Positions 1 through 64,000 of a DNA stretch of 64,000 nucleotides are shown piece by piece. The notes beneath the pieces are model-generated. The model ran no database searches, had not been told where the DNA came from, and worked only from the letters and a program-made list of their open reading frames with translations. The translations under genes and the position numbers were made by a program. The stretch's first letter is position 1, and each line of letters starts with the position of its first letter. Source of the stretch: Candidatus Binatia bacterium (GTDB lineage: Bacteria > Desulfobacterota > Binatia > UBA9968); contig DASYRN010000045.1 in assembly GCA_036004365.1 (NCBI GenBank), positions 7,637 through 71,636 of the forward strand, given 5' to 3'.

Positions 1-369
1 CGTAGAGATTACGACGAAGCTTGGAAGTTCCTGGAGCAAAAAGATTACAAGCGAGCCATCGATCGCTTCAAGGGCTTTGTGAAGAAGTATCCGAAGAGCG
101 CCTATGCGGACAATGCCCAGTACTGGATCGGCGAATGTCATTACGCCCTGAGAGAGTTTGACCAGGCGATCCTGGAATTCGACGCTGTCCGGCGCAATTA
201 CCCAAAGGGAGATAAAGTGCCGGCTGCGCTCCTTAAGCAGGGATTTGCCTTCGCTGAGCTGGGAGACAAGGTCGATGCCCGTCTGATTCTCCAGGAATTG
301 ATCAATCGATATCCTCAGTCATCGGAAGCGTCCAAAGCCAAGCAGAAACTCAAGTCTCTGGAATCGTAG
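1..369 (+). CDS. cpoB: Tol-Pal system protein YbgF/CpoB, C-terminal TPR part; 5' end lies outside the window
   Basis: Frame 1 stays open from nt 1. TPR-like sequence ...YWIGECHYALREFDQAILEFDAVRRNYPKGDKVPAALLKQGFAFAELGDK... is typical of the YbgF C-terminus. Confidence 0.65.
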   Translation, partial: RRDYDEAWKFLEQKDYKRAIDRFKGFVKKYPKSAYADNAQYWIGECHYALREFDQAILEFDAVRRNYPKGDKVPAALLKQGFAFAELGDKVDARLILQELINRYPQSSEASKAKQKLKSLES

Positions 370-504
370 CGTAGTCACTGGAATCCCGCACTCTAAAGAC
401 TAACCTTAGCGTTGAATAGCTTTCAGCAGTCAGCCATCCGCAAGACAGATAAGGCCGGAGAACGAAGCTGAATACTGAGTGCTGAAGGTTGTTATCCAAA
501 AATC

Positions 505-1461
505 ATGCAGATTTACCGCCATATCGAGGATCGTGAAGTTTCACTTCGAGATCCCATATTGACGATGGGGAATTTTGACGGCGTTCATCTGGGTCACCAA
601 GCTCTTTTGTCCCGCATCGTTAAGGAAGCCCGAGAGAGGAAGGGCTCGTCTACTGTTCTGACTTTCGAGCCCCATCCCCTGAAGATTCTCGCGCCGAATC
701 GGGCGCCGCGGTTGATTTTGGCGCACAAGGACAAGATGCGCTTGCTCCAATCGCTGGGAATCGATGTCGTCATTATTCAGACGTTCAATTCCGCCTTCGC
801 GAATCTCGAGGCGGAGGAATTTGTCCGACGCTACCTTGTCAATCGGATCAAGGTTCGTAAAATTTGGGTCGGAAAGGATCTGAGGTTTGGCAAAGCGAGA
901 AAGGGCAGAGTGGAGGATTTGATCCGATGGGGAAAAGAGACCGGATTCGAGGTCGGAATCATAGAGCCCATACAGGTTGAAGGTGAGCGGATCAGTAGCA
1001 GCCGCATTAGGGAGCTCCTATTGAAGGGCGAGGTGCATGAGGCCGAAAGATTTCTCGGCCGCTACCATTTCATCTCAGGGAGAGTCGTGCGGGGACACCA
1101 GAGAGGTCGGCAGCTCGGGTTTCCGACTGCGAATATTATGAGCCAGACCGAAGTGCTGCCCGCGGACGGAATCTACGCTACGCTCTTGGAATCCGACGGA
1201 CGCCGTTGGCCGAGCGTCTCTAACATAGGAATCAATCCCACGTTTGGCTCGGGGCCGAGAACCATCGAGAGTTACCTGTTTGAGTTTTCCGGAGATCTCT
1301 ACGGCCAAACCGTGAGGCTGTTCTTTGTGAAGAGGATCCGGGAGGAAAAGAAATTTTCTTCAGCGGAAGTCTTGGTGGAGCAGATGAAGAAGGATGTTGC
1401 GAGCGCGCAGGAGATCCTGAGCCAGCTCCGGCCCCAAGAGGGCGCGGAACTTTCAAGGTAA
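505..1461 (+). CDS. ribF: Bifunctional riboflavin kinase / FMN adenylyltransferase
   Basis: N-terminal FAD synthetase motifs (GNFDGVHLGHQ) and a C-terminal riboflavin kinase domain (GRQLGFPTANI...), 318 aa. Confidence 0.9.
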   Translation: MQIYRHIEDREVSLRDPILTMGNFDGVHLGHQALLSRIVKEARERKGSSTVLTFEPHPLKILAPNRAPRLILAHKDKMRLLQSLGIDVVIIQTFNSAFANLEAEEFVRRYLVNRIKVRKIWVGKDLRFGKARKGRVEDLIRWGKETGFEVGIIEPIQVEGERISSSRIRELLLKGEVHEAERFLGRYHFISGRVVRGHQRGRQLGFPTANIMSQTEVLPADGIYATLLESDGRRWPSVSNIGINPTFGSGPRTIESYLFEFSGDLYGQTVRLFFVKRIREEKKFSSAEVLVEQMKKDVASAQEILSQLRPQEGAELSR

Positions 1462-1472
1462 CCTGAGCGCCC

Positions 1473-2447
1473 ATGCAGGTTGCCGTAACCGAGCAGGAAG
1501 ATGCGGGGACGCGCCTGGACCTGTTTTTGGCGCGTCGCAAGCTGGCTGCACCGGAGTGGAGCCGCTCGGCCATCCAGAAAATGATTCAGGAAGGAGCGAT
1601 CCTGCTTAACGGTCTTCGACCTAAGCCCAGCACGCGTCTTAAACTCAACGATCTCGTCGAAATTCGCGGCCTTCCCGTCAAGAACGCGAGGGTGGTGCCC
1701 GAGCCGATTCCTCTAGATGTTCTCTATGAAGATGCGGATTGCATCGCGGTCAACAAGCCGCCCGGCATCGTTGTCCATCCTGCGGCGGGAAAACAAACCG
1801 GGACTTTGGTGAACGCTCTCCTTTATCACTGTCGCGATCTCAAAGGCATCGGAGGAGAGCGGAGGCCCGGGATCGTCCACCGATTGGACAAGGACACTTC
1901 GGGCGTAATGATTGTCGCGAAGCATGCGCGGGCCTTCCATGGATTGGCCTTGCAGTTCAAGGAAAGGCGCATTCTCAAAGAGTATGTCGCGCTGGTGTGG
2001 GGCAAGGTGAAGCCAGAGAAGGGCCATATCCGTCGTCCGATCGGGCGCCACCGCAGGGACCGGAAAAGGATGTCGAGCCTCTACGCCTTGCCGCGGTTGA
2101 GAGAGGCAACGACAGAGTGGCACGTCGAAGAGCGCTTTCGTGTGGGCTCAGCGGTCGACTCATGGGTTACTTGGTTACGCGTTAAACCCTATACGGGACG
2201 AACCCATCAAATCCGAGTGCATTTATCCGATGAGGGATTCCCGATCGTGGGCGATAGGATTTACGGGCAAAAACAAAAGCGGCTCTCGACCTTGGCGCCT
2301 GCTGAGCTGCTGAACTTTCCGCGTCAGGCGCTCCATGCGGAGAGACTTCGATTTGACCACCCAGTGACGGGGAGACCGGTGGAGATTCGCGCTCCGCTCT
2401 TTTCCGATATGGAAGGTCTTCTACAGCGCTTAAGGAAGCCAGAGTGA
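1473..2447 (+). CDS. rluD: 23S rRNA pseudouridine synthase, RluA/RluD family
   Basis: S4-like N-terminus, catalytic HRLDKDTSGVMIVAKH motif, 324 aa, tightly follows ribF. Confidence 0.85.
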   Translation: MQVAVTEQEDAGTRLDLFLARRKLAAPEWSRSAIQKMIQEGAILLNGLRPKPSTRLKLNDLVEIRGLPVKNARVVPEPIPLDVLYEDADCIAVNKPPGIVVHPAAGKQTGTLVNALLYHCRDLKGIGGERRPGIVHRLDKDTSGVMIVAKHARAFHGLALQFKERRILKEYVALVWGKVKPEKGHIRRPIGRHRRDRKRMSSLYALPRLREATTEWHVEERFRVGSAVDSWVTWLRVKPYTGRTHQIRVHLSDEGFPIVGDRIYGQKQKRLSTLAPAELLNFPRQALHAERLRFDHPVTGRPVEIRAPLFSDMEGLLQRLRKPE

Positions 2448-2475
2448 TCAATCGAAAAACAAAGCGTGGGGGGTT

Positions 2476-2504
2476 GACAAGAGAACGGGTTTTTTTTAGT
2501 ATAA
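2476..2504 (+). promoter_or_regulatory. Candidate sigma70 promoter for rho (TTGACA-17-TAGTAT) ahead of a ~280 nt rho leader
   Basis: TTGACA at 2476-2481, 17 nt spacer, TAGTAT at 2499-2504. Read by eye only. Confidence 0.3.
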
Positions 2505-2787
2505 GTAGAGTAATAATCAAGTCAACGTTCTCTAAGACAAAGCCCACGCGCAAGGTAATCACTCCGACCTAAACTTTAATTTGGATTTCGAACGAACGGT
2601 TTCGTCTGTGTCAAGTTCCCTATTACCTTGAGACGCTCCCCGCGAAAAGATCGACCTGCCTGAGGCAGGTAGCTGCCAATTTGTTTGGTAATCCTTGCGT
2701 GGTGTGAGGACGATTGCAGGCGGATCCTGAAGATGAGAATCGGCTTTCAGGAAATTTATTCTGCGGGATGAAAGGAGAGGTATATCA

Positions 2788-4086
2788 ATGGTACGTGGAA
2801 GGACCAAGGCCGAACCAGAGACTGTAGACGAGAACGGGCTCAATCTTAAGTCTCTTAAAGAAAAAAAGATCAGCGAGCTGGCATTGATTGGAAAGAACTT
2901 CAATATCGAGGGCGCAGCCAATATGCGCAAGCAGGAGCTCATCTTCGCCATATTGCAAGCTCAAACGGAGCAGAACGGGTACATTTACGGTGAGGGCGTG
3001 CTGGAGACGCTTCCTGACGGCTTTGGTTTCCTCAGGGCGCCGGACTATAACTATCTGCCCGGCCCCGACGATATTTACGTCTCTCCCAGCCAGATCCGGC
3101 GCTTCAATCTTCGCACGGGCGACATCATCTCAGGACATATCCGCCCTCCCAAAGAGGGCGAGCGTTACTTCGCCCTGCTCAAGGTGGAGTCCATCAATTA
3201 TGAGGATCCGGAAAAGGCGAGGGAAAAGATCCTCTTCGATAACCTCACTCCTCTTTATCCCAACCAACGGTTCCAGTTGGAATACCTGCCCGACGAATAT
3301 ACGACGCGGGTCGTCGATCTTATGACCCCGATCGGAAAAGGGCAAAGGGGGCTCATCGTCGCGGCCCCGCGCACGGGTAAGACCATGATGCTGCAGGCCA
3401 TCGCTAAGGCCGTGGCCCAGAACCATAAAGAGGTTATTTTGATCGTTCTTCTGATCGACGAGCGGCCAGAAGAGGTTACGGACATGCAGCGGTCTGTGGA
3501 TGGAGAGGTGGTGAGCTCCACGTTTGATGAGCCGGCCACGCGCCACGTGCAAGTCGCCGAGATGGTGATCGAGAAAGCCAAACGCTTAGTGGAGCATGGA
3601 AAGGACGTTGTCATCCTTCTCGATAGCATCACCCGGCTCGCACGGGCGTACAACACGGTTGTGCCGCCCAGCGGCAAGATTTTGTCCGGCGGCGTCGATT
3701 CCAATGCGCTTCACAAGCCGAAGAAATTTTTTGGGGCAGCGCGCAATATCGAGGACGGGGGAAGCCTGACGATTATTGCGACGGCGCTTATCGATACGGG
3801 AAGCCGCATGGACGAGGTGATCTTCGAGGAATTTAAAGGGACCGGTAATATGGAGATTCATCTGGACCGTCGGCTGATGGATAAGAGGGTTTTCCCGGCT
3901 ATTGACATCAACAAGTCGGGCACAAGAAAAGAAGAGCTTTTGATACCCAAGGAAGATTTGAATCGGATCTGGATCCTGCGCAAGGTATTGTCTCAACTCA
4001 GTGTGGTTGAGGCTATGGAATTTTTGCTGGATAAGATTCGTGGGACCAAAAACAACAAGGAATTTCTCGAATCCATGAATCAATAA
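2788..4086 (+). CDS. rho: Transcription termination factor Rho
   Basis: N-terminal RNA-binding domain, Walker A GKTMMLQ, full-length similarity to Rho, RBS AAAGGAGAGG upstream. Confidence 0.95.
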
Positions 4087-4325
4087 ATGCCCCGTTCCCC
4101 CCTTATGACCGCCTTGCACAGGCTGCCGATCTTTGTTACAACCCCTAAATTGCCGAGTTGTTTGTATTGATTTCCAGATGCCCCTATTTTTCTGGCTCTG
4201 CGGGGGTAATCATCCTGGATAGAAAATTTCACACCCTTCCGGATCCCTTTCTAGGGTGCTCAGGTTTACGGGAATAGTTGGGAGTCGATGGAAGGGGAGG
4301 AGACCACAAAGGAGTAAACTTCTTT

Positions 4326-5117
4326 ATGACCGAGATCGCTATGAAGCAGCTCTTGGAAGCGGGCGTCCATTTTGGCCACCAGACGAGCCGCTGGAACCCG
4401 AAGATGAAGCCCTATATTTTCGGCGCGCGCAACGGAATCCATATTATCGACCTGCAGCAGACCGTTGCTATGTTCAAGGACGCCGCTGCCTTCCTTCGCG
4501 ACCTGGCGTCTTCGGGAGGGCATATCCTCTTCGTGGGGACCAAGAAGCAGGCGCAGGAGGCGATCAAGGAGGAGGCGCAAAGGTGCGGCATGTTTTATGT
4601 CCACAACCGTTGGCTAGGAGGAACGCTGACGAATTTTGCAACGATCCGGCAGAGTATTGAGAGGTTGAGAAAAATCGAAGAGATGGAGAATGATCCGAAG
4701 ATTGTCGAGGCCTTGACCAAAAAGGAGCTGCTGGGCCTCAAGCGTGAAAAGGAAAAGCTGGAGCAGTCTCTAGGCGGCATCAAAGGCATGAGGAAACTAC
4801 CCGAAGCGATCTTTGTGGTCGATCCCAAGCAGGAAGAGATCGCGGTTCGGGAGGCCAGGAAGCTCGGGATCCCCGTCGTCGCCGTCGTAGACACGAATTG
4901 TGATCCGGATATGGTCGATTACAAAGTTCCTGGAAATGATGACGCCATCCGGGCGATCCGGCTTTTCTGCGCCGCTTTCGCCGACGCGATTATCGAAGGG
5001 AAGACGATCTACGAGCAGTCCTTGGCCGGCAAGGAGAAGGAGGAGAAGGAATCCTCAGCGGCTCCTCAGGTGCACGAGACGGTCGAAAATTCAGCGGCGG
5101 GAGGGACCGCATTCTGA
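4326..5117 (+). CDS. rpsB: 30S ribosomal protein S2
   Basis: [27 protein letters not shown] matches the S2 N-terminus. Start set to the ATG at 4326, not the upstream in-frame ORF start. Confidence 0.95.
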
Positions 5118-5726
5118 ATGGAAGTCAGCGCTTCTACAGTCAAAGAGTTGCGCGAGAAGACCGGCGCCGGGATGATGGATTGCAAGAAGGCCCTCGCGGA
5201 GTCCGGCGGCGATGTGGAAAAGGCGATCGATTATCTTCGACGCAAAGGGCTCGCGGCAGCGGCGAAGAAGATGAGCCGCGTAGCCGGAGAGGGGCTCGTG
5301 GGCGCCTATGTGCACCCTGGGGGTAAGATCGGCGTCTTGGTGGAGTTGAATTGCGAAACCGACTTTGTGGCTCGCACAGCGGAATTTCAAAACCTGCTCA
5401 AGGATATTGCGATGCAGATTGCCGCCGCCAACCCACGCTACGTGAAGCCGGAAGACGTCCCTCAAGCGGAACTGGAACGCGAGCGGGAGATCTATCGCCG
5501 ACAGGCGCTTGAATCGGGAAAGCCCGAGGAAGTCTTAGATAAAATCGTAGAAGGAAAGCTGGAGCGTTATTATTCCGAGATTTGCCTGCTGGAGCAAGCT
5601 TTTATCAAAGACCCGGATCGCAAAGTAGGAGATTTCATAAAAGACGCGGTGTTTAAGCTCAAGGAAAATATCCAAGTGCGGCGCTTCGCGCGTTACCATC
5701 TCGGGGAAGGCGTCGAAAAGCCTTAG
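5118..5726 (+). CDS. tsf: Elongation factor Ts
   Basis: UBA-like N-terminus ([19 protein letters not shown]), classic rpsB-tsf pairing. Confidence 0.95.
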
Positions 5727-5840
5727 GGTGCTTTAGGCCATTGCAAGCGCAAAGTGCAACAGTCAAAATTAAGAACTTTCGATCCTCGTTTTTGCATTTT
5801 TCAATTTGCATTCTTCATTTTGCCTTGACCGCTTCGGTCT

Positions 5841-6566
5841 ATGGGAATGCTCAAGTATAAACGGATCATCCTGAAAGTTACGGGAGAAGTCCTCGCCGGG
5901 GGCGAGAGGTACGGCATCGACAACAATATGCTGAGCTCCTTCGCCCAGGAAATCAAAGAGGTGAAGGAGATGGGGAGCGAGATCGCCCTGGTGATGGGTG
6001 GAGGGAATATCTTTCGCGGCGCGGAGCTGAGCGAGGGAGGGATCGAGCGGGCGACCGCGGATTACATGGGAATGCTGGCCACGGTGATCAACAGCTTGGC
6101 GCTGCAGGATGCGTTGGAGAAAATCGGCGTTCCCACGCGGTGCATGTCTGCGATTGAGATGCGTCAGGTCGCGGAGCCGTATATCCGCCGGCGGGCCACG
6201 CGTCATTTGGAGAAGGGCAGGGTGGTCATTTTTGCCGGAGGCACCGGCAATCCTTATTTCACAACCGACACCACCGCAAGCCTGCGGGCGATGGAAATCG
6301 GAGCCGAGGTGATCCTTAAAGCCACGAAAGTGGAAGGAGTCTATGACGCGGATCCCCTGAAGCACCATAGCGCGAAAAAATACGGTGAGCTGACCTACAT
6401 CGAAGTGCTTAATAAAGAGCTTAAGGTCATGGACTCCACGGCGATCTCTCTTTGCATGGATAATCGGTTGCCCATCGTCGTCTTCAATATTATGGAGAAG
6501 GGGAACATCAAGCGAGTAGTGAGTGGAGAGGAGATCGGGACTCTCGTAAGCGCGGGAAGAAGATGA
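5841..6566 (+). CDS. pyrH: UMP kinase
   Basis: [14 protein letters not shown]...GGGNIFRG motifs, 241 aa. Confidence 0.95.
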
Positions 6567-7120
6567 ACGAGCCCTTTTTTGCCGATCTGCAAAAAGAGAT
6601 GGAGAAGTCGATCGCGGCCTTTCGCAAGGACCTGGCGAAGATTCGAACCGGCCGCGCTTCGACGGCGCTGCTCGAAGGGGTCATGGTCGATTACTACGGG
6701 ACTTCGACTCCACTCAACCAGTTAGCCAACCTGTCCGCTCCCGAGCCGCGCCTGTTGGTCATCCAGCCCTACGATCGCGGGGCCATCGGCAATATCGAGA
6801 AAGCCATTCTTAAGTCTGACCTCGGCCTGACGCCGAATAACGATGGGAAGGTGATCCGGATTCCCATCCCGGAATTGACCGAGGAGAGGCGCAAAGAGCT
6901 GGCCAAACATGTGAAGAAGATCGCCGAAGAATTTCGCGTATCGGTGCGCAATCATCGAAGGCTTGCGGTCGAGAAACTCAAGGAGATGGAGAAGAAAAAA
7001 GAACTCACCGCGGACGACCTTAAACACAGTCAGGACCGAGTCCAGAAAATGACCGACGAATATATCCTCCGGGTCGATAAGGTGCTCAAGGCGAAAGAAG
7101 ACGAGATCATGGAGGTCTGA
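6563..7120 (+). CDS. frr: Ribosome recycling factor
   Basis: 185 aa, RRF sequence ([20 protein letters not shown]), 4 nt overlap with pyrH. Confidence 0.95.
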
Positions 7121-7157
7121 GCGATCCCACCCTCCCTGCAAAAATCCCGCCTGTAAA

Positions 7158-7934
7158 ATGGATCTGAGGGGCCTAGACAAGAGTCGACTGCCCAAGCATG
7201 TCGCCATTATCATGGATGGTAATGGACGCTGGGCCAAACTCAGAGGCAAAAGCCGTATCGAAGGCCATCGGCGAGGCAAGACTTCAGTTCGGGCCGTCGT
7301 AGAGATGAGCCGAAAATTGGGGATTGCTTACCTTTCTCTCTACGCGTTTTCCATTGAGAACTGGATGCGCCCCAAGGCGGAGGTCCACGCGTTGATGACC
7401 CTGCTCGAGCATTACCTTGTGACCGAGCAGGCAAGGATGAACCGGCTGGGAATCCGTCTCCTTTCTATTGGTAACCGAAAGTGGCTTCCGGCTTCCGTGC
7501 TGAGGACCCTCGATAAAACCGTGAGAGCGACCAGCAAGAATAAAAGGATGACCGTCGTCCTAGCGCTGAGTTACAGCGGCCGCGACGATATTGTGAGAAT
7601 GGTCAAGAGAGTAGCCGCAAAAGTCAAAGATGGAAGCTGCACCCTAGAAGAAATCGATGAACGGATGGTCTCCACTCACGTCGAGACTAGATTCATTCCC
7701 GACCCGGACCTCCTCATCCGGACCAGCGGCGAGATGCGAATCAGCAACTTCTTCCTCTGGCAGATCCCTTATACGGAACTTTACGTCACGCCGACCCTGT
7801 GGCCCGATTTTCGAGAGGCGGAATACCTTCAAGCTCTATTGGAATTTCAGAGGCGCCGCAGGAGATTCGGGCGGACCGACGAGCAGCTGACGCCGTCCGC
7901 TTCGGAGGCCGGTGAAGCCCAAGATCATTCCTAG
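7158..7934 (+). CDS. uppS: Undecaprenyl diphosphate synthase (cis-isoprenyl transferase)
   Basis: HVAIIMDGNGRWA and the downstream RTSGE...SNFLLWQ motifs. Confidence 0.9.
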   Translation: MDLRGLDKSRLPKHVAIIMDGNGRWAKLRGKSRIEGHRRGKTSVRAVVEMSRKLGIAYLSLYAFSIENWMRPKAEVHALMTLLEHYLVTEQARMNRLGIRLLSIGNRKWLPASVLRTLDKTVRATSKNKRMTVVLALSYSGRDDIVRMVKRVAAKVKDGSCTLEEIDERMVSTHVETRFIPDPDLLIRTSGEMRISNFFLWQIPYTELYVTPTLWPDFREAEYLQALLEFQRRRRRFGRTDEQLTPSASEAGEAQDHS

Positions 7935-8718
7935 AACGATCACCGCCCTGATCGGAATCCCCGTCCTGATCGCCATCATCAGCTGGGCGCGCCCGTGGCA
8001 GTTCGCCTTGGTGATTTTTCTCCTCACGCTAAAAGCCCTTCATGAATACTTTTCCCTCGTCTTTCCCGAGGACTGGGGGCACCGGGCGTTTGGCATCATC
8101 CTCGGCGCGCTCGTCTCTTGCGGAATAGTAATTCCTGCCTTCCGTGAAGCGAGTCTTGGGCTGGCGGGCTTGGTTGCCGTCATCTTCGCTGTTTATCTTT
8201 TTTCCGGTCCTAATTTGCGTGGCCGGTATCCGCGCCTCGGATGGACGCTTCTCGGAGCGCTCTACGTCGGTTATCTGATCCCGCATTTCAGCCTTCTCTA
8301 CAATTTACCTTCCGGAAGTGATTGGATTTTCTGGCTTCTTTCGGTCATCATGATCGGGGATAGCGCGGCTTATTTCATCGGCTCTTCGTTCGGGAAGAGG
8401 AAGCTTTCTCCGAGAATCAGTCCAGGTAAAACGGTTGAAGGCGCGTGGGCGTCGATGGCGGCAAGCCTTTGCGCGGGCGTTGTCGCAGGAATGTTTTTGC
8501 TGCCGCATTTGGCATGGCAAGAGTTGCTGTTGCTTGCGCTTGTTCTGAACGTCGTAGGGCAGGCAGGCGACCTCTTCGAGTCCTGGATCAAACGAAGCTT
8601 TTCCGTGAAGGACTCCGGGGCTATTCTTCCCGGCCACGGAGGGTTGCTCGATCGCATCGATAGTCTTATATTCCCGGTTGCTTTAACCACCTATTACATT
8701 AAGCTCTTTCACTCATGA
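7912..8718 (+). CDS. cdsA: Phosphatidate cytidylyltransferase
   Basis: Polytopic membrane protein with C-terminal signature GHGGLLDRIDSLIF; uppS-cdsA-dxr-rseP synteny. Confidence 0.85.
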   Translation: MKPKIIPRTITALIGIPVLIAIISWARPWQFALVIFLLTLKALHEYFSLVFPEDWGHRAFGIILGALVSCGIVIPAFREASLGLAGLVAVIFAVYLFSGPNLRGRYPRLGWTLLGALYVGYLIPHFSLLYNLPSGSDWIFWLLSVIMIGDSAAYFIGSSFGKRKLSPRISPGKTVEGAWASMAASLCAGVVAGMFLLPHLAWQELLLLALVLNVVGQAGDLFESWIKRSFSVKDSGAILPGHGGLLDRIDSLIFPVALTTYYIKLFHS

Positions 8719-9869
8719 AGTCCCTTGTCATTCTCGGTTCTACTGGCAGCATCGGGATAAACGCGCTCGATCTGGTGCGTCGTTTCCCTGACAAGTTTAG
8801 AGTGCGAGGCCTCGTCGCCGGCCGGAACCTAAAGCTCCTGGCGGCGCAGGCGCGCGAGTTTTCTCCAGACTGGATAAGTATCCGGGAGCAAGGCGAGGTC
8901 TCGCTCCTGAGTGAGCTTTTGCACAACCGAAAGGTTGAGATCCTATGGGGCGAGCAAGGGGCTATTTCCATTGCTAGGGCCGAGGGCGTTGACGTGGTCT
9001 TGGCGGCTATTGTCGGAGGCGCAGGTTTGGTGCCGACGTTGGAGGCGGTGCGCGCCGGGAAAGAGGTTGCGCTTGCGAATAAAGAAGCTCTGGTCATGGC
9101 GGGGGAAATTTTTGTCGCGGAAGCAAAAAAAAAAGGCGTGAGGCTCTTTCCCGTGGATAGCGAGCACAGCGCAATCTTCCAGTGCCTCCAGGGAAACCGG
9201 CGTGATGAGGTCGATCGAATCATTCTCACAGCCTCCGGCGGCCCTTTTCTCCGCGCTTCGTTGAAGAGTCTCAATCGGGTCAGCGTGAAGCAGGCCCTCA
9301 AACATCCGAATTGGAAAATGGGGCCCAAGATTACGGTCGATTCGGCCACGATGATGAACAAAGGTCTCGAGGTGGTTGAGGCCAGATGGTTATTTGATAT
9401 GATACCCACTCAGGTAGAGGTTGTAATTCATCCCGAGAGCATCATCCATTCCATGGTCCGATACCAGGACGGCTCGATCATCGCGCAATTGGGCATCCCC
9501 GACATGCGCATACCGATCGCCTATGCCCTTTCTTTTCCGCATCGACTCAAGGCGGGACTCAGGTCGCTTGAGTTGACCCGGCTCGGTAAGCTAACTTTTC
9601 TTCCGGTCGAAAAGAGGAGATATCCGGCTCTGGGTTTGGCTTACCGGGCTTTGGCTGTGGGAGGCACGATGCCCGCAGTTCTGAATGCCGCGAACGAGAT
9701 CGCGGTCGGCGCCTTCCTGGACAAACGGATCGGATTCCGGCAGATTCATCGGGTGATCGAGAAGACTATGGAGAGCCACACCACGCTCCGGCCAAAGGAG
9801 GTGGGCGAGATTCTCGAGGTGGATCGCTGGGCGAGGGAGAAAAGCCGGACTCTTGTCGAGAAGATCTAA
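8715..9869 (+). CDS. dxr: 1-deoxy-D-xylulose 5-phosphate reductoisomerase
   Basis: N-terminal ILGSTGSIG Rossmann motif, 384 aa, full-length DXR similarity. Confidence 0.95.
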   Translation: MKSLVILGSTGSIGINALDLVRRFPDKFRVRGLVAGRNLKLLAAQAREFSPDWISIREQGEVSLLSELLHNRKVEILWGEQGAISIARAEGVDVVLAAIVGGAGLVPTLEAVRAGKEVALANKEALVMAGEIFVAEAKKKGVRLFPVDSEHSAIFQCLQGNRRDEVDRIILTASGGPFLRASLKSLNRVSVKQALKHPNWKMGPKITVDSATMMNKGLEVVEARWLFDMIPTQVEVVIHPESIIHSMVRYQDGSIIAQLGIPDMRIPIAYALSFPHRLKAGLRSLELTRLGKLTFLPVEKRRYPALGLAYRALAVGGTMPAVLNAANEIAVGAFLDKRIGFRQIHRVIEKTMESHTTLRPKEVGEILEVDRWAREKSRTLVEKI

Positions 9870-9881
9870 AGGAGAAAGCGA

Positions 9882-10952
9882 ATGTTAACCGTTGCTTATG
9901 CCATCGTTTCAGCCCTTATAGGGTTAGGGGTTTTGATCATTATTCACGAGTTGGGCCACTTCCTTGTGGCCAAAAAGCTCGGCGTGGGGGTTTTAACCTT
10001 TTCAGTCGGCTTTGGCCCCAAGCTCTTAAAGCGAAAGATCGGTGAAACCGAATACGCCTTGAGCGCCTTCCCCCTTGGAGGATACGTCAAAATGATTGGA
10101 GAGGATCCGGAGGAAGAGGTTAGCCAGGCGGATATCGAGCGATCTTTTTCCCACCAGGGAGTCGGAAAGCGCGCGGCGATCGTTGCCGCGGGTCCGCTGT
10201 TTAACCTGCTGCTCGCTGTCGTACTCTTCGGCGCCATCTTCATGTTCTACGGGGTCCCGCTCCTGACAACCCGAATCGCCGGCGTTGAGCCGGGTTCTCC
10301 AGCCGCGAAGGCGGGGATACAAAAGGGTGACCGCGTCGTTGCCGTAGACGGCGACGCGATAAGAGAATGGGAGGAGCTTTCGGCTCGGATCAAGCAAAGT
10401 CAGGGCAAACCTTTACAGCTAACGGTTCAAAGAGCGGATCAGGAGATCACCGTCACGGTTCAGCCGACCATGAGAGAGGGAAAAAACATCTTCGGAGAAA
10501 CAATAGACACCTGGGTCATTGGAATCGCCAGCGAGGTCTCGATGGAAAAAAGCAACCCTTTGTTGGCGATCGGAAATGGATTTTACAAGACCGGAGAATA
10601 TTCGGTTCTCACCCTGCTCGGCCTTGTGAAGATGATCAGAGGGGATGTGTCGCCGAAAAATCTCGGCGGTCCTCTTTTGATCGCCCAGATGGCTGGCCAG
10701 CAGGCGCAAGAGGGGCTGGCAAGTTTTTTATTTTTCGTCGCGATACTGAGTGTCAATCTTGGAGTATTGAATCTCCTGCCGATTCCCGTTCTTGACGGCG
10801 GCCATCTGCTTTTTTTCCTGATCGAGTCGCTCTTGGGCCGGCCGGTTGAGGTAAAACATCGGGAGAGGGCGCAGCAGATCGGAATTTTTGTTCTGATCCT
10901 CATCATGGTTTATGCCTTCTATAACGATATCTCCAGGTTATTCGAAGGATAA
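9882..10952 (+). CDS. rseP: RIP zinc metalloprotease RseP (site-2 protease) with PDZ domain
   Basis: HELGHFLVAKK zinc motif near the N-terminus, PDZ region, C-terminal LDGGHLLFFLIE motif. Confidence 0.9.
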   Translation: MLTVAYAIVSALIGLGVLIIIHELGHFLVAKKLGVGVLTFSVGFGPKLLKRKIGETEYALSAFPLGGYVKMIGEDPEEEVSQADIERSFSHQGVGKRAAIVAAGPLFNLLLAVVLFGAIFMFYGVPLLTTRIAGVEPGSPAAKAGIQKGDRVVAVDGDAIREWEELSARIKQSQGKPLQLTVQRADQEITVTVQPTMREGKNIFGETIDTWVIGIASEVSMEKSNPLLAIGNGFYKTGEYSVLTLLGLVKMIRGDVSPKNLGGPLLIAQMAGQQAQEGLASFLFFVAILSVNLGVLNLLPIPVLDGGHLLFFLIESLLGRPVEVKHRERAQQIGIFVLILIMVYAFYNDISRLFEG

Positions 10953-11043
10953 TCTAGTAAGTCAGTTTCGAGTTTTGGATGCTTAATTCTTAGTTGTGTT
11001 AATCCTCAGCAACTCAAAACTTAAAACTCAAAACTAGAAATTC

Positions 11044-11778
11044 ATGGCGATTCTCGGCATCGACACTTCCACTGCCATCGCCAGCGTGGCCTTGGTGGAA
11101 ATGGGGAAGGTGGTCTGCGAGGAGATTCAGCAAGCTGGAAGTAAAACTAACGGCACGAGTCATGCCAACCATGCGGAGACTCTGTTGCCGTTAATTGATG
11201 GCATTCTCAAAAAGGCCTCTCTCCCCTTATCGGAGCTTTCCGCTATCGCACTCTCGATCGGTCCGGGATCTTTCACCGGTCTTCGGATCGGGTTGAGCAC
11301 CGTGAAAGGGCTCGCCTACGGCTCGAATATCTCGGTCGTTGGCATCTCCACATTGCTTGCGACGGCGGCGCGGGCAAAGGGCTGGGACGGCTTGGCGTGT
11401 CCTTTCCTCGATGCGCGAAAAAAAGAGGTCTATGCCGCGCTGTTCAGAAAGAAGGGTGAGAGCTTGGAGCGCCTGACCGAAGATCTCGTCGCTCCGCACC
11501 GAAAGATAGTCGAACTCGTTCTGTCCCGCGCCAACCAGGAGCGCTGCCTTTTCATCGGAGATGGGACTAAAACCTATGGTGACGTTCTTACCATGGCTCT
11601 CGGGGAAAAGTGTGTTTTGACCCTGGGCGAAGATTATCCCTCGACCGCTTCAGCAGTAGCCCGCTTGGCGGAAGAAAGATTGCGCGGCGAGCCATCCGAC
11701 CCGGTTGGTCCTTTGAGTCCGCTTTACCTTCGTCCTTCGGAGGCTGAGCTTAAACGGTTGAAGCAGGATGCGCAGTAG
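11044..11778 (+). CDS. tsaB: tRNA threonylcarbamoyladenosine biosynthesis protein TsaB (YeaZ)
   Basis: MAILGIDTSTAIASVAL N-terminus typical of inactive Kae1/YgjD-like TsaB, 244 aa. Confidence 0.8.
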   Translation: MAILGIDTSTAIASVALVEMGKVVCEEIQQAGSKTNGTSHANHAETLLPLIDGILKKASLPLSELSAIALSIGPGSFTGLRIGLSTVKGLAYGSNISVVGISTLLATAARAKGWDGLACPFLDARKKEVYAALFRKKGESLERLTEDLVAPHRKIVELVLSRANQERCLFIGDGTKTYGDVLTMALGEKCVLTLGEDYPSTASAVARLAEERLRGEPSDPVGPLSPLYLRPSEAELKRLKQDAQ

Positions 11779-11907
11779 CTCGATCGCTCCACTCGGGATT
11801 TGGTCAATTGAAAAAAAATTGTTCTCAGGTCGGTCACGTTGACAAAAAAAAGGGCGTAGGATAAGTTAGCGATTTATGAAATAAAAAAACAAAATGAGGA
11901 GGCTCTC

Positions 11908-12153
11908 ATGGAGCAGCGAGAGGAAGAGCTGATCGTCTCTCTTTTGGACAAGGATGCGGAGCTGAAGAAATATTATGAAGAGCATCAGGAACTAGAGAAA
12001 AAGCTCTCGCTTTATCAGCATAAACCTCATCTGAGCGCGATGGAAGAAGTAGAGAAGAAAAGGCTTCAGAAACTCAAGCTTTTAGGAAAAGACAAAATCA
12101 TGGAAATTTTGGAGAGATACCGGCATGGACGAGCCCAAGGAGAAGCGAAATGA
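11908..12153 (+). CDS. DUF465 (YdcH-like) small coiled-coil protein
   Basis: 81 aa; ...EEHQELEKKLSL...KKRLQKLKLLGKDKIMEILE resembles YdcH/DUF465; strong RBS GAGGAGG; 4 nt overlap with ilvB. Confidence 0.6.
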   Translation: MEQREEELIVSLLDKDAELKKYYEEHQELEKKLSLYQHKPHLSAMEEVEKKRLQKLKLLGKDKIMEILERYRHGRAQGEAK

Positions 12154-13928
12154 AAAAAACCGGCGCTGAGATATTTGTTGAGTCGCTCAAGCAGGAAGGT
12201 GTCAAAGTCGTCTTCGGCATCCCCGGAGGAGTCGTTTTAAAAATCTTTGATGTGTTGCACCAACAAAAGGACGTTGAAGTTATCCTGACCCGGCATGAAC
12301 AGGGTGCCGCCCATATGGCCGAGGGGTATGCGAAGGCGACAGGAAAGGCAGGAGTCGCGCTGGTGACTTCCGGCCCGGGAATGACCAACATCGTGACCGG
12401 TCTGACCGATGCTTTCATGGATTCAGTGCCTCTGGTTGCTTTTACCGGCCAGGTCTCGACTAGCTTGATCGGCAACGACGCCTTTCAGGAAGCGGACAAC
12501 GTGGGGATCAGCCGTCCCTGTACAAAGCACAACGTCTTGGTCAAAGACGTGAATGATCTGGCGCGCACCATCAAAGAAGCGTTTTACATCGCCACGACCG
12601 GGCGGCCCGGACCGGTGTTGGTCGATATTCCAAAAGATGTCAGCACCGAGAAGGCGGAATTCAAGTATCCGGACAAAGTGAGCCTGCGCGGTTACAATCC
12701 GACCTACGAGGGAAACAGATATCAGATTCGGCAGGCAGCCGAAGAGATCATGAACGCCAAGAAGCCGGTGATCTATGTCGGAGGCGGGGCGCTCTTTTCC
12801 GACGCAGCCGATGAGATCCTGGAATTGGCGGACATGACGCAAATTCCGGTCACGATGACGCTTATGGGCTTGGGAAGCTTTCCGGGAACTCACGCGCTTT
12901 CCATGGGAATGCTAGGCATGCACGGCGGTTACTGGACCAACATGGCGATGCATCAGGCCGATTTGCTCATCGCCGTTGGGGCGCGGTTTGATGACCGCGT
13001 CACCGGGAAGCTGTCCGATTTTTGCCCTGAGGCTAAGGTCATCCATATCGATATCGACCCGACTTCGATCAAGAAGAATGTCTTTACCCACATCCCCATC
13101 GTCGGGGATGTGAAGGCGGTGCTGCGGCAGCTCAATATCGTTCTGCGGTCGTTGGACGGCAATCAGGCTGAGCTCAAGGAAAGGCGGCGCCCCTGGCACA
13201 AGCAGATCGAGGAGTGGAAACGGGCCCACCCGCTGCGCTATCACCAGGACACCAAGATCACCAAGCCGCAGTACGTCATCGAGAAGCTCTACGAGATCAC
13301 CCGACACGATGCGATCGTCGCCACGGACGTCGGCCAACATCAGATGTGGGCCGCGCAGTATTTCAAGGGAACCAAGCCGCGGACCTTTCTCACCTCAGGC
13401 GGTCTGGGGACGATGGGATTCGGCTTCCCGGCCGCGCTCGGCGCGCAGAAGGCATACCCGGACAGGCTGGTGCTCTGCATCACGAGCGAGGGCAGCTTCC
13501 AGATGAATCTTCAGGAGCTGGCCACCGCGCAGGAACATAAGCTTCCGGTCAAGATCGTTTTGCTCAATAACGGATTTCACGGGATGGTGCGCCAATGGCA
13601 GGATCTCTTCTACGAAGGCCGTTATGCCGCCAGCTATCTTGGAAAACTCCCGGACTTCGTCAAGCTCGCCGACGCCTATGGCATCCGCGGCCTGCGCGCG
13701 GAGAAACCTTCCGAGGTCGAGTCGGTCATCCGGGAGGGGCTGAAGCACAAAGGCCCTGTGCTGATGGATTTTCAGGTTGACCCGTACGAAAACTGCTACC
13801 CGATGATCCCGGCGGGTGGCGCCCACCATGAGATGGTTCTCGAAGATCCACCCGAACTCAAGACCGCACGAAAGGGCGGAGTAGCAAAAAAGAAGGTTGA
13901 GGAGGGGGAAGGCGTTCTGCCCGCCTAG
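12150..13928 (+). CDS. ilvB: Acetolactate synthase large subunit (ThDP-dependent)
   Basis: 592 aa, full-length AHAS similarity (GIPGGVVLKIFD...HEQGAAHMAEGYA..., ThDP motif GLGTMGFGFPAALGA). Confidence 0.9.
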   Translation: MKKTGAEIFVESLKQEGVKVVFGIPGGVVLKIFDVLHQQKDVEVILTRHEQGAAHMAEGYAKATGKAGVALVTSGPGMTNIVTGLTDAFMDSVPLVAFTGQVSTSLIGNDAFQEADNVGISRPCTKHNVLVKDVNDLARTIKEAFYIATTGRPGPVLVDIPKDVSTEKAEFKYPDKVSLRGYNPTYEGNRYQIRQAAEEIMNAKKPVIYVGGGALFSDAADEILELADMTQIPVTMTLMGLGSFPGTHALSMGMLGMHGGYWTNMAMHQADLLIAVGARFDDRVTGKLSDFCPEAKVIHIDIDPTSIKKNVFTHIPIVGDVKAVLRQLNIVLRSLDGNQAELKERRRPWHKQIEEWKRAHPLRYHQDTKITKPQYVIEKLYEITRHDAIVATDVGQHQMWAAQYFKGTKPRTFLTSGGLGTMGFGFPAALGAQKAYPDRLVLCITSEGSFQMNLQELATAQEHKLPVKIVLLNNGFHGMVRQWQDLFYEGRYAASYLGKLPDFVKLADAYGIRGLRAEKPSEVESVIREGLKHKGPVLMDFQVDPYENCYPMIPAGGAHHEMVLEDPPELKTARKGGVAKKKVEEGEGVLPA

Positions 13929-14012
13929 ACTACAAGTTTCGGGTTCCGAGTCCCGAGTTTCGAGTCAAACCCGAAACGCGGAGCCAGAAACTCGACACTG
14001 ATCTTTGGTTGC

Positions 14013-14531
14013 ATGGAACATATCATTTCGATTCTCGTTGAGAATAAGTTCGGGGTATTGGCTCGCGTCGCGGGCCTGTTCAGCGCACGGGGCTACAACA
14101 TCGAAAGCCTCTCGGTTGCTCCGACGCTCGATCCGACGACTTCCATGATTACGATCGTGACGCAGGGGGAGGATCGGATCATCGAGCAGATCATCAAGCA
14201 GCTCAACAAGGTCATCGAGGTTCTCAAAGTGACCGACCTTACCGAGACGAGTTTTCTCGACCGCGAGACCGCTCTGATCAAGATCAACACCAAACCGGAG
14301 CACCGCGAGGAGGCGATCCGCATCGCGGAGATCTTTCGGGCGAAAATCGTCGACTCCTCGCCTATGACCTACACGATCGAGGTCACCGGCGACGTGGACA
14401 AGGTGGAGGCGCTCATCAATATGCTGCGCCCGCTCGGGATCAAAGAGCTCGTGCGCACAGGGCGCATCGCGATTGCTCGCGAAGGCGCGAAAGTATCCGT
14501 ACGCCGCGAAGCCCAGGCCGTGAAAGCCTGA
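14013..14531 (+). CDS. ilvH: Acetolactate synthase small (regulatory) subunit, ACT domain
   Basis: MEHIISILVENKFGVLARVAGLFSARGYNIESL ACT signature, 172 aa, follows ilvB. Confidence 0.9.
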   Translation: MEHIISILVENKFGVLARVAGLFSARGYNIESLSVAPTLDPTTSMITIVTQGEDRIIEQIIKQLNKVIEVLKVTDLTETSFLDRETALIKINTKPEHREEAIRIAEIFRAKIVDSSPMTYTIEVTGDVDKVEALINMLRPLGIKELVRTGRIAIAREGAKVSVRREAQAVKA

Positions 14532-14623
14532 AATTTTTTCACCCACTTTCCGTTTTCATCTTTCCGTTTTTATCCTTTATCCGTTCTTCTTGCCTTGCCG
14601 TAAAGAATCGGCATACTGGCGGT

Positions 14624-15727
14624 ATGTTGAAGACTAGGATAAGAATTTTTCTCGCGCTTCTTACCGGACTGGTTCTGAGCAGCGTGCCGGCATCATCCGC
14701 GACGACCCAACCGAATGTTGAAGTTGTCGCCGAGGGATTAGAAACTCCCTGGGCGATCGCCTTCGCGCCCGACAGGCGCATCTTCATCACCGAGCGGCCG
14801 GGACGCATCCGGGTGATCAAAGACGGTAAATTGCAGAAAGAGCCGTGGATGGAGATCGAGATCTACGAGGCTGGTGAGGCGGGGCTTATGGGGCTCGCTC
14901 TGGACCCGCAATTTGAGCGCAATCGGTTTGTCTATGTCGCCTATACCCATCGCGACAGCGCCGGTCGGATGAGAAATCACCTGGCGAGGCTGCGGGAGGA
15001 TCAAGGCAAGGGCGTCATGGATAAGGTCTTAGTCGACGGAGCGAGAGGAGCCAGAAATCACGACGGCGCGCGGGTCAAGTTCGGTCCCGATGGGAAACTT
15101 TACTTGACGATGGGCGATGCCCAGGACGCGGACACAGCACAAAACCTATCTTCCTTGAACGGCAAAATACTCAGGATGAACCCGGACGGGACAATTCCCT
15201 CGGATAATCCCTTCAAAAATTCTCCGGTCTATTCTTATGGCCATAGAAACCCGCAGGGACTCGCCTGGCAGCCTGGGACCGGAAGGCTTTACGCGACCGA
15301 GCACGGTCCGAGCGGCTTTCAGGGATGCTGTCGCGATGAGCTGAATTTTATCGAGCCGGGAAAGAATTACGGTTGGCCGGTCATACGCGGCGACCAAACC
15401 CGCGAGGGGATGGTGCCGCCGATTCTCCACAGCGGAACGAACGAGACATGGGCTCCCTGCGGGGCGACCTTTGTGACGCGCGGGCCGTGGGCTGGATCGC
15501 TTGTATTTACCGGCCTGCGCGGACAGACCCTTTACCGCGTGATCTTGGACAAAGACGATCCGCGCAAAGTCGCCGGATTCGAACGGGACTTTGCACGTGA
15601 GTTCGGACGGCTGCGTGACGTAGTCGAGGGACCGGACGGCGCGCTCTATGTTCTCACCAGCAACCGCGACGGCCGCGGCAGCCCGGCGTCGAACGACGAC
15701 CGCGTGTTGCGGCTCACTCTTAAGTAA
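14624..15727 (+). CDS. PQQ-dependent (soluble) sugar/aldose dehydrogenase family, YliI-like beta-propeller, secreted
   Basis: Signal peptide, then GLETPWAIAFAPDRRIFITERPGRIRV and repeated propeller motifs typical of glucose/sorbosone dehydrogenases. Confidence 0.8.
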   Translation: MLKTRIRIFLALLTGLVLSSVPASSATTQPNVEVVAEGLETPWAIAFAPDRRIFITERPGRIRVIKDGKLQKEPWMEIEIYEAGEAGLMGLALDPQFERNRFVYVAYTHRDSAGRMRNHLARLREDQGKGVMDKVLVDGARGARNHDGARVKFGPDGKLYLTMGDAQDADTAQNLSSLNGKILRMNPDGTIPSDNPFKNSPVYSYGHRNPQGLAWQPGTGRLYATEHGPSGFQGCCRDELNFIEPGKNYGWPVIRGDQTREGMVPPILHSGTNETWAPCGATFVTRGPWAGSLVFTGLRGQTLYRVILDKDDPRKVAGFERDFAREFGRLRDVVEGPDGALYVLTSNRDGRGSPASNDDRVLRLTLK

Positions 15728-15990
15728 CAGGATGAAAGCGGAAATCGGAAAGATGAAATGAAAGGAATTGATTGCCTTGCGCCCTATCGACTCGCGCCTA
15801 TTCCATTTTTTGCTTTGCTAAAAAACTCAAAATCGTAGTAAAATTATCTTGTTTTCTCTACCTTTCCACACAATGCCGTGAAAGCCTTCGCAGAGGTTCA
15901 AGAAGAGACAGATAGGTGAAAGCCGCGTGCGACGTTGCGGCCCGAAATCCTACCTGTCATCAGGCGGGAATCGAAGAGGAGAAAATTTCC

Positions 15991-16611
15991 ATGGAAAGTC
16001 AGGATAAGTCTCCGGCAAAGGTCTATCCAGGTGGTTCAGCGGCTGAAAGTTTCGTTAATAGAGTTTTTGAGATCGTTAAGATAACCATCAAGGAAATTCC
16101 TCCGAGTGATCAGATCAAGCATTCTAACCCGGAGCTTCATGCCCGTGTATTGACAAAAGCAGCTGCTTTGAAGGCCGCCGCAGTATCAGGCACCTTGGCG
16201 CTCCCGCCCGGACCTTGGGGGCTTATGACCGTCTTGCCGGATCTGATCGAAATCTGGCGGCTGCAGGCTCGGCTCGTCTCCGATATAGCGGCCGTGTACG
16301 GAGAGAGAGCCAGCCTGACCCACGAAACATTGCTGTACTGCCTGTTTCGCCACGCCGTGGCTCAAGTCATCAGGGATTTGGTTACGCGCGTGGGCGAGAG
16401 AATCGTGGTCCAACGCGCCTCCTGGCGGCTGAGCCAGAGAATTCTACACAGGGTCGGTATGGAAATTACCCGGCGCGTCACCGGCAGGAGCGTCTCGCGT
16501 CTTCTTCCACTGATCGGAGCTTTAGGCGTCGCCGGGTACGCGTATTACGACACCGCGCAGGTCGGACAAACGGCCATCGAGTTTTTCAGCAGAGAAATTG
16601 AGCTTAAATAA
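15991..16611 (+). CDS. EcsC-like protein, hypothetical
   Basis: Start placed at the ATG after GAGGAG RBS. LALPPGPWGL...LIEIWRLQARL... resembles the EcsC family. Confidence 0.45.
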   Translation: MESQDKSPAKVYPGGSAAESFVNRVFEIVKITIKEIPPSDQIKHSNPELHARVLTKAAALKAAAVSGTLALPPGPWGLMTVLPDLIEIWRLQARLVSDIAAVYGERASLTHETLLYCLFRHAVAQVIRDLVTRVGERIVVQRASWRLSQRILHRVGMEITRRVTGRSVSRLLPLIGALGVAGYAYYDTAQVGQTAIEFFSREIELK

Positions 16612-16624
16612 CTAAGCACTTATC

Positions 16625-16715
16625 ACAACTAACGAACACGATCACAAATCACGATCCGCCTTTTGCTCTTTCGATTCTATCCTTTATCCTTCATCCTTTA
16701 TTCTTTTTCTTGGAG
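16625..16715. repeat. Reverse-orientation copies of both short-repeat families (…acgaacacgatcacaaatcacgatcc… then …cctttatccttcatcctttattc…)
   Basis: Direct reading; intergenic between the EcsC-like and GGCT genes. Confidence 0.55.
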
Positions 16716-16722
16716 GTAACCC

Positions 16723-17166
16723 GTGTATTACTTTGCCTACGGCTCGAACATGAACTGGGCGCAGATGAAGCAACGCTGCTCGTCGGCCAGGTTCGTGTCG
16801 GTGGCATGCCTGAAGGACCGCCGCTTTGCAATCACGCGACGATCGCGCCGGCGCCTGTGCGGGACGGCGGATGTCCTTCCTGAACCCGGCAGCGAGGTCT
16901 TGGGAGTCGTCTACGAGATCGATGATTGTGATCTCGGCCTACTCGATGGCTTCGAAGATGGCTACGGCAGAGAAAAGATGTTCGTGGATCCTATCGGCGA
17001 CGGCGGCCGTCGGCTGGAGGCGTGGGTTTATATCGCTGAGAAAGAAACGTATCCCCCGCTTCCCAACGCGCTCTACAAACGGCTCATCGTCGAGGGCGCG
17101 AGGCACTGGAAGCTGCCGGAAGCGTACATCGATATGCTGGAGAAAATCGAGATAGCAATCGAGTAA
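16723..17166 (+). CDS. Gamma-glutamylcyclotransferase (AIG2/GGCT-like) family protein
   Basis: YYFAYGSNM N-terminal signature; GTG start with GGAGG RBS. Confidence 0.8.
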   Translation: MYYFAYGSNMNWAQMKQRCSSARFVSVACLKDRRFAITRRSRRRLCGTADVLPEPGSEVLGVVYEIDDCDLGLLDGFEDGYGREKMFVDPIGDGGRRLEAWVYIAEKETYPPLPNALYKRLIVEGARHWKLPEAYIDMLEKIEIAIE

Positions 17167-17257
17167 AGAGTAGCGAGTAACGAGGAAAGAGTTTAGAGTA
17201 GGAGTTCAGTCCTGTTTGTTACCTCATTACTCAATACTTGCTCCTTGCCCCTTTTGT

Positions 17258-17890
17258 TCACCTCGTTCCAGATGCGCGCACCGTGATCTGCGAGGCGGAA
17301 AGCGAACCGTCGGCTTGAGTCCCCTGGATCAACACCTCGGCGCCGGGCTTGAGCCATCCCGCGTCCCCGAGCACCCGCTTCACGACGGGGATATCCGGTG
17401 GCACAAGGACCTTGATCTCTCCATCCTTGTACTTGAGGGTCAGCATCCGTCCTTTCACGTCCTGAACCGCCACGTCTTCTACGGTCTCGACGTTGGCGTT
17501 CGTCATCGTCAATCCGCTTTGCGGCGCCGAACTCAGCGGTTTATGGCCTTCTCCGGTGCCACGTTGGTCCTCCGAGAATATATGCAATCGGGTGGCGCGG
17601 AACGTACCGTCAGCTGCTTTCGCCGCGGTGACCTCCACGTACATACCGGGTGTGATCTCAGAAAACTTGATTGGAACTTCACCGCGGATAATCGTCTTAT
17701 CCGCTGTCTTAACTTGGACGTCTCCGTTGGGGGCGGCGACGATCAATTCTTGGCCTTTAACAGACGTGATTTTCCCTGCGACGCTGACTGCGCCTTCCGC
17801 TGGACCGACTTGAGCTCGGAGGAGTGAAACCCCTAGGCTAAGGAAAATGGTCGGAAACAGCCAAAGAAAAATCGAAAGTGCAACTTTCAT
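17258..17890 (-). CDS. Secreted protein with two DUF5666-like repeats
   Basis: Signal peptide MKVALSIFLWLF..., two repeats of the G.ITSV.G.EL..A....V.V...T.I.....I.F..I.PG..V.V pattern; AGGAGG RBS ahead of the second Met. Confidence 0.55.
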   Translation of the reverse strand: MKVALSIFLWLFPTIFLSLGVSLLRAQVGPAEGAVSVAGKITSVKGQELIVAAPNGDVQVKTADKTIIRGEVPIKFSEITPGMYVEVTAAKAADGTFRATRLHIFSEDQRGTGEGHKPLSSAPQSGLTMTNANVETVEDVAVQDVKGRMLTLKYKDGEIKVLVPPDIPVVKRVLGDAGWLKPGAEVLIQGTQADGSLSASQITVRASGTR

Positions 17891-17914
17891 CATGCCCTCC
17901 TTCAAGCAGCCTGC

Positions 17915-18010
17915 CTTATCCTTCATCCTTTATCTCTTATCTTTTTTTGCCACGAACACGTATCACGAACACGTTTTTTTCCGTTTTCCGCTTTCATCTT
18001 TCATAATTCC
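17915..18010. repeat. Reverse-orientation short-repeat block (ccttatccttcatcctttatc / cacgaacacgtatcacgaacacg / ccgctttcatctttcat)
   Basis: Direct reading; intergenic between the DUF5666 and lldD-like genes. Confidence 0.55.
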
Positions 18011-18122
18011 ACATTCTCCTTGACCGTTCCTATATGTTAGTCGCCGATCCGGCGCAAGGCATGCTTCCTGCTCCCGGTCTGCCTTGACAGTCGCAGGGTT
18101 TTGGCTTAGACCGGCCCGAAGG

Positions 18123-19178
18123 ATGAAAACGCAAAATCGACCGATCAATCTTTTCGAATTTGAGACCGCCGCCAAGGAGCGCCTACCCAAGGAGGAGTAC
18201 GACTATATCGCCGGGGGTGCGACCGATGAGCTCAGTGTGGAGCGGAATCGCCGCGCCTTTGAGTCGTGGGCTTTGCGCCCGAGGGTGCTGAGGAACGTGA
18301 GCAAGCTTGACCTTTCGACCACGGTGCTGGGCACGAAGGTGAGCCTGCCGGTTCTTATCGCACCCTGCGGCGGGCATAAGAAGGCTCATCCCGAGGGAGA
18401 GTTCGCTACTTACCGGGCGGCGTCTGCAGTGGGGACCATCCTGGCGGTCAGCGCCAATGCAAGCACGAATTTCGAAGAATTAGCGACGGCGGCGGCCGGT
18501 CATCTCTGGATGCAGTTCTATCCTTTTCCGCACCGGGAAATGACCAAAACTTGGCTGCGCCGCGCGAAAGAAGCTGGCTATGAGGCGGTCTGTATGACTC
18601 TGGATTCCCAGTGGCCGCCCAAGCGGGAGCGCAATATCCGAAACAACTATAGAAGAAAGCGCGGAGTCAACTTTCCAACACTCGCTCCTGGGGAGGCCTC
18701 GCCCCAGGGCGGATGCGACCCTGCTGCGACTTGGAAGGATTTAGAGTGGATCAAATCGGAGACCGACCTTCCCGTCGTCGCCAAAGGCATCATGACGGGC
18801 GAGGACGTTGAAATGTGCGCGGAGGTTGGAGCCGACGCCGTCATCGTCTCCAACCACGGCGGCCGGCATCTCGATAACACGTTGGCGACGATCGAGGTTC
18901 TCTCCGAAGCCGTCGTCGCCGCTAAGGGGCGCATGGAGATTCTGCTGGATGGGGGTATTCGACGGGGAGCCGACGTCGTGAAGGCGCTGGCATTAGGGGC
19001 CAAGGCGGTTTTTATAGGCCGTCCGTTCTTCTGGGGTCTCGCCGTGGACGGCGAGCGAGGAGTTGTTCGAGTCTTGGAGATTCTCCGTGAGGAGATCGAG
19101 ATCACCATGGCCAAGTGCGGCAGGCCTACCATTGCGAGCATCGATTCCACTGTGGTGGTCAAGGCGCCGAGGTTGTGA
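18123..19178 (+). CDS. lldD: FMN-dependent alpha-hydroxy acid dehydrogenase/oxidase (L-lactate dehydrogenase / glycolate oxidase family)
   Basis: TIM-barrel FMN enzyme motifs (VSNHGGRHLD, GGIRRGADVVKALALGA); start set at MKTQNRPINLFEF. Confidence 0.85.
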   Translation: MKTQNRPINLFEFETAAKERLPKEEYDYIAGGATDELSVERNRRAFESWALRPRVLRNVSKLDLSTTVLGTKVSLPVLIAPCGGHKKAHPEGEFATYRAASAVGTILAVSANASTNFEELATAAAGHLWMQFYPFPHREMTKTWLRRAKEAGYEAVCMTLDSQWPPKRERNIRNNYRRKRGVNFPTLAPGEASPQGGCDPAATWKDLEWIKSETDLPVVAKGIMTGEDVEMCAEVGADAVIVSNHGGRHLDNTLATIEVLSEAVVAAKGRMEILLDGGIRRGADVVKALALGAKAVFIGRPFFWGLAVDGERGVVRVLEILREEIEITMAKCGRPTIASIDSTVVVKAPRL

Positions 19179-19222
19179 AAAAAAGGGCGTTCAATTGGGT
19201 CACGTTTTTCATAGGAGGCCCC

Positions 19223-19498
19223 GTGACGTGCGCGGTAGAAAGCCGCAAGCGAAGAGGGATGAAGAGCGTATCTTATAAAGGCCACGTCATTGAGCTTGTC
19301 TCGCAAAAGCTTCGGTCCGGAAGATGGATTGCTCGCGCGACAGTGATCATCAATGAAGCGAATACCGTCAAAATGATCCCTATCTTCGGTCGCCGTCGAG
19401 CCAGCTTTGATAACCGGCGGGAGGCCGACGCCTATGCTTTGGAGCTGGCGAGGCTGTGGGTGGAGGGGAGAATCTGGGGAGCGAACGGCCACGGATAG
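19223..19498 (+). CDS. Small hypothetical protein (~79-92 aa)
   Basis: ORF overlapping the lldD 3' end; AGGAGG then in-frame GTG at 19223, or ATG at 19259. No recognisable domain. Confidence 0.3.
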   Translation: MTCAVESRKRRGMKSVSYKGHVIELVSQKLRSGRWIARATVIINEANTVKMIPIFGRRRASFDNRREADAYALELARLWVEGRIWGANGHG

Positions 19499-19524
19499 TG
19501 GAAGTGAGAAAAAGTAAAAGCTCC

Positions 19525-20058
19525 ATGATTCTTCACACCGCACTTACACAATTATCGGCTAATCAGTTCGTAGCCTTGATCTTGGATAACGAAGTGACGG
19601 TTGGCCATTTTGTTACAACTCCACCGCTACCCTGGACCCGTTTGACCCAGCGCAATGGAATCTACCAGGTCGCCAAAGGATATCCGTCTCTTTTGACGAC
19701 CGAGCAAGCCAAGTTCGAGATGAGAAACTGGGATGAGGTTTCGTTGCAGAGAATCATGGGCACGTTGAAAGAGCTGGATGACTCCGTGGATTATGTGCTC
19801 ATCGGAAACAATGCCGGCCAAGGGCTTCCGCTCGCTCAGAGCCTCCCGCAGAACTTAATCGGCAAGCACGCTGCGATCATCTACGGAGAGAGCCTTCCGG
19901 AAATAAAAGAATACGAGAAAACGGGTTATCGAACCTTCTTTCGGAGGAGCAAGGCTGCTTCCCGTCTGCTCGAGCTGACAAAGAGCGCGCGCCGACCTCT
20001 GGCCCTCTTCTTCATCAACACCATCCAACACAACGAGTTCAACTATCACGACCCGTAG
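19525..20058 (+). CDS. Hypothetical protein
   Basis: 178 aa from MILHTAL...; no recognisable motif; start uncertain (GTG at 19456 also possible). Confidence 0.4.
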   Translation: MILHTALTQLSANQFVALILDNEVTVGHFVTTPPLPWTRLTQRNGIYQVAKGYPSLLTTEQAKFEMRNWDEVSLQRIMGTLKELDDSVDYVLIGNNAGQGLPLAQSLPQNLIGKHAAIIYGESLPEIKEYEKTGYRTFFRRSKAASRLLELTKSARRPLALFFINTIQHNEFNYHDP

Positions 20059-20062
20059 TCAG

Positions 20063-20100
20063 AAAGGATGAGGGCGAAAGGATAAGGGATGAAAGTAAGT
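20063..20100. repeat. Purine-rich GGATGA-type repeat block (gaaaggatgagggcgaaaggataagggatgaaag)
   Basis: Immediately after the stop of the 19525-20058 ORF. Confidence 0.5.
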
Positions 20101-20155
20101 TAAAATCGAAAAGCGTGTCGGTTGTAAAGCTGGGAACGGTAAAGACACGACTAAC

Positions 20156-20794
20156 TCACAGTTTCGGAATCCGCAGGGTCTTACTAATCATGGCCGAACC
20201 GCTCACGAGATAGAGCAAGGAGAACGGGTGCCACTGCAGGGAGCCGATTTCGAAGACACCGAGTGGCAGATCGTCGCCGACGCGATCCATATGGAAGCAG
20301 AAAGCGAGCACAATAACGAGCACTAAACTGGAGGGAATTGGCGTTCCCTCGAAGTACTTTACTTTACCACCAAGGTCGGAAAATTCAGCCGCGGTGATGT
20401 TATACCGCGCTAGGCGGCTGATCCCGCAAACCACAAAGAATAAGAGGATAGGGACGTCTAGGCCACCGCGCATCCCCAATCCATAGGCGAGTGCCGTGGG
20501 TGCCACCCCGAAGCTCACAACATCCGCTAGCGAGTCGAGCTCCCCGCCGAAGCATGAATGCTTGTTGCGCCACCGGGCAACCCTGCCATCGGCCACATCC
20601 AATGCAAGAGCGAGCGGGAACAGCCCGACAGCCAAATAAACGCGCCAGCGGTCGGGCGTCACCAAGTAACTCATGATGGCAAAAATCGCCGCGGTTCCCA
20701 CGGCGCCGTTGCCAAGCGTGAGCAGATCCGCCACGTGATAACTGCGCAGCATGGAGAAGTGGACAGGCTTTTTTGGCGAAATGTCATGGTCCAT
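20156..20794 (-). CDS. pssA: CDP-alcohol phosphatidyltransferase (phosphatidylserine synthase-like)
   Basis: D-G-x2-A-R-x8-G-x3-D-x3-D signature present (DVADGRVARWRNKHSCFGGELDSLAD), polytopic membrane protein. Confidence 0.8.
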   Translation of the reverse strand: MDHDISPKKPVHFSMLRSYHVADLLTLGNGAVGTAAIFAIMSYLVTPDRWRVYLAVGLFPLALALDVADGRVARWRNKHSCFGGELDSLADVVSFGVAPTALAYGLGMRGGLDVPILLFFVVCGISRLARYNITAAEFSDLGGKVKYFEGTPIPSSLVLVIVLAFCFHMDRVGDDLPLGVFEIGSLQWHPFSLLYLVSGSAMISKTLRIPKL

Positions 20795-20929
20795 CCAATG
20801 ATCTCCTCTTGGTCTTTTGTGAATCCATAGGACTACGCCAGAGTCGAGAATTCCCGAAGGGTCGAAATGGACGTGCGCCTGTCTTTTGCTAAGCGGTAGC
20901 TAAGAGGCAGGAGAGAGAACGCGAGGGTA

Positions 20930-21244
20930 TTATTTTGATGCCTTCTCGAGTTCGGTTTCACCGGCAATGTAAAATTCACTCTCGCGAAGTTTGATCTGGT
21001 ACAAGGTTCTGCCTTTTCGATAAACATCATCGGACGCATGGGCGGGGAGTTGGCCCACAAACACACCGTCCTTGACCTCTCCCTTTAACGACGGATCATC
21101 CTTCCATCTGACAATGTCTCCTTTTTTAAAGGAAAAGAGAAAAGAAAAGGTCTCGTCAAGCCGCGGGTCGTCGATTTTTATAAAATCCATAACCGATATT
21201 GTGTGGGGTAAAAATTCCTTTGTCAAAGGGGATTCGCCTAGCAA
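20930..21244 (-). CDS. Hypothetical protein in an AT-richer patch
   Basis: 104 aa ORF, no recognisable domain; local GC clearly below the window average. Confidence 0.35.
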   Translation of the reverse strand: MLGESPLTKEFLPHTISVMDFIKIDDPRLDETFSFLFSFKKGDIVRWKDDPSLKGEVKDGVFVGQLPAHASDDVYRKGRTLYQIKLRESEFYIAGETELEKASK

Positions 21245-21290
21245 GAACCGCGGAATCAGCCATTAACGATCGCGCTGAATACGGCTGACA

Positions 21291-21310
21291 TTTGTTGAGA
21301 ATTCTTACGC
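21291..21310. repeat. Degenerate copy of the palindromic element (TTGTTGAGAATTCTTACG)
   Basis: Shares TGAGAATTCT; intergenic, upstream of pqiA. Confidence 0.4.
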
Positions 21311-21446
21311 ATTGGCCAGAATTGTCATTTTGGACGATCTTCGTTCCATTTAAACCACTATGAGTGCGATTCTTAACTTCACCCAAAAGACCGCAAATCC
21401 TTTAAAAAACCGCGTCTTGTGTTGCTAAGCTAAAGATTGGCATGGA

Positions 21447-22118
21447 TTGTGCTACATCTTTTCCGCTCTTGTGGGGGGTCGAAAGAGTAAAGCAGACCTC
21501 GAAATTTTAATGGAAACAATCATCGCCTGCAAAACGTGCGGCCTGGTGCAGCGCATGGAGGAAGTCCAGTCGGACATAGCGGCGGAGTGTTGTCGCTGTG
21601 GGTCGATCATCGGCAAGCTCAACGTCAACAGCCTCGCACGCACGGCAGCGTTCTCGCTAGCCGCGCTGATTCTTTACGTACCGGCCAATATCTATCCGAT
21701 TCTCCATATGAATTATTACGGCGTGTATTCCGAAAGCACTGTTTGGGACGGCTGCGTGAAACTCTTTCGGGACGGCCAGTGGCTGGTGGCCGTGATCGTT
21801 TTTCTCGCCAGTATTTTGATTCCACTTTTAAAACTGCTCGGGCTTTTCTATTTGGTCGTCAGCGCGAAATTCAAATCCGCGCGTCAGCAGCAGGAACGGA
21901 CTTGGATTTACAAGACCATCGAAGTGATCGGTCCATGGGCAATGCTCGACGTCTTCCTCCTCGCGGTGCTCGTGGCGTTGGTCAAGCTGCAGCAGATCGC
22001 TACCGTCCTCCCTGGTCGGGGGCTCTTGGCGTTCACCGCCATGGTGGTGTTGACTATTTTGGCTTCGGCCAGTTTTGACCCGAGGTTGATTTGGAACGAA
22101 ACGGATGAAGAGTCATGA
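21447..22118 (+). CDS. pqiA: Paraquat-inducible protein A family membrane protein (single PqiA domain)
   Basis: N-terminal CxxC...CxxC zinc-ribbon-like segment followed by PqiA-type TM helices; directly upstream of an MCE/PqiB gene. Confidence 0.75.
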   Translation: MCYIFSALVGGRKSKADLEILMETIIACKTCGLVQRMEEVQSDIAAECCRCGSIIGKLNVNSLARTAAFSLAALILYVPANIYPILHMNYYGVYSESTVWDGCVKLFRDGQWLVAVIVFLASILIPLLKLLGLFYLVVSAKFKSARQQQERTWIYKTIEVIGPWAMLDVFLLAVLVALVKLQQIATVLPGRGLLAFTAMVVLTILASASFDPRLIWNETDEES

Positions 22119-23032
22119 GCGATTTGCAAAAAAATGCTGAAACCACCGAAGAGTTGCCCAAGGCAAAGGTCAAGATAAAGAGATGGAACTTTCCCGTCGT
22201 CTGGATTGTTCCCGTGATTGCCGCCATTGTTACAGGCTATCTTGTTTACGATCGCGTGCAGGAGTTTGGTCCGAAGATCACGATCAGGTTCAAGAACGGC
22301 AGCGGCCTTAAGATCGGCCAAACACCAATTAAGTATCGCGGCGTGCAGATTGGCGAAGTGACGGCGGTTGAATTGAGCGACGACCAGCAGAACGTGCTGG
22401 TGAAGGTACGACTGCGCCGCTCGGCGGCTTCCATTGCCCGGGAAGGAGCGGTTTTCTGGATCGTGCGTCCCGAAATGGGACTTTCAAACATCGCTGCCTT
22501 GGGGACGGTCATTACCGGACCGGAGATTGCGGTATTGCCGGGCACTGGCAAGGACCAAGCAGAATTTGTGGGTCTGGAGAGTTCGCCGGTGGTAGTAGAA
22601 GGTAATGAGCTGAAGATCGTTCTGGTCTCCGGCCGTGCCGGGTCATTGATAGCGAGTTCGCCGGTTTACTATCGGGGCGTCGAGGTAGGCACCATCCAAG
22701 ATATTCAGCTCAACAACGACGCCCGCACGGTGAACATCCACGTGTTCATCAAGCAGCGGTATGCGAACCTGGTCCGGAGCAGCTCGAAGTTTTGGAATGT
22801 AAGTGGCGTGGATGTGAGCATCGGCTTGTTCCGCGGCATGGAAATCAATATGGAATCGCTGAGATCGCTGGCGGTCGGGGGAATCGCCTTTGCCACCCCG
22901 AACGATCCAAAAGGCAAGCCGGCGAAGGACGGGATGGTATTTCCCCTTCACGACAAATCGAATAAGGAATGGTTGGAGTGGGCGCCGAAGATACCGATTC
23001 CACGGGAGAAACAGTTAGAGAAGTCGAGATAA
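22115..23032 (+). CDS. pqiB: MCE-domain protein (PqiB/MlaD family)
   Basis: N-terminal TM anchor then MCE domain; 4 nt overlap with pqiA. Confidence 0.8.
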   Translation: MSDLQKNAETTEELPKAKVKIKRWNFPVVWIVPVIAAIVTGYLVYDRVQEFGPKITIRFKNGSGLKIGQTPIKYRGVQIGEVTAVELSDDQQNVLVKVRLRRSAASIAREGAVFWIVRPEMGLSNIAALGTVITGPEIAVLPGTGKDQAEFVGLESSPVVVEGNELKIVLVSGRAGSLIASSPVYYRGVEVGTIQDIQLNNDARTVNIHVFIKQRYANLVRSSSKFWNVSGVDVSIGLFRGMEINMESLRSLAVGGIAFATPNDPKGKPAKDGMVFPLHDKSNKEWLEWAPKIPIPREKQLEKSR

Positions 23033-23352
23033 GTTCGATTAGCGGCGGATCTGTGTCCAGCCTGATAGGACCTATTTCCCCTTGCGGTAACACAACACGC
23101 ACCGATTTTTTGCAGTCCTAATTCCTTGCACCTGGGTGAATATTACCCTTCTTGACAGCTTGATCTCTCTCAAATATCGTCAAGCTATCATTCTTCAAGA
23201 TTAGTATTCGGTGGTATGAGTGACGGCCGAATTTTTTTTGCTTTAGGACTGCATCGTAGGTGGTCAGTGGAAATTTCCGCGGATAGAAACGGCCGAAAAC
23301 AAAAAATGAGCAGAACAACGGAATCCACATTGAATTAGTTGAGGAGGTAAAA

Positions 23353-23604
23353 ATGCCACTTTTTATGGACATCCACAGGAAAGCAGACGGAATAACGTCC
23401 CAAGCGCTCGCCGAGGCACACCGTAAGGATCTTGCCGTGCAGGGAAAGCACGGCGTCAAGTTCGTCAACTACTGGTACAATGAAGGCGAGGGCGCGATTT
23501 TTTGTTTGTGCGAAGCTCCAAGTAAAGAGGCGGCTGAAGCGGTACATCGCGAGGCTCACGGTGAGTTAGCAGACGAAATCATCGAGGTTAAAGAGGGGTC
23601 GTAG
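23353..23604 (+). CDS. DUF4242 domain protein
   Basis: 83 aa, MPLFMDIHRK... typical DUF4242 start; strong RBS AGGAGGT. Confidence 0.7.
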   Translation: MPLFMDIHRKADGITSQALAEAHRKDLAVQGKHGVKFVNYWYNEGEGAIFCLCEAPSKEAAEAVHREAHGELADEIIEVKEGS

Positions 23605-23791
23605 CAAGCTGAGGGAGCCATGAAACGATCCGCAGGTTCTTCGATCACCCACAGAAAAGCGGTCAGCCCTTGAAAACATGAATTCTGCTTTGCTGAGGCT
23701 GCGCTGGCACGAGGCCGGTTGATCGAGTATCCGAGCATCCTGAATCGATTCCGGGTTTCCGAAGCCCTTCCCTGTTTCACCGCCGTTCAAC

Positions 23792-24025
23792 ATGACCCTT
23801 TGCAATCACACAACGCTCGAACTGTTACCTGAAAAGAAAAAAAGAGTGCGGTGCCGGCACTGCCACCTGATCCTAGACGGCGAGGAGCTGGGAGATGGCT
23901 ATTGCCCGGAATGTTTTGAGACGTCCGGCAAGAAGCAATATGACTTCGAGGATATGGAACCCGAAAGGGGAGGGGTCGCCCGCTACAGATGCGAAGAGTG
24001 CGGTGCCATCGTTGAAAGCGCGTAG
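23792..24025 (+). CDS. Small zinc-ribbon protein (two CxxC pairs plus CxxC)
   Basis: 77 aa with CRHCH...CPEC and CEEC motifs. Confidence 0.5.
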   Translation: MTLCNHTTLELLPEKKKRVRCRHCHLILDGEELGDGYCPECFETSGKKQYDFEDMEPERGGVARYRCEECGAIVESA

Positions 24026-24137
24026 TAAACTACTTGGCGCTACTGTGCCATTGAGTTTGTCTCGGACAAACTGTGATCAGGAGGACGGGTTCACAGATCA
24101 GTCAGGCAGCAAAAACCGCATGGCGAACAAGGATCAG

Positions 24138-24299
24138 TAGCTTTCCACCGGTGATTGGGGGCGGATCTCTCCTGTGATCGGATCTTCACCCTCAACAGGT
24201 GGCCCGCCTCGCTTTTTCTCTGCCTTGCGCTGCTGGCGGCGAGCGACCTTTTCTATTTGCTTCTGCCGGCGCGCCATCTCCTTCTGGCGTTTCATGTAA
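24138..24299 (-). CDS. Small basic protein (53 aa), not in the ORF track
   Basis: Hand translation of the minus strand: MKRQKEMARRQKQIEKVARRQQRKAEKKRGGPPVEGEDPITGEIRPQSPVESY. Basic N-terminal half, acidic C-terminal half; weak GGGAAA SD. Confidence 0.3.
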
Positions 24300-24383
24300 G
24301 TTTGATTTCCCATACGGATAGATTAACACATACCAAAGGCAACAGGAACCGCCTCTTCAAAGAAAGCCGCGTTAAAGTATAAA

Positions 24384-24415
24384 GGGGCGTACTGATCTAC
24401 GCCCCTTTTTGCTTA
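24384..24415. terminator. Bidirectional rho-independent terminator hairpin
   Basis: GGGGCGTA-ctgatc-TACGCCCC stem-loop followed by TTTTTG on the + strand, preceded by an A-rich run, so it can serve the minus-strand RRM gene ending at 24432. Confidence 0.55.
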
Positions 24416-24431
24416 GATTCTACAAGATAGG

Positions 24432-24746
24432 CTACCAGCGGTCGCGCCTGCCACCTCCACCGCCACCCCTTCTATCCCCACCGAACCCTGACCGCTTCTC
24501 CTGAGGCCGCGCCTCATTGACAGTGAGATTGCGCCCGTCGAACTCGGTTCCGTTCAGAGCCTGGATCGCTTTCTGGGCCTCCGCGCCGGAGCTCATCTCG
24601 ACAAAACCAAAGCCCTTGGACCGGCCGGTGAATTTGTCGGTGATCACCCGGGCGGATTCGACGGTGCCGTGCGCCGAGAATAGTTCCTCGAGCTGCTTGT
24701 CGGTGGTCGCGTAGGACAATCCACCTACGTAGACTTTATTCGTCAT
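24432..24746 (-). CDS. RRM-type RNA-binding protein with Gly/Arg-rich C-terminal tail
   Basis: RNP motifs VYVGGLSY and KGFGFVEM; RGG tail; AGGAGG RBS 5 nt upstream of ATG at 24746. Confidence 0.85.
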   Translation of the reverse strand: MTNKVYVGGLSYATTDKQLEELFSAHGTVESARVITDKFTGRSKGFGFVEMSSGAEAQKAIQALNGTEFDGRNLTVNEARPQEKRSGFGGDRRGGGGGGRRDRW

Positions 24747-25306
24747 GTTCTCCTCCTTTAGAAAAATGTTAGTGTCTTTCACCCTGGAATCTGATTACCG
24801 CGGGAGCAGAACATGGGGTTGGAACCCAGCGCTGGCCGGATTATCCTCCAAGGTAATACTTCGCAAGGAAAGACTCCCCCCGAGCCTTAAACTTTTATCT
24901 GTCTCACTTTCAGAAGGCCCCATACTGAAGTGACTTTAGCTTGTCTTGTTTGCCCTCTCGGTGCAACGGAGCCGGGCGCGTCCTTTATCGTGCAGACGAC
25001 GGCTCGACACGAGCCCAAGTCACTATCATTCTAGGGTCGTCCGACGCAAGAGGTAGGCGGCGCGCAAGAAAACGTTGGAACAGAATGCGCAAAGAGGCCA
25101 AGAGCTTTTTGAGCGATATAAAGGGGTGTAGGAAGCCTCCGATAGTGCCTATTAATGTCGTGTTAATGGAAGGGGAGGTTGGGTCCTCCAGGAACCAAGC
25201 ATGCTTTATGAAACGCGATCGTATCCTTTCGATGGTGGTCTCTGGGTCCGACCAGCACCTAAGGCGCATCGACTCCGGAAGAATTATTTTAACCAACCGG
25301 CGACCG

Positions 25307-25322
25307 TTTGAGAATTCTCAAG
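25307..25322. repeat. Copy of the TTGAGAATTCTCAA palindromic element (TTTGAGAATTCTCAAG)
   Basis: Perfect 14-bp palindrome in the long intergenic region between the RRM gene and the XRE regulator gene. Confidence 0.7.
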
Positions 25323-25613
25323 AAGGTCAAAATGAACAAACGCGTCAAAGATGACGTTTTTGCAATTGCGAGAGTACGAAAATGTGGTTTGAAGCCTGTC
25401 TAGCGGATCTTCTTTTATAAACGCAGTGGATGTCTGTCAAGTAGGAAAAAGGAAAAAAGGGGAGGATTTCCGAAATATCCAAAAAGCCGCGATCGTGGTC
25501 GTGAAATGTGATCAGGCAGCAGGCCGCGTTGGCGGAATAGCAAGGCAACCGATTTAATCGAGGTTTAAAAAAAAAGCTTGACAGCCCGCGCGACCGCGAT
25601 ATACCTAGGTCCC

Positions 25614-25901
25614 ATGACCGGCATGGAACTCATAAAGCTCAGAAAGCGACTGTCTATGACGCAAACCAGTCTCGCCCGCGCCGTCGGAATGAAGAGAAAA
25701 TCGGTCATTCTCATGGAGCGGGGAGAGGAGCCCATCTTAAGGACCACCGAGCTGTCGGTGAGGCTGCTGCTGCTGAAGAAGCAAGCTGCGAGGTTCGTAT
25801 TGCGGATAAAAGGGAGAAGACGCTATAGGCCCCGGCCGCGGCAAAACGGAGCTTCACTGTCAGAAATCTTGTCGCATCTTTCTACAGATAGACGGGAATA
25901 A
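25614..25901 (+). CDS. XRE-family helix-turn-helix transcriptional regulator
   Basis: LIKLRKRLSMTQTSLARAVGMKRKSVILMERGE is a Cro/C1-type HTH; start uncertain (25578/25614/25623). Confidence 0.5.
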   Translation: MTGMELIKLRKRLSMTQTSLARAVGMKRKSVILMERGEEPILRTTELSVRLLLLKKQAARFVLRIKGRRRYRPRPRQNGASLSEILSHLSTDRRE

Positions 25902-25989
25902 TCCTGACTGGCTTGAGGAGAAAAAAAAGAGACAGGCCATTTTTTCGTTGAAAACGGAAAGCTGACAACGGAAAAAGCTGCCAGCGTTT

Positions 25990-26229
25990 TCATTCCTTTC
26001 GGGCCTTTTCTCCACTTTCCCGTATTCTCTTACCGGCCTCTTTCATTGCCTCGCCGGCTTTTTCCATCGCTTGACCCGTTTGTTCCTTGGCCTTCTCCAT
26101 TGCTTGATCGACAGCCTTGCCCGTTTTTTCCATAGCACCTTTATCGTCTTCGGATTTTGAGCAGGAGCCCAAGGCAAGCGCAGACAGTCCGACGAGCAAT
26201 GCCAGGCACACGTTTTTGATCAGCTTCAT
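25990..26229 (-). CDS. Small lipoprotein with AMEKxG repeats
   Basis: Signal peptide with lipobox LALGSC; four repeats of the ...QAMEKAKE.../...EAMKEAGK... type; GGAGGG RBS. Confidence 0.55.
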   Translation of the reverse strand: MKLIKNVCLALLVGLSALALGSCSKSEDDKGAMEKTGKAVDQAMEKAKEQTGQAMEKAGEAMKEAGKRIRESGEKARKE

Positions 26230-26384
26230 TTGTCGGTTACCCTCCTCGTCCAAGTCTTAGTCTAATCCCTATAATAAAAACTCTTGGCACACAAGAAAGG
26301 TTTCTTGACAATCTGGAAGGTTGCGGAATGGGTTGGTTCTCTTAATGTCACAGGGGTTAAAATCCCGTCGGGATGCCACTGGCA

Positions 26385-26666
26385 TCAGTCGGATGCCTTT
26401 GGTTTCGGCGGCCCCGGATATCGGGTAGCAGCCTGGTTTGAAAAGCCATCTAATGCGGCGAGTTGACGCGCGAGGTCGAAGATGGTGTTCTCGATGGCCA
26501 TCCTGGAGGCCTCAATCTCATCGAGCGTTGATCGCGCTATCCCTACCGCTTCCACGAGCTTTACTCCCTCGGGCCGCCTTGCCAGTATCGTGAGACGGTA
26601 ATCGGCCTGGAAAACGCGCCAGTTGAGATAGACGCTTCGCACCTCAGCCTGTAGGTCTGAGGACAT
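26385..26666 (-). CDS. Hypothetical protein, possibly a remnant
   Basis: 93 aa ORF with no RBS and no recognisable domain; sits next to a degenerate region. Confidence 0.25.
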   Translation of the reverse strand: MSSDLQAEVRSVYLNWRVFQADYRLTILARRPEGVKLVEAVGIARSTLDEIEASRMAIENTIFDLARQLAALDGFSNQAATRYPGPPKPKASD

Positions 26667-27091
26667 ATACCGGATCGAAACGGGAGCAGCGGGATCGTCC
26701 TCCAGGACGTAGAAAAGCGCCCGGCCGACGTGGTACTCCCCCCACTTAACTCCGGAGTATCGACACTTCCCACAGCTCGGCGAGAGCCGGATCGACCTGC
26801 ACCTTTACCCTTCGCTCTGGCGGAAGCTGGTAGCGCTGGTCGAAGAGGACCGTTTGGCCTCAGGCGCCAAGCCCGAGCGAAAGGAAAAACAAAGTGAAAA
26901 GGGAGGTCTTGCTCATGAGACGATCTGCAATTTCTTAGCATCTCTCCTAAAAGAGTAAAAGCCCCCGCAAGATAAAGGATGAAGGATAAGGGAAAGATGC
27001 TCATAAGACAGCGGACTTTCGGGGCCGTTCAAAGAATTTTGCTGGTGGCCACATCGAAGCTGTGCTATGTTGGTATGAAATTTTGAGAGCG

Positions 27092-27793
27092 ATGCGAAAG
27101 ACAGGTTTTGCTGCGCGAGATTTTCTCTTCTCGTGCCGATTGATTGTTTTCTGCTTATTTTCTCTATCTTGCTCTATACCCCCGAAGATTCCCACAGTTG
27201 CCGATGAGCGGCTCGAGGCCATGGTTAGAAATGAGGCCTCCGAGATCATAGAAGTGACCCCGGATAAAGAGGAGCTTTCTCGGTATCAGATTTTTCTGTC
27301 AGCCTTTCCCCGGAAGGATATATTAGGAGTGAGTGTCGGGAACCGTCGTATTTATATCAGTTATGAGCTGGTACAACTCGCGTTCAACAGTCCCCGCTAT
27401 CGTTGGCTGCTGAGGCAGACCTTGGCCCACGAGATTGCGCATGAAATAGCGGGGCATGCGAAAGATAGGCGAGTTGTCTCCTACAGTCCTTTTACGTTCG
27501 GCCGCGGCGTGACAGGCGGAGATATCGGCCTTCCGTCGAGCGTGCGATTCCATCATTATTCGGCGGAAAAAGAACTGGAGGCGGATTTAAACGGAATGAA
27601 GTACTGGAGAAAGCTTCAGTGGGACTGCCGGATCTGGGTGCGCATCTTGAGGCAATATTTTCAGATCAACTACACGGGCGATATTTTTCATCCGACAGAC
27701 GAGCGCCTAAGACAAGCATTGAGCGTGTGCCTTCCAGAGTCAGATCCGGAGCGGATCGCTATAGAGAAGAGACTCGAGGCAGTGAGGAGGTAG
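27092..27793 (+). CDS. Putative secreted zinc metallopeptidase (HExxH motif)
   Basis: Hydrophobic N-terminal signal; LAHEIAHEIAGH contains HExxH; 233 aa. Confidence 0.55.
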   Translation: MRKTGFAARDFLFSCRLIVFCLFSLSCSIPPKIPTVADERLEAMVRNEASEIIEVTPDKEELSRYQIFLSAFPRKDILGVSVGNRRIYISYELVQLAFNSPRYRWLLRQTLAHEIAHEIAGHAKDRRVVSYSPFTFGRGVTGGDIGLPSSVRFHHYSAEKELEADLNGMKYWRKLQWDCRIWVRILRQYFQINYTGDIFHPTDERLRQALSVCLPESDPERIAIEKRLEAVRR

Positions 27794-27819
27794 GCAGGCC
27801 GATCTAAGAAAGGTACAAA

Positions 27820-27930
27820 GGCCCGTGCTCGTGATCGTGAAACGTCATCGTGACTAAAGACAAGGATGAAGTATAAGGGATGGAAGCAGAAAAAGAAGTG
27901 GACGTGATCGCGACTCGTGTGCGTGGAAAC
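27820..27930. repeat. Composite short-repeat block: CGTGATCGTGAA-type units flanking GGATGAAG/GGATAAGG purine-rich units
   Basis: cgtgctcgtgatcgtgaaacgtcatcgtgac ... aaggatgaagtataagggatggaag ... gacgtgatcgcgactcgtgtgcgtgg. Confidence 0.6.
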
Positions 27931-27952
27931 TTAGCAGACGCCTTGTGTGAGA

Positions 27953-28348
27953 TTATTGCTCTAAATCGGAAGCTCTCACCCAGCCGACAGCACCCGTCGA
28001 ACTCTTAACCATATACCACAGTCCGCTGCTACCAGCCGCCTTAGCCATTACTGTAAGCGTGTCTCCTCGCTCCAGTTTAGCGACGAGCGGTGAATACTCG
28101 TCCTGGCGGGCGTAGAGATGGACCTCGCTCTGCTTGACCGCGAGGAGAGCGGAGACCGGCGCCTGTGATCCTGCCGGAGCGTTGACGGAGTGTCTGTTTG
28201 CAGCAGGACTCCTCGTGTTTACCCCACGGCGGCTCTCCTTTAGAGCTCCGGTTTGTTTTCCGTATTCGAAGATGGCTTGAGCATCGCTTCTCTCGGCCAT
28301 AACCATGAAGAGCATGGGCACCCAAACCACGGCTAGCACGTGCTTCAT
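27953..28348 (-). CDS. Secreted SH3 (SH3b)-domain protein
   Basis: Signal peptide; C-terminal ...ARQDEYSPLVAKLERGDTLTVMAKAAGSSGLWYMVKSSTGAVGWVRASDLE is typical of a bacterial SH3 domain. Confidence 0.6.
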   Translation of the reverse strand: MKHVLAVVWVPMLFMVMAERSDAQAIFEYGKQTGALKESRRGVNTRSPAANRHSVNAPAGSQAPVSALLAVKQSEVHLYARQDEYSPLVAKLERGDTLTVMAKAAGSSGLWYMVKSSTGAVGWVRASDLEQ

Positions 28349-28379
28349 AGCCTCCCAATTATAGTCGCGAGAGAAGGTC

Positions 28380-28700
28380 GCCGCAATTCAGTGAGCGGCA
28401 CGGACAAGAGATGAGGGATGAATGATAAAAGATAACGGATGAAGGATCGAAGCGGAAAGAGGAAAAGAGAAAGAGAAAAAAGACCTGATCGGATTCGTGC
28501 TCGTCATCGTAAAGGAACAGCCTTGACACGTTTTCGGCCTTCGAATAGGTTAGTTTTGGCCAAGTCGTTGATCCTCAAGAGACGTGCACGTGTTCGAGAT
28601 TCGTGTTCGTGTAAACTTGCACGTTTTGAGAATTCTCAAAGCTTCGAAAAGCGCCACGATCGTCTTCGTGGAACGTGATCGTGAACAAGAACTGATGCTG
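28380..28700. repeat. Large composite short-repeat block (purine-rich GGATGA units, then several CGTG(A/T)TCGTG units) also holding a palindromic element copy
   Basis: gagatgagggatgaatgataaaagataacggatgaaggatcgaagcggaaagagg ... ttcgtgctcgtcatcgtaaagg ... cgtgttcgagattcgtgttcgtg ... cacgatcgtcttcgtggaacgtgatcgtgaac. Confidence 0.6.
28624..28639. repeat. Copy of the palindromic element (TTTGAGAATTCTCAAA, perfect 16-bp palindrome)
   Basis: Located between the SH3 gene and the S1/P1 nuclease gene, embedded in the CGTGATCGTGAA-type repeats. Confidence 0.7.
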
Positions 28701-28870
28701 TTATCACTTTTACGATTGCGCAAGTGCGCAAATGAGAAAATGTCCCAAGGCGCGAGCCTTGAGGTATGAGGACAAAAGGTGAGGATGATTCAGGAGGAAC
28801 GATAGCGGAACAAGGGAAAACGGCGGGGAGAAGAGGCTGGAGAGACCGGATAATTTTTTCTACGAGGAAG

Positions 28871-29686
28871 ATGGCGGCAACAAACCGCACCCGGAGAATT
28901 AAGGGAGTGGTTCGGGTCTGCGGGCTGTTCTTCCTGTACGATCTACTTGCTGTTTCCCCCGGTTTTTCCTGGCATGACAAAGGCCATCGCGTTGTGGCGA
29001 TCATCGCCCAGGCGAATCTCACCCCGGAGGCCAAAAAACGGATTCAGGAGATAGTACCTTCAGGCACCACTCTCGCCGACGCAGCCGTCTGGCCGGACTA
29101 CGAAGGGAGAAAAGTGGGAGATTTGGATCCGCTCCACTACGTCAGTATTTCCGACGGCGCCAACGGCTACGATCAAGCGCGTGACTGTCCGGAGAAAAAC
29201 TGTATGGTTGAAGCACTCAAGTGGTTTTCATCGAACATCGCCGACGAGAATGCCCCGACCGTCATGAGACGAATCGCTCTGCGGTATGTCGCGCATCTGG
29301 TCGGTGACCTGCACCAGCCGCTGCATGCGGGCAGGGCAACGGATCGAGGCGGCACGGATATCACGGTGACGTATAGAAGACAGACGACCAACCTGCACTT
29401 CTTTTGGGATAAAGACTTAGTGGAGATGGAAGAAGGAAACGCAGAGGAGGTAGCTGAGCGGCTTGGGGCGAGCCTTACTGAAGAGGAACGTCTTAAATGG
29501 CGGGCGGGCGACCCGAAACAATGGACTGATGAGTCGCTCGTGCTTGCAAGATCCTATGCGTACCCTATAGGGGGATCCTTTGAGCTTTCTGACGACTACG
29601 TAGAAAGGGCCCGACCGATTGTGCGAGTAAGGCTTGTTCAGGCTGGGATAAGATTAGCATGGTTGCTGAACATGGCTTTCAAATAG
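28871..29686 (+). CDS. S1/P1 nuclease family protein (secreted)
   Basis: WHDKGH near the mature N-terminus and HLVGDLHQPLHAG zinc-binding motifs; start set at the ATG after GAGGAAG. Confidence 0.85.
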   Translation: MAATNRTRRIKGVVRVCGLFFLYDLLAVSPGFSWHDKGHRVVAIIAQANLTPEAKKRIQEIVPSGTTLADAAVWPDYEGRKVGDLDPLHYVSISDGANGYDQARDCPEKNCMVEALKWFSSNIADENAPTVMRRIALRYVAHLVGDLHQPLHAGRATDRGGTDITVTYRRQTTNLHFFWDKDLVEMEEGNAEEVAERLGASLTEEERLKWRAGDPKQWTDESLVLARSYAYPIGGSFELSDDYVERARPIVRVRLVQAGIRLAWLLNMAFK

Positions 29687-29693
29687 GATTGTT

Positions 29694-30071
29694 ATGAAAC
29701 CGCACCTTGTGTCAGGGCTAGGGCTCTTGCTAGGGGTTCTTGCCGCAAAGAGCGCACCCGCCGCGATGTATTGCGGCGACACACTGATAGACAAAGGGAT
29801 GACGAAGCTGGACGTCATCTCAAAGTGTGGCCAGCCTGATTTACGGGAAGTGACCTCGCTAGTTTTCCAGGTAAGGGAGGTCTGGCACTATAACTGCGGC
29901 GAGGGCAGGCTGAACAGGAGCCTTGTCTTTGAGGGCGAGACGCTTGTATCGGTCCAGGAAAGCAAAGTTACGGCAGCGGCCCGGAGAAGTGCAAATAAAA
30001 CGGAACTAATAGCAAGGAAGCACGAGGCAGCGATACGCTTCATTCCCGGCCGGGATCGAGCTCAATGCTGA
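29694..30071 (+). CDS. DUF2845-like small secreted Cys-containing protein
   Basis: Signal peptide, then YCGDTLIDKGMTKLDVISKCGQP...WHYNCGEG pattern. Confidence 0.45.
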   Translation: MKPHLVSGLGLLLGVLAAKSAPAAMYCGDTLIDKGMTKLDVISKCGQPDLREVTSLVFQVREVWHYNCGEGRLNRSLVFEGETLVSVQESKVTAAARRSANKTELIARKHEAAIRFIPGRDRAQC

Positions 30072-30321
30072 TGAGCTCGTAGCGTTCCGAAGAATACTCT
30101 CCCCGTTGTCTCAGGCTTTCTCGACGTTGGCGGTCGAGCACGGCGTGGTCCTGGTGTATCCGCTGCTGTTGTTCGTCCTGCCTCTGTTCTCGAACCTGGA
30201 GAAGTTCACCGACGGGAGCACCAGCCCCTCGCTCAAGGCTACTACAACCGATAGGAGTCATTAGAAGAGTTACCGCAATCAACTCTATAGAGAGGTTCTT
30301 CGCGTAACCAAACCGAATCAT
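30040..30321 (-). CDS. Small putative lipoprotein
   Basis: GGAGGAGGA RBS 4 nt before the ATG; signal peptide with IGCSS lipobox; convergent 32 nt overlap with the previous gene. Confidence 0.45.
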   Translation of the reverse strand: MIRFGYAKNLSIELIAVTLLMTPIGCSSLERGAGAPVGELLQVREQRQDEQQQRIHQDHAVLDRQRRESLRQRGEYSSERYELISIELDPGRE

Positions 30322-30675
30322 AATCCTCCTCCTCGAGATTTTGGTGCAAGGGCTTTTGCCCGAGACAGCTGACGCGATGCAAGCGATATACCAAGGGCCA
30401 GAATAATTAAACCGTGGATTGTTAAAGGGATTGGAAGTTCGGCTCTTCTGACACGGTCCCTAATTGTTATGGAAAGGCCTAAATTGTACCGTCAAGTAAC
30501 TTGATCGTTGTCTAAGAGGAATGGGATCCTCGTCTTGATCTTGGATTCTTGAGCCAGGTCACCCGGTCTGCCATGTGTATCTTGGCGATCCAAGAAAGGG
30601 ACGAGGCAAGAGGTGATAGGCGATAGTTTTTAGTCGCTCTCGCAACTATTGTATATTATAACATGGCTCTCGCGT

Positions 30676-30691
30676 TTTGAGAATTCAAAAA
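30676..30691. repeat. Degenerate copy of the TTGAGAATTCTCAA palindromic element (TTTTGAGAATTCAAAA)
   Basis: Direct sequence comparison with copies at 25307, 28624 and 36153. Confidence 0.6.
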
Positions 30692-30746
30692 TGTAAAAAC
30701 GAGTTAATGATGGAATCTTGCCCTATACGATTGTAACATTGGATAG

Positions 30747-30895
30747 GACCGAATTGCCGGCTTGATGACTTCCTATGGATACGCGAATATTCTCCACGCC
30801 GGTTTCTGCGCCTTGGAGCTTCTTGAATGGGAAGTCGATCAGGTTTTGGGCGTTGGGCCTTTCACGTCCGCCGAATTGCGCGCCGATCGTTAGCA
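30747..30895 (+). pseudogene. Duplicated 3' fragment of the yciI-like gene (no start codon)
   Basis: Translates to RIAGLMTSYGYANILHAGFCALELLEWEVDQVLGVGPFTSAELRADR*. About 85% nt identity to 36021-36117, the 3' end of the intact yciI-like gene (…GFCAFELFEWEVHQVLGVGPFTSAELRAHR*). Confidence 0.6.
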
Positions 30896-30941
30896 GTTGG
30901 AGATTCACATCTTCGGCGGAAGATTTGAGAAGGAGGTATCC

Positions 30942-31031
30942 ATGTTGGCCATTCTTCCCCCGCTGATAATGATTCTTCTCGTAGCTCTTATTTTCTATCT
31001 TGCCTGGTGGGACGCTAACAGACGTAAGTAG
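30942..31031 (+). CDS. 29-aa hydrophobic small peptide (MLAILPPLIMILLVALIFYLAWWDANRRK), not in the ORF track
   Basis: AAGGAGG with a 5 nt spacer then ATG; single predicted TM helix and a basic C-terminus; lies just downstream of the yciI fragment. Confidence 0.4.
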   Translation: MLAILPPLIMILLVALIFYLAWWDANRRK

Positions 31032-31155
31032 AAGTAAAAAGGCGTTGGGACAGCCATTGTGCGTCGGGCAATTCAATCGGAGCTAACGTTGAGGACGCAA
31101 AGCAGCACAAAGTGGCCGAGTTTATCACCGAAGGTAAGACAAGAAAGGAGAATCT

Positions 31156-31605
31156 ATGCCGAGAGTGACTTCGTTGGGTCATGTAGGCCTTTACGTGGGC
31201 GACATTGAGCGTTCCAAGGCATTTTATCGGGATATCCTTGGCCTGAAGGTGAGCGACGAGAGTCCCAACAGGGGCGCAGTATTCATGACGGCCAAAGACC
31301 GGCTGGAAGAGCACCACGAGCTCCTGCTCATGCCGGGCCGAGAGGATGGCAAAGTCGTCCAGCAAGTTTCTTTCCGCTGTGCCAGCCTCGCCGATATCAA
31401 AGACTTTTACCGAGTTTTTTTGCAGAACAAAATCCCCATCAACCGCATCGTAAGCCACGGCAATGCTATAGGGATCTATTTTCAAGATCCCGACGGAAAC
31501 CAGATCGAAGTTTACTGGCCCACCGGCATCGACTGGCCCCAGCCCTTTGGGAAGCCGGTCGACCTGGCCGTAACCGACGAGGAGATCCTTGCGCAGCTGA
31601 CGTAG
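31156..31605 (+). CDS. VOC-family (glyoxalase / bleomycin-resistance / dioxygenase fold) protein
   Basis: LGHVGLYVGDIERSKAFYRDILGLKV signature; RBS AAGGAG. Confidence 0.8.
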   Translation: MPRVTSLGHVGLYVGDIERSKAFYRDILGLKVSDESPNRGAVFMTAKDRLEEHHELLLMPGREDGKVVQQVSFRCASLADIKDFYRVFLQNKIPINRIVSHGNAIGIYFQDPDGNQIEVYWPTGIDWPQPFGKPVDLAVTDEEILAQLT

Positions 31606-31636
31606 CCTGTAAGGCGGGCCTTAAAAAGTAAAAGCA

Positions 31637-32164
31637 ATGTCGAAACGACTGATTTTCCTCCCATGGATGTTGTCTCTACTTCTGCTACCGGCCTGCATCC
31701 ATGGCCTAACGATGCACTCCATGGACGGAGAGACCTTAAGCGGAAAGTATCGTTTCGCGCGCGAAGGCAAAGGATTGATCAAGGTCATCCGATCCGATGG
31801 CGAGGTCTTGACGGGCCATTTTGTGACGGTTGGGCCGAAGGCTTTTGTCGAGAGTTTCAAGAAGGCTTTCGGCAGCGGATCTATCGTTGTCTTCGGTCCC
31901 GATGCCTCCGCTTACGGAAATGCCTTCGGAGGCACCTTTGCAAGTGCGCACGGGACTGCAGGGGCTGCCTATGGCGAGACGTTCAATACCGGCTCCGGTC
32001 AATCCACAACCGTGGTGACCGGGCCGCGTTTTTACTGGACGGCATTCCTTCAGGGCAGTGGAGGAACAACGATGGCATGTTTTTTCATCGGCTCCTCGTA
32101 TACGGGTCACGGATTTGGAAGATGTAAGAGCAACATGGGGAAGGAGTATAGTGTAGAGTTTTAA
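31637..32164 (+). CDS. Gly/Ala/Thr-rich lipoprotein of unknown function
   Basis: Lipobox LLLPAC; low-complexity G/A/T/S-rich middle; 175 aa. Confidence 0.55.
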   Translation: MSKRLIFLPWMLSLLLLPACIHGLTMHSMDGETLSGKYRFAREGKGLIKVIRSDGEVLTGHFVTVGPKAFVESFKKAFGSGSIVVFGPDASAYGNAFGGTFASAHGTAGAAYGETFNTGSGQSTTVVTGPRFYWTAFLQGSGGTTMACFFIGSSYTGHGFGRCKSNMGKEYSVEF

Positions 32165-32472
32165 GATCTCTAGTCTTTTTTCAGAGGTCAAAATAAATAG
32201 TAGATGAGCGTGCTCGATCCTGCCATTGTCTCACGTTTGCGTGATTGCGACGAAGAAACAGTGGCCTGTCGGCCCGGATATCTGAGCGGTCGGGGACGGA
32301 TACTCCTCCTGCGTTGTCTCTAACCGAATTTCCGGAGAGTTGTTCATAATTGTCATATTGGACGGTTTCGGTCCACTTACCACGAGCCCTTATTCGACTT
32401 GTGAGCGGGAAATCCTTTTTAAAAACCACATATTGTATTGATAGGCCAAAATAAGGGCCTTTGGCATGAATT

Positions 32473-33954
32473 ATGAATCTTATCCACTATATAGGCCCAT
32501 CTATCTTAAGAGAGCGATCCCTTATGCGAGACGTCGCAATAGCAACCGAGGCAGCATCACTTTCCAAGGAATGTCCTGGATGTGGCGCTCTCCTGGAACT
32601 GACTCTCGAGGCGTGCTGGAAATGCGGCGGAAAAGTCGAACCGGATATTCCCACAGCGCCGTACGAAGAGAAACGACCCTTCAAGCCCTATCTAGACAGA
32701 AGCGCCGACCTTGGAAGAGAGGTCTACGAACGGCTTATCCAAGCCTTTTCAGAAGTGAATCCCCGCGAAAGACCCTGGTGTGGCATAGGGGTTAAAGCTG
32801 ACCTTCTCGCGGTATCACCAAGATCCGTGACAGTCGCGGTGATAAAGGAGCTGAGCGGGGTCAAGAAAGGCCTCGTTCATGTCTCGCAGAATTGGCGGGA
32901 ACCTTGGCAGGTAGAAACCGTCGATAGGGAGAAACATCAGATACGAAGCAATCCTTGCGAGCAGGCGGAGCGGGCGATCAGCGCTGTCAAAAGTAGTCTC
33001 AAGTCTTTTCTCAAGGCCAATGAGCAGGCTGTATTCCCGCGCATAAAGTGTTTAATCGTTTTCCCCGATGGATACGACTTTGAAGGGCCAAAGGATTTTT
33101 CCATGCTCGACCACGACGGGGTGATCACGCTGAGTCTACTAAACTTTCGTGATTTACCGGATGCGATATTACGACCGACGGACCACGAAGGACTGGATTC
33201 CCGGCAGTACAGGAAATGGATTGAAGAACTTCTAAGGAGCAACGATGAGTCCACCCTCGGGACATGGCTTGATCCGGCCTTCGATAAGCCGGAGCCGGAG
33301 CCGCCCAAGAGACAGCTCTGGCGGTTACGTTATCCGCGCCGCCGAAAAGTGCCGGCAAAGGAAGAGGAACTCTCTTGGTCAAATAGTCCGCGAAAGAGAT
33401 CGGTCCAGGCGAAATTGAAGGGGACTCGACTCAAATTTACCGTGACGGTTATCACGGGTATGCTCGTTGGAATGGTCGGATGGCAAATGTATAGTGTTGG
33501 GGAACATACCGCGCCGCCTCCACGCGCGGAAACTACCCCTGAAGTCACTCAAGCGGTGCCACCCCAAGATGTCCCGTTGTCAACGGAACTCGAGAAGGAG
33601 GAGATATTGCCTCCGCCGCAGCCAGTAGAATCCCGCGAACCGCAGGCGCCTATAGCGCCGAAAGAGGATCAACCCATCAAAGGCGCGAATAAATCTGAGG
33701 TCACCCGCACTCAGGCTCCTGGCGATTTAGAGCTCAAGCGGCAGAAGGTGGAACTCAAGATCCATGATGCTATTCTCCGTCGCGCGATCACCGGTGTGAC
33801 GGTTTACTTCGCCGGGGACACGGCTTACCTCCGCGGCCAGGTCGAGACCGAAAACCAAAAATCTGCTGCCGAAAAGGCCGCGAGGAGCGTCCCGGGGGTT
33901 AAGGAAATCCGCAATTCAATTGAGGTCAATCCCCCATCCCCTGCGGATGGCTAG
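32473..33954 (+). CDS. Zinc-ribbon / NERD-domain / single-TM / C-terminal BON-domain protein
   Basis: CPGCG...CWKCG zinc ribbon; NERD-like core (ADLLAVSPRSVTVAVIKELSG..., NPCEQAERAISAVKSSL, IKCLIVFPDG); TM helix LKFTVTVITGMLVGMVGWQMY; Pro/Glu-rich linker; BON-like C-terminus (VTVYFAGDTAYLRGQVETENQKSAAEKAARSVPGVKEIRNSIEV). The true start may be Met at 32524. Confidence 0.7.
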   Translation: MNLIHYIGPSILRERSLMRDVAIATEAASLSKECPGCGALLELTLEACWKCGGKVEPDIPTAPYEEKRPFKPYLDRSADLGREVYERLIQAFSEVNPRERPWCGIGVKADLLAVSPRSVTVAVIKELSGVKKGLVHVSQNWREPWQVETVDREKHQIRSNPCEQAERAISAVKSSLKSFLKANEQAVFPRIKCLIVFPDGYDFEGPKDFSMLDHDGVITLSLLNFRDLPDAILRPTDHEGLDSRQYRKWIEELLRSNDESTLGTWLDPAFDKPEPEPPKRQLWRLRYPRRRKVPAKEEELSWSNSPRKRSVQAKLKGTRLKFTVTVITGMLVGMVGWQMYSVGEHTAPPPRAETTPEVTQAVPPQDVPLSTELEKEEILPPPQPVESREPQAPIAPKEDQPIKGANKSEVTRTQAPGDLELKRQKVELKIHDAILRRAITGVTVYFAGDTAYLRGQVETENQKSAAEKAARSVPGVKEIRNSIEVNPPSPADG

Positions 33955-34030
33955 CCTGATGACGGCCAGATAACACTTCGCTTTTCCTTCAGATCAAAGT
34001 AAAGAGCAGCGAGCGTCCGCTGACTGTCCC

Positions 34031-34486
34031 TCAAGTTTGATTACTAATGAACTGAAATATCTTTGCAGCGGCGTCAGCGCCGGTCGTCGTTGTCGTGTCG
34101 ATTCTTATAGTCGGATTGTTCGGCGGCTCCATTCGATGGAACATGATGTGGAGTGCTTTTTCGGATATATTCGGCTGCCGTTCTCGATTGCGCCGAAGAG
34201 CGACCTCTAAGGGGCAATCAAGAAAAACGGTTACAACTCTCTCCGCTTGTGCCCGCGCTTTGACCTGGCACCGCCATTCCTTTTTGTAAAACGTGGCGTC
34301 AAAAATTAGGAAATCCGTTCTCCTCCGATCGGGCGCCAGCGCATTGAAAAACTTCCGGTAGACCGGCGGTCTTAGCCTGTCGGAACTCAAGATCTGAACG
34401 CTGCCTAATTCAGCGAGGCGCTCGGCCAGCTTTTCTGCTATCGTACTCTTACCCGATCCGGGAATGCCGCAAAAGAGAATAATCAA
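34031..34486 (-). CDS. P-loop kinase of the polynucleotide-kinase-like (AAA_33/PNK/PSTK-like) family
   Basis: TTG start. Walker A GIPGSGKST at residues 7-15; D-x-x-R (SSDRLR) about 20 residues later; FDAT motif; Arg-rich lid RRNRER. Same motif order as T4 Pnk kinase and AAA_33 kinases. Confidence 0.65.
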   Translation of the reverse strand: MIILFCGIPGSGKSTIAEKLAERLAELGSVQILSSDRLRPPVYRKFFNALAPDRRRTDFLIFDATFYKKEWRCQVKARAQAERVVTVFLDCPLEVALRRNRERQPNISEKALHIMFHRMEPPNNPTIRIDTTTTTGADAAAKIFQFISNQT

Positions 34487-34514
34487 TAAGATATGTTCGT
34501 GACGCCGCGCTGGG

Positions 34515-34772
34515 CTATCGGCGGGGTCGGGCGAGCCTCATCGCTTGCTCAATGGTGGGAATGATCTCGGGGCAACATTGCCTGGCGATTTCGAGAATGA
34601 TGCGCGCTTGGTTCTGGTCACAGGGGATCGTGTAGCCTTTAAAAAATACGCCCTCAAACGAATGATCAATTCGCGTGGCCTTGGCAATGGCCTCATAGGC
34701 GGGAGACTCAACGGGAATTCGACTCCGCAGTCGGTCAAAGTGTGGAGGAGCGACCTTAATGAATATCTCCAT
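34515..34772 (-). CDS. Hypothetical 85-aa protein in an operon with the kinase and phosphatase
   Basis: ORF 28 nt upstream of the kinase gene; no recognisable motif; C-terminal CCPEIIP. Confidence 0.4.
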   Translation of the reverse strand: MEIFIKVAPPHFDRLRSRIPVESPAYEAIAKATRIDHSFEGVFFKGYTIPCDQNQARIILEIARQCCPEIIPTIEQAMRLARPRR

Positions 34773-34894
34773 GGCGCCACCTCACCAAAAATACGTTAGG
34801 ATGCTCAATTCAACCTACCAAATAGGGCCGTTATTTCAATGCGGGTCCGTCAACCTTCACCGGTCGAGTTTCCCAAAACCCGCTCGTCAAGGCA

Positions 34895-35350
34895 TCACAC
34901 TCTAGTAGCAAAACGGATCGCATCGATATTAGGTAAGCAAGAGCGGCATTGGGTGACGTGTGCGACGGCGGCGTCCAAATCCCAGCCGCAGCACCAAGAG
35001 AGATACGCGACCGCGACCGTAGGAGATCGGCCAGCGCCGGCGGAGCAATGGAGATAGACTGTATGGCCAGACTCCATGAGCTCGTTTAGCGCGGACACGC
35101 ACGCCGGGAGCTTGTCTTGCAGATCGACTGGGTCCAAGTCGCGCACTGGGACACGACAAGGGTGAATGCGGCAGATTTGGTAGTGGGTTGCCAGCGAATT
35201 CCAATCCAGGCTAAAGTGCTGCATGTCCTCGTCGGTTTGTAGATTGAGCACAGCCGAAATGGCGGCATCGCGCTTTAATATCTCGATGTCACCAGCGCTT
35301 CCTGGGTAGGAACCGACAAAGAGTTTGGAAAGAATCTGATGGTAATCCAT
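34895..35350 (-). CDS. Dual-specificity (Cys-based) protein-tyrosine-phosphatase-fold protein
   Basis: Active-site loop VYLHCSAGAGRSPTVAVAYL (HCxxGxxRS) and an upstream general-acid Asp region (RVPVRDLDPVD). Start uncertain: ATG at 35350 or GTG at 35401. Confidence 0.8.
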   Translation of the reverse strand: MDYHQILSKLFVGSYPGSAGDIEILKRDAAISAVLNLQTDEDMQHFSLDWNSLATHYQICRIHPCRVPVRDLDPVDLQDKLPACVSALNELMESGHTVYLHCSAGAGRSPTVAVAYLSWCCGWDLDAAVAHVTQCRSCLPNIDAIRFATRV

Positions 35351-35444
35351 AGCTTGGGTAGGTCGTAAGGAGTGAGGCGTAAACAGGAGAACCCCTTGCA
35401 CGTTTTACGTTTCACTAGCCATGACTATCATCCTGACGTTACGG

Positions 35445-35666
35445 TCACGGACTCTCTTTGACGGCGAGAAGTGAGGCCAGCGGGCACAACACTTTGTATT
35501 CGGCTTTGCCTGTTTTTTCTTTCCAGCTGGCGGCGCCTGGAGCTCCGTCAATGAATTCGTAAGCATCCACGCCGAATGTGCTTTTACCGTCAATCAGCAG
35601 GACTTCGTGCCATCCGTCGGCAAGCAGCACATAACGCACTTTCTCTACATTGAGCTTCAGAGCCAT
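35445..35666 (-). CDS. Hypothetical 73-aa protein, first gene of the kinase/phosphatase operon
   Basis: AGGAGG RBS 4 nt before the ATG; no recognisable domain. Confidence 0.5.
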   Translation of the reverse strand: MALKLNVEKVRYVLLADGWHEVLLIDGKSTFGVDAYEFIDGAPGAASWKEKTGKAEYKVLCPLASLLAVKESP

Positions 35667-35808
35667 GTTTTGCCTCCTTTCCTCAGGATCCGAACGTTGC
35701 GTTCGAGGTTCCTTGTCGTGATATTTTATCAGGATTCAAGGCTCGCTCCAGGGGTAGGCCCGCTAAGGGGTAAAGGATGCAATAAACTATAAAAGCTAGG
35801 AGGACAGC

Positions 35809-36117
35809 ATGTGGTATCTGATCCATCGTAAGCCCATACGACCGCGTGAGGAATGGACCGTGAGTCTCGACGAGCATCTTGTCTGGATGAAACAGCAGCA
35901 CGAGGCCGGCCGGATCCTTTTTTCCGGCCCGACCCGGGATCGCACGTTGGGGATTTACGCGATACGCGCCGGCTCCAGGGAAGAAGCCGAGCGGATCGCC
36001 GGCAGCGATCCTTACACGAAGGCCGGTTTCTGCGCTTTCGAGCTTTTTGAGTGGGAGGTGCACCAAGTTTTGGGCGTCGGGCCTTTCACGTCCGCCGAAT
36101 TGCGCGCCCATCGCTAG
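35809..36117 (+). CDS. yciI: YciI-like (Dabb/YciI family) small protein
   Basis: 102 aa; RBS AGGAGG; YciI-like pattern (...RILFSGPTRDRTLGIYAIRAGSREEAERIAGSDPY...). Confidence 0.8.
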   Translation: MWYLIHRKPIRPREEWTVSLDEHLVWMKQQHEAGRILFSGPTRDRTLGIYAIRAGSREEAERIAGSDPYTKAGFCAFELFEWEVHQVLGVGPFTSAELRAHR

Positions 36118-36152
36118 CGGTCTACAAGGAGCTCAGAAGAGCACTTTCACCG

Positions 36153-36168
36153 TTTGAGAATTCTCAAG
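36153..36168. repeat. Copy of the TTGAGAATTCTCAA palindromic element (TTTGAGAATTCTCAAG)
   Basis: Perfect 14-bp palindrome 36 nt after the yciI stop, between convergent genes. The flanking ~30 nt are nearly identical to the copy at 25302-25331. Confidence 0.7.
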
Positions 36169-36200
36169 AGTCAAAAGGATTTGGGAACAAGAAAAGGACT

Positions 36201-36938
36201 TTAAGAAGGGTTCTTTCTTGTGGGAGGAACGATTCTAGCCTGTTCGATGGCGGGTTTGGCCGCTTCCTTATGAGGGCGAGCTAGCTGGTCTGGAGCGTCG
36301 GTCGTTTTAGGCTGACCTTCTATTGTTTGTCTTAGAATTTCCTCTTGCAGCGAACCTTTATTGTTCCCAGCTACGGGCTTTCCCGTCTCAATGTCGTCAT
36401 TGATGAAAACTGCGGCTGCAAAGACAGTCGTCCAGAGCCCATCTTTATTGCCAACGGCAGACTGAGTGATATTGGTAGTACGGACGATCTTGCCGGACAT
36501 CTTGAAAAGTTGCTCGCGCTCGTCCCAATCCAATTCAGGATCAAATTCAATCCCCAGGGTAGTCGCGAGCATGCTGGCGGCGAGGTCTTCCGCATATTCT
36601 CCCGCTCGTTCATCGGTTTCTCCAAACGAATGATGCTCGGAAAGATAACCGTGCATGGAAGAATCCGCGGGGATCGCCAAGCCGATAGAAGCTGCGATGA
36701 GACGATTTGGCTCGTTGTTACTTTCTCGATCATAAACGGCAAATACAATCTCTCCGGGCCGTAAGAGCTTTAATCCTTCCTCCTTGGAGATAATCTTGCA
36801 GGCTGGGGGATAGATGCTGGAGACGAGAACCAAATTGCAGTGGGCCAAGCCGGCAACCCGCAGCGCCATCTCAAAGGAGGCCAACCGTTCCTTATGAACG
36901 CCGACTCCTTTGGTGAAAAAAACTTTCTTAGGAACCAT
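36201..36938 (-). CDS. pdaD: Pyruvoyl-dependent arginine decarboxylase (PdaD family) with a ~90-aa C-terminal extension
   Basis: [45 protein letters not shown] matches the PdaD N-terminus; start set at MVPKK. The ORF also allows TTG or ATG starts 12-39 nt upstream. Confidence 0.75.
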
Positions 36939-37076
36939 ATGTGGCTGCATTTTAACATGACGAAAATGAGCTGACAAGAAAATTTCTTATCCTGAGATTA
37001 TTTTTATTGACATTCGCTTGCTCATGATCTAGAGGCTTAACAAGATCACCAAAACAAGTTGGAGGAGGTATCCACG

Positions 37077-37346
37077 ATGACCAAGGCTGACCTCATCAAT
37101 GTAGTGGCCAGGGCGGCAAGGATGAGCAAGAGAGGAGCGGAAGACGCCATCAATGCAACCTTTGATGCTCTGACCAAAGGCATCAAGAAGGACAAACGGT
37201 TTCAGGTGCCGGCGTTCGGCACCTTCTCGGTCAGGGCACGGAAGGCAAGGCCGGGAAGGAATCCTCGGACGGGCGAGGCCATCACTATCAAGGCGAGTCG
37301 AACGGTGGGTTTCAAGCCGGCACCCAGGCTAAAGAAGGGCCTCTAG
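37077..37346 (+). CDS. hup: HU/IHF-family DNA-binding protein
   Basis: MTKADLINVVA...GFGTFSVRARKARPGRNPRTGEAITI beta-arm signature; GGAGGAGG RBS. Confidence 0.9.
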   Translation: MTKADLINVVARAARMSKRGAEDAINATFDALTKGIKKDKRFQVPAFGTFSVRARKARPGRNPRTGEAITIKASRTVGFKPAPRLKKGL

Positions 37347-37376
37347 AAGTCTGAGCTGATCCCGACAGGTTAGTTG

Positions 37377-37670
37377 CTATCCTTGGCGCCTGCGTGCTGA
37401 GCCCGCCATTGCACGGACACGCTTTTCATCGTTGTTACGAGCCTCGGCGCTCGCTTTCAACGACCCTATAAAGGGCTCCAGCACGGCAGTCTCTTTGCGT
37501 CTCCGCCCGGTCCGTCTAAGCCATGAATCTTCCCGGAAAAGTTCGGGGCTATCATAGCCGCGAACCACGGGCTTTTCCGGCACCTTTAGGTCTGGCTTTG
37601 GATCTGGGCAGAGATGCGGGAAGAGTTTTCCTATCGCATTTCTGTACCAGCCAATAAAGACTTCATACAT
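37377..37670 (-). CDS. Small hypothetical protein (97 aa), paralog of the frameshifted ORF at 39936-40230
   Basis: Shares the ...KPVVRGYDSPELFREDSWLRR... core with the minus-strand translation of 39950-40100 (...VYRGYDSPQLFREDTLKR...); basic C-terminal tail. Confidence 0.4.
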   Translation of the reverse strand: MYEVFIGWYRNAIGKLFPHLCPDPKPDLKVPEKPVVRGYDSPELFREDSWLRRTGRRRKETAVLEPFIGSLKASAEARNNDEKRVRAMAGSARRRQG

Positions 37671-37673
37671 GGC

Positions 37674-37760
37674 TCACGCAATCGTTACGATGCAGGCAAG
37701 TTCCAGCGCTAATAGACACCCAATTGCTATGTTGCCTACAATCGTCAATGGCTCTCCCAT
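37674..37760 (-). CDS. Possible 28-aa hydrophobic leader peptide (MGEPLTIVGNIAIGCLLALELACIVTIA)
   Basis: Its stop lies 3 nt before the ATG of the 37377-37670 gene, suggesting translational coupling; weak SD; could be a chance ORF. Confidence 0.2.
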   Translation of the reverse strand: MGEPLTIVGNIAIGCLLALELACIVTIA

Positions 37761-38225
37761 CCTACTGCAACGAAGCGAACCGGAAATTGTGCATCGATCG
37801 CACCGATGATCTTCGGGAACCGCGTCTTGTGTTTCGCGGTTCGCCGCTTTGACGGTCCGTGGCAAGAATCAAAGCCAAGGCGATGGCTTTCATGCAGCGC
37901 GGCAAGGAGTTAAAAAGACAAGTAATAAATGACAATCCGGTGCCGCTCTGATTGATCAGGTGGTAGGCACGGTCGACATTTGTCGTCACTTGCGAACGCT
38001 TATTGTACAGTCCATCATGCTTCGCGAACCTGAAACGACTGCGAGCGGTGCGGGAGCGGTGGCAGAGGGTCAACTGCCGCGTAGTGGGGAATGCAAAGGC
38101 TCAGTACCCGAGATTCCTTGAATGCGGCGAAGGCGGCCTGGCAGCAGGGGATCTGGGCATCGAAGTGGGTAACTTCGCTTGATCCTTATGACCAAGAGCC
38201 TGATGGGCGGGCGAAAACATTGGGT

Positions 38226-38648
38226 CTACGGCGTGGTCCAAACGATCGTTCCGTCTTTGCCGTAAAATTCCACCCCCGGGGTGTTGTTAGATCGTATTCC
38301 CAGTGCGATGCCCGTCTTTCCGTCCTGGCCGTCCAGTCTCAACGCCGGGTTACGACTAACCCCCATGCCCAAGGTGACACCGGCCTTTCCGTTCTTATCT
38401 CTTATCTCCAGGCCCATGTTCCCATTGGGGATGGCTCCGAGCACGGCGCTCACCGAGCCCGAACTGTCGCGCACGACGAACCTTTCAGCCTCGATGACCT
38501 TACCGACGTTGCCGGGTTCGGCCTGTCCCATGACCACCAATGCGACCGCCCCGAAGAGCGCCAAGGCGCCTATGCGTTTGATCCGCCGGTTTTCCTTTTC
38601 CAGGCGCTCCAGCCGTCTCAGCATCTGATCCATGCTAGGCTCGTTCAT
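38226..38648 (-). CDS. Membrane-anchored coiled-coil protein with four short beta-rich repeats (unknown family)
   Basis: AAGGAGAG RBS; N-terminal coiled coil (QMLRRLERLEKENRRIKR), a TM helix, then repeats of the type RDSSGSVSAVLG / RDKNGKAGVTLG / DGQDGKTGIALG / GKDGTIVW. Confidence 0.55.
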   Translation of the reverse strand: MNEPSMDQMLRRLERLEKENRRIKRIGALALFGAVALVVMGQAEPGNVGKVIEAERFVVRDSSGSVSAVLGAIPNGNMGLEIRDKNGKAGVTLGMGVSRNPALRLDGQDGKTGIALGIRSNNTPGVEFYGKDGTIVWTTP

Positions 38649-38913
38649 TATTCTCTCCTTTCTTACCGGGTGGTGTTTCAAGCTTACTCCCGTAGCCGCT
38701 TTAAACCAACTGGATTGGCCTCTAACAAAAAGGGCCGGGGCGGCTCTATCCTAACACTCCCGCGATCTCGGGGACAATTTAAAACTTCGGTGATCCTTTT
38801 GTGCGCACTCCTGCTGATTCTCTAGCCTTTGGCCCCTGGTGAATCTGCTTTTTGAGTGCGCTTCGAAAAGCGGCGCTCGACTGGTATAATAGTCATTCGA
38901 GAGGCAGAATTTT

Positions 38914-39543
38914 ATGAAGATGGCACTGTCGCGCGACTTTGGTATTTCCATTTTGATCGCCACGCTTGCTCTCACTGGCTGTTCCACCACTCAGATGATT
39001 GTCAGTGAATGGAGCAATCCCCGCTACGTCTCACCTTCGTTCAAGAGGATCATGGTGGGCGGTGTCGGCGAAGAAACCAGCATCCGGCGTAACTTCGAAG
39101 ACGAGTTCGTCGCTCAGCTCAGGGCAGCCGGCGTCGCGGCGTTGCCGAGCTACCGATATATGCCTGAGGATGAGAAGATTGACGAAAGCAAACTCAAACA
39201 AGCGGCACAAAGGGCCGGCACCGATGGCGCCATCCTCGCCCGTTCGGTAAGCGTCGAACAGAAAACGGAGTATGGCCCGAGCTATTACCCGCTTGCCGGC
39301 TTCGGCATCTTTGGTCGGAACGTCGGCGCCTCATGGTCGGGGCCTTACGGTGCACCAAGCGTCTCCCGCTACAACGTGTATACCTCGGAGACCACTCTGT
39401 ACGACGTCACCAAGAACGAGGTGGTCTGGACCGGCACCATCAAGACCACCGAGCCGGACAATATTAACACCGCGATCAAGGACTATGTCGGAACGGTCAT
39501 AAAAGCGCTCAACGAGAAGAATCTTCTCGGAGTTAAGAAATGA
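38914..39543 (+). CDS. Lipoprotein, DUF4136-like
   Basis: Lipobox LALTGCS; ~190-aa mature domain, no catalytic motifs. Confidence 0.55.
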   Translation: MKMALSRDFGISILIATLALTGCSTTQMIVSEWSNPRYVSPSFKRIMVGGVGEETSIRRNFEDEFVAQLRAAGVAALPSYRYMPEDEKIDESKLKQAAQRAGTDGAILARSVSVEQKTEYGPSYYPLAGFGIFGRNVGASWSGPYGAPSVSRYNVYTSETTLYDVTKNEVVWTGTIKTTEPDNINTAIKDYVGTVIKALNEKNLLGVKK

Positions 39544-39571
39544 GGGCCGGGTGGGACGGAAGGAAACAACC

Positions 39572-39919
39572 CTACGGAGCATGACTGAAATCCAGCCCGC
39601 CGATGTGTTGAACGGTATGGCCACAATGACCACGCAGTAACGCAAAGATCTGGCTGCAGAACGAGGTGTCATCAAATAAAAGACATCCCATATATGCGGC
39701 TCGTTCGTATTCAACGATTAAATAGCACCTGTTGGACGGTTGGAGTGTAGACAACATCACATCCTGCAGGATGCCGACCTCGCCTTTTGGGTGTTTGTTT
39801 TCTTCCCCACCTATCCAAGTCCAGGTCGGAGGCCAGTTGGGAAGACCTTGGTGAGACATGAGGGGATGATCTCGCAGCTTCATGGTTGGTTCTAAATCTG
39901 TGGTCGATAAATGATTCAT
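39572..39919 (-). CDS. Hypothetical protein (115 aa) downstream of the frameshifted small-ORF paralog
   Basis: ORF starts 16 nt after the stop of the upstream reading frame; Trp/His/Cys-rich; AT-richer region; no recognisable domain. Confidence 0.35.
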   Translation of the reverse strand: MNHLSTTDLEPTMKLRDHPLMSHQGLPNWPPTWTWIGGEENKHPKGEVGILQDVMLSTLQPSNRCYLIVEYERAAYMGCLLFDDTSFCSQIFALLRGHCGHTVQHIGGLDFSHAP

Positions 39920-39935
39920 TTATCTAGATCTTCGT

Positions 39936-40230
39936 TACGCGGATCCGGGATCGTTGTCATCGTCGGTTGATGGTTTTCTAGAACGGACGTTGAATTGGAT
40001 CTTGGATAGTTCCGAGTCCAGCCACCGCATCCTTTTGAGAGTATCCTCTCGGAAAAGCTGTGGACTGTCGTAGCCGCGGTACACTTCACACCTCTGGGTT
40101 GTGACTCCAGGTAAACGGAAAGCTTACACAATGAATCCGGCGTAGCTTGTCGGGCAACCCTATCAATGCGCAATGGCTGTGCCAGACCAGAAGATTCGTA
40201 TTATCGAATAGTTGTAAAAGTTCAGCCATG
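39936..40230 (-). pseudogene. Frameshifted paralog of the 37377-37670 small gene
   Basis: Frame A: MAELLQLFDNTNLLVWHSHCALIGLPDKLRRIHCVSFPFTWSHNPEV*. Frame B continues ...CEVYRGYDSPQLFREDTLKRMRWLDSELSKIQFNVRSRKPSTDDDNDPGSA*. A 1-nt length difference relative to the intact copy sits just before the conserved RGYDSP core. Confidence 0.4.
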
Positions 40231-40444
40231 ACGAGATGGGTAAAAAGGTAAGAGCTGGGAAGAAATTACGCGATAAGTAAGAGTAGAGACTGCAAATTAT
40301 AGCTGGAGGATTGCTCCTTTGGGCGTTTCCTCTAACGTGGGCTTTTCACGTTTCGACTATTTTCGAAATGTCGAAACGATGAGCGGCGCTTGTTCGGACA
40401 AGCGATTGACTCATTTGATGCGGCTGTGATAGCGCTCGAAAGCC

Positions 40445-41518
40445 ATGTCAGGCGAAAGTTTCCGTGGCGAGATCGGACTCCACTTTCCGTTGCATGTCCT
40501 TAACCGCTACTCTCTCCCCGAGCTGATCCGCCTTGCGGAACGCGCTGTGGAGGCACTTCGACAGTTCGGCTTCACGCAGATCTGGACCAACGATAATCTA
40601 GAGTATCGAAGCGTTTTGGCGAGCTCCGCTGCACTCGTGGCGCGGGTTCCGGTCAAGCTCGGAACGGCCGTCACCGTTCCCTATTTTCGCAACCCCATCG
40701 ATCTGGCCGCGGCGTTCGTCACTCTCTCCGAACTCACAAACGGGCAGGAAATCTCGCTTGGCCTGGGACCCGGCTCGAGGTCGATCCTGACCCATCAAGT
40801 CGATCGTGTGAAGCCGCTGATCATCATGGCCGAGTTGGCGACGGCTCTGCGGAAGCTCTTCGATGGAAAGGCAATCGGGCGCAATGAAATTCCGAATTTG
40901 GCTTCCTATTTTCACTTGAACGCGGAAAGTTACACTTTGCGCTTCAAGGCCCAGTCGCCGATCCGGCTTTACTATGGTCCAAGCCTGCTCAAGCCCGCGG
41001 TCTTAAATCTAATCGGATGCCACTTCGATGGGGTCATCCTGCAAACTCTGTATAGCGGGGCGGATATGGAGGCTACGCTCTCGAGTCTGAAACGTGCCCG
41101 CGCACAGTCCGCTCTAAGGGAGCCGCTAGCTAAAATCATGCTTATCAACGCGTCCGTTTCTCGCGACGGACGGGCGGCGAGAGAGCACGCCAAGCGCTTC
41201 GTGTCCCACATCATCGCCGGATGGCCGGACGACACCCTCCAAAGGAAAGGCATTGACCCAGCCTCCGTTCAGTCGGTGCGCCGAGCCTACGCTCAGAACC
41301 GCGGAGTGGATTATGCGGCGTCGCTGACTCCGGAGGAAGCGGTGGACCGTCTGGTCGTCGCTGGCACGCCGGAGCAGTGCATCGAACGGATCTCCGAACT
41401 CTTTTCCACCGGCGCGAAGCACGAATTCGGGCAGATCTTTATCGGCGTGCCACTTGGACCCGATGTCGGTGAAGTGATCGATATCTGGGCTAAAGAGATC
41501 CTGCCGGCTCTTTCGTAA
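40445..41518 (+). CDS. Luciferase-like monooxygenase (LLM) family, probably an F420-dependent oxidoreductase
   Basis: 357 aa TIM-barrel LLM signature (FTQIWTNDNLEYRS..., LGLGPGS). Confidence 0.85.
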   Translation: MSGESFRGEIGLHFPLHVLNRYSLPELIRLAERAVEALRQFGFTQIWTNDNLEYRSVLASSAALVARVPVKLGTAVTVPYFRNPIDLAAAFVTLSELTNGQEISLGLGPGSRSILTHQVDRVKPLIIMAELATALRKLFDGKAIGRNEIPNLASYFHLNAESYTLRFKAQSPIRLYYGPSLLKPAVLNLIGCHFDGVILQTLYSGADMEATLSSLKRARAQSALREPLAKIMLINASVSRDGRAAREHAKRFVSHIIAGWPDDTLQRKGIDPASVQSVRRAYAQNRGVDYAASLTPEEAVDRLVVAGTPEQCIERISELFSTGAKHEFGQIFIGVPLGPDVGEVIDIWAKEILPALS

Positions 41519-41648
41519 TCCGAAAGATGTGGGCGAATTCAGATCTCCGCCTTGCCACACTCAGGCAGATGCGCGGTGAACTGTCTACCCCCGAAACCTG
41601 ACTTCTGAAACGCTGCGCCAAAACGGGAATGTAGAAGACTCGATGCGC

Positions 41649-42311
41649 TCAGTGGCCGGGGCTCTCCAAGACGGCGAGCGCGGCCTGGCAGCAGAGGATG
41701 TCCTGCTCGGCTCGGCTACCGCCGGCTACGCCGATGGCGCCGACGATCGCCGCGCCGTCAACGATCGCAATGCCTCCACCCGCCGGCATGATGCGACCGC
41801 GGTGCGAGATGACGAGGCTGCGAAACCAGGGGCGGCGCGCTTGGGGCGCCAACTCGGCGGTGGCCAGGTGAAAGGCGGCGGCCGTGTAGGCCTTATTGAA
41901 GGCGAGCTCTGCAGTCCTGGGCTCGGCTTGGTCCATCCGTCCGACGGCGATAGGAGTGCCAGCTTCATCTACGACCACGGCCGTCACCGCGATCCCCGCT
42001 CTTTCCGCGTAGGCGTGCGCTCGATGCACCATCTCCCATGCCTTGTCCACCGGAACCGGCCCAACTGCTGCTTTGTTCTTACGGAAGAAGCTGGCATTGA
42101 CCTCGATGGAGGCCTCATGCTCGGCGGGGAGCTTGGAATCGAGGAAGATCGCGTCCACCGGGCAGACGATCTCACACTGCTCGCACTCGATGCACACTTC
42201 GGGATCAACGTAGTGTTGTGGAGCCCCCGGGAGGGTATGAATGCAGGCGACCGGGCAGACGTCGACGCACGCCCCATCATTTGTACACAGCGAGGTGATA
42301 ATGTACGTCAC
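41649..42311 (-). CDS. Fusion protein: N-terminal 7Fe-type ([3Fe-4S][4Fe-4S]) ferredoxin plus C-terminal DUF336/GlcG (PduO-C-like, heme/corrinoid-binding) domain
   Basis: N-terminal CTNDGACVDVCP (C-x5-C-x3-CP) and CIECEQCEIVCP (C-x2-C-x2-C-x3-CP). C-terminal AVVVDEAGTPIAVGRMDQA...AFNKAYTAAAF...GGIAIV...GAIGVAGG matches GlcG/DUF336. Confidence 0.8.
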   Translation of the reverse strand: MTYIITSLCTNDGACVDVCPVACIHTLPGAPQHYVDPEVCIECEQCEIVCPVDAIFLDSKLPAEHEASIEVNASFFRKNKAAVGPVPVDKAWEMVHRAHAYAERAGIAVTAVVVDEAGTPIAVGRMDQAEPRTAELAFNKAYTAAAFHLATAELAPQARRPWFRSLVISHRGRIMPAGGGIAIVDGAAIVGAIGVAGGSRAEQDILCCQAALAVLESPGH

Positions 42312-42485
42312 GGAAATCCCTTCTACTAGGTAGCTTCAGAACTCCTCTGAACGTCATGCCAGCCGAGCCCGCGACAGCGGGCGAGAGCCGGAATCCAGGC
42401 AAATATAAGAAGTGCTGGATTTCCGCTTCCGCGGAAATGACGAACCCCGAGGGTCGATTCTTTGGCTGATTTCACACATAGGTGC

Positions 42486-43202
42486 CTATCCATCCGCCCT
42501 CAGCGGCAAATCGGTGCGAATGACGTTCGTCACATGGACGCGGGTCCCATATTTGGGAGTCACTAGCCTCCCGTTAGGGTTGAGAGTACCCAGCCCCGCC
42601 GCCGCGGCGAGCCGCTCGGCATTGGGATCCGGCGCTGCCGTGGCGCGAAAGCCAAGCTCTCTGATCCACGCGCTGAGAACGAAAGTGACGAACAGCCCGT
42701 TCTGCACCGGCACCTGGCCGCCGATGCCCGGGGCCTCTCGCGGGTCATAATCGGCTCGAACCGCACAGATGACGGCGAAGGGATACTGCTCGTCTTTCGA
42801 ATCCAATCTGGCGATACCCACCAGATCGGTGCCCAGGTAGCGGGCCAGCTCCTTGACATGGTTGGACGTGATCTCGGGCGTGTGGATGTCCGCTTTGGTC
42901 GGGAAGACGTTACCCTCGGGCGCACTGCGGATCAGCTCCGTCACCGAATTGGCCAGATCTTCCGGAGGCGTGTTGATGAAAAAATCCCAGTATGGGTCGC
43001 CTGCCCTGAGCCTGGTCGAAGGGTCGTGCTGGGAGCGTGTCTTCGGCCACGGGATTTTTAGCGGGCCCAGTCTGAGGGTCACTAAACGTCCCGCTTGACG
43101 AATCGGTTGGTATTCTCTTTCAGCGGAGCATAGTAGCCGATATCTCCCGCCACCTTTCCCGAGTTCGCCTCGTGCGCCGCGGTGCAACCGGCAACGGTAC
43201 AC
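42486..43202 (-). CDS. Truncated reductive-dehalogenase-like paralog (corrinoid-binding N-terminal part only, no Fe-S domain)
   Basis: ...HVKELARYLGTDLVGIARLD... and ...LAAAAGLGTLNPNGRLVTPKYGTRVHVTNVIRTDLPL align with the upstream full-length gene (HIKAVARYMGADVVAIARAH; AAGVGELGRNGLIINEKFGARIHMPDPIMTDLPL). It ends exactly where the ferredoxin domain should begin; 120 nt overlap with the upstream gene. Confidence 0.55.
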   Translation of the reverse strand: MYRCRLHRGARGELGKGGGRYRLLCSAEREYQPIRQAGRLVTLRLGPLKIPWPKTRSQHDPSTRLRAGDPYWDFFINTPPEDLANSVTELIRSAPEGNVFPTKADIHTPEITSNHVKELARYLGTDLVGIARLDSKDEQYPFAVICAVRADYDPREAPGIGGQVPVQNGLFVTFVLSAWIRELGFRATAAPDPNAERLAAAAGLGTLNPNGRLVTPKYGTRVHVTNVIRTDLPLRADG

Positions 43203-44383
43203 GCGTGCTCTCCGGGCTTGATGCCGGAGTCATACCCAAGCCAGCGCACCCGCTTCTGACTCACCACGCCCCAGAAGCGATCATCGATCGCCTTCAGCGC
43301 GTGCACGAGCGCCGGTCGCGCGGGGATAGGGCAGGTGCGCAGAGCCCAGACCGTAAGGCTGCGCCACCAAACGTTGGGTTTGGTGAACGGGCAAACGGTG
43401 GCGCAGGTCAGGCAGCTCATCCAGTGGTCGTGGGTGTACGGCCGCAGCTTATAGCAGGTCAGCCAGTTGATCTTGTACTTCTCGACGCCGTTGAAGACCA
43501 CCTTATCGCCGAAGGGGATGCTGTTGGTGGGACAGTTGACAGCGCATTTGCGGCAAATCTTGCAGAAGTCCTCGACGCCTATGTCGACGGGTTGGTCCGG
43601 CACCAGCGGGAGGTCGGTCATGATGGGATCGGGCATGTGGATGCGGGCACCGAACTTCTCGTTGATGATGAGTCCGTTTCGGCCCAGTTCGCCCACGCCG
43701 GCGGCCAGCCCGGCGGCCTGAGGGTTCGCCACGCCCCGTAGAGCGGTGTAACCCAGCTCCTTGACGTAGCCCTCCAGGGCCTTGAGGATCATGACACCTT
43801 TCATTTGAGAGACGTGGTAGGCCGCATCGCCGACGTGATGGCGGTGCGCCTGAAGCTTATCGTGGTCCCATGCGGTCGTCGTGACGATGATGTAGGGGAA
43901 CTTCCGCACCAGCTCCTCGGGAGTGCTTTGTTGGTACGCGTCCTCTGCCGTGCCGTCTTGCACGTAGCGGTTGCCAGCGTACATGAAGGATGGATGCGCC
44001 CTGGCGATGGCGACGACGTCAGCGCCCATATAACGGGCGACGGCCTTGATGTGGCGCGTCATCGCCGCGGGATCCGTCACTGGCACCTGCTTCGAGTTGA
44101 CCTTGCCCTTGCTGGCTTGGTTAATCACCGTGGTCAGGAAATGTCTGCGATCGGCGAAATGGTTCGGGGCCGACACCCGGGTAAGTGGATCTTTGGAGAT
44201 CGTGTTGCGGTACCAGTTGAAAAGGGCCTTCCCCAGCTCACCGCGCTGGTTTTTGGGATGCGGCGACTGGTTCATATCGACATTAGCGACAGGCCCCACG
44301 ACACGGGCTGACCGGCCGAGGTTGGGTACGGGCGGGATATCCAAGCCTCTTTGATTAACCTTGTCTAGCGTTGCGTTCCCCAT
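43082..44383 (-). CDS. Reductive-dehalogenase-like (RdhA/QueG superfamily) cobalamin + 2x[4Fe-4S] protein, no TAT signal
   Basis: 433 aa; N-terminal corrinoid-domain motif IKAVARYMGADVVAIA; Fe-S motifs CKICRKCAVNCP and C-x13-CLTCATVCP. The long first insert of the second motif is typical of RdhA. No twin-arginine leader. Confidence 0.7.
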   Translation of the reverse strand: MGNATLDKVNQRGLDIPPVPNLGRSARVVGPVANVDMNQSPHPKNQRGELGKALFNWYRNTISKDPLTRVSAPNHFADRRHFLTTVINQASKGKVNSKQVPVTDPAAMTRHIKAVARYMGADVVAIARAHPSFMYAGNRYVQDGTAEDAYQQSTPEELVRKFPYIIVTTTAWDHDKLQAHRHHVGDAAYHVSQMKGVMILKALEGYVKELGYTALRGVANPQAAGLAAGVGELGRNGLIINEKFGARIHMPDPIMTDLPLVPDQPVDIGVEDFCKICRKCAVNCPTNSIPFGDKVVFNGVEKYKINWLTCYKLRPYTHDHWMSCLTCATVCPFTKPNVWWRSLTVWALRTCPIPARPALVHALKAIDDRFWGVVSQKRVRWLGYDSGIKPGEHACTVAGCTAAHEANSGKVAGDIGYYAPLKENTNRFVKRDV

Positions 44384-44399
44384 GGCGAATTTTCCCTTC

Positions 44400-44495
44400 T
44401 TTTAGAAAGGATGAAGTATGAAATCGGAAGGATGAAGTGACAATGGCGCATTGACAGATGTTTTTTTATCCCTTAGCCTTCATCCTTTAGTTCTC
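44400..44495. repeat. Purine-rich GGATGAAG repeats forming an 11-bp inverted repeat (AAAGGATGAAG ... CTTCATCCTTT) with a ~62 nt loop
   Basis: Read directly at 44407-44417 and 44480-44490; intergenic between the GlcG-like and rdhA-like genes. Confidence 0.55.
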
Positions 44496-44592
44496 CTGTA
44501 TGTTTGCCACGAAAACCGACTCTGATGCAACTCCTTATATGTCATATGTCCCGTGCGCCTAGAGGGAGCCGGCGTCTGACGTGCATCCCATC

Positions 44593-44991
44593 TCAGGCAT
44601 AGGAGGCGAGAGCGGCTTCAGCGCAGCGCTGGTCCTGCTCTTCAGTACCACCCGCTACGGCGATGGCGCCCACAACATTGCCGCCCTCCACGATGGGCAA
44701 TGCGCCTGCACCGGGCATGATTCGACCGTTGCTGGAGACGACCAGGCTTTGAAACCATGTCTGCCCGGCAACTCCCGCCAACTCCTTGGTAGGCTGCTGG
44801 AAACTCGCTGCCGTGTAGGCTTTGTTGAGAGCAATTTCCACCGTAATGGGACGAGCACGGTCCATACGGCCTAGCGCGATCATACGGCCACTGTGGTCAA
44901 CGACCACAGCGGTGACTGCGATATCCAACTGCGTGGCCTCAAGGTGGGCGGTTCGCACCATCTGAATCGCTTTTTCTCCGGGGATAGCCAT
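44593..44991 (-). CDS. DUF336 / GlcG-like (PduO C-terminal-like, heme/corrinoid-binding) protein
   Basis: 132 aa; AVVVDHSGRMIALGRMDRA...ALNKAYTAASF...GALPIVEGGNVVGAIAVAGG GlcG signature. Confidence 0.8.
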   Translation of the reverse strand: MAIPGEKAIQMVRTAHLEATQLDIAVTAVVVDHSGRMIALGRMDRARPITVEIALNKAYTAASFQQPTKELAGVAGQTWFQSLVVSSNGRIMPGAGALPIVEGGNVVGAIAVAGGTEEQDQRCAEAALASYA

Positions 44992-45175
44992 CGTCGTTCG
45001 CGGTCCTCCTTGTCGTCGAAGTGGCGCCTAGTGTAACAGGTAATGCTAACCAACAGTCAAGCACTTACAGGCTGTTGAAAGCGCCGCGAGTCAGTGGTTC
45101 CCACAAGAGGGTAAATCCAAGCAAGGAGCGCGTACTAAGGGATGAAGGATGAAATGCCTAATCAGTTCATTGCCT

Positions 45176-46579
45176 TTAAGGTTTATCGTTCGGGACGAGG
45201 AGTCGGGCGAGCTTCCCGGCGTCTTCGAGCCTGTCTAGACTTTCAATCGTATCTTGGAGTTCGTCGATACGGGACGGCGAAAGGACTCGCGAGGCAAGCA
45301 GGCGAAATTTTTCGCTGACCTCGACGCGTGTCATGGGATGCTTATCACTTCCCTTGGCGTGAAGCACTTTGGCCCCGTAGCTCTTCCCGTCTCTCGTCTC
45401 GACCTCTAGAATCACGCCGTGGCGCCCTTCGTCTCCTAGGGCCTCGAGCTCGGTATCTTCAACCACCTCGATCTTTTTCGTCGTATTCAGGACGTCAGCC
45501 CTGTTTATGGATTTCTCCGTCACCTGATCGACGAAGAAGTCCCGGTCGTGGAGCAACACCGCAACACAATAAAGAAGATTCATTTGCGCCGTGGTCAGGC
45601 TGTTCGGCACATAAGGCCAACCGACATGAAGCTTGGTGGCGCGGGTTGTGCGGATGGTGATTTTTTCCGCGTTCTCCGCGCTTACGTCGGGGTGCTCACG
45701 GAGAATTTTCTTGAGCGCATCGATCGAAGTGTGATTGCTGCCGCAGCAAGGATAAGGTTTGAAGCCGACGTTCAGGGCCTCGAACCGTTCGCCAAGATCT
45801 CGCGTCAGGTGGGATAGGTTGGGATTGTCGCAGAAGGTCGAGCAGAAGCCTCCATAAGGCGCTTCGAGAATATCCTCGATTCCGGTAAATCCCTTAGCGG
45901 CGAGCAGTGCTCCGTACACACCTGCCTGTGATGCCCTACCAGGGTGCATGCGCTTTACCATCGAAGCTTGTTGGGCAGCCATAAGGCCCGCGGCCTGAGT
46001 GCCAGCGATTCCCAAGGCGTGGAGTGTCTCTGACGGATCAAGTCCAAGCATTTTTGCCGCCGCGGCTCCAGCAGCGAAGGTTCCTGAGGTGGCCGTAGGG
46101 TGGAAGCCCCGGCGCAACTGGGAAGCGCCCCCTGTCATGGCCACGCGGCAGCCTGCCTCATAACCAGCGATTACAGCCGTAAGGAATCTCTTGCCGTCTG
46201 TCGCGCCGTCGTAGCGTACCAGGGCATCTGCCGCAGGTATCGCTTCGGCGCCCGGGTGGATGACGCCGACGCGGTGAAGATCGTCCATTTCAAAGCTGTG
46301 GATCAAGGTACCATTGGCCAACGGCGCGCTCGTGCTGGGAACCTCTGCGCCATCGCCCCAGAGAAGAGCCCCTTTGCCCGCGCCTAGCTCCTTTGCAAAG
46401 CCTGTGATGATTTTTCCCCAAGGAAGGGTCGAGCCGAAAAGGGCGCATCCGAGAGAATCGAGTAGGCAGAGCTTGACGTGTGAGATGACCTCTCCGGGAA
46501 TATCACTGTACGAAAGCGACGATACAAACTGCGCGAGAGCGCGGGTGGGCGAGGTCTCTGGGCTTTGACTCGTTAACAT
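45176..46579 (-). CDS. MmgE/PrpD family protein (2-methylcitrate dehydratase-like)
   Basis: 467 aa with characteristic N-terminal LCLLDSLGCALFGS and full-length MmgE/PrpD similarity. Confidence 0.85.
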   Translation of the reverse strand: MLTSQSPETSPTRALAQFVSSLSYSDIPGEVISHVKLCLLDSLGCALFGSTLPWGKIITGFAKELGAGKGALLWGDGAEVPSTSAPLANGTLIHSFEMDDLHRVGVIHPGAEAIPAADALVRYDGATDGKRFLTAVIAGYEAGCRVAMTGGASQLRRGFHPTATSGTFAAGAAAAKMLGLDPSETLHALGIAGTQAAGLMAAQQASMVKRMHPGRASQAGVYGALLAAKGFTGIEDILEAPYGGFCSTFCDNPNLSHLTRDLGERFEALNVGFKPYPCCGSNHTSIDALKKILREHPDVSAENAEKITIRTTRATKLHVGWPYVPNSLTTAQMNLLYCVAVLLHDRDFFVDQVTEKSINRADVLNTTKKIEVVEDTELEALGDEGRHGVILEVETRDGKSYGAKVLHAKGSDKHPMTRVEVSEKFRLLASRVLSPSRIDELQDTIESLDRLEDAGKLARLLVPNDKP

Positions 46580-46663
46580 GAGGTTCGATCAACCGGATAG
46601 ATTTTGCCCATCCTCTTATTGTATACGTGGTTCTGTCAAGGCCCAGGAACACGAGGGAGGAAA

Positions 46664-47735
46664 AATGCGCCTGCAAAAGTGGTCTCTGGTTGGGGTGATC
46701 CTGGCGATCTTCGCTTCTCCCCATCGCAGCTATGCACAGTCGGCCGGAGAGATCCTCAAGCGCTACGAAGGGCTGAGCCCAAAGCAGCGCCAGGAAAAGC
46801 TCGTTGAGGGCGCGCGGAAGGAAGCAGCAGTCGTGATTTACAGTTTTACCGCAGTCGACCAGCTCACGCCATTACTTGAAGAATTCTACAAGAAATACCC
46901 GTTTGTTAAACCAGAGCACTACAGGGCCAACGCCTCAGGCGTTTTTAATAAGTTTATCACCGAGGCGCGCGCCGGCCGGACCCTGGCCGATGTGCTCGAT
47001 ATCTCGGCGGGCGAAGCCTATACCCTACGCCAGATGGGACTCGTCGATCCTTATTCTTCTCCCTTTAGAGAAGGGATTCCAAAAGATTTTCTGGACGAGC
47101 GAGGGTATTGGGCCGCGCATTACCACTTCGTAGTCGCCTTGGGCGCTAATACCAGAGCCATCAGCGCCTCGGAGGCACCGAGAAGCTACGGAGAGCTACT
47201 CAACCCGAAATGGAAAGGGCGCTTCTCGCTGGATCCCGCTGATCAAGATCTTTTTGGTGCGCTGCTGATGTATTGGGGGAAAGAGAAGACGCTTGACTAT
47301 TTTAAAAATCTCGCAAAACTCGAACCCCGGATGGTCACCGGCCACACGCAACAAGCCAATCTCGTTGGGTCGGGCGAGATTCACATGGCTCCGTGGCTTT
47401 ACGGCTATCGTCCGCTTCAATTAAAGGACGAGGGAGCTCCGGTTGAGGTCTTTCTCTTTGATCCTGTTCTCACCAACCCCGCTTATCTTTTGCTGGCGAA
47501 GAATTCTCCTCACGCTCACGCGGCCGCGCTCCTGATCGATTGGGCTCTTTCCGCTGACGGAGGGATGAAGTTTTTTGCCGAGAAATTCGGTCGAACGCCT
47601 ACTCGGCCGGGACTCAAGGAGAGGTTTCCACAACTTCGGGTGGAGAAATACCTCGTCGTCAAACCCGAAGTCGTCGGGCCAAACTTCAAAGAGTTCACCA
47701 AGGTCTATAACGAGATTTTTGCGATTGGTAAGTAG
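46664..47735 (+). CDS. ABC-transporter periplasmic solute-binding protein, family 1 (Fe3+/polyamine-like), orphan
   Basis: Signal peptide; SBP_bac_1-like fold; paralog of 50047-51171; no permease or ATPase genes adjacent. Confidence 0.7.
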
Positions 47736-47741
47736 GGAGGT

Positions 47742-48677
47742 TTATTTTTTCCCGCGAAAACGGAACAGTTCGACGAGCTTTCGCCGAACCACCTCCTCGC
47801 CGCCCGGCAGGATGTCAAACTTTGTTGTGTTATCCATCTTTTGCATTATTTTCCGGCCTTCGTCATCTTGATGCATCGAAAGCAAGGTCTCCTGAAGACG
47901 CTTGGCCACCTCCGGATGCAAACCCCTGCGAATAGAAACGAGATGGCGTGGAACCGTCTCCGTTTCGGCCAGGATAGCGATCTCGGCCCTTGCTTTCTCG
48001 TCAAGCGTGGCGTAGTCGTCATCGCTAAACGCACCAGCCATCACCTTCTTTGAGAGAAGGAGGTCAGCGATATTTTTGTGTGTAGAGGCAAAGATGTAGC
48101 CAATCTCCTTAGGAGAAACCTTGGCTTCGAGCCCGGGTTTTTCGGTAAGTCTGAATCCCTTCCTTAGAAGGAAGACCTTTGGCAAAAGATAGGCTGAAGT
48201 AGACCCGGGATCCTCGAAGGCGATGATCTTACCCTGTAGGTCTTCAAGCCGGGCTATGCCGCTCTCTTTGCTCGTGGCAAGGATGCCTCGATATTCGCCC
48301 TTCCCCCCCTTCCAACGCCTGAGCAACAATCTCGCGGACCCTTGCCTGTTGATGAGATAGGTCGGATAGGGGCTTTCCATATAAAAATCAACCCGCTTCT
48401 CCTCAAGCAGCTTTGCGAGTTGTAGCGCTGTCGGAGCCACAACAACCGTTCCTTTGATCTCGGAAGTGGAGGAGAGTTTTCGCGCGACATAACCCACAAA
48501 ATCGCGGAAATGCTCCTCGATCTCCTTCTGATGTATTTGAGAGACGAGTCCTAAAGAGATCGTTTTAACTGTGCCGGTCTCCGGCGCCTGTCCGGCAGCT
48601 TCAAGCTCAGGGGTTAGGAGAGAAACAAGAGCGGCAACGGCAAATATGAGGGAGGCATGATGTGTGTGTCTCTTCAT
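47742..48677 (-). CDS. PhnD/SsuA-like (phosphonate-type) periplasmic solute-binding protein, orphan
   Basis: Signal peptide; PhnD-family motifs (ISLGLVSQ..., YLINRQG..., GKIIAFEDPGSTSAYLLP). Confidence 0.7.
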   Translation of the reverse strand: MKRHTHHASLIFAVAALVSLLTPELEAAGQAPETGTVKTISLGLVSQIHQKEIEEHFRDFVGYVARKLSSTSEIKGTVVVAPTALQLAKLLEEKRVDFYMESPYPTYLINRQGSARLLLRRWKGGKGEYRGILATSKESGIARLEDLQGKIIAFEDPGSTSAYLLPKVFLLRKGFRLTEKPGLEAKVSPKEIGYIFASTHKNIADLLLSKKVMAGAFSDDDYATLDEKARAEIAILAETETVPRHLVSIRRGLHPEVAKRLQETLLSMHQDDEGRKIMQKMDNTTKFDILPGGEEVVRRKLVELFRFRGKK

Positions 48678-48963
48678 GACGACCTGTCACAGCCGGGAAT
48701 TTGCCGCGGGAGAACCCGAGAGCAATGGCGAACGACAAAGCCCACGCTACGTATATATAAACGAGGCAAACTTGGCAAGAATGAAAACAGATTCGGAAGC
48801 ACCTGGTGTCGCAAATCCTCGCCAAACGCCGAAACGACTCCGGGGAGGCCGGCTGTTTCACACCGGTGTATGAGGTCAGTGGACAGGCACGGAGAGGTTG
48901 TAATATAAGCAGTCTTGTCGTGGCTGCCGGGCGATTGCGGCGACACCAAAATCGGAGGTGAGA

Positions 48964-50027
48964 TCATGTGGTACAAAGCGAAGGCGCTCGATTTATTCGG
49001 AGTGGCGTTGGGATTCGGCTGCTTAGTGATTTTTCCCAAAGACGCTTTCTCTCAGGCCGGCTACTACCAGGGGAAGACCATCACGATTGTTCGGGGCGGG
49101 GAACCGGGGGGCTCAGGGGATATGCAGGCCAGGGCGTTGATACCGTTCCTCAAAAAACATATTCCCGGGAATCCGAATATTATCGTGGAGAACATGCCCG
49201 GCGCCGCCGGGATGAAAGCGGTCAACCATATTTATACGGCGAAGCCCGATGGGCTCACGATCACCGCCGTCGGCTCCGGCCTCGCCGCAGGCCCGATCCT
49301 CGGCTTGCCGGGAGTAAAATACGACATCGATAAGCTGATTTATCTGGGGTCGACGGAGCATGGCGATCCCTATGTCTTTTTAAGCCGGAAAGAAGCCGGT
49401 TTCGACAGTCTGGAAAAGCTGCGTGCTGCGTCGGGGATCAGGCTCGGTGCGCAAACCGTGGGCCACGCGGTTTATATTAGCGGGCGTATCTTCGCGCATC
49501 TTCTGGGTCTCAAGGATCCCAAGGTCGTTGTCGGCTTTGGAGGACCAGAGCTCGACATCGCTTTGGCCCGAGGCGAGGTTGACGCCAGAGCGAACAGCGC
49601 GGATACGGTGGTGCGCAGAAACGCCGATGCGCTGGAAAAAGGTCAGTTCAACATTCACGCCACCATCACGATTCCAAAAGGGAAGTTTCACCCGCGCTTC
49701 GCGAACGTCCCCGATGTGGAGACGCTTGCTAAAAACGACAAAGAGCGCCAACTGGTAAATCTGTTCCGCGCGTTTCTCTATCCGCGTTGGCCTTACGTGC
49801 TGCCGCCAGGCACCCCCGCGGAAATCGTCAAGGTCCTGCGCGAAGGGATGGTCAAGGCCTTTAAGGACCCGGGTTTTCACCAGGAATTTAAAAAACTCAT
49901 GGCGAGCGATCCATCCCCTCTCACCGGAGAAGAGGTGGAGACATCCATTAGAGAGCTGCCGCGCGATCCCGAGGTCATTGGACTATATAAAAAGATGGCC
50001 GAGCATGGACCGCTGCCGCCGCGCTAG
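48964..50027 (+). CDS. tctC: Tripartite tricarboxylate transporter substrate-binding protein (TctC / Bug family), orphan
   Basis: KTITIVRGGEPGGSGDMQARALIPFL...IVENMPGAAGMKAV is the Bug-family signature; no tctA or tctB nearby. Confidence 0.8.
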
Positions 50028-50046
50028 GGTGGGCATTTCCTTTCAT

Positions 50047-51171
50047 CTATCTCCTGCTGATGAAGAGCTGCCGCATTAGAGCTTCCCACTCAGCAAATCT
50101 CTTCTCATACTCTTCGAGAGAGTATTTGGCCTCGAGGTAGGTTTTCTTGAATTTCGTCTCCAACGAGCCGATGTCGCTCCGCGGCGAGTTCAGGCCGCCT
50201 TTCATCGCAACTTGCTGTCCCTCTCTTGAATGGATGTAGTCAAGGAAAAGAAGCGCAGCATGGGGATGGGGAACCTTGTTGAGCAACCCGGACTTGCCGA
50301 CGCTCGCAATCACCGGCTCTAAAGGACGCCACTCGACGGGAGCTCCCTTCTGCCTGGCCGTGGTGATATTGGAGTCGAAGATTGTGGGAGAAAGCGGCAC
50401 CTCGCCAGAGGCCACGAGACCTGCCAGCGCCGCTCCCGACATGTTTTGGACGTTCACCTGCTGTTGGCTCATCTTTTCGAGAAACTCGCGGCCCATCCCC
50501 TCCAGCAGATTTCCCACCCACTGGACCCCCGTAGTCGTGCCGGCAATGGACATTTTTCCCTTCCATTTGGGATCGAGGAGATCTTTCAGGCTCCGAGGCG
50601 CCTCGGCCGGCGGCACGAGCTTGGTGTTGAATCCCAGACTGATATAGATCTCTCGATTCGCCCAATAAACAACGCCGTTTTTTCCTTTCGTCTTCACTTC
50701 GTCGCCATAAAAAGCCATCTCAGGCGAATAGTGTTCTTGGAGCATGTCGTTTTTATGCAACAGCGCCATGTATTCAGGGCTCGTCTCCAAGACGTCGGCG
50801 ATGAGGCGGCCTGAGGCATATTCCTCTGTGACACGCTTGAGCAATTCCTTAGAGTCGCTGCGCCATACCATGACCTTAACGAACGGGTATTTCTTTTCGA
50901 ATGCCTGGGGCAACGCGCTCGCCATCCACGTGTTCGATGTGTAAAACGTCACTTGTCCTTCTTTCTTGGCCCCTTCGATCAAGAGCGGCTCCCTGTCGCG
51001 GCCTTGATAAAGGGCGATCTCGGCAAGCGCTTTGGGCTTACTGGCGGTCGCTGCAAGGCCTGGGGTTGGCAGCGACAGGAACCCGGCCGTCAGCAGAGAG
51101 CCTGCCACTATGAAAAAGCGCGAAGATTGGAAGCGGGCAAACCGGCAAAGCATAAGAAAGCATCCTCCCAC
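50047..51171 (-). CDS. ABC-transporter periplasmic solute-binding protein, family 1, orphan paralog
   Basis: Signal peptide; shared motifs with 46664-47735 (KKYPFVK..., LDPKWKGK..., PHPHAA-LL-DW/YI). Confidence 0.7.
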   Translation of the reverse strand: MGGCFLMLCRFARFQSSRFFIVAGSLLTAGFLSLPTPGLAATASKPKALAEIALYQGRDREPLLIEGAKKEGQVTFYTSNTWMASALPQAFEKKYPFVKVMVWRSDSKELLKRVTEEYASGRLIADVLETSPEYMALLHKNDMLQEHYSPEMAFYGDEVKTKGKNGVVYWANREIYISLGFNTKLVPPAEAPRSLKDLLDPKWKGKMSIAGTTTGVQWVGNLLEGMGREFLEKMSQQQVNVQNMSGAALAGLVASGEVPLSPTIFDSNITTARQKGAPVEWRPLEPVIASVGKSGLLNKVPHPHAALLFLDYIHSREGQQVAMKGGLNSPRSDIGSLETKFKKTYLEAKYSLEEYEKRFAEWEALMRQLFISRR

Positions 51172-51197
51172 TATTTTGTACTTTAGAGGCTATGAAT

Positions 51198-51845
51198 CTA
51201 AAATTTCTTCCACGGGTTGATCCCCAACTCTACATGCTTTCGGTATAACATGGCTACATAGATAAAATCGAAAATGAATATGGACACATAAAGAAAGTTC
51301 AGAAGAACCGAGGCGGGAAAGCGAAGAAAAAACAGTATCGACGGCAATAAAGTTCCGAGCATCTTAAATAAGGCTATATAAATCGACTGGCCACTCACGT
51401 CTCTCCGATTCAGCAGCATCGATATAAACAAAACAGACATCATAAGATTTTGCCCGAAGGCTGCGTACTTGCCGTCCCAGTCTTTGAACTCATAGGTTAT
51501 GGCCAGGATGGCGCCAAAACTTAGGATTAGCGTTACAAGGAAAGTAAGATAGAAAAAGCGCGCCGGCAGTATTTGATTCAAGGCCTTCCCTCCGAAGCGG
51601 AGAGTTTGAAAGACGATGATCGTATCAAAGGCAAACCAAGCGATATTGATATAATTCTGAGGAGGCTCGTGCGGGTGCATGAAGGAAAATATAAATTCCC
51701 AGGAGATATTCGCCGATAGAGCCGCTACCGGCATCCCATAAGTCTTGTCCTGGAATCCCACTCGGAGGATCAAGATATAGGCCAAGGTCCAGAAGACTCC
51801 CGATCCGATCTGCAAGCTCAAGCTTATCTCAGGAGGAACCGCCAT
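51198..51845 (-). CDS. AT-rich polytopic membrane protein of unknown function
   Basis: About 6 predicted TM helices; local GC (~40-45%) far below the window average. Confidence 0.5.
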   Translation of the reverse strand: MAVPPEISLSLQIGSGVFWTLAYILILRVGFQDKTYGMPVAALSANISWEFIFSFMHPHEPPQNYINIAWFAFDTIIVFQTLRFGGKALNQILPARFFYLTFLVTLILSFGAILAITYEFKDWDGKYAAFGQNLMMSVLFISMLLNRRDVSGQSIYIALFKMLGTLLPSILFFLRFPASVLLNFLYVSIFIFDFIYVAMLYRKHVELGINPWKKF

Positions 51846-51959
51846 AACATACCGCTTTTGCGGATGCTAACTTACTCTCCCCGTTTTTAGCAATGACGGC
51901 CAGCATGAAAGGTAGAGCGTTGGTATCCGTAAGCCGCTTCATCTAAGTCATTTCGACAT

Positions 51960-51975
51960 TTCGGGAATTCTCGAA
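51960..51975. promoter_or_regulatory. Near-palindrome TTCGGGAATTCTCGAA ~120 nt upstream of dinB; candidate operator related to the GAATTCTC-core element
   Basis: Shares the GAATTCTC core and dyad symmetry with the TTGAGAATTCTCAA copies; position upstream of a DNA-damage polymerase gene. Confidence 0.3.
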
Positions 51976-52091
51976 GCATGGAAGCGTGGCAGAAGCTCCC
52001 GCTGGAATTGAATGTGCGGGCGGCAGCGGCGGGTGTCGTCAACTATGTCGGTGCAAAACGATGGCGAAGATGAGAGAATGCGCCGGGAACG

Positions 52092-53183
52092 ATGCGCATC
52101 GTCGTGCATGTCGATATGGACGCGTTCTACGCCGCCGTGGAGGAGCGGTACAATCCTCAATTGCGCGGCCTTCCTGTGGTCGTAGGAGCCGACCCTAAAG
52201 AAGGAAGAGGACGAGGCGTGGTGACGACGGCCAACTACACGGCGCGCAGGTTCGGCATCCACTCGGCCCTGCCGATCTCACGCGCGTGGCGGCTTGCAGA
52301 AGCCGCTCGGAAGCGAGGCGAGCCCGCAGCGGTCTTCATCCGGACGAACTTCCAGCTGTATGGGGAGGTTTCGGCCCGCATCATGCAGATTCTCGAAAGC
52401 CGGGCCGATTCTTTTGAAGAGGCGAGCATCGATGAGGCCTATCTCGAAATCTCATCGCTTGGGAGCTTTGAGGTCGCAGTAGGGCACATGAGTGCGTTAA
52501 AGACCGAGATCCGGGACAAGGAGGAGCTTAGCTGCTCCGTCGGCATCGGTCCAAACAAGCTTATCGCCAAAATTGCCTCGGGCCACAACAAGCCTGACGG
52601 CCTCACCGTTGTGAGGCCGGAGCAGGTCCAGGAGTTCCTCGATCCTCTCCCTATCCGCGTGATTCCCGGCATCGGGCCCAAGGGCGAGGCCTTCCTCCAC
52701 GAGCAAAAGATTCAGACCGTAAAAGAGCTGCGGGAAATTCCCGGCTCAAAGCTCATGGACTGGTTTGGAAAATGGGGTCATAGTCTTTTTGAAAAGGCTC
52801 GGGGCGTCGATGACTCACCGGTTTCAAACGAGTGGACGAGAAAGTCGGCGGGCGAGCAGGAAACATTCGATCAGGACACCCGAAGCCTTTCTTTTGTTAC
52901 CGAGCGGCTTTATGCGATCGCCGAGCGGGTCATCGGCAAACTCAGGGAAAAAGAGTTCGCCGGTTTCCGCACTGTCACCTTGACGGTGCGCTTTTCCGGT
53001 TTTGAAACTAAGAACCGTTCCCGCAGCTTCAAGAATGGAATCGTGCTCGACAACGATGGAGTGGCGCTCCAACTCCTCAAGCAGGAGACCCTAAAACTCG
53101 TACTTCCTTTTTTCGACTCGCGGGAAAACCCGCGGGGAAAGGCGATCCGGCTCATCGGCCTCCGCCTGGAAAAACTTTTCTGA
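52092..53183 (+). CDS. dinB: DNA polymerase IV (Y-family)
   Basis: IVVHVDMDAFYAAVEERYNPQLRGLPVVV N-terminus and full-length DinB similarity, 363 aa. Confidence 0.9.
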   Translation: MRIVVHVDMDAFYAAVEERYNPQLRGLPVVVGADPKEGRGRGVVTTANYTARRFGIHSALPISRAWRLAEAARKRGEPAAVFIRTNFQLYGEVSARIMQILESRADSFEEASIDEAYLEISSLGSFEVAVGHMSALKTEIRDKEELSCSVGIGPNKLIAKIASGHNKPDGLTVVRPEQVQEFLDPLPIRVIPGIGPKGEAFLHEQKIQTVKELREIPGSKLMDWFGKWGHSLFEKARGVDDSPVSNEWTRKSAGEQETFDQDTRSLSFVTERLYAIAERVIGKLREKEFAGFRTVTLTVRFSGFETKNRSRSFKNGIVLDNDGVALQLLKQETLKLVLPFFDSRENPRGKAIRLIGLRLEKLF

Positions 53184-53429
53184 GATGATCCTCCACGTTT
53201 CATCGATTCAACTTTAGCCGCTGCGATGGATAGTACATTTTAGGCCTTTGCCGGCTAAGAATTGCGGCCCTATCGTCCCACAAGTCTCTTCAAATTTCCT
53301 GAAGAATTAACGGCTTAGTTACCTGCTGGCCGTGGTATATGCCTTGCATAATGGTAAACAGTAAGAGCCCTCGACAGCGACGGAACCAGGTCGAACAGGA
53401 TCACCAACATCGAGAGACGGAAGGCTAAG

Positions 53430-54440
53430 ATGGCAATAGCAGCATTAAGACCATTCATCGGAAGTTTACCGGCATCGGTATCGAAGTGTGATGAAGGAGG
53501 CACCGTGAAAGGAAGAGGAAGATATTTGGCTGTCGTTCATTCAGTCCATCTAAGCTGTCTTGCTTTTGCGAGCTTCTTCGCATTAGTTCCAGTTTTAGCT
53601 TCCCAGGCTCAGATGGATCCGATTCCAACGGAGGAAAACCGCATGCGAGAGCTGGTTGATGACCTAAAAGATCTCATCCAGAAGGCGGACGGAGACGACA
53701 GATCAGAGCCTGGGTTGCTTCGGCAGCTCCGCGACCTCGTGGGCCGTTACGATTGGCCGTGGAGAGTGTTGCTCTTACGCGAGGATTTTCGCGATGGCGA
53801 TTATACTTACGATCCGCCATGGATCGTGAACCACGGGGAGTTCCGGGTCGTGAACGGATCCGGACTTAAAACTGTCTTTCACCCAGTACGCCAAGGCCGT
53901 TATTTAGCGGACACGAAAGGCGAAAATCCCGTGGACGTTTTGGACGAAATTTTTGGCCGCGTGAGAGAACGGGAAGAAAAAGATGATCTTCAGAGAACTT
54001 CACCATCCGCAGCCGAAATCTACACTCAGCTCGATATCAGTAACGCTTTTGCCGTGAAGGTTCAGCTTAAGCTTAGCGGATACCACGACCGGAACAATCG
54101 ACTTGAATTGGGTCCCTATCTGACTGATGAGCGCAACTCGGGATATCGGCTTGCCTATGAGTCTGGAAACGGGCCGTCTATAAGCTTGTTGCGAGTTGCG
54201 CCGGGCAGTTCGGCGGTCATTGAGATATGGGATCGAGGAGTCGACGTGGAAGACGGGAACCCGCACATCATTGAGTGGCGCCGCCGAGCTGACGGTGAAA
54301 TGGTAGTGTTTTTGGATGCCAAAGAAATCATCCGGGCCATGGACCGCGCCCCAATAGATTGGTTTGATGGCTTTAGTATTATCAATAAGGGCGGCGATTA
54401 CGAATTGACGGAAATCTCTATCTTTGGAGCCTACCGGTAA
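53430..54440 (+). CDS. Hypothetical secreted protein
   Basis: 336 aa ORF with internal hydrophobic signal-like segment (LSCLAFASFFALVPVLASQAQ); no recognisable domain; start uncertain. Confidence 0.45.
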   Translation: MAIAALRPFIGSLPASVSKCDEGGTVKGRGRYLAVVHSVHLSCLAFASFFALVPVLASQAQMDPIPTEENRMRELVDDLKDLIQKADGDDRSEPGLLRQLRDLVGRYDWPWRVLLLREDFRDGDYTYDPPWIVNHGEFRVVNGSGLKTVFHPVRQGRYLADTKGENPVDVLDEIFGRVREREEKDDLQRTSPSAAEIYTQLDISNAFAVKVQLKLSGYHDRNNRLELGPYLTDERNSGYRLAYESGNGPSISLLRVAPGSSAVIEIWDRGVDVEDGNPHIIEWRRRADGEMVVFLDAKEIIRAMDRAPIDWFDGFSIINKGGDYELTEISIFGAYR

Positions 54441-54584
54441 AACAAGTCATTCTACGTCGCTGCTGCGAGATATTCTTTGTTGATACTTCTTCTTTCCAGA
54501 CACTTTTCCTCTCCAGGATTGTAAAGATATTCAGGCTGGACCAAGGCGCACGGCGGACTCTGCTGTCCAGAGTTTTCGATGGTG

Positions 54585-55511
54585 TCAGGAGCGCCAAAGG
54601 TTGCGGAACCGGACAGCCACCACTTGGTCGTAGGGCACCGGGCCGGGCAGCAGGCCGGCGGATTGGGCGAATCGGTTGAGCCCAGCGATGGCCTCTTCGG
54701 AGATGACGGGATCGTAGAAGGGCAAGTCCCGGTCGACGATCGGTGCAATTAGCTCCGCAGCCTCCGGAGGAAAGCGGCGCCGCCCCACCTCTGCGGCCTG
54801 CGCTGGTTCTGCCCGGAGGGCTCGTTGAGTTTTCACGATGGCTCGGACAGCTGCCGCGGCGCGCTCCGGGTCCCGCGCGATCAGCGTCTCAGTCGTGGCG
54901 AGCGCAGCAAACGTGAAGTGGCGGACTTCGGCTGGGTCATCGCCGCGCCGCACATCGAGGAGGATCTTGCCCACACCCCGCCGGACCGCGGCCTCGCTAC
55001 CCATCGCGTTGGCCCAGAAGCCATCGATCTGGCCCGCCTCCAGAGCGCGGGCCGCGAACACGCCAAAGGAGACATCGCGCGCCCGGGAGCCCGGCAGCTC
55101 CACGATCTGCAGCTCTAGGTCCGGATCGATTCCGGCATCGATCAGCATCTGTCGTAGCGCCAGGTCGGGTCCCTCCGCCGCCGTGAGCCGAAGCCCCTTC
55201 AACGCCCGAATGTCGCCGCGCTTTGCGGGGAGATCGGCACGGACGACGAGAAGCCAGGGGGTCCCTTGGGAGAGGGCCACGATCAGCTTCGCCCCTTGCC
55301 AGCGGGGAAACGCCGTCAAGAGGTCATGCACCGAACCGGCGACCATGGCATCTGCGGCGCCGTCCCGCAGCGCTTTAGTCGCCCCAAGCATGGGGAAGAG
55401 TTCCACATGGGCATCCAGACCCTCGGCACTGTAGAAGCCTAGCTCCTCAGCGGCGAGCGCGGGGAAACAGGTATTGCTGACGAGGTCGACCGCTGCGATG
55501 CGCATGTGCAC
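54585..55511 (-). CDS. NMT1/THI5-like (SsuA/TauA-fold) protein without signal peptide
   Basis: 308 aa periplasmic-binding-protein type II fold signature (…ELFPMLGATKALRDGAADAMVAG…), no N-terminal leader. Confidence 0.65.
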   Translation of the reverse strand: MHMRIAAVDLVSNTCFPALAAEELGFYSAEGLDAHVELFPMLGATKALRDGAADAMVAGSVHDLLTAFPRWQGAKLIVALSQGTPWLLVVRADLPAKRGDIRALKGLRLTAAEGPDLALRQMLIDAGIDPDLELQIVELPGSRARDVSFGVFAARALEAGQIDGFWANAMGSEAAVRRGVGKILLDVRRGDDPAEVRHFTFAALATTETLIARDPERAAAAVRAIVKTQRALRAEPAQAAEVGRRRFPPEAAELIAPIVDRDLPFYDPVISEEAIAGLNRFAQSAGLLPGPVPYDQVVAVRFRNLWRS

Positions 55512-55547
55512 GGCACCACTACTCCTGAACTTCTTTGTTCGTAAGAT

Positions 55548-55946
55548 TTACCTCGCCGGCGCGTAAAGCTGCAGCAGGTTGCCTTCGGTGTCGAAGAAGT
55601 AAAAACCGCTGGCCCCGCCCCGATCGACCCGCTCCCTGGCATGGAGCTTTACGCCCCACTCCTTTATTTTCTGGGCCGCCAGCTCAAAATCTTCCCGCTC
55701 GATCTCGAAGGCCTGGTGCGTCGCGCCATCCTCTTCAATGGCATTTTTCTTGGCAAGATGCGGCCGCTCAAAAAGAACGATGAGATCGTCACCGGATCTG
55801 AGCTCGGTGCGCGCCAGGATTTTTCCCATGTCGTCCTTTCCGGTTTTGGATACCTTCATTCCAAGGACTTCGGTGTAGAACTTCACTGCCCGGTCCATAT
55901 CATCGACCGGTATCCCCATGTGATGAATTCCTTTGGTTCTGATCAT
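55548..55946 (-). CDS. VOC-family glyoxalase-like protein
   Basis: GIHHMGIPVDDMDRAVKFYTEVLGMKV signature, 132 aa. Confidence 0.8.
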   Translation of the reverse strand: MIRTKGIHHMGIPVDDMDRAVKFYTEVLGMKVSKTGKDDMGKILARTELRSGDDLIVLFERPHLAKKNAIEEDGATHQAFEIEREDFELAAQKIKEWGVKLHARERVDRGGASGFYFFDTEGNLLQLYAPAR

Positions 55947-56368
55947 CCCTAACCTCCTTTGAGCGCCTTTGGCCGGTCAGCGGATTTCGAGGATAACGCA
56001 TGCGCCGAAATATCTCACGATGCGCATCAGTGTTTTTTTCGTAAGTGCCAGGACTTCCAATGTTAGCTTCTAATAGCCGAGACTGAAGTATCACACGATG
56101 GTTTTGCGATCAACCGTTACGCTCCGTCACAATGTATTTCCGCGGCCTTGAGAATCCAGAGCAGCCGTAACGTAGACTGGTTCTCTTCTCTTAGGTGGTG
56201 GCTAACCATCCAATAGAGTGTATGCAAAAGCCTGCATTACACCTTAATATTTGGCAGTATAATCTGCAGTTCGCGCCTCTCGAAATCCTCAGATCGCATG
56301 TAACTCGGTATCAAAAAGAAAGATTCAATTCTGGCATGTAATTTGTTTCTCCCCCGGATGGTCCGCCC

Positions 56369-57199
56369 ATGAAGCCTGCTAGACTCACCCTTGTTGGCGT
56401 AACCGGACTTATCCTCCTTTGCGCTACGGTGCTCGCCGGAGCCCAAACTAGGAATAAACAAGCAAAAACTAGCTACGGCAGCTCGCCGCGGCTCGGATCC
56501 TCGGAGAAGACCCTTTTAGAGAAGCGAAAAGAACTCATCGAAAGAAAGAAGGCCTCAAGGGACGGTCTGGGAAATCTCCTCCAGGTCTATGAAAAAAAAT
56601 TGGAGCGCCAGTCCGCCGATTATGAGACGAAGAAGGAATTGTATCAGAGCGACTTGATTTCAAAGGCGGAACTTGAGGAGAGCAGGCGCGCTATGACTCA
56701 TACTCGCCTCGAGATCCAACAAGTCCAGCAATGGATCGCGGAAGATGATGTCGCGCTCTTACTGTCAGAGCTCGCGGCGCAGGGAAAGCTGGAGCGCCTT
56801 CCCTTAGGAGGGTACCATGAAACCGCGACCTTCATTCGCTACAACGGCGCCGCGGATTGGTCGCTCGCCAATACAGGAAAGATCAAAGAGTTCTTCTTGA
56901 AGCGGTTTGGCCGGCCGCTCCCTGTAAGCGCCATGGGCCAGTCCTCGACTCACGACGACATGGGCTTTGATCATCGAGATGCCATTGATGTCGCGGTGCG
57001 TCCAGATAGCGAAGAAGGGCGTGGGCTCATGGCATACTTGCGGAAGGCCGGCATCCCATTCATCGCTTTTCGGAACAAGGTGCGCGGCATGGCCACGGGA
57101 GCGCATATTCACATAGGTAGGCCGTCGCTGAGAATTGCGCAGGTGAAGCAGGGGTTGACGCACCCGGCCTTGCTACAGAAAGCCGGAGACGAGAGCTGA
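56369..57199 (+). CDS. Secreted protein with N-terminal coiled coil and C-terminal M15/Hedgehog-like putative zinc-peptidase domain
   Basis: Signal peptide; coiled-coil region; STHDDMGFDHRDAIDV and GAHIHIG resemble the zinc ligands of D-Ala-D-Ala carboxypeptidase-like folds (tentative). Confidence 0.45.
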   Translation: MKPARLTLVGVTGLILLCATVLAGAQTRNKQAKTSYGSSPRLGSSEKTLLEKRKELIERKKASRDGLGNLLQVYEKKLERQSADYETKKELYQSDLISKAELEESRRAMTHTRLEIQQVQQWIAEDDVALLLSELAAQGKLERLPLGGYHETATFIRYNGAADWSLANTGKIKEFFLKRFGRPLPVSAMGQSSTHDDMGFDHRDAIDVAVRPDSEEGRGLMAYLRKAGIPFIAFRNKVRGMATGAHIHIGRPSLRIAQVKQGLTHPALLQKAGDES

Positions 57200-57422
57200 C
57201 CCATTTTCTATAGGCACCCCTTTCATCGGTCGTCTGCGTTCTCTCTCGAGTGATCTGGCAAGCAACAAATCCTCTTGACACGTATCCCGCGCGTTTACTA
57301 TATCCGGTAGTAGCAATAGAGCATATTTTTCTCACGCGAGATCATCACCAATCACGACGTGTAAGACCCTCGGAGGCACGGAAAGGCGTTCTCGTAGTGA
57401 GAAGCATCTGCAGGAAGTTTGC

Positions 57423-57665
57423 TTGCGTATGACCATGAGCTTGCGCATCCGCTTTAACGAAAACAAGCTCAAACAGAGCCTGTATCAAACGGAAGATGAC
57501 TTTGTCCCTGAGGTTAGCGGCGCGGGCTGGCCGAAGAATACTTGGTTCCAAGAACGTTTACGCCATGTCAGAGAACAGCAACGAAAGAAAATGGGAGAAC
57601 CTGATTTTGTGTATGAATGCCCGTTGGGCACCATTACACTTCGGCACTCGAATGGCGGGGATTAA
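57423..57665 (+). CDS. Small hypothetical protein
   Basis: 80 aa ORF, no RBS seen, no domain. Confidence 0.25.
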   Translation: MRMTMSLRIRFNENKLKQSLYQTEDDFVPEVSGAGWPKNTWFQERLRHVREQQRKKMGEPDFVYECPLGTITLRHSNGGD

Positions 57666-57697
57666 GAAAGGGGAATAGTATGGCCGATGTCCCGGCT

Positions 57698-58636
57698 TTA
57701 GACCATGGGGAGCACTTCCTGTGCCAACCAGTCCAATCGTTTTAAAGTCTCTGCCGGACCAGGACTCCGGACATCGAAAATAAGGCAATTCACTCCAGCC
57801 TTTTGATAGTCTCTCACGTCGGATGCGACCTGCCCCGCGCTGCCGATGAATCTTCTTCGTCGCCCCGCCTGAGCTTCGACTTCCCGATCAAACAACGAGG
57901 CTTTGAAAGCTACGCGGATTTCGCTCGGATTCCTGCCTGCCGCTTGAGCGTACTCAGCGAGTGTTTCCAACTTTCTTTCAAGATCTGCCGGTTCCAGAGG
58001 TACGGTCGGCACGCCTCCTATGGGATGCCATCCATCCCCTAACTCAGCGGCGCGGCGCAGAGCCCGGTTGCTATGCCCTCCGATCCAAATCGGAATGTGA
58101 GGCTTTTGCGCTGGCTTCGGTAGAAATGCCAAGTCGGAAAACTTGCAATAAGTGCCCTTAAAGGTGGGATTCTCCTTTGTCCAGAGCTCCTTAAAAGCTT
58201 TAATGTATTCGTCCGTAACACGGCCACGATCCTCAAACGGAGGAGCTCCAACAAGCAGGAATTCTTCTTTCATCCATCCGACTCCCAATCCCAGAATCAC
58301 TCGGCCGCCTGAAAGGAAGTCCAGGGTTGAAAGCATCTTGGCGACAACGACAGGAGGGCGATAAGGGGCAATCATGACGCTGGCGACGAAGGAGATGCGC
58401 TGAGTGGCGCTGGCAAGAAACGCCATGACCGTCATTTGATCGAGATGATGACCTTTTCCGGGATACTTCTTGTCTACAGTATAAGGATAAGGGGAAGCGA
58501 TGTTTCTCGGGATGACGATGTGATCAGCGACGGTTACACAGAAAAAATCCAATTCCTCCGCGCGCTTAACGAAATGGATCAGATCTTCGGGTTTTACTCG
58601 GGGGTCGGACACAGCTAGGTGAAGCCCATAGTCCAT
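57698..58636 (-). CDS. LLM-class F420-dependent oxidoreductase (luciferase-like monooxygenase family)
   Basis: 312 aa; LLM signature (…VTVADHIVIP…, ILGLGVGW). Confidence 0.85.
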   Translation of the reverse strand: MDYGLHLAVSDPRVKPEDLIHFVKRAEELDFFCVTVADHIVIPRNIASPYPYTVDKKYPGKGHHLDQMTVMAFLASATQRISFVASVMIAPYRPPVVVAKMLSTLDFLSGGRVILGLGVGWMKEEFLLVGAPPFEDRGRVTDEYIKAFKELWTKENPTFKGTYCKFSDLAFLPKPAQKPHIPIWIGGHSNRALRRAAELGDGWHPIGGVPTVPLEPADLERKLETLAEYAQAAGRNPSEIRVAFKASLFDREVEAQAGRRRRFIGSAGQVASDVRDYQKAGVNCLIFDVRSPGPAETLKRLDWLAQEVLPMV

Positions 58637-58893
58637 CAGAAGCCTGAACCCATCTTTTCCGCAGATCGGTTGGCGGAAGAAGAGAACGTTTTCTTAGTTT
58701 CGCTATTGTCAAAACATGAAAGCTTGGACATGCATATTCCAATCATGCTCCGCGTTGTTGAGAAGCAGATCGAGGAATCCATTCTTCCACGCCCGCCACA
58801 GCTCGGAAGGACAGAGCCGTTAGGGACTATGCCACAGTGCGAAAGCTTTATGTGCGGGGAGAAGCCCAGTTGGAGAGACGCGTTCGCAAGTAC

Positions 58894-59349
58894 TTAAATG
58901 ATTCTGGCACGTCCTTTATCCCGCTGTTTGTACATGCGGACGCTGAGATCGTAGAGACCCGAGGCGCGGAGCTCTTCCTTTTTGCGCTCACGCATGCCCG
59001 TTTGGTACTCGACGCTAAGCAACGATATAGCGCCGGAGGGGACTTGCCTGGAGAGCCTTACGAACCGACCCTCTTTGCGATCGATATACTGACCGATTGC
59101 GCGCAGGGCTTGGGACAGCGTCGACAAATCAGGCGTTCTGGATGGGTCGCTCCGTTTGGCCCGGCCTTGGCGCTCCAGACGCCCTATATCTTCCGGGGTA
59201 TACCGCAGCTCGAGCGGTTCTGGCGATGCCGCAGTCTGAACGAGATAGTCTTTGCCTTCGCTCTTGATGTCGAAGTACTTTAGATTAAGCTCCTCCAGAT
59301 CCTGGCCGATAGCGCGGAGGACTTGAGCGTACCGAGGACTCTCAATCAC
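58894..59349 (-). CDS. Hypothetical protein with an internal duplication
   Basis: VLRAIGQDLEEL... and ALRAIGQYIDRKEG... repeat units; no recognisable domain. Confidence 0.35.
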   Translation of the reverse strand: MIESPRYAQVLRAIGQDLEELNLKYFDIKSEGKDYLVQTAASPEPLELRYTPEDIGRLERQGRAKRSDPSRTPDLSTLSQALRAIGQYIDRKEGRFVRLSRQVPSGAISLLSVEYQTGMRERKKEELRASGLYDLSVRMYKQRDKGRARII

Positions 59350-59545
59350 AGCAATTTACTCCTATCTCTCCCGCGATAGCACGTCAATAGGGTAAACAGC
59401 CGCGTGGTTTGGTACTCTGAACTAGGCAGCCGGTTCATATGAGTCGCCAGGGCAATAGTCGATGAGGTTCCGCCCGAGTCAATGTTTCTTCTAACTATCT
59501 AGCGTTGTCAGTCTCTTCTGTTATGATTTAATAAAAGAAGGAGTC

Positions 59546-59710
59546 ATGGCAACTGAAAAGCAAAGACGAGCAGCAGGAAAAAACATCAAAAGAGCTGCCC
59601 GGGCAATAAAGCGAAAACAGACTCTTAAGAAACTCCCGAAAAAGACCCGCGTTGCTCTTGGTAAACAAGCAGCGAAGGTCGCCAGGGCGCGCCGACGACG
59701 GGCCCGCTAA
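59546..59710 (+). CDS. 54-aa highly basic Lys/Arg/Ala-rich small protein, not in the ORF track
   Basis: AAGGAG RBS 2 nt... then ATG (aaaagaaggagtcATG); hand translation MATEKQRRAAGKNIKRAARAIKRKQTLKKLPKKTRVALGKQAAKVARARRRRAR. Confidence 0.45.
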   Translation: MATEKQRRAAGKNIKRAARAIKRKQTLKKLPKKTRVALGKQAAKVARARRRRAR

Positions 59711-59732
59711 AGGGTTTTTCTTCCATGCCCGA

Positions 59733-60419
59733 TCATTCTCGCATGAACGCTTGGAGGAGGAAGTGCGTCGGCAAGTAGACACAGACCGGAACGAAGGCTA
59801 ACAACAACGCCAAGTAAAGTCTCGGAGCGATCTTCTGTTGCGGCTGACCACCCAGGCCGAACACCCAATTGATATTCTCGGAAGGTTCGGTGAAGAAAAA
59901 GCAGACGAGCGAAACCGCCCAAAAGAAAATCGTCTGCGCGATCCAGGCACGCCGGTCGTATCCGAGGCGGTAGACGAGCCAAACGAGAAAGAACGGAAGC
60001 ACAAGATGAAATAGGGATAGCCCCCGCAGAAACAGCGGCTTGTCCGACTCGAACATGTACTCGGCAATTCCAATGAAACGGATACCGGTCGTCAACCGTG
60101 CCAAGAAGTCGACAATCCATACCAGCTCCAGTAAGGAGACCGAAATCGCCTGCATGCTGGCCAGCAGTCGGTTTTCCAGCCACAGCGCCAGCAGTCCGAG
60201 GAGCAGTGCCAGGTCGGAAAACCATAGGAAATTGGCGGGACCGTAGTGGCGCCAGTACGTTGGAATCAGAACACAGACAAAAACTGTGTAGAGAAGTTTC
60301 ACCGGGAGGGAAATCCCTCGGCTCGAAAGAAGCCATTGAACGGTTTCCCGCCAATCAACCATTGCGGTTATTCCATGCCGATTCGGGCGAAAGGTCGCCG
60401 GAAAACCGACACCGAACAC
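59733..60419 (-). CDS. Polytopic membrane protein of unknown function
   Basis: About 6 TM helices; the true start may be an internal Met (MVDW... at 60362). Confidence 0.5.
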   Translation of the reverse strand: MFGVGFPATFRPNRHGITAMVDWRETVQWLLSSRGISLPVKLLYTVFVCVLIPTYWRHYGPANFLWFSDLALLLGLLALWLENRLLASMQAISVSLLELVWIVDFLARLTTGIRFIGIAEYMFESDKPLFLRGLSLFHLVLPFFLVWLVYRLGYDRRAWIAQTIFFWAVSLVCFFFTEPSENINWVFGLGGQPQQKIAPRLYLALLLAFVPVCVYLPTHFLLQAFMRE

Positions 60420-60423
60420 TTGC

Positions 60424-61914
60424 TCAGGAAAAGCTCGGCAACTTAAGAATTCTTCCTCGCTCTATTTCTTCATTCAAACCGACCTGATTCAAGATAGCCA
60501 AGTCTTCGGCGGTCATGTCGCGAGGTAAGTCGCGGGGAATTAACGCCTTGAAGGGCGCCGAGCGGGTCACGGGCTGTAAACGAATCCGGACCGGCTGCCG
60601 ATTTAGGATCTCACGATTGTCGATCTCTCCGAATCCGCGCATCGGTTGCAGAAATAGGTTTCTGAAACGATCAAACGCCTGCGGCGCAGTGTAAGCGACG
60701 AACTGGTAGACGCCCCCCCGATACTCTATGAAGTAAGTAAGCAGTCTCACGATCTGCCCGTTCTGAGTTTGAGCGTCTGCGACGGCTGCAAAAGCCGGCA
60801 ACCCGTCGGAGCGGGCCGGGCCGCTCTCAAGAACCCTCAAGCCCGGCTGAGATAGGAATTTCGAAGCCACCGCCCGCGCGGATTTCTCTCCGCTGCCGGT
60901 AAATCCAATCATGGCGCGCTGCTGATTGTCTACCATAATGACCTGCGTGGGCTGGTTGACGACTCTGAAACCTTGGGGCACGGGGAAGCGGAAGCGCAGC
61001 TCTGGGTGATAGAAAACGCTCCGCTCGACAAAGCCTTGCCGCGGATCTTCACCCAGTATGATCCCGTCGATCGCTTTATAGTAGGCTCCGCGATCCGCTT
61101 CTCTGACAGCTGTTTTTGCGCGCCAACCGGCCGCCAGCTCTTTAACGCGCGTCAGTCGGTCGCCGGGGTCAGGATGCGTCGAAAGGAAGTTGGGTAACCC
61201 TTGCCCTTCTTTCTCGGTTATTCGCGAAAGCGCACGAAAGAAGCCCACCACGTCCTCCGCCTGATAGCCGGCCAGCGAACTGTATTCGACACTGAGTCGA
61301 TCAGCATCCAATTCATCTTCACGGCTATAGCGCAGGAAGATCATTTGCGCTGCCATGCTGCCAAGGTTCAGCATCTGTTCCGCAGGCAGCCCCAGGACTT
61401 GCTGGCCGAGAATCGCACCGCCGAGAAGGAGACCTTGACCCAGCTGTTGCTGCCAGGCGCGTCGCGCTGCGTGGCGCGCGGCAATGTGGCCGATCTCGTG
61501 ACCTAACACGGCCGCGAGTTGGTCCTCGCTGTTTAAGTGAGCGAGCAATCCTCGAGTGACGTAGATATAGCCTCCCGGAAGAGCCATGGCATTGACGGTC
61601 GGACTATCGAGTACGCGGAACGTGATCGGTGTATTGCGAATTTCCTGATCCATTTCAGGACGTCGAAGATGGCTTTTTGCCAGTACCCGCTGTCCTACCT
61701 CCTGCACGTACCGTTCCAGTTTTGGATCCTCGTAAATACCAAAGAGTGTCGCAATCTCTTTGTTGGCCTGCTTACCTATCTCAAGCTCCTTTTCCCAGCT
61801 AAAGCCGACAAAGCGTTTCTCTCCTGTCGCCGGGATGATCCCCCTCGTGCAAGCCCAGGCTAGCGCCGCGCTTAAAGGCACGATGAAGAGCCACGCTTTG
61901 AAACGTGACCGCAT
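60424..61914 (-). CDS. M48-family zinc metallopeptidase (BepA/YcaL-like) with C-terminal LysM-like domain
   Basis: Signal peptide; HEIGHIAARH (HExxH) plus downstream EDELDAD; C-terminal MTAEDLAILNQVGLNEEIERGRILKLP LysM-like segment. Confidence 0.85.
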   Translation of the reverse strand: MRSRFKAWLFIVPLSAALAWACTRGIIPATGEKRFVGFSWEKELEIGKQANKEIATLFGIYEDPKLERYVQEVGQRVLAKSHLRRPEMDQEIRNTPITFRVLDSPTVNAMALPGGYIYVTRGLLAHLNSEDQLAAVLGHEIGHIAARHAARRAWQQQLGQGLLLGGAILGQQVLGLPAEQMLNLGSMAAQMIFLRYSREDELDADRLSVEYSSLAGYQAEDVVGFFRALSRITEKEGQGLPNFLSTHPDPGDRLTRVKELAAGWRAKTAVREADRGAYYKAIDGIILGEDPRQGFVERSVFYHPELRFRFPVPQGFRVVNQPTQVIMVDNQQRAMIGFTGSGEKSARAVASKFLSQPGLRVLESGPARSDGLPAFAAVADAQTQNGQIVRLLTYFIEYRGGVYQFVAYTAPQAFDRFRNLFLQPMRGFGEIDNREILNRQPVRIRLQPVTRSAPFKALIPRDLPRDMTAEDLAILNQVGLNEEIERGRILKLPSFS

Positions 61915-61939
61915 TACCCCTCCGATCGACAGCCAGAAA

Positions 61940-62677
61940 CTATTTTTCTCGCCATACTCTCAGCCCATCCAGCCTTGTTTCCGCATGTCCCAGGCCGCCT
62001 GTATAGTTGGCGTAGACCCCGATATAGCCTGAGCCGATGCGTTCGAGCCGGAAGGGACCCCCAGGGAGCAGGATAGAGTCCCAGTAAACTTCCGCTTCGT
62101 CATTCTTGACTTCAATAGCCACACGGTGCCAACCGCTCTGCGCCGGTCGGCCCCCGGGTAGCTCAGCAGACTTCCACTGGACCAGGTGGATCGGGAAATT
62201 ATTCGAGTCTTTACCTACGTAGGCGAGGCTTAAGAAAGAATCTTTGGCAAAATGGGTCGCCAGTCGATAGAATCGGTTAGCCGCCGGCTCGACTCTGAAC
62301 GCGATGCCGTTAAGTGGCCCTTTCTCTTCGTTGACGAGCTGGACGTAGAGCCACGCTTCCAGATAGAAATCAGAAATCGCCCGGGTGTTTGCATAGGAGA
62401 GGGCGGCGAACCCGCCGACGCTCTTATTGTCCAAAACGCCGACTCCAGGGTCACCTTCGGGTGACGTGGGATCGATGGCCCCTCTAAGATTGTCGTGATT
62501 GAAGTGAGGATGCGGAACCCATTCGAGCTGGGGCTTTCCCCCTGTAAAACTGTCACTGATTAGCAGTTCACCGGCTCGCTCCATGGCGATAACATGAGAG
62601 GTCGGCGGGAAATTCAAAGCCGCGAGAAGCGGTAAGCCGATTGAAGCAAGTCGCCACACTGAGATCAAGGCTCCCAC
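61940..62677 (-). CDS. Secreted hypothetical protein, possibly a concanavalin-like beta-sandwich
   Basis: Signal peptide; beta-rich; no catalytic motif recognised. Confidence 0.45.
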   Translation of the reverse strand: MGALISVWRLASIGLPLLAALNFPPTSHVIAMERAGELLISDSFTGGKPQLEWVPHPHFNHDNLRGAIDPTSPEGDPGVGVLDNKSVGGFAALSYANTRAISDFYLEAWLYVQLVNEEKGPLNGIAFRVEPAANRFYRLATHFAKDSFLSLAYVGKDSNNFPIHLVQWKSAELPGGRPAQSGWHRVAIEVKNDEAEVYWDSILLPGGPFRLERIGSGYIGVYANYTGGLGHAETRLDGLRVWREK

Positions 62678-62725
62678 TCCGAAAGTCGAAAAGCAAAACT
62701 ATTTGCCGAGACTAGGAAAGTCTTA

Positions 62726-63103
62726 CTAGGATTTCTCTTGCTCCTCTTGAATTAACTTAAGGGTTTTCTTACGTAGTTCAACATCATCCTTCACGCTATT
62801 GAATATCCTGACATAAGCTTCACGGGTGAGCCCTTGATCTTCGACAGCCTTTTCCATTTTCACTGTCGCTTCCCGCTGAATATTCTGCAGTTGTTCCGGG
62901 TCCCGGGCGTTTCGCAGAGAGGGTTCATAGGCTAATCTTATTTTGTCGACTTCTACGTACGCCTTAGCAAACGCTTTGAGATCCTGGTCACTAACATTAG
63001 CCTTCTCCTGTAGCTCTTGCGCTAGGATTAGGGAACTGAATCCTAGTCCAATCAGGCTGACAGCCAGGGATAGCATGAAAGTATTTCTCAATGATTTTTG
63101 CAT
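62726..63103 (-). CDS. DUF4168-like periplasmic protein
   Basis: GGAGG RBS before MQKSLRN...; signal peptide; two SDQDLKAFAKAYVEV / TREAYVRIFNSV repeat-like segments typical of DUF4168. Confidence 0.5.
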   Translation of the reverse strand: MQKSLRNTFMLSLAVSLIGLGFSSLILAQELQEKANVSDQDLKAFAKAYVEVDKIRLAYEPSLRNARDPEQLQNIQREATVKMEKAVEDQGLTREAYVRIFNSVKDDVELRKKTLKLIQEEQEKS

Positions 63104-63204
63104 TCTATAACCTCCTCTTGTATGCAGCGGTTGGAACCCATTTGAAGCCAACTGCGCGGCCTTGAATTTTATTTCTCTGTGAGGCGATCTCGTCTTGTTC
63201 GATG

Positions 63205-63639
63205 TTACTCGGAGTCGCCCGGCTGGACGTCCAGAATCTTAACGTCGAATGTCAAGGTTTTCCCCGCTAGAGGATGATTGAGGTCCAAAACTACGCTCTC
63301 CTCTTTGATCTCATGGACACGAAAAGCAACGTCTTCTCCGTGCGGACCGCGAACACGAAGCATGGTCCCGGTTTTCAAACCTTCAGCGGGAATATGCTTT
63401 CTGGGTACTTCCTTGAAACCTTCAGGATCCACAGGCCCGTACGCGTCTTTCGGCCCGAGGCGAATATTCTTCTTCTCGCTTATCCCCATTACCGAAAGCG
63501 CCTTCTCTAAGGCGGGGATAATTTCCTCTTCGCCGTGAGTATAAGTTACGGGCGCCTCTCCTTTGTTCGATTCAATGACTGCGCCGCTTTCATCGGATAG
63601 AGTATACTCGAAACTCACGACAGAGTCCTTTTTGATCAT
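63205..63639 (-). CDS. slyD: FKBP-type peptidyl-prolyl cis-trans isomerase (SlyD/FkpB-like)
   Basis: MIKKDSVVSFEYTLSDESGAVIESNKGEAPVTYTHGEEEIIPALEKAL matches the FKBP domain; AGGAG RBS. Confidence 0.85.
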   Translation of the reverse strand: MIKKDSVVSFEYTLSDESGAVIESNKGEAPVTYTHGEEEIIPALEKALSVMGISEKKNIRLGPKDAYGPVDPEGFKEVPRKHIPAEGLKTGTMLRVRGPHGEDVAFRVHEIKEESVVLDLNHPLAGKTLTFDVKILDVQPGDSE

Positions 63640-64000
63640 GTGTTTCTCCTTGGATATTTGCTCAGTGAGCCAATCTGTGGATTGATGAGGACGGCCGTAA
63701 ACAGTTTGGGGGTAGTACTATCTAATCCTCGCTTGAGAAACTTGCTTAAAATTGCGACGCAAATTTAATACCATCCCGTACGTCATTGATTTCATTGGAT
63801 ACCAATGTTTCTGAGTTGGATCTCTGACTGCAATTCCCTACATTTGTTGTTCGGCTTCGACGTTGATCTACTTCCATCTTTCTAGAACGTCACAGTTGAT
63901 CGCCAAACTATCGTGTGATAGTTCGATATCGGCTGTAAATTCCTGGAAGGACCATGAAAAGATTCTCTTTGTCAGAATAATGATCATTGAACGGAGTGTC

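Follow-up and report, generated by a model that had tools for sequence, protein, structure and literature searches.

A palindromic core recurs between the genes of the window

The window, that is, the whole stretch of 64,000 nucleotides of Binatia DNA that was analysed (G+C content ~54%), carries among others genes for a CDP-alcohol phosphatidyltransferase, an XRE-type regulator (25614-25901), an SH3-domain protein, an S1/P1 nuclease, YciI, a pyruvoyl arginine decarboxylase (PvlArgDC) and DinB. Between these genes, the palindrome TTGAGAATTCTCAA occurs three times in exact form, at 25308-25321, 28626-28639 and 36154-36167. When up to two mismatches are allowed the count rises to five (adding 21295 and 30677) against 0.28 expected, a number that none of 100 shuffled sequences reached, and the degenerate core TTYGRGAATTCYCRAA finds six sites against 0.53 expected, adding 51960 and 20843. 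The original prediction of a repeated palindrome is therefore confirmed, with some changes in detail. It had described three perfect palindromes of 14-16 bp: the 14-mer core is indeed perfect at all three, but the only perfect 16-mer lies at 28625-28640, the remaining two exact-core copies reading TTTGAGAATTCTCAAG, and the position given for it, 28624-28639, was shifted by 1-2 nt. The one-base-deletion variant at 30676-30691, the core relative TTCGGGAATTCTCGAA at 51960-51975 upstream of dinB and the identity of about 29 nt between 25302-25331 and 36148-36177 were all found as described.

With a covariance model and an HMM built from 95 units, plus inspection, we recognised nine units in the window, listed here together with one doubtful site.

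20828-20873, minus strand: unit with the chimeric core TTCGGGAATTCTCGA; 92% match to the copy at 51949, nhmmer E=2e-4
25292-25337, minus strand: unit with the exact core TTGAGAATTCTCAA, the site first reported; nhmmer E=2e-3
25343-25388, minus strand: weak unit of the CGCAATTGC sub-family, recognised by eye from core, spacing and arrangement
28610-28655, minus strand: unit whose core is exact and whose 16-mer, alone in the window, is a perfect palindrome; covariance model 39.6 bits, E=8e-8
28701-28746, minus strand: weak unit of the GCGCA(A/C)TTGCGC sub-family; covariance model 16 bits, E=0.09
30661-30705, minus strand: degenerate unit with a one-base core deletion; covariance model 14.1 bits
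36138-36182, minus strand: unit with the exact core; covariance model 28.4 bits
40337-40382, minus strand: unit with intact arms around the divergent core TTCGAAAATAGTCGAA; covariance model 34.6 bits, E=1.6e-6
51945-51990, plus strand: best full-length unit of the window, TCATTTCGAC-AT-TTCGGGAATTCTCGAA-GC-ATGGAAG; covariance model 46.5 bits, E=1.4e-9
21295-21308, no strand: doubtful half-core TTGAGAATTCTTAC with two mismatches to the core and no recognisable arms

The copies named originally are thus mostly retained, but four units had been overlooked (20828-20873, 25343-25388, 28701-28746 and 40337-40382), and 21291-21310, which had been counted as a degenerate relative, contains only the half-core, recovered by neither family model (covariance model, nhmmer). 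That every copy is intergenic agrees with the genes called on metagenome contigs whose sequence is identical to that of the window.

The unit at 20828-20873 follows, at a distance of 57 nt, the stop codon of a small ORF on the minus strand; the CDP-alcohol phosphatidyltransferase gene starts 34 nt downstream of the unit, which has an intact A end (CCATTTCGAC) and a decayed B end. The B end is also decayed at 25292-25337, where the A end TCATTTTGAC is intact and the hairpin is weak (-11 kcal/mol). The adjacent unit at 25343-25388, recovered by neither covariance model nor nhmmer, is co-oriented with it, the centres being 51 nt apart, and the same type of dimer with the same spacing is found in another locus (L144). 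The region between the divergent SH3-domain and S1/P1 nuclease genes holds the unit at 28610-28655, with an intact B end (GTGCAAGT), and 91 nt from it lies the co-oriented unit at 28701-28746 (hairpin -13.1 kcal/mol, z=-2.7). Two further units are in divergent intergenic regions, one at 40337-40382 (hairpin -14.3 kcal/mol, z=-4.7) and the other, at 51945-51990, 102 nt upstream of dinB. Around half of the window copies occupy divergent promoter regions. The unit at 36138-36182 stands between convergent genes, in sense orientation, 19 nt past the stop codon of the arginine decarboxylase gene.

The remaining unit, 30661-30705, is ~45-90 nt from a truncated yciI fragment. This fragment is a genuine duplication of the 3′ part of the gene (30798-30897 is 87% identical to 36022-36121), retaining only the last ~35-48 codons (30747-30897). 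The association of the palindrome with both yciI copies had been said to fit a mobile palindrome or a recombination hotspot. However, the unit near the fragment is on the opposite side relative to the unit at the intact yciI gene; since the two units flank opposite sides of the homologous segment, they do not demonstrate that the unit mediated the duplication, and the link between units and yciI is weak.

The palindrome is the core of a two-tier polar unit

Aligned copies reveal that the palindrome is the core of a polar unit of ~40 nt, TCATTTYGAC-GT-TTYGRGAATTCYCRAA-AC-GTGRAAGT, with the oriented full consensus nnnTCATTTYGACGTTTYGRGAATTCYCRAAACGTGRAAGT. The suggestion that the repeat extends past the palindrome was right, but the size of 14-16 nt was too small. 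In all window copies the core is accompanied on one side, at a distance of 3-5 nt, by TCRAAA and on the other by a word resembling TTkCAC. The unit consists of two nested inverted repeats, which form an imperfect palindrome of two tiers with a fixed AATT centre and a symmetry spanning ~34 nt. In the inner arm, GTTTYGRG is opposite CYCRAAAC around the AATT centre, with an 11-6-11 geometry around GAATTC; in the outer arm, TTTYGAC is opposite GTGRAAG, and the unit owes its polarity to a conserved G.G mismatch and a T.G pair there.

The core exists in at least six sub-families, including GAGAATTCTC, GGGAATTCCC, CGCAATTGCG, GACAATTGTC and CCGGAATTCCGG, whose changes are compensatory. Sister units with identical arms and alternative self-complementary cores (TCGGGAATTCCCGA, TCGAGAATTCTCGA, TTCGCAATTGCGAA, TCGACAATTGTCGA and TCCGGAATTCCGGA) are present in the same loci, and cores that mix half-sites, such as TTCGAGAATTCCCGAA, also occur. 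Long AATT-centred palindromes number 104 in the loci found by the genome scan described below and 0 in shuffled sequence. Across the 95 units and 15 predicted pairs, 90.6% of the cells are paired, a percentage inflated because seeds were picked for palindromy; cells changed on both sides amount to 124 against 46.5 in shuffles, and slid controls gave far lower values. Examples of compensatory pairs are UA/CG (58:35), AU/GC (67:26) and GC/CG (61:15). Despite the seed bias, the compensatory sub-families are plain to see in the raw sequences.

Canonical units fold with energies of -20 to -30 kcal/mol (z -5 to -7), whereas most window copies, with their arms decayed, fold no better than shuffles. 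The window thus displays a worn version of the family. Three of its copies have kept the 14-nt core perfectly while their arms have drifted, a pattern that is also compatible with a core bound by protein. Mismatches of the G.U and of the A.C kind are about equally frequent (37 versus 42), and because of this lack of asymmetry nothing favours selection on a sense RNA over a palindrome maintained in DNA; selection for palindromy could be acting on the DNA itself.

A resemblance of the outer arms, TTTCACGT...ACGTGAAA, to parS/NBS half-sites was set aside: the half-sites of the unit are ~18 nt apart and the A arm differs.

The family looks confined to Binatia

A scan of one genome per species (185,579 species), with the core plus TCRAAA as query, returned 69 loci. 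Fifty-eight of them are of Binatia type, with flanks conserved on both sides, so that in related genomes the complete unit recurs in ~30 other Binatia assemblies. The other 11 loci (from archaea, Bacteroidota and other groups) have no conserved flanks and are for this reason taken as chance matches, and a cross-phylum distribution was discarded on the same grounds. One contig labelled 'Verrucomicrobiia' (L154) also carries a unit; it is probably mis-binned, since the one protein tested is ~91% identical to proteins from sources named Binatia. From these sequence matches, the repeat family looks confined to Binatia. The Rho protein encoded in the window has 100% identity to an NCBI protein named Candidatus Binatia bacterium, which places the window in a Binatia genome; its next relatives, at 94-96% identity, belong to metagenome-assembled genomes named Binatia or 'Deltaproteobacteria'.

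In total 149 loci were fetched, 69 derived from the motif and 80 from PvlArgDC. The motif-derived loci contain 143 strong units. In 465 kb of loci chosen via the protein and not via the motif there are 13 strong units, ~1 per 36 kb. Contigs of the source population (L001-L007), 99.8-100% identical to the window, give no comparative signal.

With regard to known families, Rfam yielded no window match at gathering score, none overlapping a unit at E<=5 and none at E<=1 in three unit-rich loci. A 24-mer of the consensus was without match in 2.9 million viral contigs, and the bare 15-mer matches viral contigs only at chance level, which led us to drop a phage origin. In the literature searched there was no trace of the repeat sequence, the sole string match being an unrelated primer, and no paper joining Binatia with REP terms.

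In tandem spacers units mostly follow transcription and stop codons, and a role as operators is not supported

Where are the units placed with respect to genes? The location statistics that follow rest on crude ORF calls, motif-found loci and non-independent copies. Strong units occupy tandem, divergent and convergent spacers approximately in proportion to spacer length, without depletion in divergent spacers, and the ORFs that appear to contain units are short and probably spurious. Of the 49 units in tandem spacers, 39 point the same way as the genes (p=4e-5). These sense units sit towards the upstream stop codon (relative position 0.25 in the median, p=0.007), and 16 of the 49 lie within 30 nt of that stop. 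Distances to downstream start codons are spread between -27 and 833 nt, none being preferred.

These observations bear directly on the idea that the palindrome is bound as an operator by a dimeric factor, for which the neighbouring XRE regulator was a candidate, or else is an SOS-like box for dinB, the nuclease gene and others. The palindromic core and the copies upstream of the XRE, S1/P1 nuclease and dinB genes speak for it, and a dyad core of 14-16 bp with some copies in divergent promoters is what operators of HTH proteins (XRE, LexA-type boxes) look like. Yet the symmetry of the Binatia unit spans ~34 nt, and units also occur behind stop codons, between convergent genes and in head-to-tail arrays, with start distances as scattered as those given above; they neither mark the promoters of a coherent regulon nor co-occur with the regulator. 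Indeed, the XRE domain call is under the Pfam threshold and XRE homologues number 0 in the 149 fetched loci, whether unit-bearing or not, and the dinB orthologue in a related locus (L210) has no unit upstream. We consider the operator reading scarcely credible, for the XRE regulator as for dinB.

Two other functions at gene starts were rejected. The ATG that follows the unit (in GTCRAAATGA) might have been a start codon, but the frames downstream are short and unrelated. As for a sigma-70 promoter, the hexamer spacings within the unit are unfit and the distances to downstream starts scattered; only two window copies give a -35/-10 match, with TTCTCA as -35 and at chance level.

The sense orientation and closeness to stop codons are compatible with a hairpin that would be transcribed at the 3′ end of messages. 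Could the units then be primarily factor-independent terminators? Besides orientation and position, the strong hairpin of canonical copies would suit this role, as would the observation that the window shows no excess of canonical terminator-like sites (30 versus 23.8 +/- 5.3). An intrinsic terminator has a G+C-rich stem and a U tract, but here the inner stem is A/U-rich and there is no U tract after the stem in either orientation, the flanks of the consensus being without a T run. Moreover, divergent regions hold many of the copies, termination would not call for arrays of two to four units, and the conservation of primary sequence would be left unexplained. Termination as the main role is thus very unlikely.

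Two or three units often share one spacer, and tandem arrays comprise two to four units. Neighbouring units are co-oriented in 15:0 cases (<=150 nt apart, strand score margin >=5), and units within one locus in 55:4; with a looser strand filter, two weakly oriented -+ pairs appear (L167 and L276). Head-to-tail spacings are discrete (41-43, 50-52 and 60-62 nt), and mosaics in which units follow each other at constant intervals of 51, 62 and 104 nt, joined by conserved linkers, recur across contigs and genomes. The GC skew of the 8-kb loci, compared with unit orientation, gave no informative signal of a replication-strand bias.

Units persist, vary between genomes and coincide with strain breakpoints

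A unit 33-52 nt past the PvlArgDC stop codon is present in around half of the related lineages, as judged by eye from sequence groups, and persists though the downstream neighbour changes; homologues of yciI and HU were not found in these related PvlArgDC loci. The hairpin at this site reaches -25 kcal/mol in L272 and about -14 kcal/mol in L223, L129 and L250, and is decayed elsewhere. Arm variants are genome-specific, with CT...AG in place of GT...AC in two assembly groups. Within the window, the units at 25292-25337 and 36138-36182 have a derived 29-nt variant in common, which points to copying or conversion within genomes.

Differences between close relatives also fall at units. L242 and L262 contain, relative to L236 and L276, an insertion of 98 nt with a unit mid-way and no obvious terminal repeats or duplication. 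L201 and L204 are 99.8% identical over 2.5 kb and unrelated from the unit centre onward, and L248 and L246 are 99.7% identical over 3.2 kb up to a break at the unit end. More generally, of 144 internal homology breakpoints 8 fall 30 nt or less from the centre of a unit, where 0.76% would be expected (p=2e-5). This ~7-fold enrichment is to be read with the caveat that breaks of metagenome assemblies at repeats may be artefacts. In the first of the two pairs, L201 continues beyond the break with sequence that does not resemble a unit, which leaves no shared repeat to account for a mis-join. Of the proposed recombination hotspot, the enrichment of breakpoints between near-identical strains can be retained, but the yciI duplication supplies no proof of it.

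Might the units be crossover sites of site-specific recombination, integron attC-like or Xer/dif-like, that bound small mobile cassettes? The breaks just described, at the centre or at the edge of a unit, would be expected of such sites, the nested inverted repeats with their conserved mismatch recall attC and CALIN, and the inner part has the 11-6-11 geometry around GAATTC. In some loci, small accessory and toxin-antitoxin genes that run on one strand have co-oriented units between them, as in L176 with its run of ArsR, antitoxin plus PIN, NERD, CopG and RRM genes, and toxin-antitoxin and defence genes are enriched near units. Against this, the Binatia arms TTTYGAC/GTGRAAG lack the AAC...GTT triplets of the attC core and do not fit the R''/R' consensus RYYYAAC/GTTRRRY, the unit measures ~40 nt while attC measures at least 57 nt, and no integrase was seen in the sampled loci. 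Also, several units often lie in a single spacer, and units are dispersed beside core genes (PvlArgDC and dinB among them), a setting in which active recombination sites would be expected to scramble the chromosome. Gene orientation around the window units is mixed. A search of ~0.97 Mb of sampled loci with an XerD query, which is a weak test, detected no tyrosine recombinase. We regard crossover sites as improbable.

No dedicated enzyme or binding protein was seen near units in the sampled loci

Among 125 ORFs at most 400 nt from units, the commonest families are PIN, ORF6N, ParE and ArsR, and the enrichment for toxin-antitoxin and defence functions stems from PIN (5), ParE (3), AbiE and GmrSD. 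The best 25 of the 93 neighbour families include no transposase or integrase, and phmmer searches of ~0.97 Mb of loci with IS200 and IS608 TnpA queries, again a weak test, gave no Y1/RAYT match below E=0.07. In a REPIN-RAYT system, the repeats flank a RAYT (Y1/HUH transposase) gene present in single copy.

The recurrence of ArsR-type and ORF6N DNA-binding genes near units agrees with another reading, in which the units are double-stranded DNA sites of an abundant lineage-specific protein (nucleoid-associated, insulator, or a set of paralogous dimeric factors); one paralogue might then serve each sub-family core, with the palindromy being the symmetry of a dimer rather than a hairpin. We hold this to be unlikely, although several features agree with it. 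Both among the window copies and at the orthologous PvlArgDC site, the core of 14-16 nt is better conserved than its arms; the symmetry between G.U and A.C mismatches is expected of duplex DNA; cores with mixed half-sites exist; and many window copies lie in divergent promoter regions. On the other hand, compensatory change extends over ~15 positions per arm, beyond the usual half-site, and a protein site would not readily account for head-to-tail arrays (41-62 nt), for units directly behind stop codons and between convergent genes, for the bias of orientation with transcription, or for the coincidence of units with indels and breakpoints. In the loci examined, no candidate binding protein consistently co-occurs with units.

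Comparison with known repeat families

Taking the evidence together, the units probably constitute a Binatia-specific family of REP/BIME-like extragenic palindromes, the reported palindrome being the core of its polar, imperfectly palindromic repeat. Of the readings originally offered, that of a REP/MITE-like palindrome is the best supported: the element is multi-copy and intergenic, forms hairpins, and displays compensatory sub-families, genome-specific variants, mosaics and strain indels. In the broad sense of REP, the units are short imperfect palindromes able to form a stem-loop, weaker in the window copies, and are both multi-copy and extragenic, the nine window units all being intergenic.

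The likeness to the REP and BIME elements of Enterobacteria and Pseudomonas concerns size and number (short imperfect extragenic palindromes of 20-40 nt, in tens to hundreds of copies), the presence of several sub-families per genome with genome-specific variants, the location mostly near the 3′ end of the upstream ORF and, for BIMEs, mosaic clusters with conserved linkers. REPINs are composed of two REPs in inverted orientation that form a larger hairpin; adjacent Binatia units, in contrast, are head-to-tail without exception in the 15 pairs counted above, and are thus not REPINs. The tagged REP super-families carry an unpaired GTAG or CGTC at one end of a stem of 8-9 bp, and HT dimers are described as negligible among them (Di Nocera et al. 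2013, PMC3733652). Binatia units differ in that they have no terminal GTAG or CGTC, GACG/CGTC being internal and paired, and in that their stem is of ~15 bp, in two tiers around the fixed AATT centre; nor are they depleted from divergent spacers. They are not tagged REPs.

The MITE-like repeats Correia/NEMIS, ERIC, RUP and BOX measure at least 100-150 bp, carry terminal inverted repeats and show target-site duplications. The Binatia family resembles them in being intergenic, multi-copy, foldable and subject to indel polymorphism between strains, but its conserved module is of 40 nt and the 98-nt indel has no obvious terminal repeats or duplication.

How might such a family arise and what might it do? 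In the REP/BIME-like reading, the units would be copied or homogenised within genomes by a putative trans-acting enzyme that recognises the hairpin. If transcribed as part of a 3′-UTR, a hairpin of -20 to -30 kcal/mol may act, as REP sequences do, as a barrier or pause at the 3′ end. Most window copies would be decayed relics, and specific regulation of the adjacent genes is unlikely.

A bolder variant, which we rate as a long shot, is that the unit, rather than a passive REP-like relic, is the recognition site of an undescribed Binatia-specific system, either a cassette-shuffling enzyme or a protein that organises or insulates the chromosome. In the first form, a recombinase or HUH enzyme would shuffle, much as an integron does, small cassettes of toxin-antitoxin and defence genes that have co-oriented units at their borders, though at a new two-tier site of ~40 nt. 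In the second form, an abundant protein would read AATT-centred palindromes and so organise the chromosome or insulate transcription units.

Returning to the REP/BIME-like family, its behaviour is unusual in lacking both the tag and inverted dimers, with no RAYT seen so far in a weak search. Because the units are REP-like yet tagless, and are found at strain breakpoints and around toxin-antitoxin genes, they offer a tractable case for studying how tagless extragenic palindromes arise and persist. Binatia (Binatota) are abundant, uncultured soil bacteria and, to our knowledge, are known solely from metagenome assemblies. The palindrome family would partly explain why their assemblies are fragmented and look chimeric. 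For annotators, it is a caution that palindromes of this type should not be read as operators, and the unit may serve as a lineage marker to flag mis-binned contigs such as the 'Verrucomicrobiia' one described above.

Intergenic modules associated with the palindromic units

The palindromic units, polar and imperfectly palindromic extragenic repeats of about 40 nt, have an A end on the TCATTTYGAC side and a B end on the GTGRAAGT side. Outside the window, a conserved mosaic of ~270 nt recurs on more than one contig and also in related genomes. It joins three or four distinct units in a fixed order, with conserved linkers and with spacings of 62, 104 and 51 nt, and may represent a composite element or else an RNA with several hairpins. 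L-numbers denote fetched loci on other contigs, with locus-internal coordinates.

Copies of the ~270-nt mosaic
L176, 4309-4520
L152, 3987-4247
L182
L145

A further module of the intergenic mosaic is a conserved G+C-rich hairpin, CCTGAGGCGCC-N4-GGTGCCTCAGG, with CTGATTG after it; in several genomes it precedes the unit, abutting the A end on its 5' side (L159, L172, L185, L187 and L195). At the other side, short words in tandem, of CGTGATCGTG / CACGAACACGA type, flank the B end of units; they do so in the window as well as in L159, L138, L171, L184 and L187. Besides the palindromic units, the window carries a second family of repeats, ATCCTTCATCCTTTATC-like, whose sense strand is rich in pyrimidines and which are located shortly 5' of gene starts; they adjoin palindromic units in other Binatia loci too (L193, L169 and L176 4537-4575).

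Tandem words and ATCCTTCATCCTTTATC-like repeats in the window
25489-25514, 27825-27850, 28575-28610, 28656-28690, 61603-61628: short tandem words
14548-14591, 16669-16720, 17914-17959, 26969-26997, 28408-28447, 44458-44516: ATCCTTCATCCTTTATC-like repeats

In strain pairs that are 99.7-99.8% identical, divergence begins exactly at the centre or at the end of a unit (L201 2528 / L204 4285; L248 3224 / L246 5164), and L242 contains a 98-nt indel with a unit inside (2074-2171). Canonical Binatia units were also found on two contigs binned elsewhere, L154 (DASPXM010000036.1; Verrucomicrobiia) and L164 (DASQUN010000147.1; Udaeobacter). The L154 contig is probably mis-binned, because its aldo/keto reductase is ~91% identical to proteins that their sources name Binatia.

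Neighbouring genes and other features of the window

Units adjoin the gene of a small RRM-domain RNA-binding protein twice, in the window (24432-24782) and in L176 (7035-7349). The two proteins share 69% amino-acid identity, and the units differ between the two loci in relative position and in orientation. Another gene near a unit, yciI (35809-36117), has a truncated duplicate at 30747-30897 that retains only the C-terminal ~35-48 codons, with a DNA identity of 87% across 100 nt; on the strand opposite this duplicate a 117-aa ORF was called, which is probably spurious. Canonical terminator-like sites were not enriched in window positions 20001-40000 (30 versus 23.8 ± 5.3 in shuffled sequence). 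Finally, the window contains a 50-nt inverted repeat whose arms, at 56075-56124 and 63885-63934, are 82% complementary, lie 7.8 kb apart and possibly mark the two termini of a larger element.

Follow-up and report, generated by a model that had tools for sequence, protein, structure and literature searches.

Heptanucleotide repeats in intergenic DNA have been recognized since 1990; to our knowledge none of them has an established function. Tandem 7-nt units are seen in the STRR of heterocystous cyanobacteria and in the GGGGA(C/T)T repeat of Nostoc PCC 7120; in STRR, one unit occupies many intergenic loci in both orientations, and some copies form inverted stem–loop pairs. The Calothrix work on such repeats is cited in a paper (PMC4692102) that describes the Xanthomonas heptamer GGGAATC, with ∼180 intergenic loci in each genome (Rehm et al. 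2015, PMC4692102), and a further heptamer, TAACTGA, forms direct repeats in marine Beggiatoaceae, cyanobacteria and Bacteroidetes (MacGregor 2015, PMC4679880). Over-representation of heptamer repeats in the intergenic DNA of bacteria is documented (PMC4692102, PMC4679880).

We analyzed a 64-kb stretch of DNA, referred to here as the window, from the genome of a Binatia member, an uncultured soil bacterium. Its intergenic DNA carries short arrays of two unit types, a degenerate 7-nt unit (GGATGAA/GGATAAG, with CGGAAAG and GATGAAA as further variants) and a 6-nt unit (CGTGNN). The units described in the initial annotation were found at every intergenic site listed there, while further sites at 17975-18012, 25951-25974 and 25435-25470 had been missed. 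The double heptamer RGATRARRGATRAR has 11 matches in the window against 0.04 expected from dinucleotide shuffles, five on the + strand and six on the − strand, with 10 of the 11 in intergenic DNA. CGTGNNCGTG has 12 matches (1.46 expected), nine of them within listed intergenic blocks, and AAGGATGAAGGATAAGG is present at five sites with at most one mismatch and at six with up to three (0.16 expected). GGATGAA is 5.8-fold enriched in the intergenic DNA of the window. Tandem Repeats Finder assigned the purine blocks a period of 7 or 14 (called at 14546, 15734, 16678, 17977, 20062 and 28410) and the CGTG blocks a period of 6, and the lag-7 autocorrelation of all intergenic DNA was 0.283 versus 0.256 (z = 6.1), a signal that is absent from coding DNA. 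The arrays are present at no fewer than 12 sites, where they are periodic and confined to intergenic DNA. C-free or G-free runs and a generic purine-block detector proved unspecific, the latter because Glu/Lys-rich coding stretches also match, and simple motif density over 85 loci was uninformative because composition alone gives AT-rich genomes high scores.

Beyond the units themselves, near-identical segments of 21–27 nt are shared between separate loci. The 22-nt core AGATAAAGGATGAAGGATAAGG is identical at 22/22 positions between 17914-17935 (−) and 26970-26991 (+), a 17–22-nt unit order recurs at five loci in the window, and 46 nt spanning both the CGTG and the purine module are 80% identical between loci. 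CGTG hexamers lie on the same strand as purine heptamers in 7/7 composites, suggesting that the two make up a single composite unit or are under a common compositional constraint. Array-bearing spacers account for 10 of ∼19 in the 14.5-28.8 kb region versus 2 of ∼32 elsewhere in the window. Different heptamers (AACTCAA, CGAGTAA and TTTGCAT) are found in other spacers of the window, and relatives at ∼70% protein identity carry others again (CTGACCA, ATAAGCC and GTTCAAG).

The heptamer array at 14545..14595 (−), whose purine strand reads CGGATAA AGGATAA AAACGGA AAGATGA AAACGGA AAG, lies between the terminator-like hairpin of ilvN with its T-run (14514-14540) and the −35 element (TTGCCT, 14590) of the GSDH promoter. 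It is unchanged in the relative L101, while in another relative, L100, its place 5′ of this promoter is taken by a pyrimidine-rich tract of different sequence. On the other side of GSDH, the first base after the stop codon starts an array of sub-family B (15729..15771, +; GATGAAA GCGGAAA TCGGAAA GATGAAA TGAAAGG), which is unstructured (MFE z-score +2.0). Long-range pairing of these two flanking arrays was rejected, since the predicted promoter would make GSDH leaderless and therefore place the upstream array outside the mRNA. A CGTGNN hexamer array (16630..16660, −; CACGAT/CACAAA on the + strand) stands 18 nt 3′ of the stop of an EcsC-like gene and differs from L101 by one substitution, and after it comes a heptamer array (16666..16712, −; reverse complement AGAATAAAGGATGAAGGATAAAGGATAGAATCGAAAGAG) that is 92% identical to 26972-26997 and ends 4 nt short of the GGAG Shine-Dalgarno of the GGACT gene. 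Just 5′ of the start of the DUF5666 gene is a heptamer array containing the 22-nt core (17914..17948, −), and next to it are a CGTGNN array (17950..17975, −; CACGAACACGTATCACGAACACG on the + strand) and a sub-family B array (17975..18012, −; reverse complement GAAAGATGAAAGCGGAAAACGGAAAAAA) with 95% identity to 15731-15751.

Between convergent genes, 4 nt past the stop of the gene at 19456-20058, lies the heptamer array at 20061..20100 (+; AGAAAGGATGAGGGCGAAAGGATAAGGGATGAAAGTAAGT), with an MFE of 0. At 25435..25512 (+), the purine run AGGAAAAAGGAAAAAAGGGGAGGA is followed by the CGTGNN array CGCGATCGTGGTCGTGAAATGTGATC. The sub-family B units at 25951..25974 (+; AAAACGGAAAGCTGACAACGGAAA) are conserved in the relative L230, and, read on the − strand, they make up both the stem of a terminator-like hairpin and its T-rich tail, 3′ of the gene at 25990-26253. 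A second array with the 22-nt core (26967..27000, +), in a divergent intergenic region, has 31/31 identity in L230 although its flanks differ; a role as the coding N-terminus of a 147-aa ORF was rejected, as that ORF is not conserved in L230. A heptamer array between convergent genes (27856..27902, +; AAGGATGAAGTATAAGGGATGGAAGCAGAAAAAGAAG; MFE 0) is bordered by CGTGNN arrays at 27824..27854 (+; CGTGCT CGTGAT CGTGAA ACGTCAT CGTGAC) and 27903..27926 (+; CGTGAT CGCGAC TCGTGTG CGTGG). The longest purine block (28402..28484, +) consists of ∼6 heptamers with the consensus GATGAAG and then an AAGAGGA/AAAGAG run, and after it a CGTNNN hexamer array (28490..28515, +; CGGATT CGTGCT CGTCAT CGTAAA) stands 7 nt 5′ of a promoter-like site, TTGACA-17-TAGGTT (28523-28551), that is conserved in the relative L229. 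Two further CGTGNN arrays follow, one at 28583..28612 (+; CGTGCA CGTGTT CGAGAT TCGTGTT CGTGTA) that is conserved in a relative, and one at 28654..28686 (+; CCACGATCGTCTTCGTGGAACGTGATCGTGAAC) that lies within an ∼85-nt segment (28628-28712) missing from L229.

Farther along the window, a heptamer array at 44405..44441 (+) provides the 5′ purine arm of a hairpin, with the outer stem AAAGGATGAAG at 44406-44416, and another at 44461..44492 (−) provides the 3′ pyrimidine arm, with CTTCATCCTTT at 44478-44488. The latter is followed by TTTGCCACGAAAAC in the same succession as at 17914-17959 (matches of 80% and 95%). This is the only inverted pair in the window; the initial annotation had described it as an 11-bp inverted repeat, which does exist and does form a hairpin, but at the positions given here. 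The last array is short (45138..45157, +; AGGGATGAAGGATGAAATGC), and its pyrimidine strand lies 18 nt past the stop of a PrpD-like gene on the − strand. The blocks had also been described as placed directly after stop codons, which is true of those at 15728 (0 nt) and 20063 (4 nt) only: the arrays at 14545 and 45157 are 14–18 nt past a stop but as the pyrimidine strand, others are 5′ of starts or in divergent regions (16666, 17914, 26967 and 28402), and there are also arrays between convergent genes. Orientation relative to the flanking genes is close to even, with the purine strand as the sense strand at about half of the window sites, and at the 3′ flanks of genes the pyrimidine strand follows six genes and the purine strand five.

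The blocks are strand-asymmetric, with almost no C on one strand and almost no G on the other, and their predicted fold is 0 kcal/mol, such that neither strand's transcript can fold. An intrinsic terminator scan of the window did not call the arrays themselves, though two of them add to the T-rich tail of a hairpin distinct from the array (14514-14540 and 25961-25985). In the pyrimidine orientation the arrays are C-rich, G-poor and unstructured, which fits a rut site (∼60–80 nt), but the C-rich strand is 3′ of a gene in 6/11 cases and there is therefore no orientation bias; on these grounds a Rho-loading role is considered unlikely. A UP-element or promoter-proximal role was likewise rejected, as an array stands just 5′ of only two of four convincing promoter-like sites and arrays also occur between convergent genes. 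G-quadruplex or triplex DNA was rejected by reasoning, the G runs being too short and the purine tracts being interrupted by T.

With a probability of roughly one half, we read the blocks as degenerate tandem 7-nt and 6-nt arrays that belong to the class of long-unit intergenic simple sequence repeats. The best class assignment is to the type represented by cyanobacterial STRR, Xanthomonas GGGAATC and Beggiatoa TAACTGA, within which the GGATGAA/GGATAAG arrays would form a new family within a category of bacterial repeats that is known but poorly understood, rather than the unclassified repeat system initially proposed (PMC4692102, PMC4679880). As in STRR, a head-to-tail 7-nt unit is found at many intergenic loci in both orientations; unlike STRR, which are long and perfect, the arrays here are short (2–6 units) and degenerate, with a different unit sequence and a host among the Binatia, not the cyanobacteria. 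By reasoning, they also lack the G-quadruplex potential of the STRR/Nostoc repeats and of the G-quadruplex candidate GGGAATC, because their G tracts are limited to GG or GGG, separated by 5-nt spacers. The Xanthomonas repeats share with them perfect and degenerate copies and some inverted pairs, are located between the same genes in related species and have slippage as their proposed origin (PMC4692102), but vary extensively in length even in close species, whereas in the Binatia arrays no change in unit number was seen at 3–10% neutral divergence. TAACTGA is similarly a heptamer with stop codons, abundant in intergenic DNA in arrays of 2–6 copies and patchily distributed across phyla with no evident transfer mechanism; in contrast to the mixed orientation and varied positions seen here, it has mostly one orientation and lies immediately 5′ of starts.

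A search of metagenomes with the 17-mer core gave 120 matches. Of these, ∼30 come from an IS481-type transposase that has no relation to the arrays and includes the 17-mer by coincidence in its N-terminus (MKDKAS...), and a phage origin was rejected because the core occurs in seven viral contigs only, as an array in just one. Arrays of the core are present in contigs classified as Verrucomicrobiae or Thermoguttaceae (Planctomycetota) or belonging to a ‘Deltaproteobacteria’ MAG, which contradicts the earlier view of a genome-specific element. In those taxa the arrays are ∼17 times sparser (0.09 sites per 10 kb versus ∼1.6 in the window) and the heptamers occur without the CGTG module, an association that is particular to this DNA. 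The metagenome arrays are usually the 5′ arm of a hairpin adjoining a stop codon, after the stop in contrast to TAACTGA before starts, and they often begin within or at the stop codon itself; in all 15 cases of an array adjoining the stop of an ORF, the strand it shares with that ORF is the purine one and not the pyrimidine one. These arrays pair far more strongly with the 150 nt that follow them than with the 150 nt that precede them (median −19.6 versus −13.3 kcal/mol), an energy of −18 kcal/mol or below is reached downstream by 35/54 arrays versus 8/54 upstream, and exact inverted partners are downstream in 9/9 cases. A literature search on the sequence string returned no relevant paper.

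The blocks are identical in 5–7 independent metagenome assemblies and are therefore not assembly artefacts. Relative to L101, the blocks differ at 6/195 positions, other intergenic DNA at ∼28/576 and fourfold-degenerate sites at 79/1083; the blocks evolve about as fast as other intergenic DNA. Their lower divergence compared with fourfold-degenerate sites (3.1% versus 7.3%, P = 0.01), together with the 31/31 identity of the 26967-27000 array in L230, hints at some constraint on the sequence. No change in unit number was seen in identical-population contigs, L101 or L229/L230, which is a weak test given so few relatives at 3–10% neutral divergence; it counts against slippage because classical slippage-prone repeats are expected to vary. 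An unrelated low-complexity hairpin at 17167-17257 is fully remodelled in L101, where it is still low-complexity.

Other explanations of the same blocks have to be weighed. That the arrays are platforms for a single-strand binder (CsrA, an RRM-type Rbp, ribosomal protein S1, a cold-shock protein or the 30S anti-Shine-Dalgarno tail) is unlikely, though the most probable of these alternatives; copies of AAGGAUGA/AAGGAUAA repeated in unfolded RNA at gene boundaries would serve to titrate that factor or to recruit it. The blocks are wholly unstructured and GGA-rich, the window encodes an RRM_1 protein (24432-24782), the same heptamer recurs across phyla and the metagenome arrays adjoin same-strand stops with the purine strand alone. 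ARGGAUGA resembles the CsrA SELEX consensus RUACARGGAUGU, and AAAGGA could pair with the 3′ tail of the 16S rRNA. The authors of the TAACTGA study likewise proposed S1, Csp and CsrA as binders (PMC4679880). However, the purine strand is the sense strand at only about half of the window sites, the blocks, with a predicted fold of 0 kcal/mol, do not present their GGA motifs in hairpin loops, and a CsrA-like signature is absent from the six-frame translation of the 64-kb window, leaving the binder as a candidate only. CsrB/RsmZ sRNAs similarly have several closely spaced A(R)GGAUGA-like GGA motifs, but here the arrays are only 20–80 nt, both strands are used and there is no discrete sRNA gene. 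No promoter or terminator bracketing the arrays as an sRNA gene was found in the window, and Rfam gave 0 matches at the gathering threshold in the window, including none of CsrB/RsmZ type, and no relevant match at E ≤ 5 in 14400-28900. The initial annotation rightly took the occurrence of these intergenic repeat families in both orientations as an argument against such an sRNA. Next in plausibility, and again unlikely, is that the arrays are 3′-end elements derived from an ancestral stem–loop right after the stop (purine 5′ arm, pyrimidine 3′ arm) with a role as terminator or mRNA stabiliser, most copies here being half-sites, U/C-rich tails or Rho-loading (C-rich, G-poor) tracts. The downstream pairing and stop-codon starts of the metagenome arrays favor this, as do the window hairpin at 44406/44478 and the pyrimidine heptamers behind terminator-like hairpins at 14514-14540 and 25961-25985, and since canonical terminators are not enriched in the window (20 terminator-like sites versus 19.3 expected), another 3′-end signal is plausible. 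In the window, though, 12/14 blocks have no pairing partner and fold at 0 kcal/mol, several are 5′ of starts or in divergent promoter regions, the C-rich strand is not favored 3′ of genes (6 versus 5), and the 44396-44500 fold is no better than shuffles (z = −1.0). Somewhat less probable still is that the GGATGAA/GGATAAG array is a conserved cis-element of Binatia, Planctomycetota, Verrucomicrobiota and ‘Deltaproteobacteria’, in canonical form a purine-arm-first stem–loop at the stop codon, read by conserved machinery and coupling translation termination to transcript 3′-end formation or stability. It would then be read by the terminating ribosome (anti-Shine-Dalgarno pairing with AAGGA) or by an RRM- or CsrA-type protein, and the dense solo arms of this Binatia genome would be an expanded, partly repurposed version.

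An origin as remnants of a non-autonomous mobile element of MITE, REP or BIME type, built from CGTG-hexamer and purine-heptamer modules with a transposase elsewhere in the genome, is improbable. The shared 21–27-nt segments, the 46 nt of 80% identity across both modules, the constant relative orientation of the modules (7/7), the regional clustering and the ∼85-nt indel versus L229 that carries a CGTG array are what it has in its favor. Like the REP/BIME of Enterobacteria and Pseudomonas, the blocks are short, high-copy, extragenic and often near gene 3′ ends, with stem–loops when paired. REPs, however, have a fixed length, conserved ends and an imperfectly palindromic sequence, and RAYT transposases mobilise them, whereas the Binatia blocks are tandem 7-nt/6-nt units without palindromic structure or fixed ends, and no Y1/RAYT or other transposase is among the Pfam-annotated genes in ∼5-52 kb of the window; the suggested likeness to REP or BIME is not supported. 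Nor is the likeness to MITEs: alignment of the copies reveals neither defined ends nor terminal inverted repeats nor target-site duplications, each site has its own array length and unit order, and the heptamers lack the CGTG module in other taxa. Even for the single inverted pair (44406-44488), the flanks TTTTAG and AGTTCT are not a duplication, and there is no second copy of the 83-nt unit. The chance that the blocks are low-complexity sequence or an assembly artefact, in keeping with the purine-rich composition of Glu/Lys-rich coding stretches, is close to nil, as the shuffle tests and intergenic-only periodicity of the 64-kb window, the 22/22 core at two loci, the 5–7 identical independent assemblies and the conservation in two diverged relatives all contradict it.

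If the blocks are heptanucleotide repeat arrays of the STRR type, they were probably born and remodelled through slipped-strand mispairing, and recombination or gene conversion may have copied unit orders such as the 22-nt core from one spacer to its neighbors; such copying, as proposed, would account for the clustering at 14.5-28.7 kb. Independent slippage leaves unexplained the recurrence of the 17–22-nt order at five loci and in three other phylum-level lineages. The arrays would have been locally amplified in this genome, where they would have no sequence-specific or strand-specific RNA function and would separate transcription units as unstructured spacer DNA. Occasional copies may have been co-opted, as one arm of a stem–loop (44406/44478), as a T-rich tail following a terminator hairpin (14514-14595 and 25961-25990) or as the stretch just 5′ of a −35 element (14590 and 28523). 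On this assignment, the arrays add the uncultured phylum Binatota as a new host lineage for heptanucleotide repeats and are the second case, after TAACTGA, of one heptamer common to distant phyla. The contrast between the stop-codon-adjoining hairpin form in other taxa and the dense solo-arm form here could be used to ask whether such arrays are selected 3′-end elements or slippage by-products. In annotation, the arrays could be mistaken for CsrA sponges or MITEs, and they mislead gene callers, with ORF starts or stops placed inside arrays, as at 26561-27004 and 28439-28678.

The sequence described by the initial annotation is present at every site it listed, and three further blocks were found at 17975-18012, 25951-25974 and 25435-25470. 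RGATRARRGATRAR occurs 11 times in the window against 0.04 expected and CGTGNNCGTG 12 times against 1.46, while the 17-mer AAGGATGAAGGATAAGG is found at five sites with at most one mismatch and at six with up to three (0.16 expected). Longer identities also connect the blocks: 17914-17935 (- strand) and 26970-26991 (+ strand) share AGATAAAGGATGAAGGATAAGG at 22/22 positions, several further pairs have 21–27 nt in common at 89–95% identity, and a second sub-family, GATGAAAGCGGAAAnCGGAAAGATGAAA, connects 15731, 17978, 14547 and 25951. In Tandem Repeats Finder the purine blocks had period 7 or 14, and the CGTG blocks period 6. Nucleotide autocorrelation, which makes no prior assumption about the unit, peaked at lag 7 across all 9.3 kb of intergenic DNA (0.283 versus 0.256 in shuffles, z = 6.1), with lag 14 likewise elevated; coding DNA showed a period of 3 alone. 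Independent assemblies of separate samples carry the blocks unchanged, so the concern that they are artefacts can be dismissed.

A 7-nt tandem unit, recurring at many intergenic loci in both orientations, defines the intergenic heptanucleotide repeats, and the blocks belong to this class, to which they are new. The class is documented, so the proposal of an unclassified repeat system is not supported: STRR of Calothrix and Nostoc, GGGAATC of Xanthomonas and GGGGAYT of Nostoc have been described (PMC4692102), and the TAACTGA heptamer is found in Beggiatoaceae, cyanobacteria and Bacteroidetes (PMC4679880). Since a literature search returned no paper with the GGATGAAGGAT string in this context, and no Rfam model fits the blocks, we file them as a new family of heptanucleotide repeats.

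The window has a G+C content of 54%, with no tRNA genes and no Rfam matches at the gathering threshold found in it. Its ORF map was corrected over ∼5–52 kb using gene calls and Pfam hits from 5–7 metagenome contigs of the same population, identified by exact-protein look-up; these gene calls place ilvN at 14013-14531 (+). For the genes of the PQQ-dependent sugar dehydrogenase (GSDH, 14624-15727) and the S1/P1 nuclease, the closest homologues carry the label of 'Candidatus Binatia' or 'Deltaproteobacteria' MAGs, so the window comes from the chromosome of an uncultured Binatia-type bacterium. Within 14590-14626, a promoter-like TTGCCT-16-CATACT stops 6 nt short of the GSDH start codon; it is kept as TTGxxT-16-CATACT-7-ATG in a relative whose GSDH is 87% identical (L100, 4640-4680), which suggests that the GSDH mRNA is leaderless.

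The placement of the repeats directly after stop codons holds for part of the sites (15728 and 20063), but others precede starts (16666 and 17914, just 5′ of start codons) or sit in divergent regions (26967 and 28402). The purine strand is sense and 3′ of a stop codon at 15728 (0 nt), 20063 (4 nt) and 27856 (63 nt), and the pyrimidine strand lies 3′ of the stops of ilvN, an EcsC-like gene, a PrpD-like gene and three - strand genes. Of the flanks 3′ of genes, six have the C-rich strand as sense strand and five the G-rich strand. The arrays thus have no orientation preference relative to genes, which argues against functions that need one RNA strand, such as a Rho-loading site or a CsrA sponge, whose repeats the purine units had been said to resemble. 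Canonical terminator-like sites between 13.8 and 29 kb are at chance level (20 versus 19.3 expected), two arrays merely extend the T-rich tail of separate hairpins (14514-14540 and 25961-25985), and an array lies directly upstream at only two of four convincing promoter-like sites. The arrays are clustered: by our own count, they occupy ∼10 of 19 spacers at 14.5–28.8 kb versus 2 of ∼32 elsewhere in the window.

The initial annotation flagged 27795-28765. Here a gene stop (27793) is followed by a CGTG array (27824-27854), heptamers (27856-27902), a second CGTG array (27903-27926), a 131-aa gene (27953-28348, -), heptamers with a purine run (28402-28484), a CGT array (28490-28515), a promoter-like TTGACA-17-TAGGTT (28523-28551), a CGTG array (28583-28612), a TTTTGAGAATTCTCAAA palindrome (28624-28640), another CGTG array (28654-28686), and a conserved purine-rich leader of ∼160 nt (28713-28870) before the probable nuclease start at ∼28871. 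This leader is ∼95% identical in the relative L229, more conserved than the nuclease gene's own fourfold-degenerate sites (16% different), and some gene callers add it to the protein as extra N-terminal sequence (306 aa versus 267–271 aa).

One strand of each block is nearly free of C and the other nearly free of G. As RNA, solo blocks (arrays without a pairing partner) have a minimum free energy of 0 kcal/mol on either strand, and whole spacers containing blocks have folding z-scores of at least 0. Among all blocks, pairing with the downstream 200 nt is never better than with the upstream 200 nt, except for the 44405/44461 pair; the 11-bp inverted repeat reported there exists, with corrected coordinates of 44406-44416 and 44478-44488. 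Significant but imperfect hairpins (z = -2.7 to -4.4) occur in other low-complexity spacers, at 10953-11043, 13929-14012 and 17167-17257, whose short units are other ones (AACTCAA, GTTTCGG/GAGT and CGAGTAA). One such hairpin sits within the ilvB-ilvN pair, its antisense strand folding better, and that at 17167-17257 has been wholly remodelled in L101, a relative of 97% identity.

L101 is syntenic with the window at 7.3% fourfold-degenerate divergence. It differs at 6/195 block positions, ∼28/576 other intergenic positions and 79/1083 fourfold sites, so the blocks are not hypervariable and may be under mild constraint (P = 0.01). Relative to L101, the blocks showed no change in unit number. Two further relatives, L229 and L230 (6–19% fourfold-site divergence), retain the arrays at 25951-25974, 28583-28612 and 26967-27000, the last 31/31 identical though its flanks differ; a segment of ∼85 nt (28628-28712, a CGTG array plus palindrome) is missing in L229/L230. 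In L100, a different pyrimidine-rich low-complexity tract precedes the GSDH promoter, and the GSDH stop has a short purine block. In more distant Binatia-like loci (∼70% identity) the heptamers are different ones (CTGACCA, ATAAGCC, GTTCAAG), and at least one GGATRAR dimer (a double heptamer) was found in only 3 of 80 labelled genome loci (∼1.3 Mb), these 3 belonging to three other lineages.

A metagenome scan with the 17-mer matched at least 120 contigs of G+C 0.32–0.77; the listed matches comprised ∼54 heptamer arrays, ∼30 IS481-type transposases and some isolated coding matches, and viral contigs were essentially negative. Among the listed matches, exact look-up of genes ending at arrays assigned carriers to Verrucomicrobiae, to Thermoguttaceae (two contigs) and to a 'Deltaproteobacteria' MAG. 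Over-representation of the GGATGAA/GGATAAG unit across phyla is suggested. The motif is rare elsewhere on array-carrying contigs (3 sites in 324 kb versus ∼10 in 64 kb in the window).

We give a probability of about 0.5 to a joint mechanism in which arrays would arise by slippage, particular unit orders would spread locally via recombination, and the arrays would persist as spacer DNA that lacks structure, with occasional co-option. This does not account for one 17–22-nt unit order recurring both in this genome and in other phyla, nor for the absence of unit-number polymorphism, and for that reason three other explanations are kept. The strongest of these, though still improbable, is that the arrays are a platform bound by a protein or ribosome. 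In the 43 intergenic metagenome arrays among the listed matches, the purine end adjoins the stop codon of a same-strand ORF in 15 and the pyrimidine orientation in none (P = 6e-5), the stop codon often forming part of the array; in the window, the orientation is about even.

Slightly less probable again is that the arrays are half-sites of a 3′-end hairpin element. Most often, a listed metagenome array supplies the 5′ arm of a stem-loop, with a median duplex energy of -19.6 kcal/mol with the downstream 150 nt versus -13.3 upstream, and energies of -18 or below in 35/54 downstream versus 8/54 upstream; the solo blocks of the window are unfolded. A composite mobile element seems the least probable. 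In its favour, CGTGNN hexamers and purine heptamers lie on the same strand in 7/7 composite sites of the window; against it, the hexamers have no association with the listed metagenome arrays of other taxa.

The ∼30 transposase matches were rejected as arrays, the 17-mer word being part of the N-terminus (MKDKAS...) of IS481-type proteins. In this element, found in human-gut and other metagenomes and unrelated to the arrays, the 17-mer lies at the start codon of the rve-domain-like transposase MKDKASS/WV... (L122 2100-3330 and, for example, L115, L134 and L140), and a conserved terminal sequence, TGTAGGAGTACAATACATATTGGACAG, stands upstream of the gene.

The window has other notable elements. 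A palindrome, (G)TTTGAGAATTCTCAA(A), recurs in spacers, with copies at 28624-28640, 36152-36167, 30675-30690, 25306-25321, 51958-51974, 20844-20860 and also 21295-21312; two small paralogues (30723-31076 and 35683-36111, both -) and the nuclease gene have it upstream, and it looks like a putative transcription factor operator. The copy at 36152 is kept in L229, and that at 28624 falls within the ∼85-nt indel. A 100-nt direct repeat of 87% identity (30798-30897 and 36022-36121) spans the ends of the two paralogues, each copy being followed by the palindrome. An RRM_1 RNA-binding protein gene (24432-24782, -) has a leader of ∼190 nt (24783-24960, -) that is 82% identical to its orthologue's (L100 6882-7090) despite different neighbouring genes; autoregulatory 5′ UTRs are known for cyanobacterial rbp genes, and this leader may be one. 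Finally, a 50-nt inverted repeat (56075-56124 and 63885-63934, 82% complementary), with arms 7.8 kb apart around the window's last genes, may bound a mobile or rearranged segment.

Follow-up and report, generated by a model that had tools for sequence, protein, structure and literature searches.

What might a cytoplasmic relative of the reductive dehalogenases (RdhAs) do if it is encoded next to two DUF336 proteins and what looks like a broken copy of itself? This question is raised by a locus of a Candidatus Binatia bacterium within the window analyzed here, i.e., a stretch of 64,000 nucleotides. The preliminary description had claimed a four-gene set on the minus strand, and all four open reading frames (A, B, C, and D) are located as it had placed them, along with the B motifs CKICRKCAVNCP, IKAVARYMGADVVAIA, and C-x13-C-x2-C-x3-CP.

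A conserved four-gene operon

All genes lie on the minus strand. Gene A (44593–44991) encodes a free-standing cytoplasmic DUF336/HbpS-like protein of 132 aa (PF03928), and gene B (43082–44383) the 433-aa RdhA-like protein—the presumed catalytic subunit, with a corrinoid-type core and a 2x[4Fe-4S] domain. The product of gene C (42486–43082) is a degenerate RdhA core-domain copy that lacks the Fe–S domain, and that of gene D (41649–42311) a 220-aa fusion of a 7Fe ferredoxin and DUF336. In the program-made list of reading frames, C began at an upstream GTG and comprised 238 aa; comparison with homologues corrects this to 198 aa since these show the start to be the GTG at 43082, which overlaps the TAG stop of B by one base (TAGTG). 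The cassette bears no rdhB-type gene for a small membrane protein.

This arrangement recurs, in nearly identical form, in many phyla of uncultured soil bacteria. Counting evaluable species-level genomes and defining the clade by a B identity of at least 62%, A is found upstream of B in 62 of 66 species-representative metagenome-assembled genomes, C downstream of B in 63 of 64, and D downstream of C in 54 of 57; in a further set, the latter two linkages hold in 8/9 and 6/8 cases. Starting from D on metagenome contigs, C is adjacent in 54/55, B in 33/35, and A in 29/30. Altogether, A-B-C-D is the order in about 70 genomes at species level and on some 55 metagenome contigs that are independent of one another—far beyond chance, so that the four genes form a conserved operon and not a random neighborhood. 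Their proteins also diverge together: the identities of all four co-vary across loci (r = 0.93 for B and D), with A being the most conserved (median identity of 89%). A is absent from all 10 genomes of a more distant clade (B identity below 62%), and because this Chloroflexota clade lacks it, A is dispensable for the core function. The check proposed in the preliminary description—whether DUF336 genes co-occur with rdhA-like genes—thus yields a strongly positive result for this clade (62/66 for A and 54/57 for D); the association is specific to it and does not extend to RdhAs generally.

B proteins from Binatia, Acidobacteriota, Methylomirabilota, and Chloroflexota (contigs of 70–250 kb) are 75 to 85% identical to each other, and the GC content of the cassette is 60.6% versus 53.8% for the remaining window. 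The flanking genes differ between loci: of 81 loci, only 6 have a PrpD-like gene in their vicinity, and none has the LLM type of this window. The MmgE/PrpD gene and the LLM-type oxidoreductase, which had been suggested to belong to the same module, are therefore placed outside of it. Aromatic-catabolic genes (UbiD, Rieske, and Amidohydro_2) occur in some neighborhoods. Across the loci compared, no conserved catabolic context was found around the operon and no conserved reductase gene near it—the ferredoxin being present as the DUF336 fusion in D. Likewise, neither genes for cobalamin biosynthesis, transport, or adenosyltransferase nor a B12 riboswitch are found nearby. This pattern would suit a self-contained operon that has spread horizontally, which is part of the overall explanation that we cautiously favor below.

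The RdhA-like protein B and its active site

B belongs to the RdhA branch of the class-III cobalamin/Fe–S superfamily that it shares with the epoxyqueuosine reductase QueG. It scores 147.5 bits (E 7.6e-43) against the RDH model TIGR02486—below the cut-off of 160.35—and 50.2 bits against the QueG model TIGR00276, whose cut-off is 200. Its best sequence and structure matches are catabolic RdhAs, i.e., NpRdhA (PDB 4RAS/6ZY1), BhbA, and JtRdhA (E ~1e-30, TM 0.67), with E 9e-31 for NpRdhA and 6e-29 for the respiratory Sulfurospirillum PceA (4UQU; PceA2B2, 8Q4H); among PDB entries, E-values are 1e-31 for RdhA versus 1e-9 for QueG. The AF2 model of B (pLDDT 79.8) gives the same order in Foldseek, with TM-scores of 0.67 for NpRdhA (E 6.5e-22), about 0.5 to 0.55 for PceA, and 0.36 for QueG. 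Furthermore, QueG_DUF1730 (PF08331) is not matched in B at E ≤ 10, while E. coli QueG reaches 85.7 bits in the same scan; B also lacks the HEAT tRNA-binding part of QueG. The choice between RdhA and QueG, which the preliminary description had left uncertain, is hence settled, and an assignment of B as QueG was rejected. PF13486 is not matched in B either; since it also misses P0258 and P0265, both of them canonical relatives from the cytosol, this is uninformative.

The model and the cysteine conservation across 86 RdhA-family sequences agree on an RdhA core fold joined to a ferredoxin-like domain that carries two cysteine motifs for [4Fe-4S] clusters. In the first core-domain motif IKAVARYMGADVVAIA (residues 112–127; 44003–44050), K113, G120, and A121 are conserved to at least 90%. 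In the first [4Fe-4S] motif CKICRKCAVNCP (residues 274–285; 43529–43564), C274, C277, C280, and C284 are invariant (86/86), and in the second motif (C-x13-C-x2-C-x3-CP; residues 310–332; 43388–43456), C310 is invariant and C324, C327, and C331 are conserved to at least 90%. On the basis of this fold and family, B is presumed to bind a corrinoid. As already described for the locus, B bears no twin-arginine leader: the RR motif is absent in 16/16 clade members and B is cytoplasmic. Like the catabolic RdhAs, it thus combines two [4Fe-4S] motifs with the lack of both Tat signal and RdhB; compared with respiratory RdhAs—with which it has the core fold and Fe–S motifs in common—Tat leader, RdhB anchor, and RdhT/K/C accessory genes are all missing from the operon.

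The active site, on the other hand, departs from both groups. The catalytic Tyr—the single residue common to PceA, NpRdhA, and QueG (PMC4646009)—is present in 66/70 outgroup relatives and replaced by Gln193 in 14/14 clade members; by HMMER, this position maps in the same way to Y426 of NpRdhA and Y246 of PceA. Its Arg/Lys partner (57 Arg and 9 Lys among the 70 outgroup sequences; K488 in NpRdhA and R305 in PceA) is His249 in 14/14. Within the predicted active-site helix DAAYHVSQ (residues 186–193; 43805–43828), Tyr189-His190, one helical turn upstream of Gln193, are invariant in the clade, and in HMPD (residues 249–252; 43628–43639), His249 is followed by Asp252, a clade-specific one-residue insertion absent in 70/70 outgroup sequences. 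Arg314, which lies in the second Fe–S motif, is conserved in 14/14; the outgroup mostly carries Trp (58/70), while NpRdhA has R552 at this position. Finally, residues 372–433 (43085–43270) form a clade-specific, Cys/His-rich C-terminal extension without outgroup counterpart and with pLDDT below 50, in which C395-x4-C400-x3-H404 are invariant (alignment A2) and which has a GYYAPLKENTNRFVKR tail. Taken together, Gln and His at the Tyr and Arg/Lys positions and the new invariant Tyr-His pair and Asp argue that B probably does not perform textbook dehalogenation, and they make the label "dehalogenase" doubtful. Judged by its place in the alignment, Tyr189-His190 might, however, stand in for the missing Tyr, which would leave ordinary dehalogenation possible.

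The partner proteins C, D, and A

Gene C had been described as a truncated paralog. Its protein is, however, 65 to 74% identical across phyla, and the TAGTG overlap couples it to B; these features characterize C as a translationally coupled subunit and not as a decayed remnant. It aligns with residues 50–263 of B (27% identity, E 1e-20) and with either core domain of NpRdhA, the vestigial one as well as the active one; the fold residues are retained, with E232, R235, and Y135 being lost. The vestigial domain of NpRdhA mimics the PceA dimer interface (PMC10463259), and a vestigial core-domain copy combined with a ferredoxin-type donor is a trait that the operon and the catabolic RdhAs have in common (PMC10463259). 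The architecture differs: in NpRdhA the vestigial domain is an N-terminal fusion, whereas here it is the separate downstream gene C, which leaves B with a single core. The function is probably equivalent. P0258, from a related clade, is a fused C-like and B-like protein.

The N-terminal domain of D (residues 1–80; 42072–42311) is a 7Fe ([3Fe-4S]+[4Fe-4S]) ferredoxin, matching 1BC6 (E 9e-19) and FdxA_Actino (E 2.4e-20). Across 62 homologues, C9, C15, C19, C23, C40, C43, C46, and C50 do not vary; they fit the pattern C-x5-C-x3-CP ... C-x2-C-x2-C-x3-CP. Scores for the NCBIfam FdxA models fall short of the cut-offs (72.7 vs 125), as expected for a fusion. In a sister clade (39% identical to B), a free 84-aa ferredoxin follows the RdhA-like gene after 4 nt and is 39% identical to the N-terminus of D, which supports the idea that the ferredoxin domain would donate electrons to B. 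Compared with the catabolic RdhAs, the operon lacks a PDOR reductase domain and bears a dedicated ferredoxin fused to DUF336 as well as a second DUF336 gene.

The DUF336 assignments themselves are clear: PF03928 scores 101.7 bits in A and 98.7 bits in residues 89–213 of D (cut-off of 25), the whole DUF336/HbpS-like domain of D spanning residues 86–216 (41664–42056). Other DUF336 proteins, e.g., EfgA, sense small molecules. A has its best PDB match in 2A2L (E 1.4e-19), i.e., OrfY of the Klebsiella dha regulon, which belongs to PF03928 together with the PduO C-terminal domain (5CX7) and HbpS. PduO-C and OrfY adjoin B12-family enzymes as A and D do, and HbpS binds aquocobalamin (PMC4923194). The partners differ, being a diol or glycerol dehydratase for PduO-C and OrfY versus the RdhA-like B for A and D, and the fusion partner is an adenosyltransferase in PduO versus a 7Fe ferredoxin in D. 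PduO-C binds heme strongly and cobalamin weakly; the position of its heme ligand His18 is taken by Ile9 in A and by a Trp in D, and A bears no invariant His, which speaks against bis-His heme ligation of the PduO-C type. Since neither His18 nor another His is conserved in A, a tetrapyrrole role of DUF336 can be proposed only tentatively, and that of a corrinoid chaperone is conjecture.

A proposed reductase and its alternatives

Could B nevertheless be an ordinary catabolic reductive dehalogenase? It would then dehalogenate natural halogenated aromatics in the cytoplasm, with D as donor, A and D as corrinoid chaperones, and Tyr189-His190 plus His249 as proton donors. NpRdhA and PceA as the closest solved structures, the match of Arg314 to Arg552, the missing Tat signal, the vestigial-domain equivalent C, and the aromatic-degradation genes in some flanks all fit. 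However, the Tyr of the relatives is an invariant Gln and the Arg/Lys position a His, a conserved catabolic context is lacking, and the cross-phylum identity of 75 to 90% contrasts with the rapid divergence that RdhA paralogues usually show; we therefore regard this explanation as possible, if rather doubtful. A divergent QueG for tRNA modification would account for the independence of catabolic context and for the weak TIGR00276 hit, shares the superfamily, and finds an echo in the Tyr-His pair, which recalls the D-Y-H motif of QueG (PMC4646009). Yet its patchy, HGT-like distribution is not that of a housekeeping gene, and with the model score far below its cut-off, the absent DUF1730 domain, and the lower TM-score, present data refute it to the point that hardly any likelihood is left.

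It is also conceivable that B12 serves as substrate and not as cofactor. In human MMACHC and MMADHC (CblC and CblD), where B12 is acted on as a substrate, an active B12 module is paired with an inactive, non-binding homologue—a logic similar to that of B and C, which would remove upper ligands reductively and pass the corrinoid to the DUF336 proteins for delivery, a role also suspected for DUF336 in PduO. MMACHC has the RdhA core fold (PMC4646009), MMADHC (9mrs) is among the structural matches, DUF336 repeatedly adjoins B12-handling enzymes (PMC4923194), the operon does not depend on catabolic context, and the substrate-protonating dyad is lost in B. Against this, MMACHC is very distant (TM 0.25; Foldseek E 6e-3 versus 1e-22 for RdhAs) and has no Fe–S domain, whereas B retains the full two-cluster ferredoxin domain; nearby cobalamin genes and a riboswitch are missing, and the weak cobalamin binding of PduO-C does not fit either. 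Corrinoid processing or trafficking is thus an unlikely reading.

We rather lean, with some reserve, toward a cytoplasmic multi-subunit class-III cobalamin/[4Fe-4S] reductase of the RdhA/QueG superfamily. In this reductase, the RdhA-fold core of B would hold a base-off corrinoid next to two [4Fe-4S] clusters. C, as a catalytically dead core copy, would pair with B and fill the place that is taken by a second monomer in respiratory PceA or by the fused vestigial domain in NpRdhA, so that B and C presumably mimic the PceA dimer. Electrons might flow from a cellular reductase via the 7Fe ferredoxin domain of D to the clusters of B, to cobalt, and to the substrate. Most likely, the free protein A assembles with the DUF336 part of D into a hetero-oligomer, whose task may be to dock the ferredoxin at the reductase, to handle a corrinoid or heme as tetrapyrrole, or both.

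The preliminary description held such an accessory set to be undescribed for the RdhA family. This stands, as no paper was found that links reductive dehalogenases with DUF336 or GlcG, and the four-gene operon seems to be neither described nor tested in the literature. QueG offers a precedent for non-dehalogenating reductions on this fold, and the reaction of the operon, too, is probably not textbook dehalogenation; the enzyme may reduce a single specific compound that is widespread in soil.

Gene content, spread and flanks of the cassette

Four consecutive genes transcribed from the minus strand in the order A–B–C–D occupy 41649-44991 of the window, exactly where the preliminary description had placed them. 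Gene A (44593-44991) encodes a free DUF336/HbpS-like protein of 132 aa with a full-length PF03928 match (101.7 bits), and gene B (43082-44383) an RdhA-like protein of 433 aa (TIGR02486, E 7.6e-43). Gene C (42486-43082) encodes a core-domain paralog of B of 198 aa with a GTG start overlapping the stop of B, and gene D (41649-42311) a fusion of a 7Fe-type ferredoxin and a DUF336 domain of 220 aa (1BC6, E 9e-19; PF03928, 98.7 bits). The motifs claimed for B—CKICRKCAVNCP, C-x13-C-x2-C-x3-CP, and IKAVARYMGADVVAIA—are present in the translation, and the reported lack of a Tat leader agrees with the absence of a twin-arginine motif. All eight cysteines in the ferredoxin part of D are invariant among 62 homologues. 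The deposited entry matching D at 100% identity is labelled 'heme-binding protein [Candidatus Binatia bacterium]', which places the window in a Binatia MAG; NCBI and JGI label the cassette genes 'reductive dehalogenase', 'heme-binding protein', or 'ferredoxin'. Long antisense ORFs lie over D (41643-42329, plus strand, 228 aa) and over B (43172-43741, plus strand, 189 aa); their equivalents at other loci group together solely through the conservation of the sense genes, and both are likely GC-rich artefacts.

A linkage scan with one genome per species yielded 80 loci, all from uncultured MAGs: Binatia (many labelled Deltaproteobacteria or Syntrophobacter), Methylomirabilota/Rokubacteria, Acidobacteriota, Chloroflexota/Dehalococcoidia, Eremiobacterota, Eisenbacteria, and Udaeobacter. 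Where B is at least 62% identical to that of the window, A is adjacent in 62/66 loci, C in 63/64, and D in 54/57, which bears out, within this clade, the proposed association of DUF336 with rdhA-like genes. Starting from D in metagenome contigs, where all matches returned were at least 73% identical, the adjacent genes were A in 29/30, C in 54/55, and B in 33/35 cases. In a Chloroflexota branch with B at 49-61% identity, A is adjacent in none of 10 loci, whereas C (8/9) and D (6/8) are retained. Hence, B–C–D is the core and A an addition of the main clade. Median identities in complete loci are 89% for A, 79% for B, 66% for C, and 75% for D, and those of B and D correlate across these loci with r = 0.93. 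Rare departures include L061 (4-1943), a rearranged locus with D upstream of B and no C found, and L049 and L054, with no D within the flank available. Some Chloroflexota/Dehalococcoidia genomes carry two copies: in L084 (4693-9834) these stand head-to-head, with B split into two HSPs in one and D missing from the other, and L086 (3601-13599) holds an interrupted B and further rdhA-like paralogues.

The flanks show no such constancy. Neighbour clustering found no conserved extra gene; a PrpD-like gene lies near the cassette in 6/81 loci and the Mer-like LLM type of the window in 0/81, so that the suggested membership of MmgE/PrpD and LLM genes in a common module is ruled out. Only one neighbour recurs often, an NMT1/SsuA-like binding protein at 24 loci, and neither its position nor its strand is constant. 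The operon is hence autonomous. Elsewhere in the window, upstream of the region and unrelated to the cassette, lies a pyruvoyl-dependent arginine decarboxylase gene (36201-36977, minus strand; PF01862, E 2.6e-60), and a 215-aa ORF (51198-51845, minus strand) matches the Pyr4-like transmembrane terpene cyclases (PF25129, E 9e-30)—a family known chiefly from meroterpenoid pathways of fungi and unusual for a Binatia genome.

Between phyla, B remains 75-85% identical on long contigs (85% on an Acidiferrales contig of 250 kb, 78% in Rokubacteria (129 kb), and 75% in Chloroflexota (71 kb)), which indicates that the cassette has spread horizontally and that purifying selection on it is strong. Together with a GC content of 60.6% in the cassette (41649-44991) versus 53.8% in the rest of the window, a protein identity of 75-90% across phyla suggests horizontal acquisition; GC3 of B, C, and D is 75-79%. 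Clustering at 90% identity gives 1,151 clusters for B and 1,413 for D.

A riboswitch or conserved leader was rejected: Rfam returned no matches over the window or the cassette, and the A–B and C–D spacers are not conserved and fold no better than shuffles (z = -1.2 for the whole A–B spacer). The A–B spacer (44384-44592, 209 nt) contains an inverted repeat, GGATGAAGG...CCTTCATCC, with short matches just downstream of A in L050 and L062 and elsewhere in L021.

Identity and active site of the RdhA-like protein

The assignment of B to the RdhA side rather than to QueG holds at the level of both sequence and fold. Its TIGR02486 match compares with 50 bits against the QueG model (cut-off 200), and its best solved sequence relatives are NpRdhA (E ~1e-30) and PceA (6e-29), with QueG far behind (1e-9). 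An AlphaFold model based on 86 sequences reached a pLDDT of 79.8 and a pTM of 0.82; 13 near-identical sequences alone gave a pLDDT of 36, and the model became usable once 73 diverse relatives were added. It superposes best on NpRdhA (E 6.5e-22, TM 0.67), followed by PceA (~0.5-0.55) and QueG (0.36). The QueG_DUF1730 domain, which scores 85.7 bits in E. coli QueG in the same scan, is absent from B, and the identification of B as QueG is thus rejected. The HMMER alignment of B with E. coli QueG covers only residue ~227 onward, excluding the Tyr-His/D-Y-H region. Among 1.84 billion library representatives, only 64 clusters match B with E <= 1e-30; the nearest full-length outgroup—the sister-clade RdhA-like protein P0247—is 39% identical, and ordinary RdhA-like proteins follow at ~30-35%.

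A tyrosine above the corrin is the only active-site residue common to PceA, NpRdhA, and QueG, and its partner in RdhAs is Arg305 in PceA and Lys488 in NpRdhA (Payne et al., PMC4646009). In B, three independent alignments—phmmer against NpRdhA, a profile search against PceA, and MAFFT with 70 diverse relatives—place Gln193 at the position of the Tyr and His249 at that of the Arg/Lys. The former column holds Tyr in 66/70 relatives and Gln in 14/14 clade members, the latter Arg/Lys in 66/70 and His in 14/14. The register is anchored by an ungapped helix ending in an invariant LGY motif, whose Gly follows the Tyr by 18 residues in both PceA and NpRdhA. One helical turn upstream of Gln193, the clade has an invariant Tyr189-His190 where relatives have Thr/Ser-Gly; Asp252 is a one-residue insertion missing from 70/70 relatives, and Arg314, at a position that is Trp in most relatives, corresponds to Arg552 of NpRdhA. 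P0247 likewise lacks the catalytic Tyr and Arg, and P0265, the next outgroup, bears the canonical pair.

B also carries a clade-specific C-terminal tail (residues 372-433; 43085-43270) with an invariant C395-x4-C400-x3-H404 and an invariant end, GYYAPLKENTNRFVKR; C351 is invariant as well. The tail is absent from outgroup RdhAs, is modelled with pLDDT <50, and might provide an additional metal site or serve as a peptide for docking.

Gene C and the ferredoxin and DUF336 partners

Gene C had been taken for a truncated paralog, which does not fit its conservation: homologues 65-74% identical to it in an Acidobacteriota MAG, a Chloroflexota contig, and a 2.35-Mb contig begin directly after the rdhA-like stop codon, making it a real gene. 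In the window, the first base of its GTG start is shared with the TAG stop of B (TAGTG), and its C terminus (...IRTDLPLRADG) falls at the exact point where the Fe-S domain of B starts. It aligns with residues 50-263 of B at 27% identity (E 1e-20); in NpRdhA it has two matches, one to the N-terminal vestigial domain (102-242) and one to the active core (371-528). The family fold residues K113, G120, G211, G229, G231, G245, and T256 (B numbering) are retained. Y135 and E232 are missing, and so is R235, which does not vary in 86/86 RdhA-family sequences. In catabolic RdhAs the core domain is duplicated, and the vestigial copy binds no cobalamin and mimics the PceA dimer interface (Fisher et al., PMC10463259). 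Judged by these features, C is the predicted equivalent of this vestigial-domain element, encoded as a separate, translationally coupled subunit. A related protein of 603 aa (P0258) has C-like and B-like parts fused, and this 'Rosetta stone' arrangement supports physical contact between B and C.

For D, the sister clade is informative. At L087 (6001-7501), and also at L088 and L089, an RdhA-like gene is followed 4 nt on by a free 84-aa ferredoxin, 39% identical over its whole length to the N-terminal domain of D. A dedicated 7Fe ferredoxin is thus the ancestral partner, which in turn supports the ferredoxin domain of D as candidate electron donor. These three loci contain no C-like gene and no DUF336; the locus of P0265 has a CoA ligase and UbiD, and DUF336 is again absent. 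Hence, the DUF336 association is a trait specific to the present clade. Sister-clade neighbours include a TctABC transporter, an aldehyde:ferredoxin oxidoreductase, and a polysaccharide-deacetylase-like gene.

Proteins of the DUF336 family form obligate oligomers, and the simplest structural reading, as we infer, is that A and D assemble into a mixed oligomer serving as a scaffold or dock for the ferredoxin. The best solved relative of A is OrfY (E 1.4e-19), from the Klebsiella dha regulon (B12-dependent glycerol dehydratase), followed by PduO-C, HbpS, NahX, and EfgA. PduO-C binds haem via His18 and aquocobalamin weakly, and is needed for efficient B12-dependent use of 1,2-propanediol (PMC4923194); for HbpS and aquocobalamin, a Kd of 34 µM is cited therein. 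At the position of His18, A carries Ile and D Trp, and none of the His residues of A is invariant, which makes a PduO-like haem ligation unlikely. A tetrapyrrole role of the DUF336 domains of A and D is hypothetical.

Proposed mechanism, rival readings and significance

Taken together, B and C would form a cytoplasmic αβ enzyme receiving electrons from the 7Fe ferredoxin of D, which would pass through the two [4Fe-4S] clusters of B to the presumed corrinoid, while the DUF336 pair would hold D in place or assist it. With the canonical dyad lost, no catabolic context conserved, and conservation across phyla unusually high, a single defined substrate is favored, and possibly a non-dehalogenating chemistry. 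We tentatively consider that the clade forms a third functional branch among the class-III cobalamin enzymes, neither dehalogenase nor QueG, with a new Co(I)-dependent reduction at a Gln/His/Tyr-His/Asp site and DUF336 proteins as obligatory redox or cofactor-handling subunits. A serious rival, if itself a doubtful one, is that B is an ordinary dehalogenase whose proton donor has shifted. Corrinoid processing of the CblC/CblD type is a long shot and very improbable.

The claim that such an accessory set had not been described agrees with our literature search, which found no paper in the library covered linking reductive dehalogenases to DUF336, GlcG, or HbpS; searches on NahX and on RDases in Binatia or Rokubacteria returned nothing relevant. 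A recent RdhA classification (respiratory, transmembrane, cytosolic, and 'novel clade') does not mention such partners. The electron donor of NpRdhA has been hard to find (PMC10463259), and the cassette brings its own candidate.

The B clade is very abundant, strongly conserved, and common to at least six uncultured soil phyla, and its catalytic positions are unlike those of every characterised class-III B12 enzyme—to our knowledge only a handful, namely PceA, NpRdhA and relatives, and QueG. The cassette is widespread and experimentally tractable, and it offers a clean system for the role of DUF336 beside B12 enzymes, a question left by PduO-C and OrfY. If the third-branch reading is true, this would be the first defined biochemical role for DUF336 next to a B12 enzyme. 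Where metagenome surveys enter these genes as "reductive dehalogenases", they may overstate the dehalogenation potential of soils.
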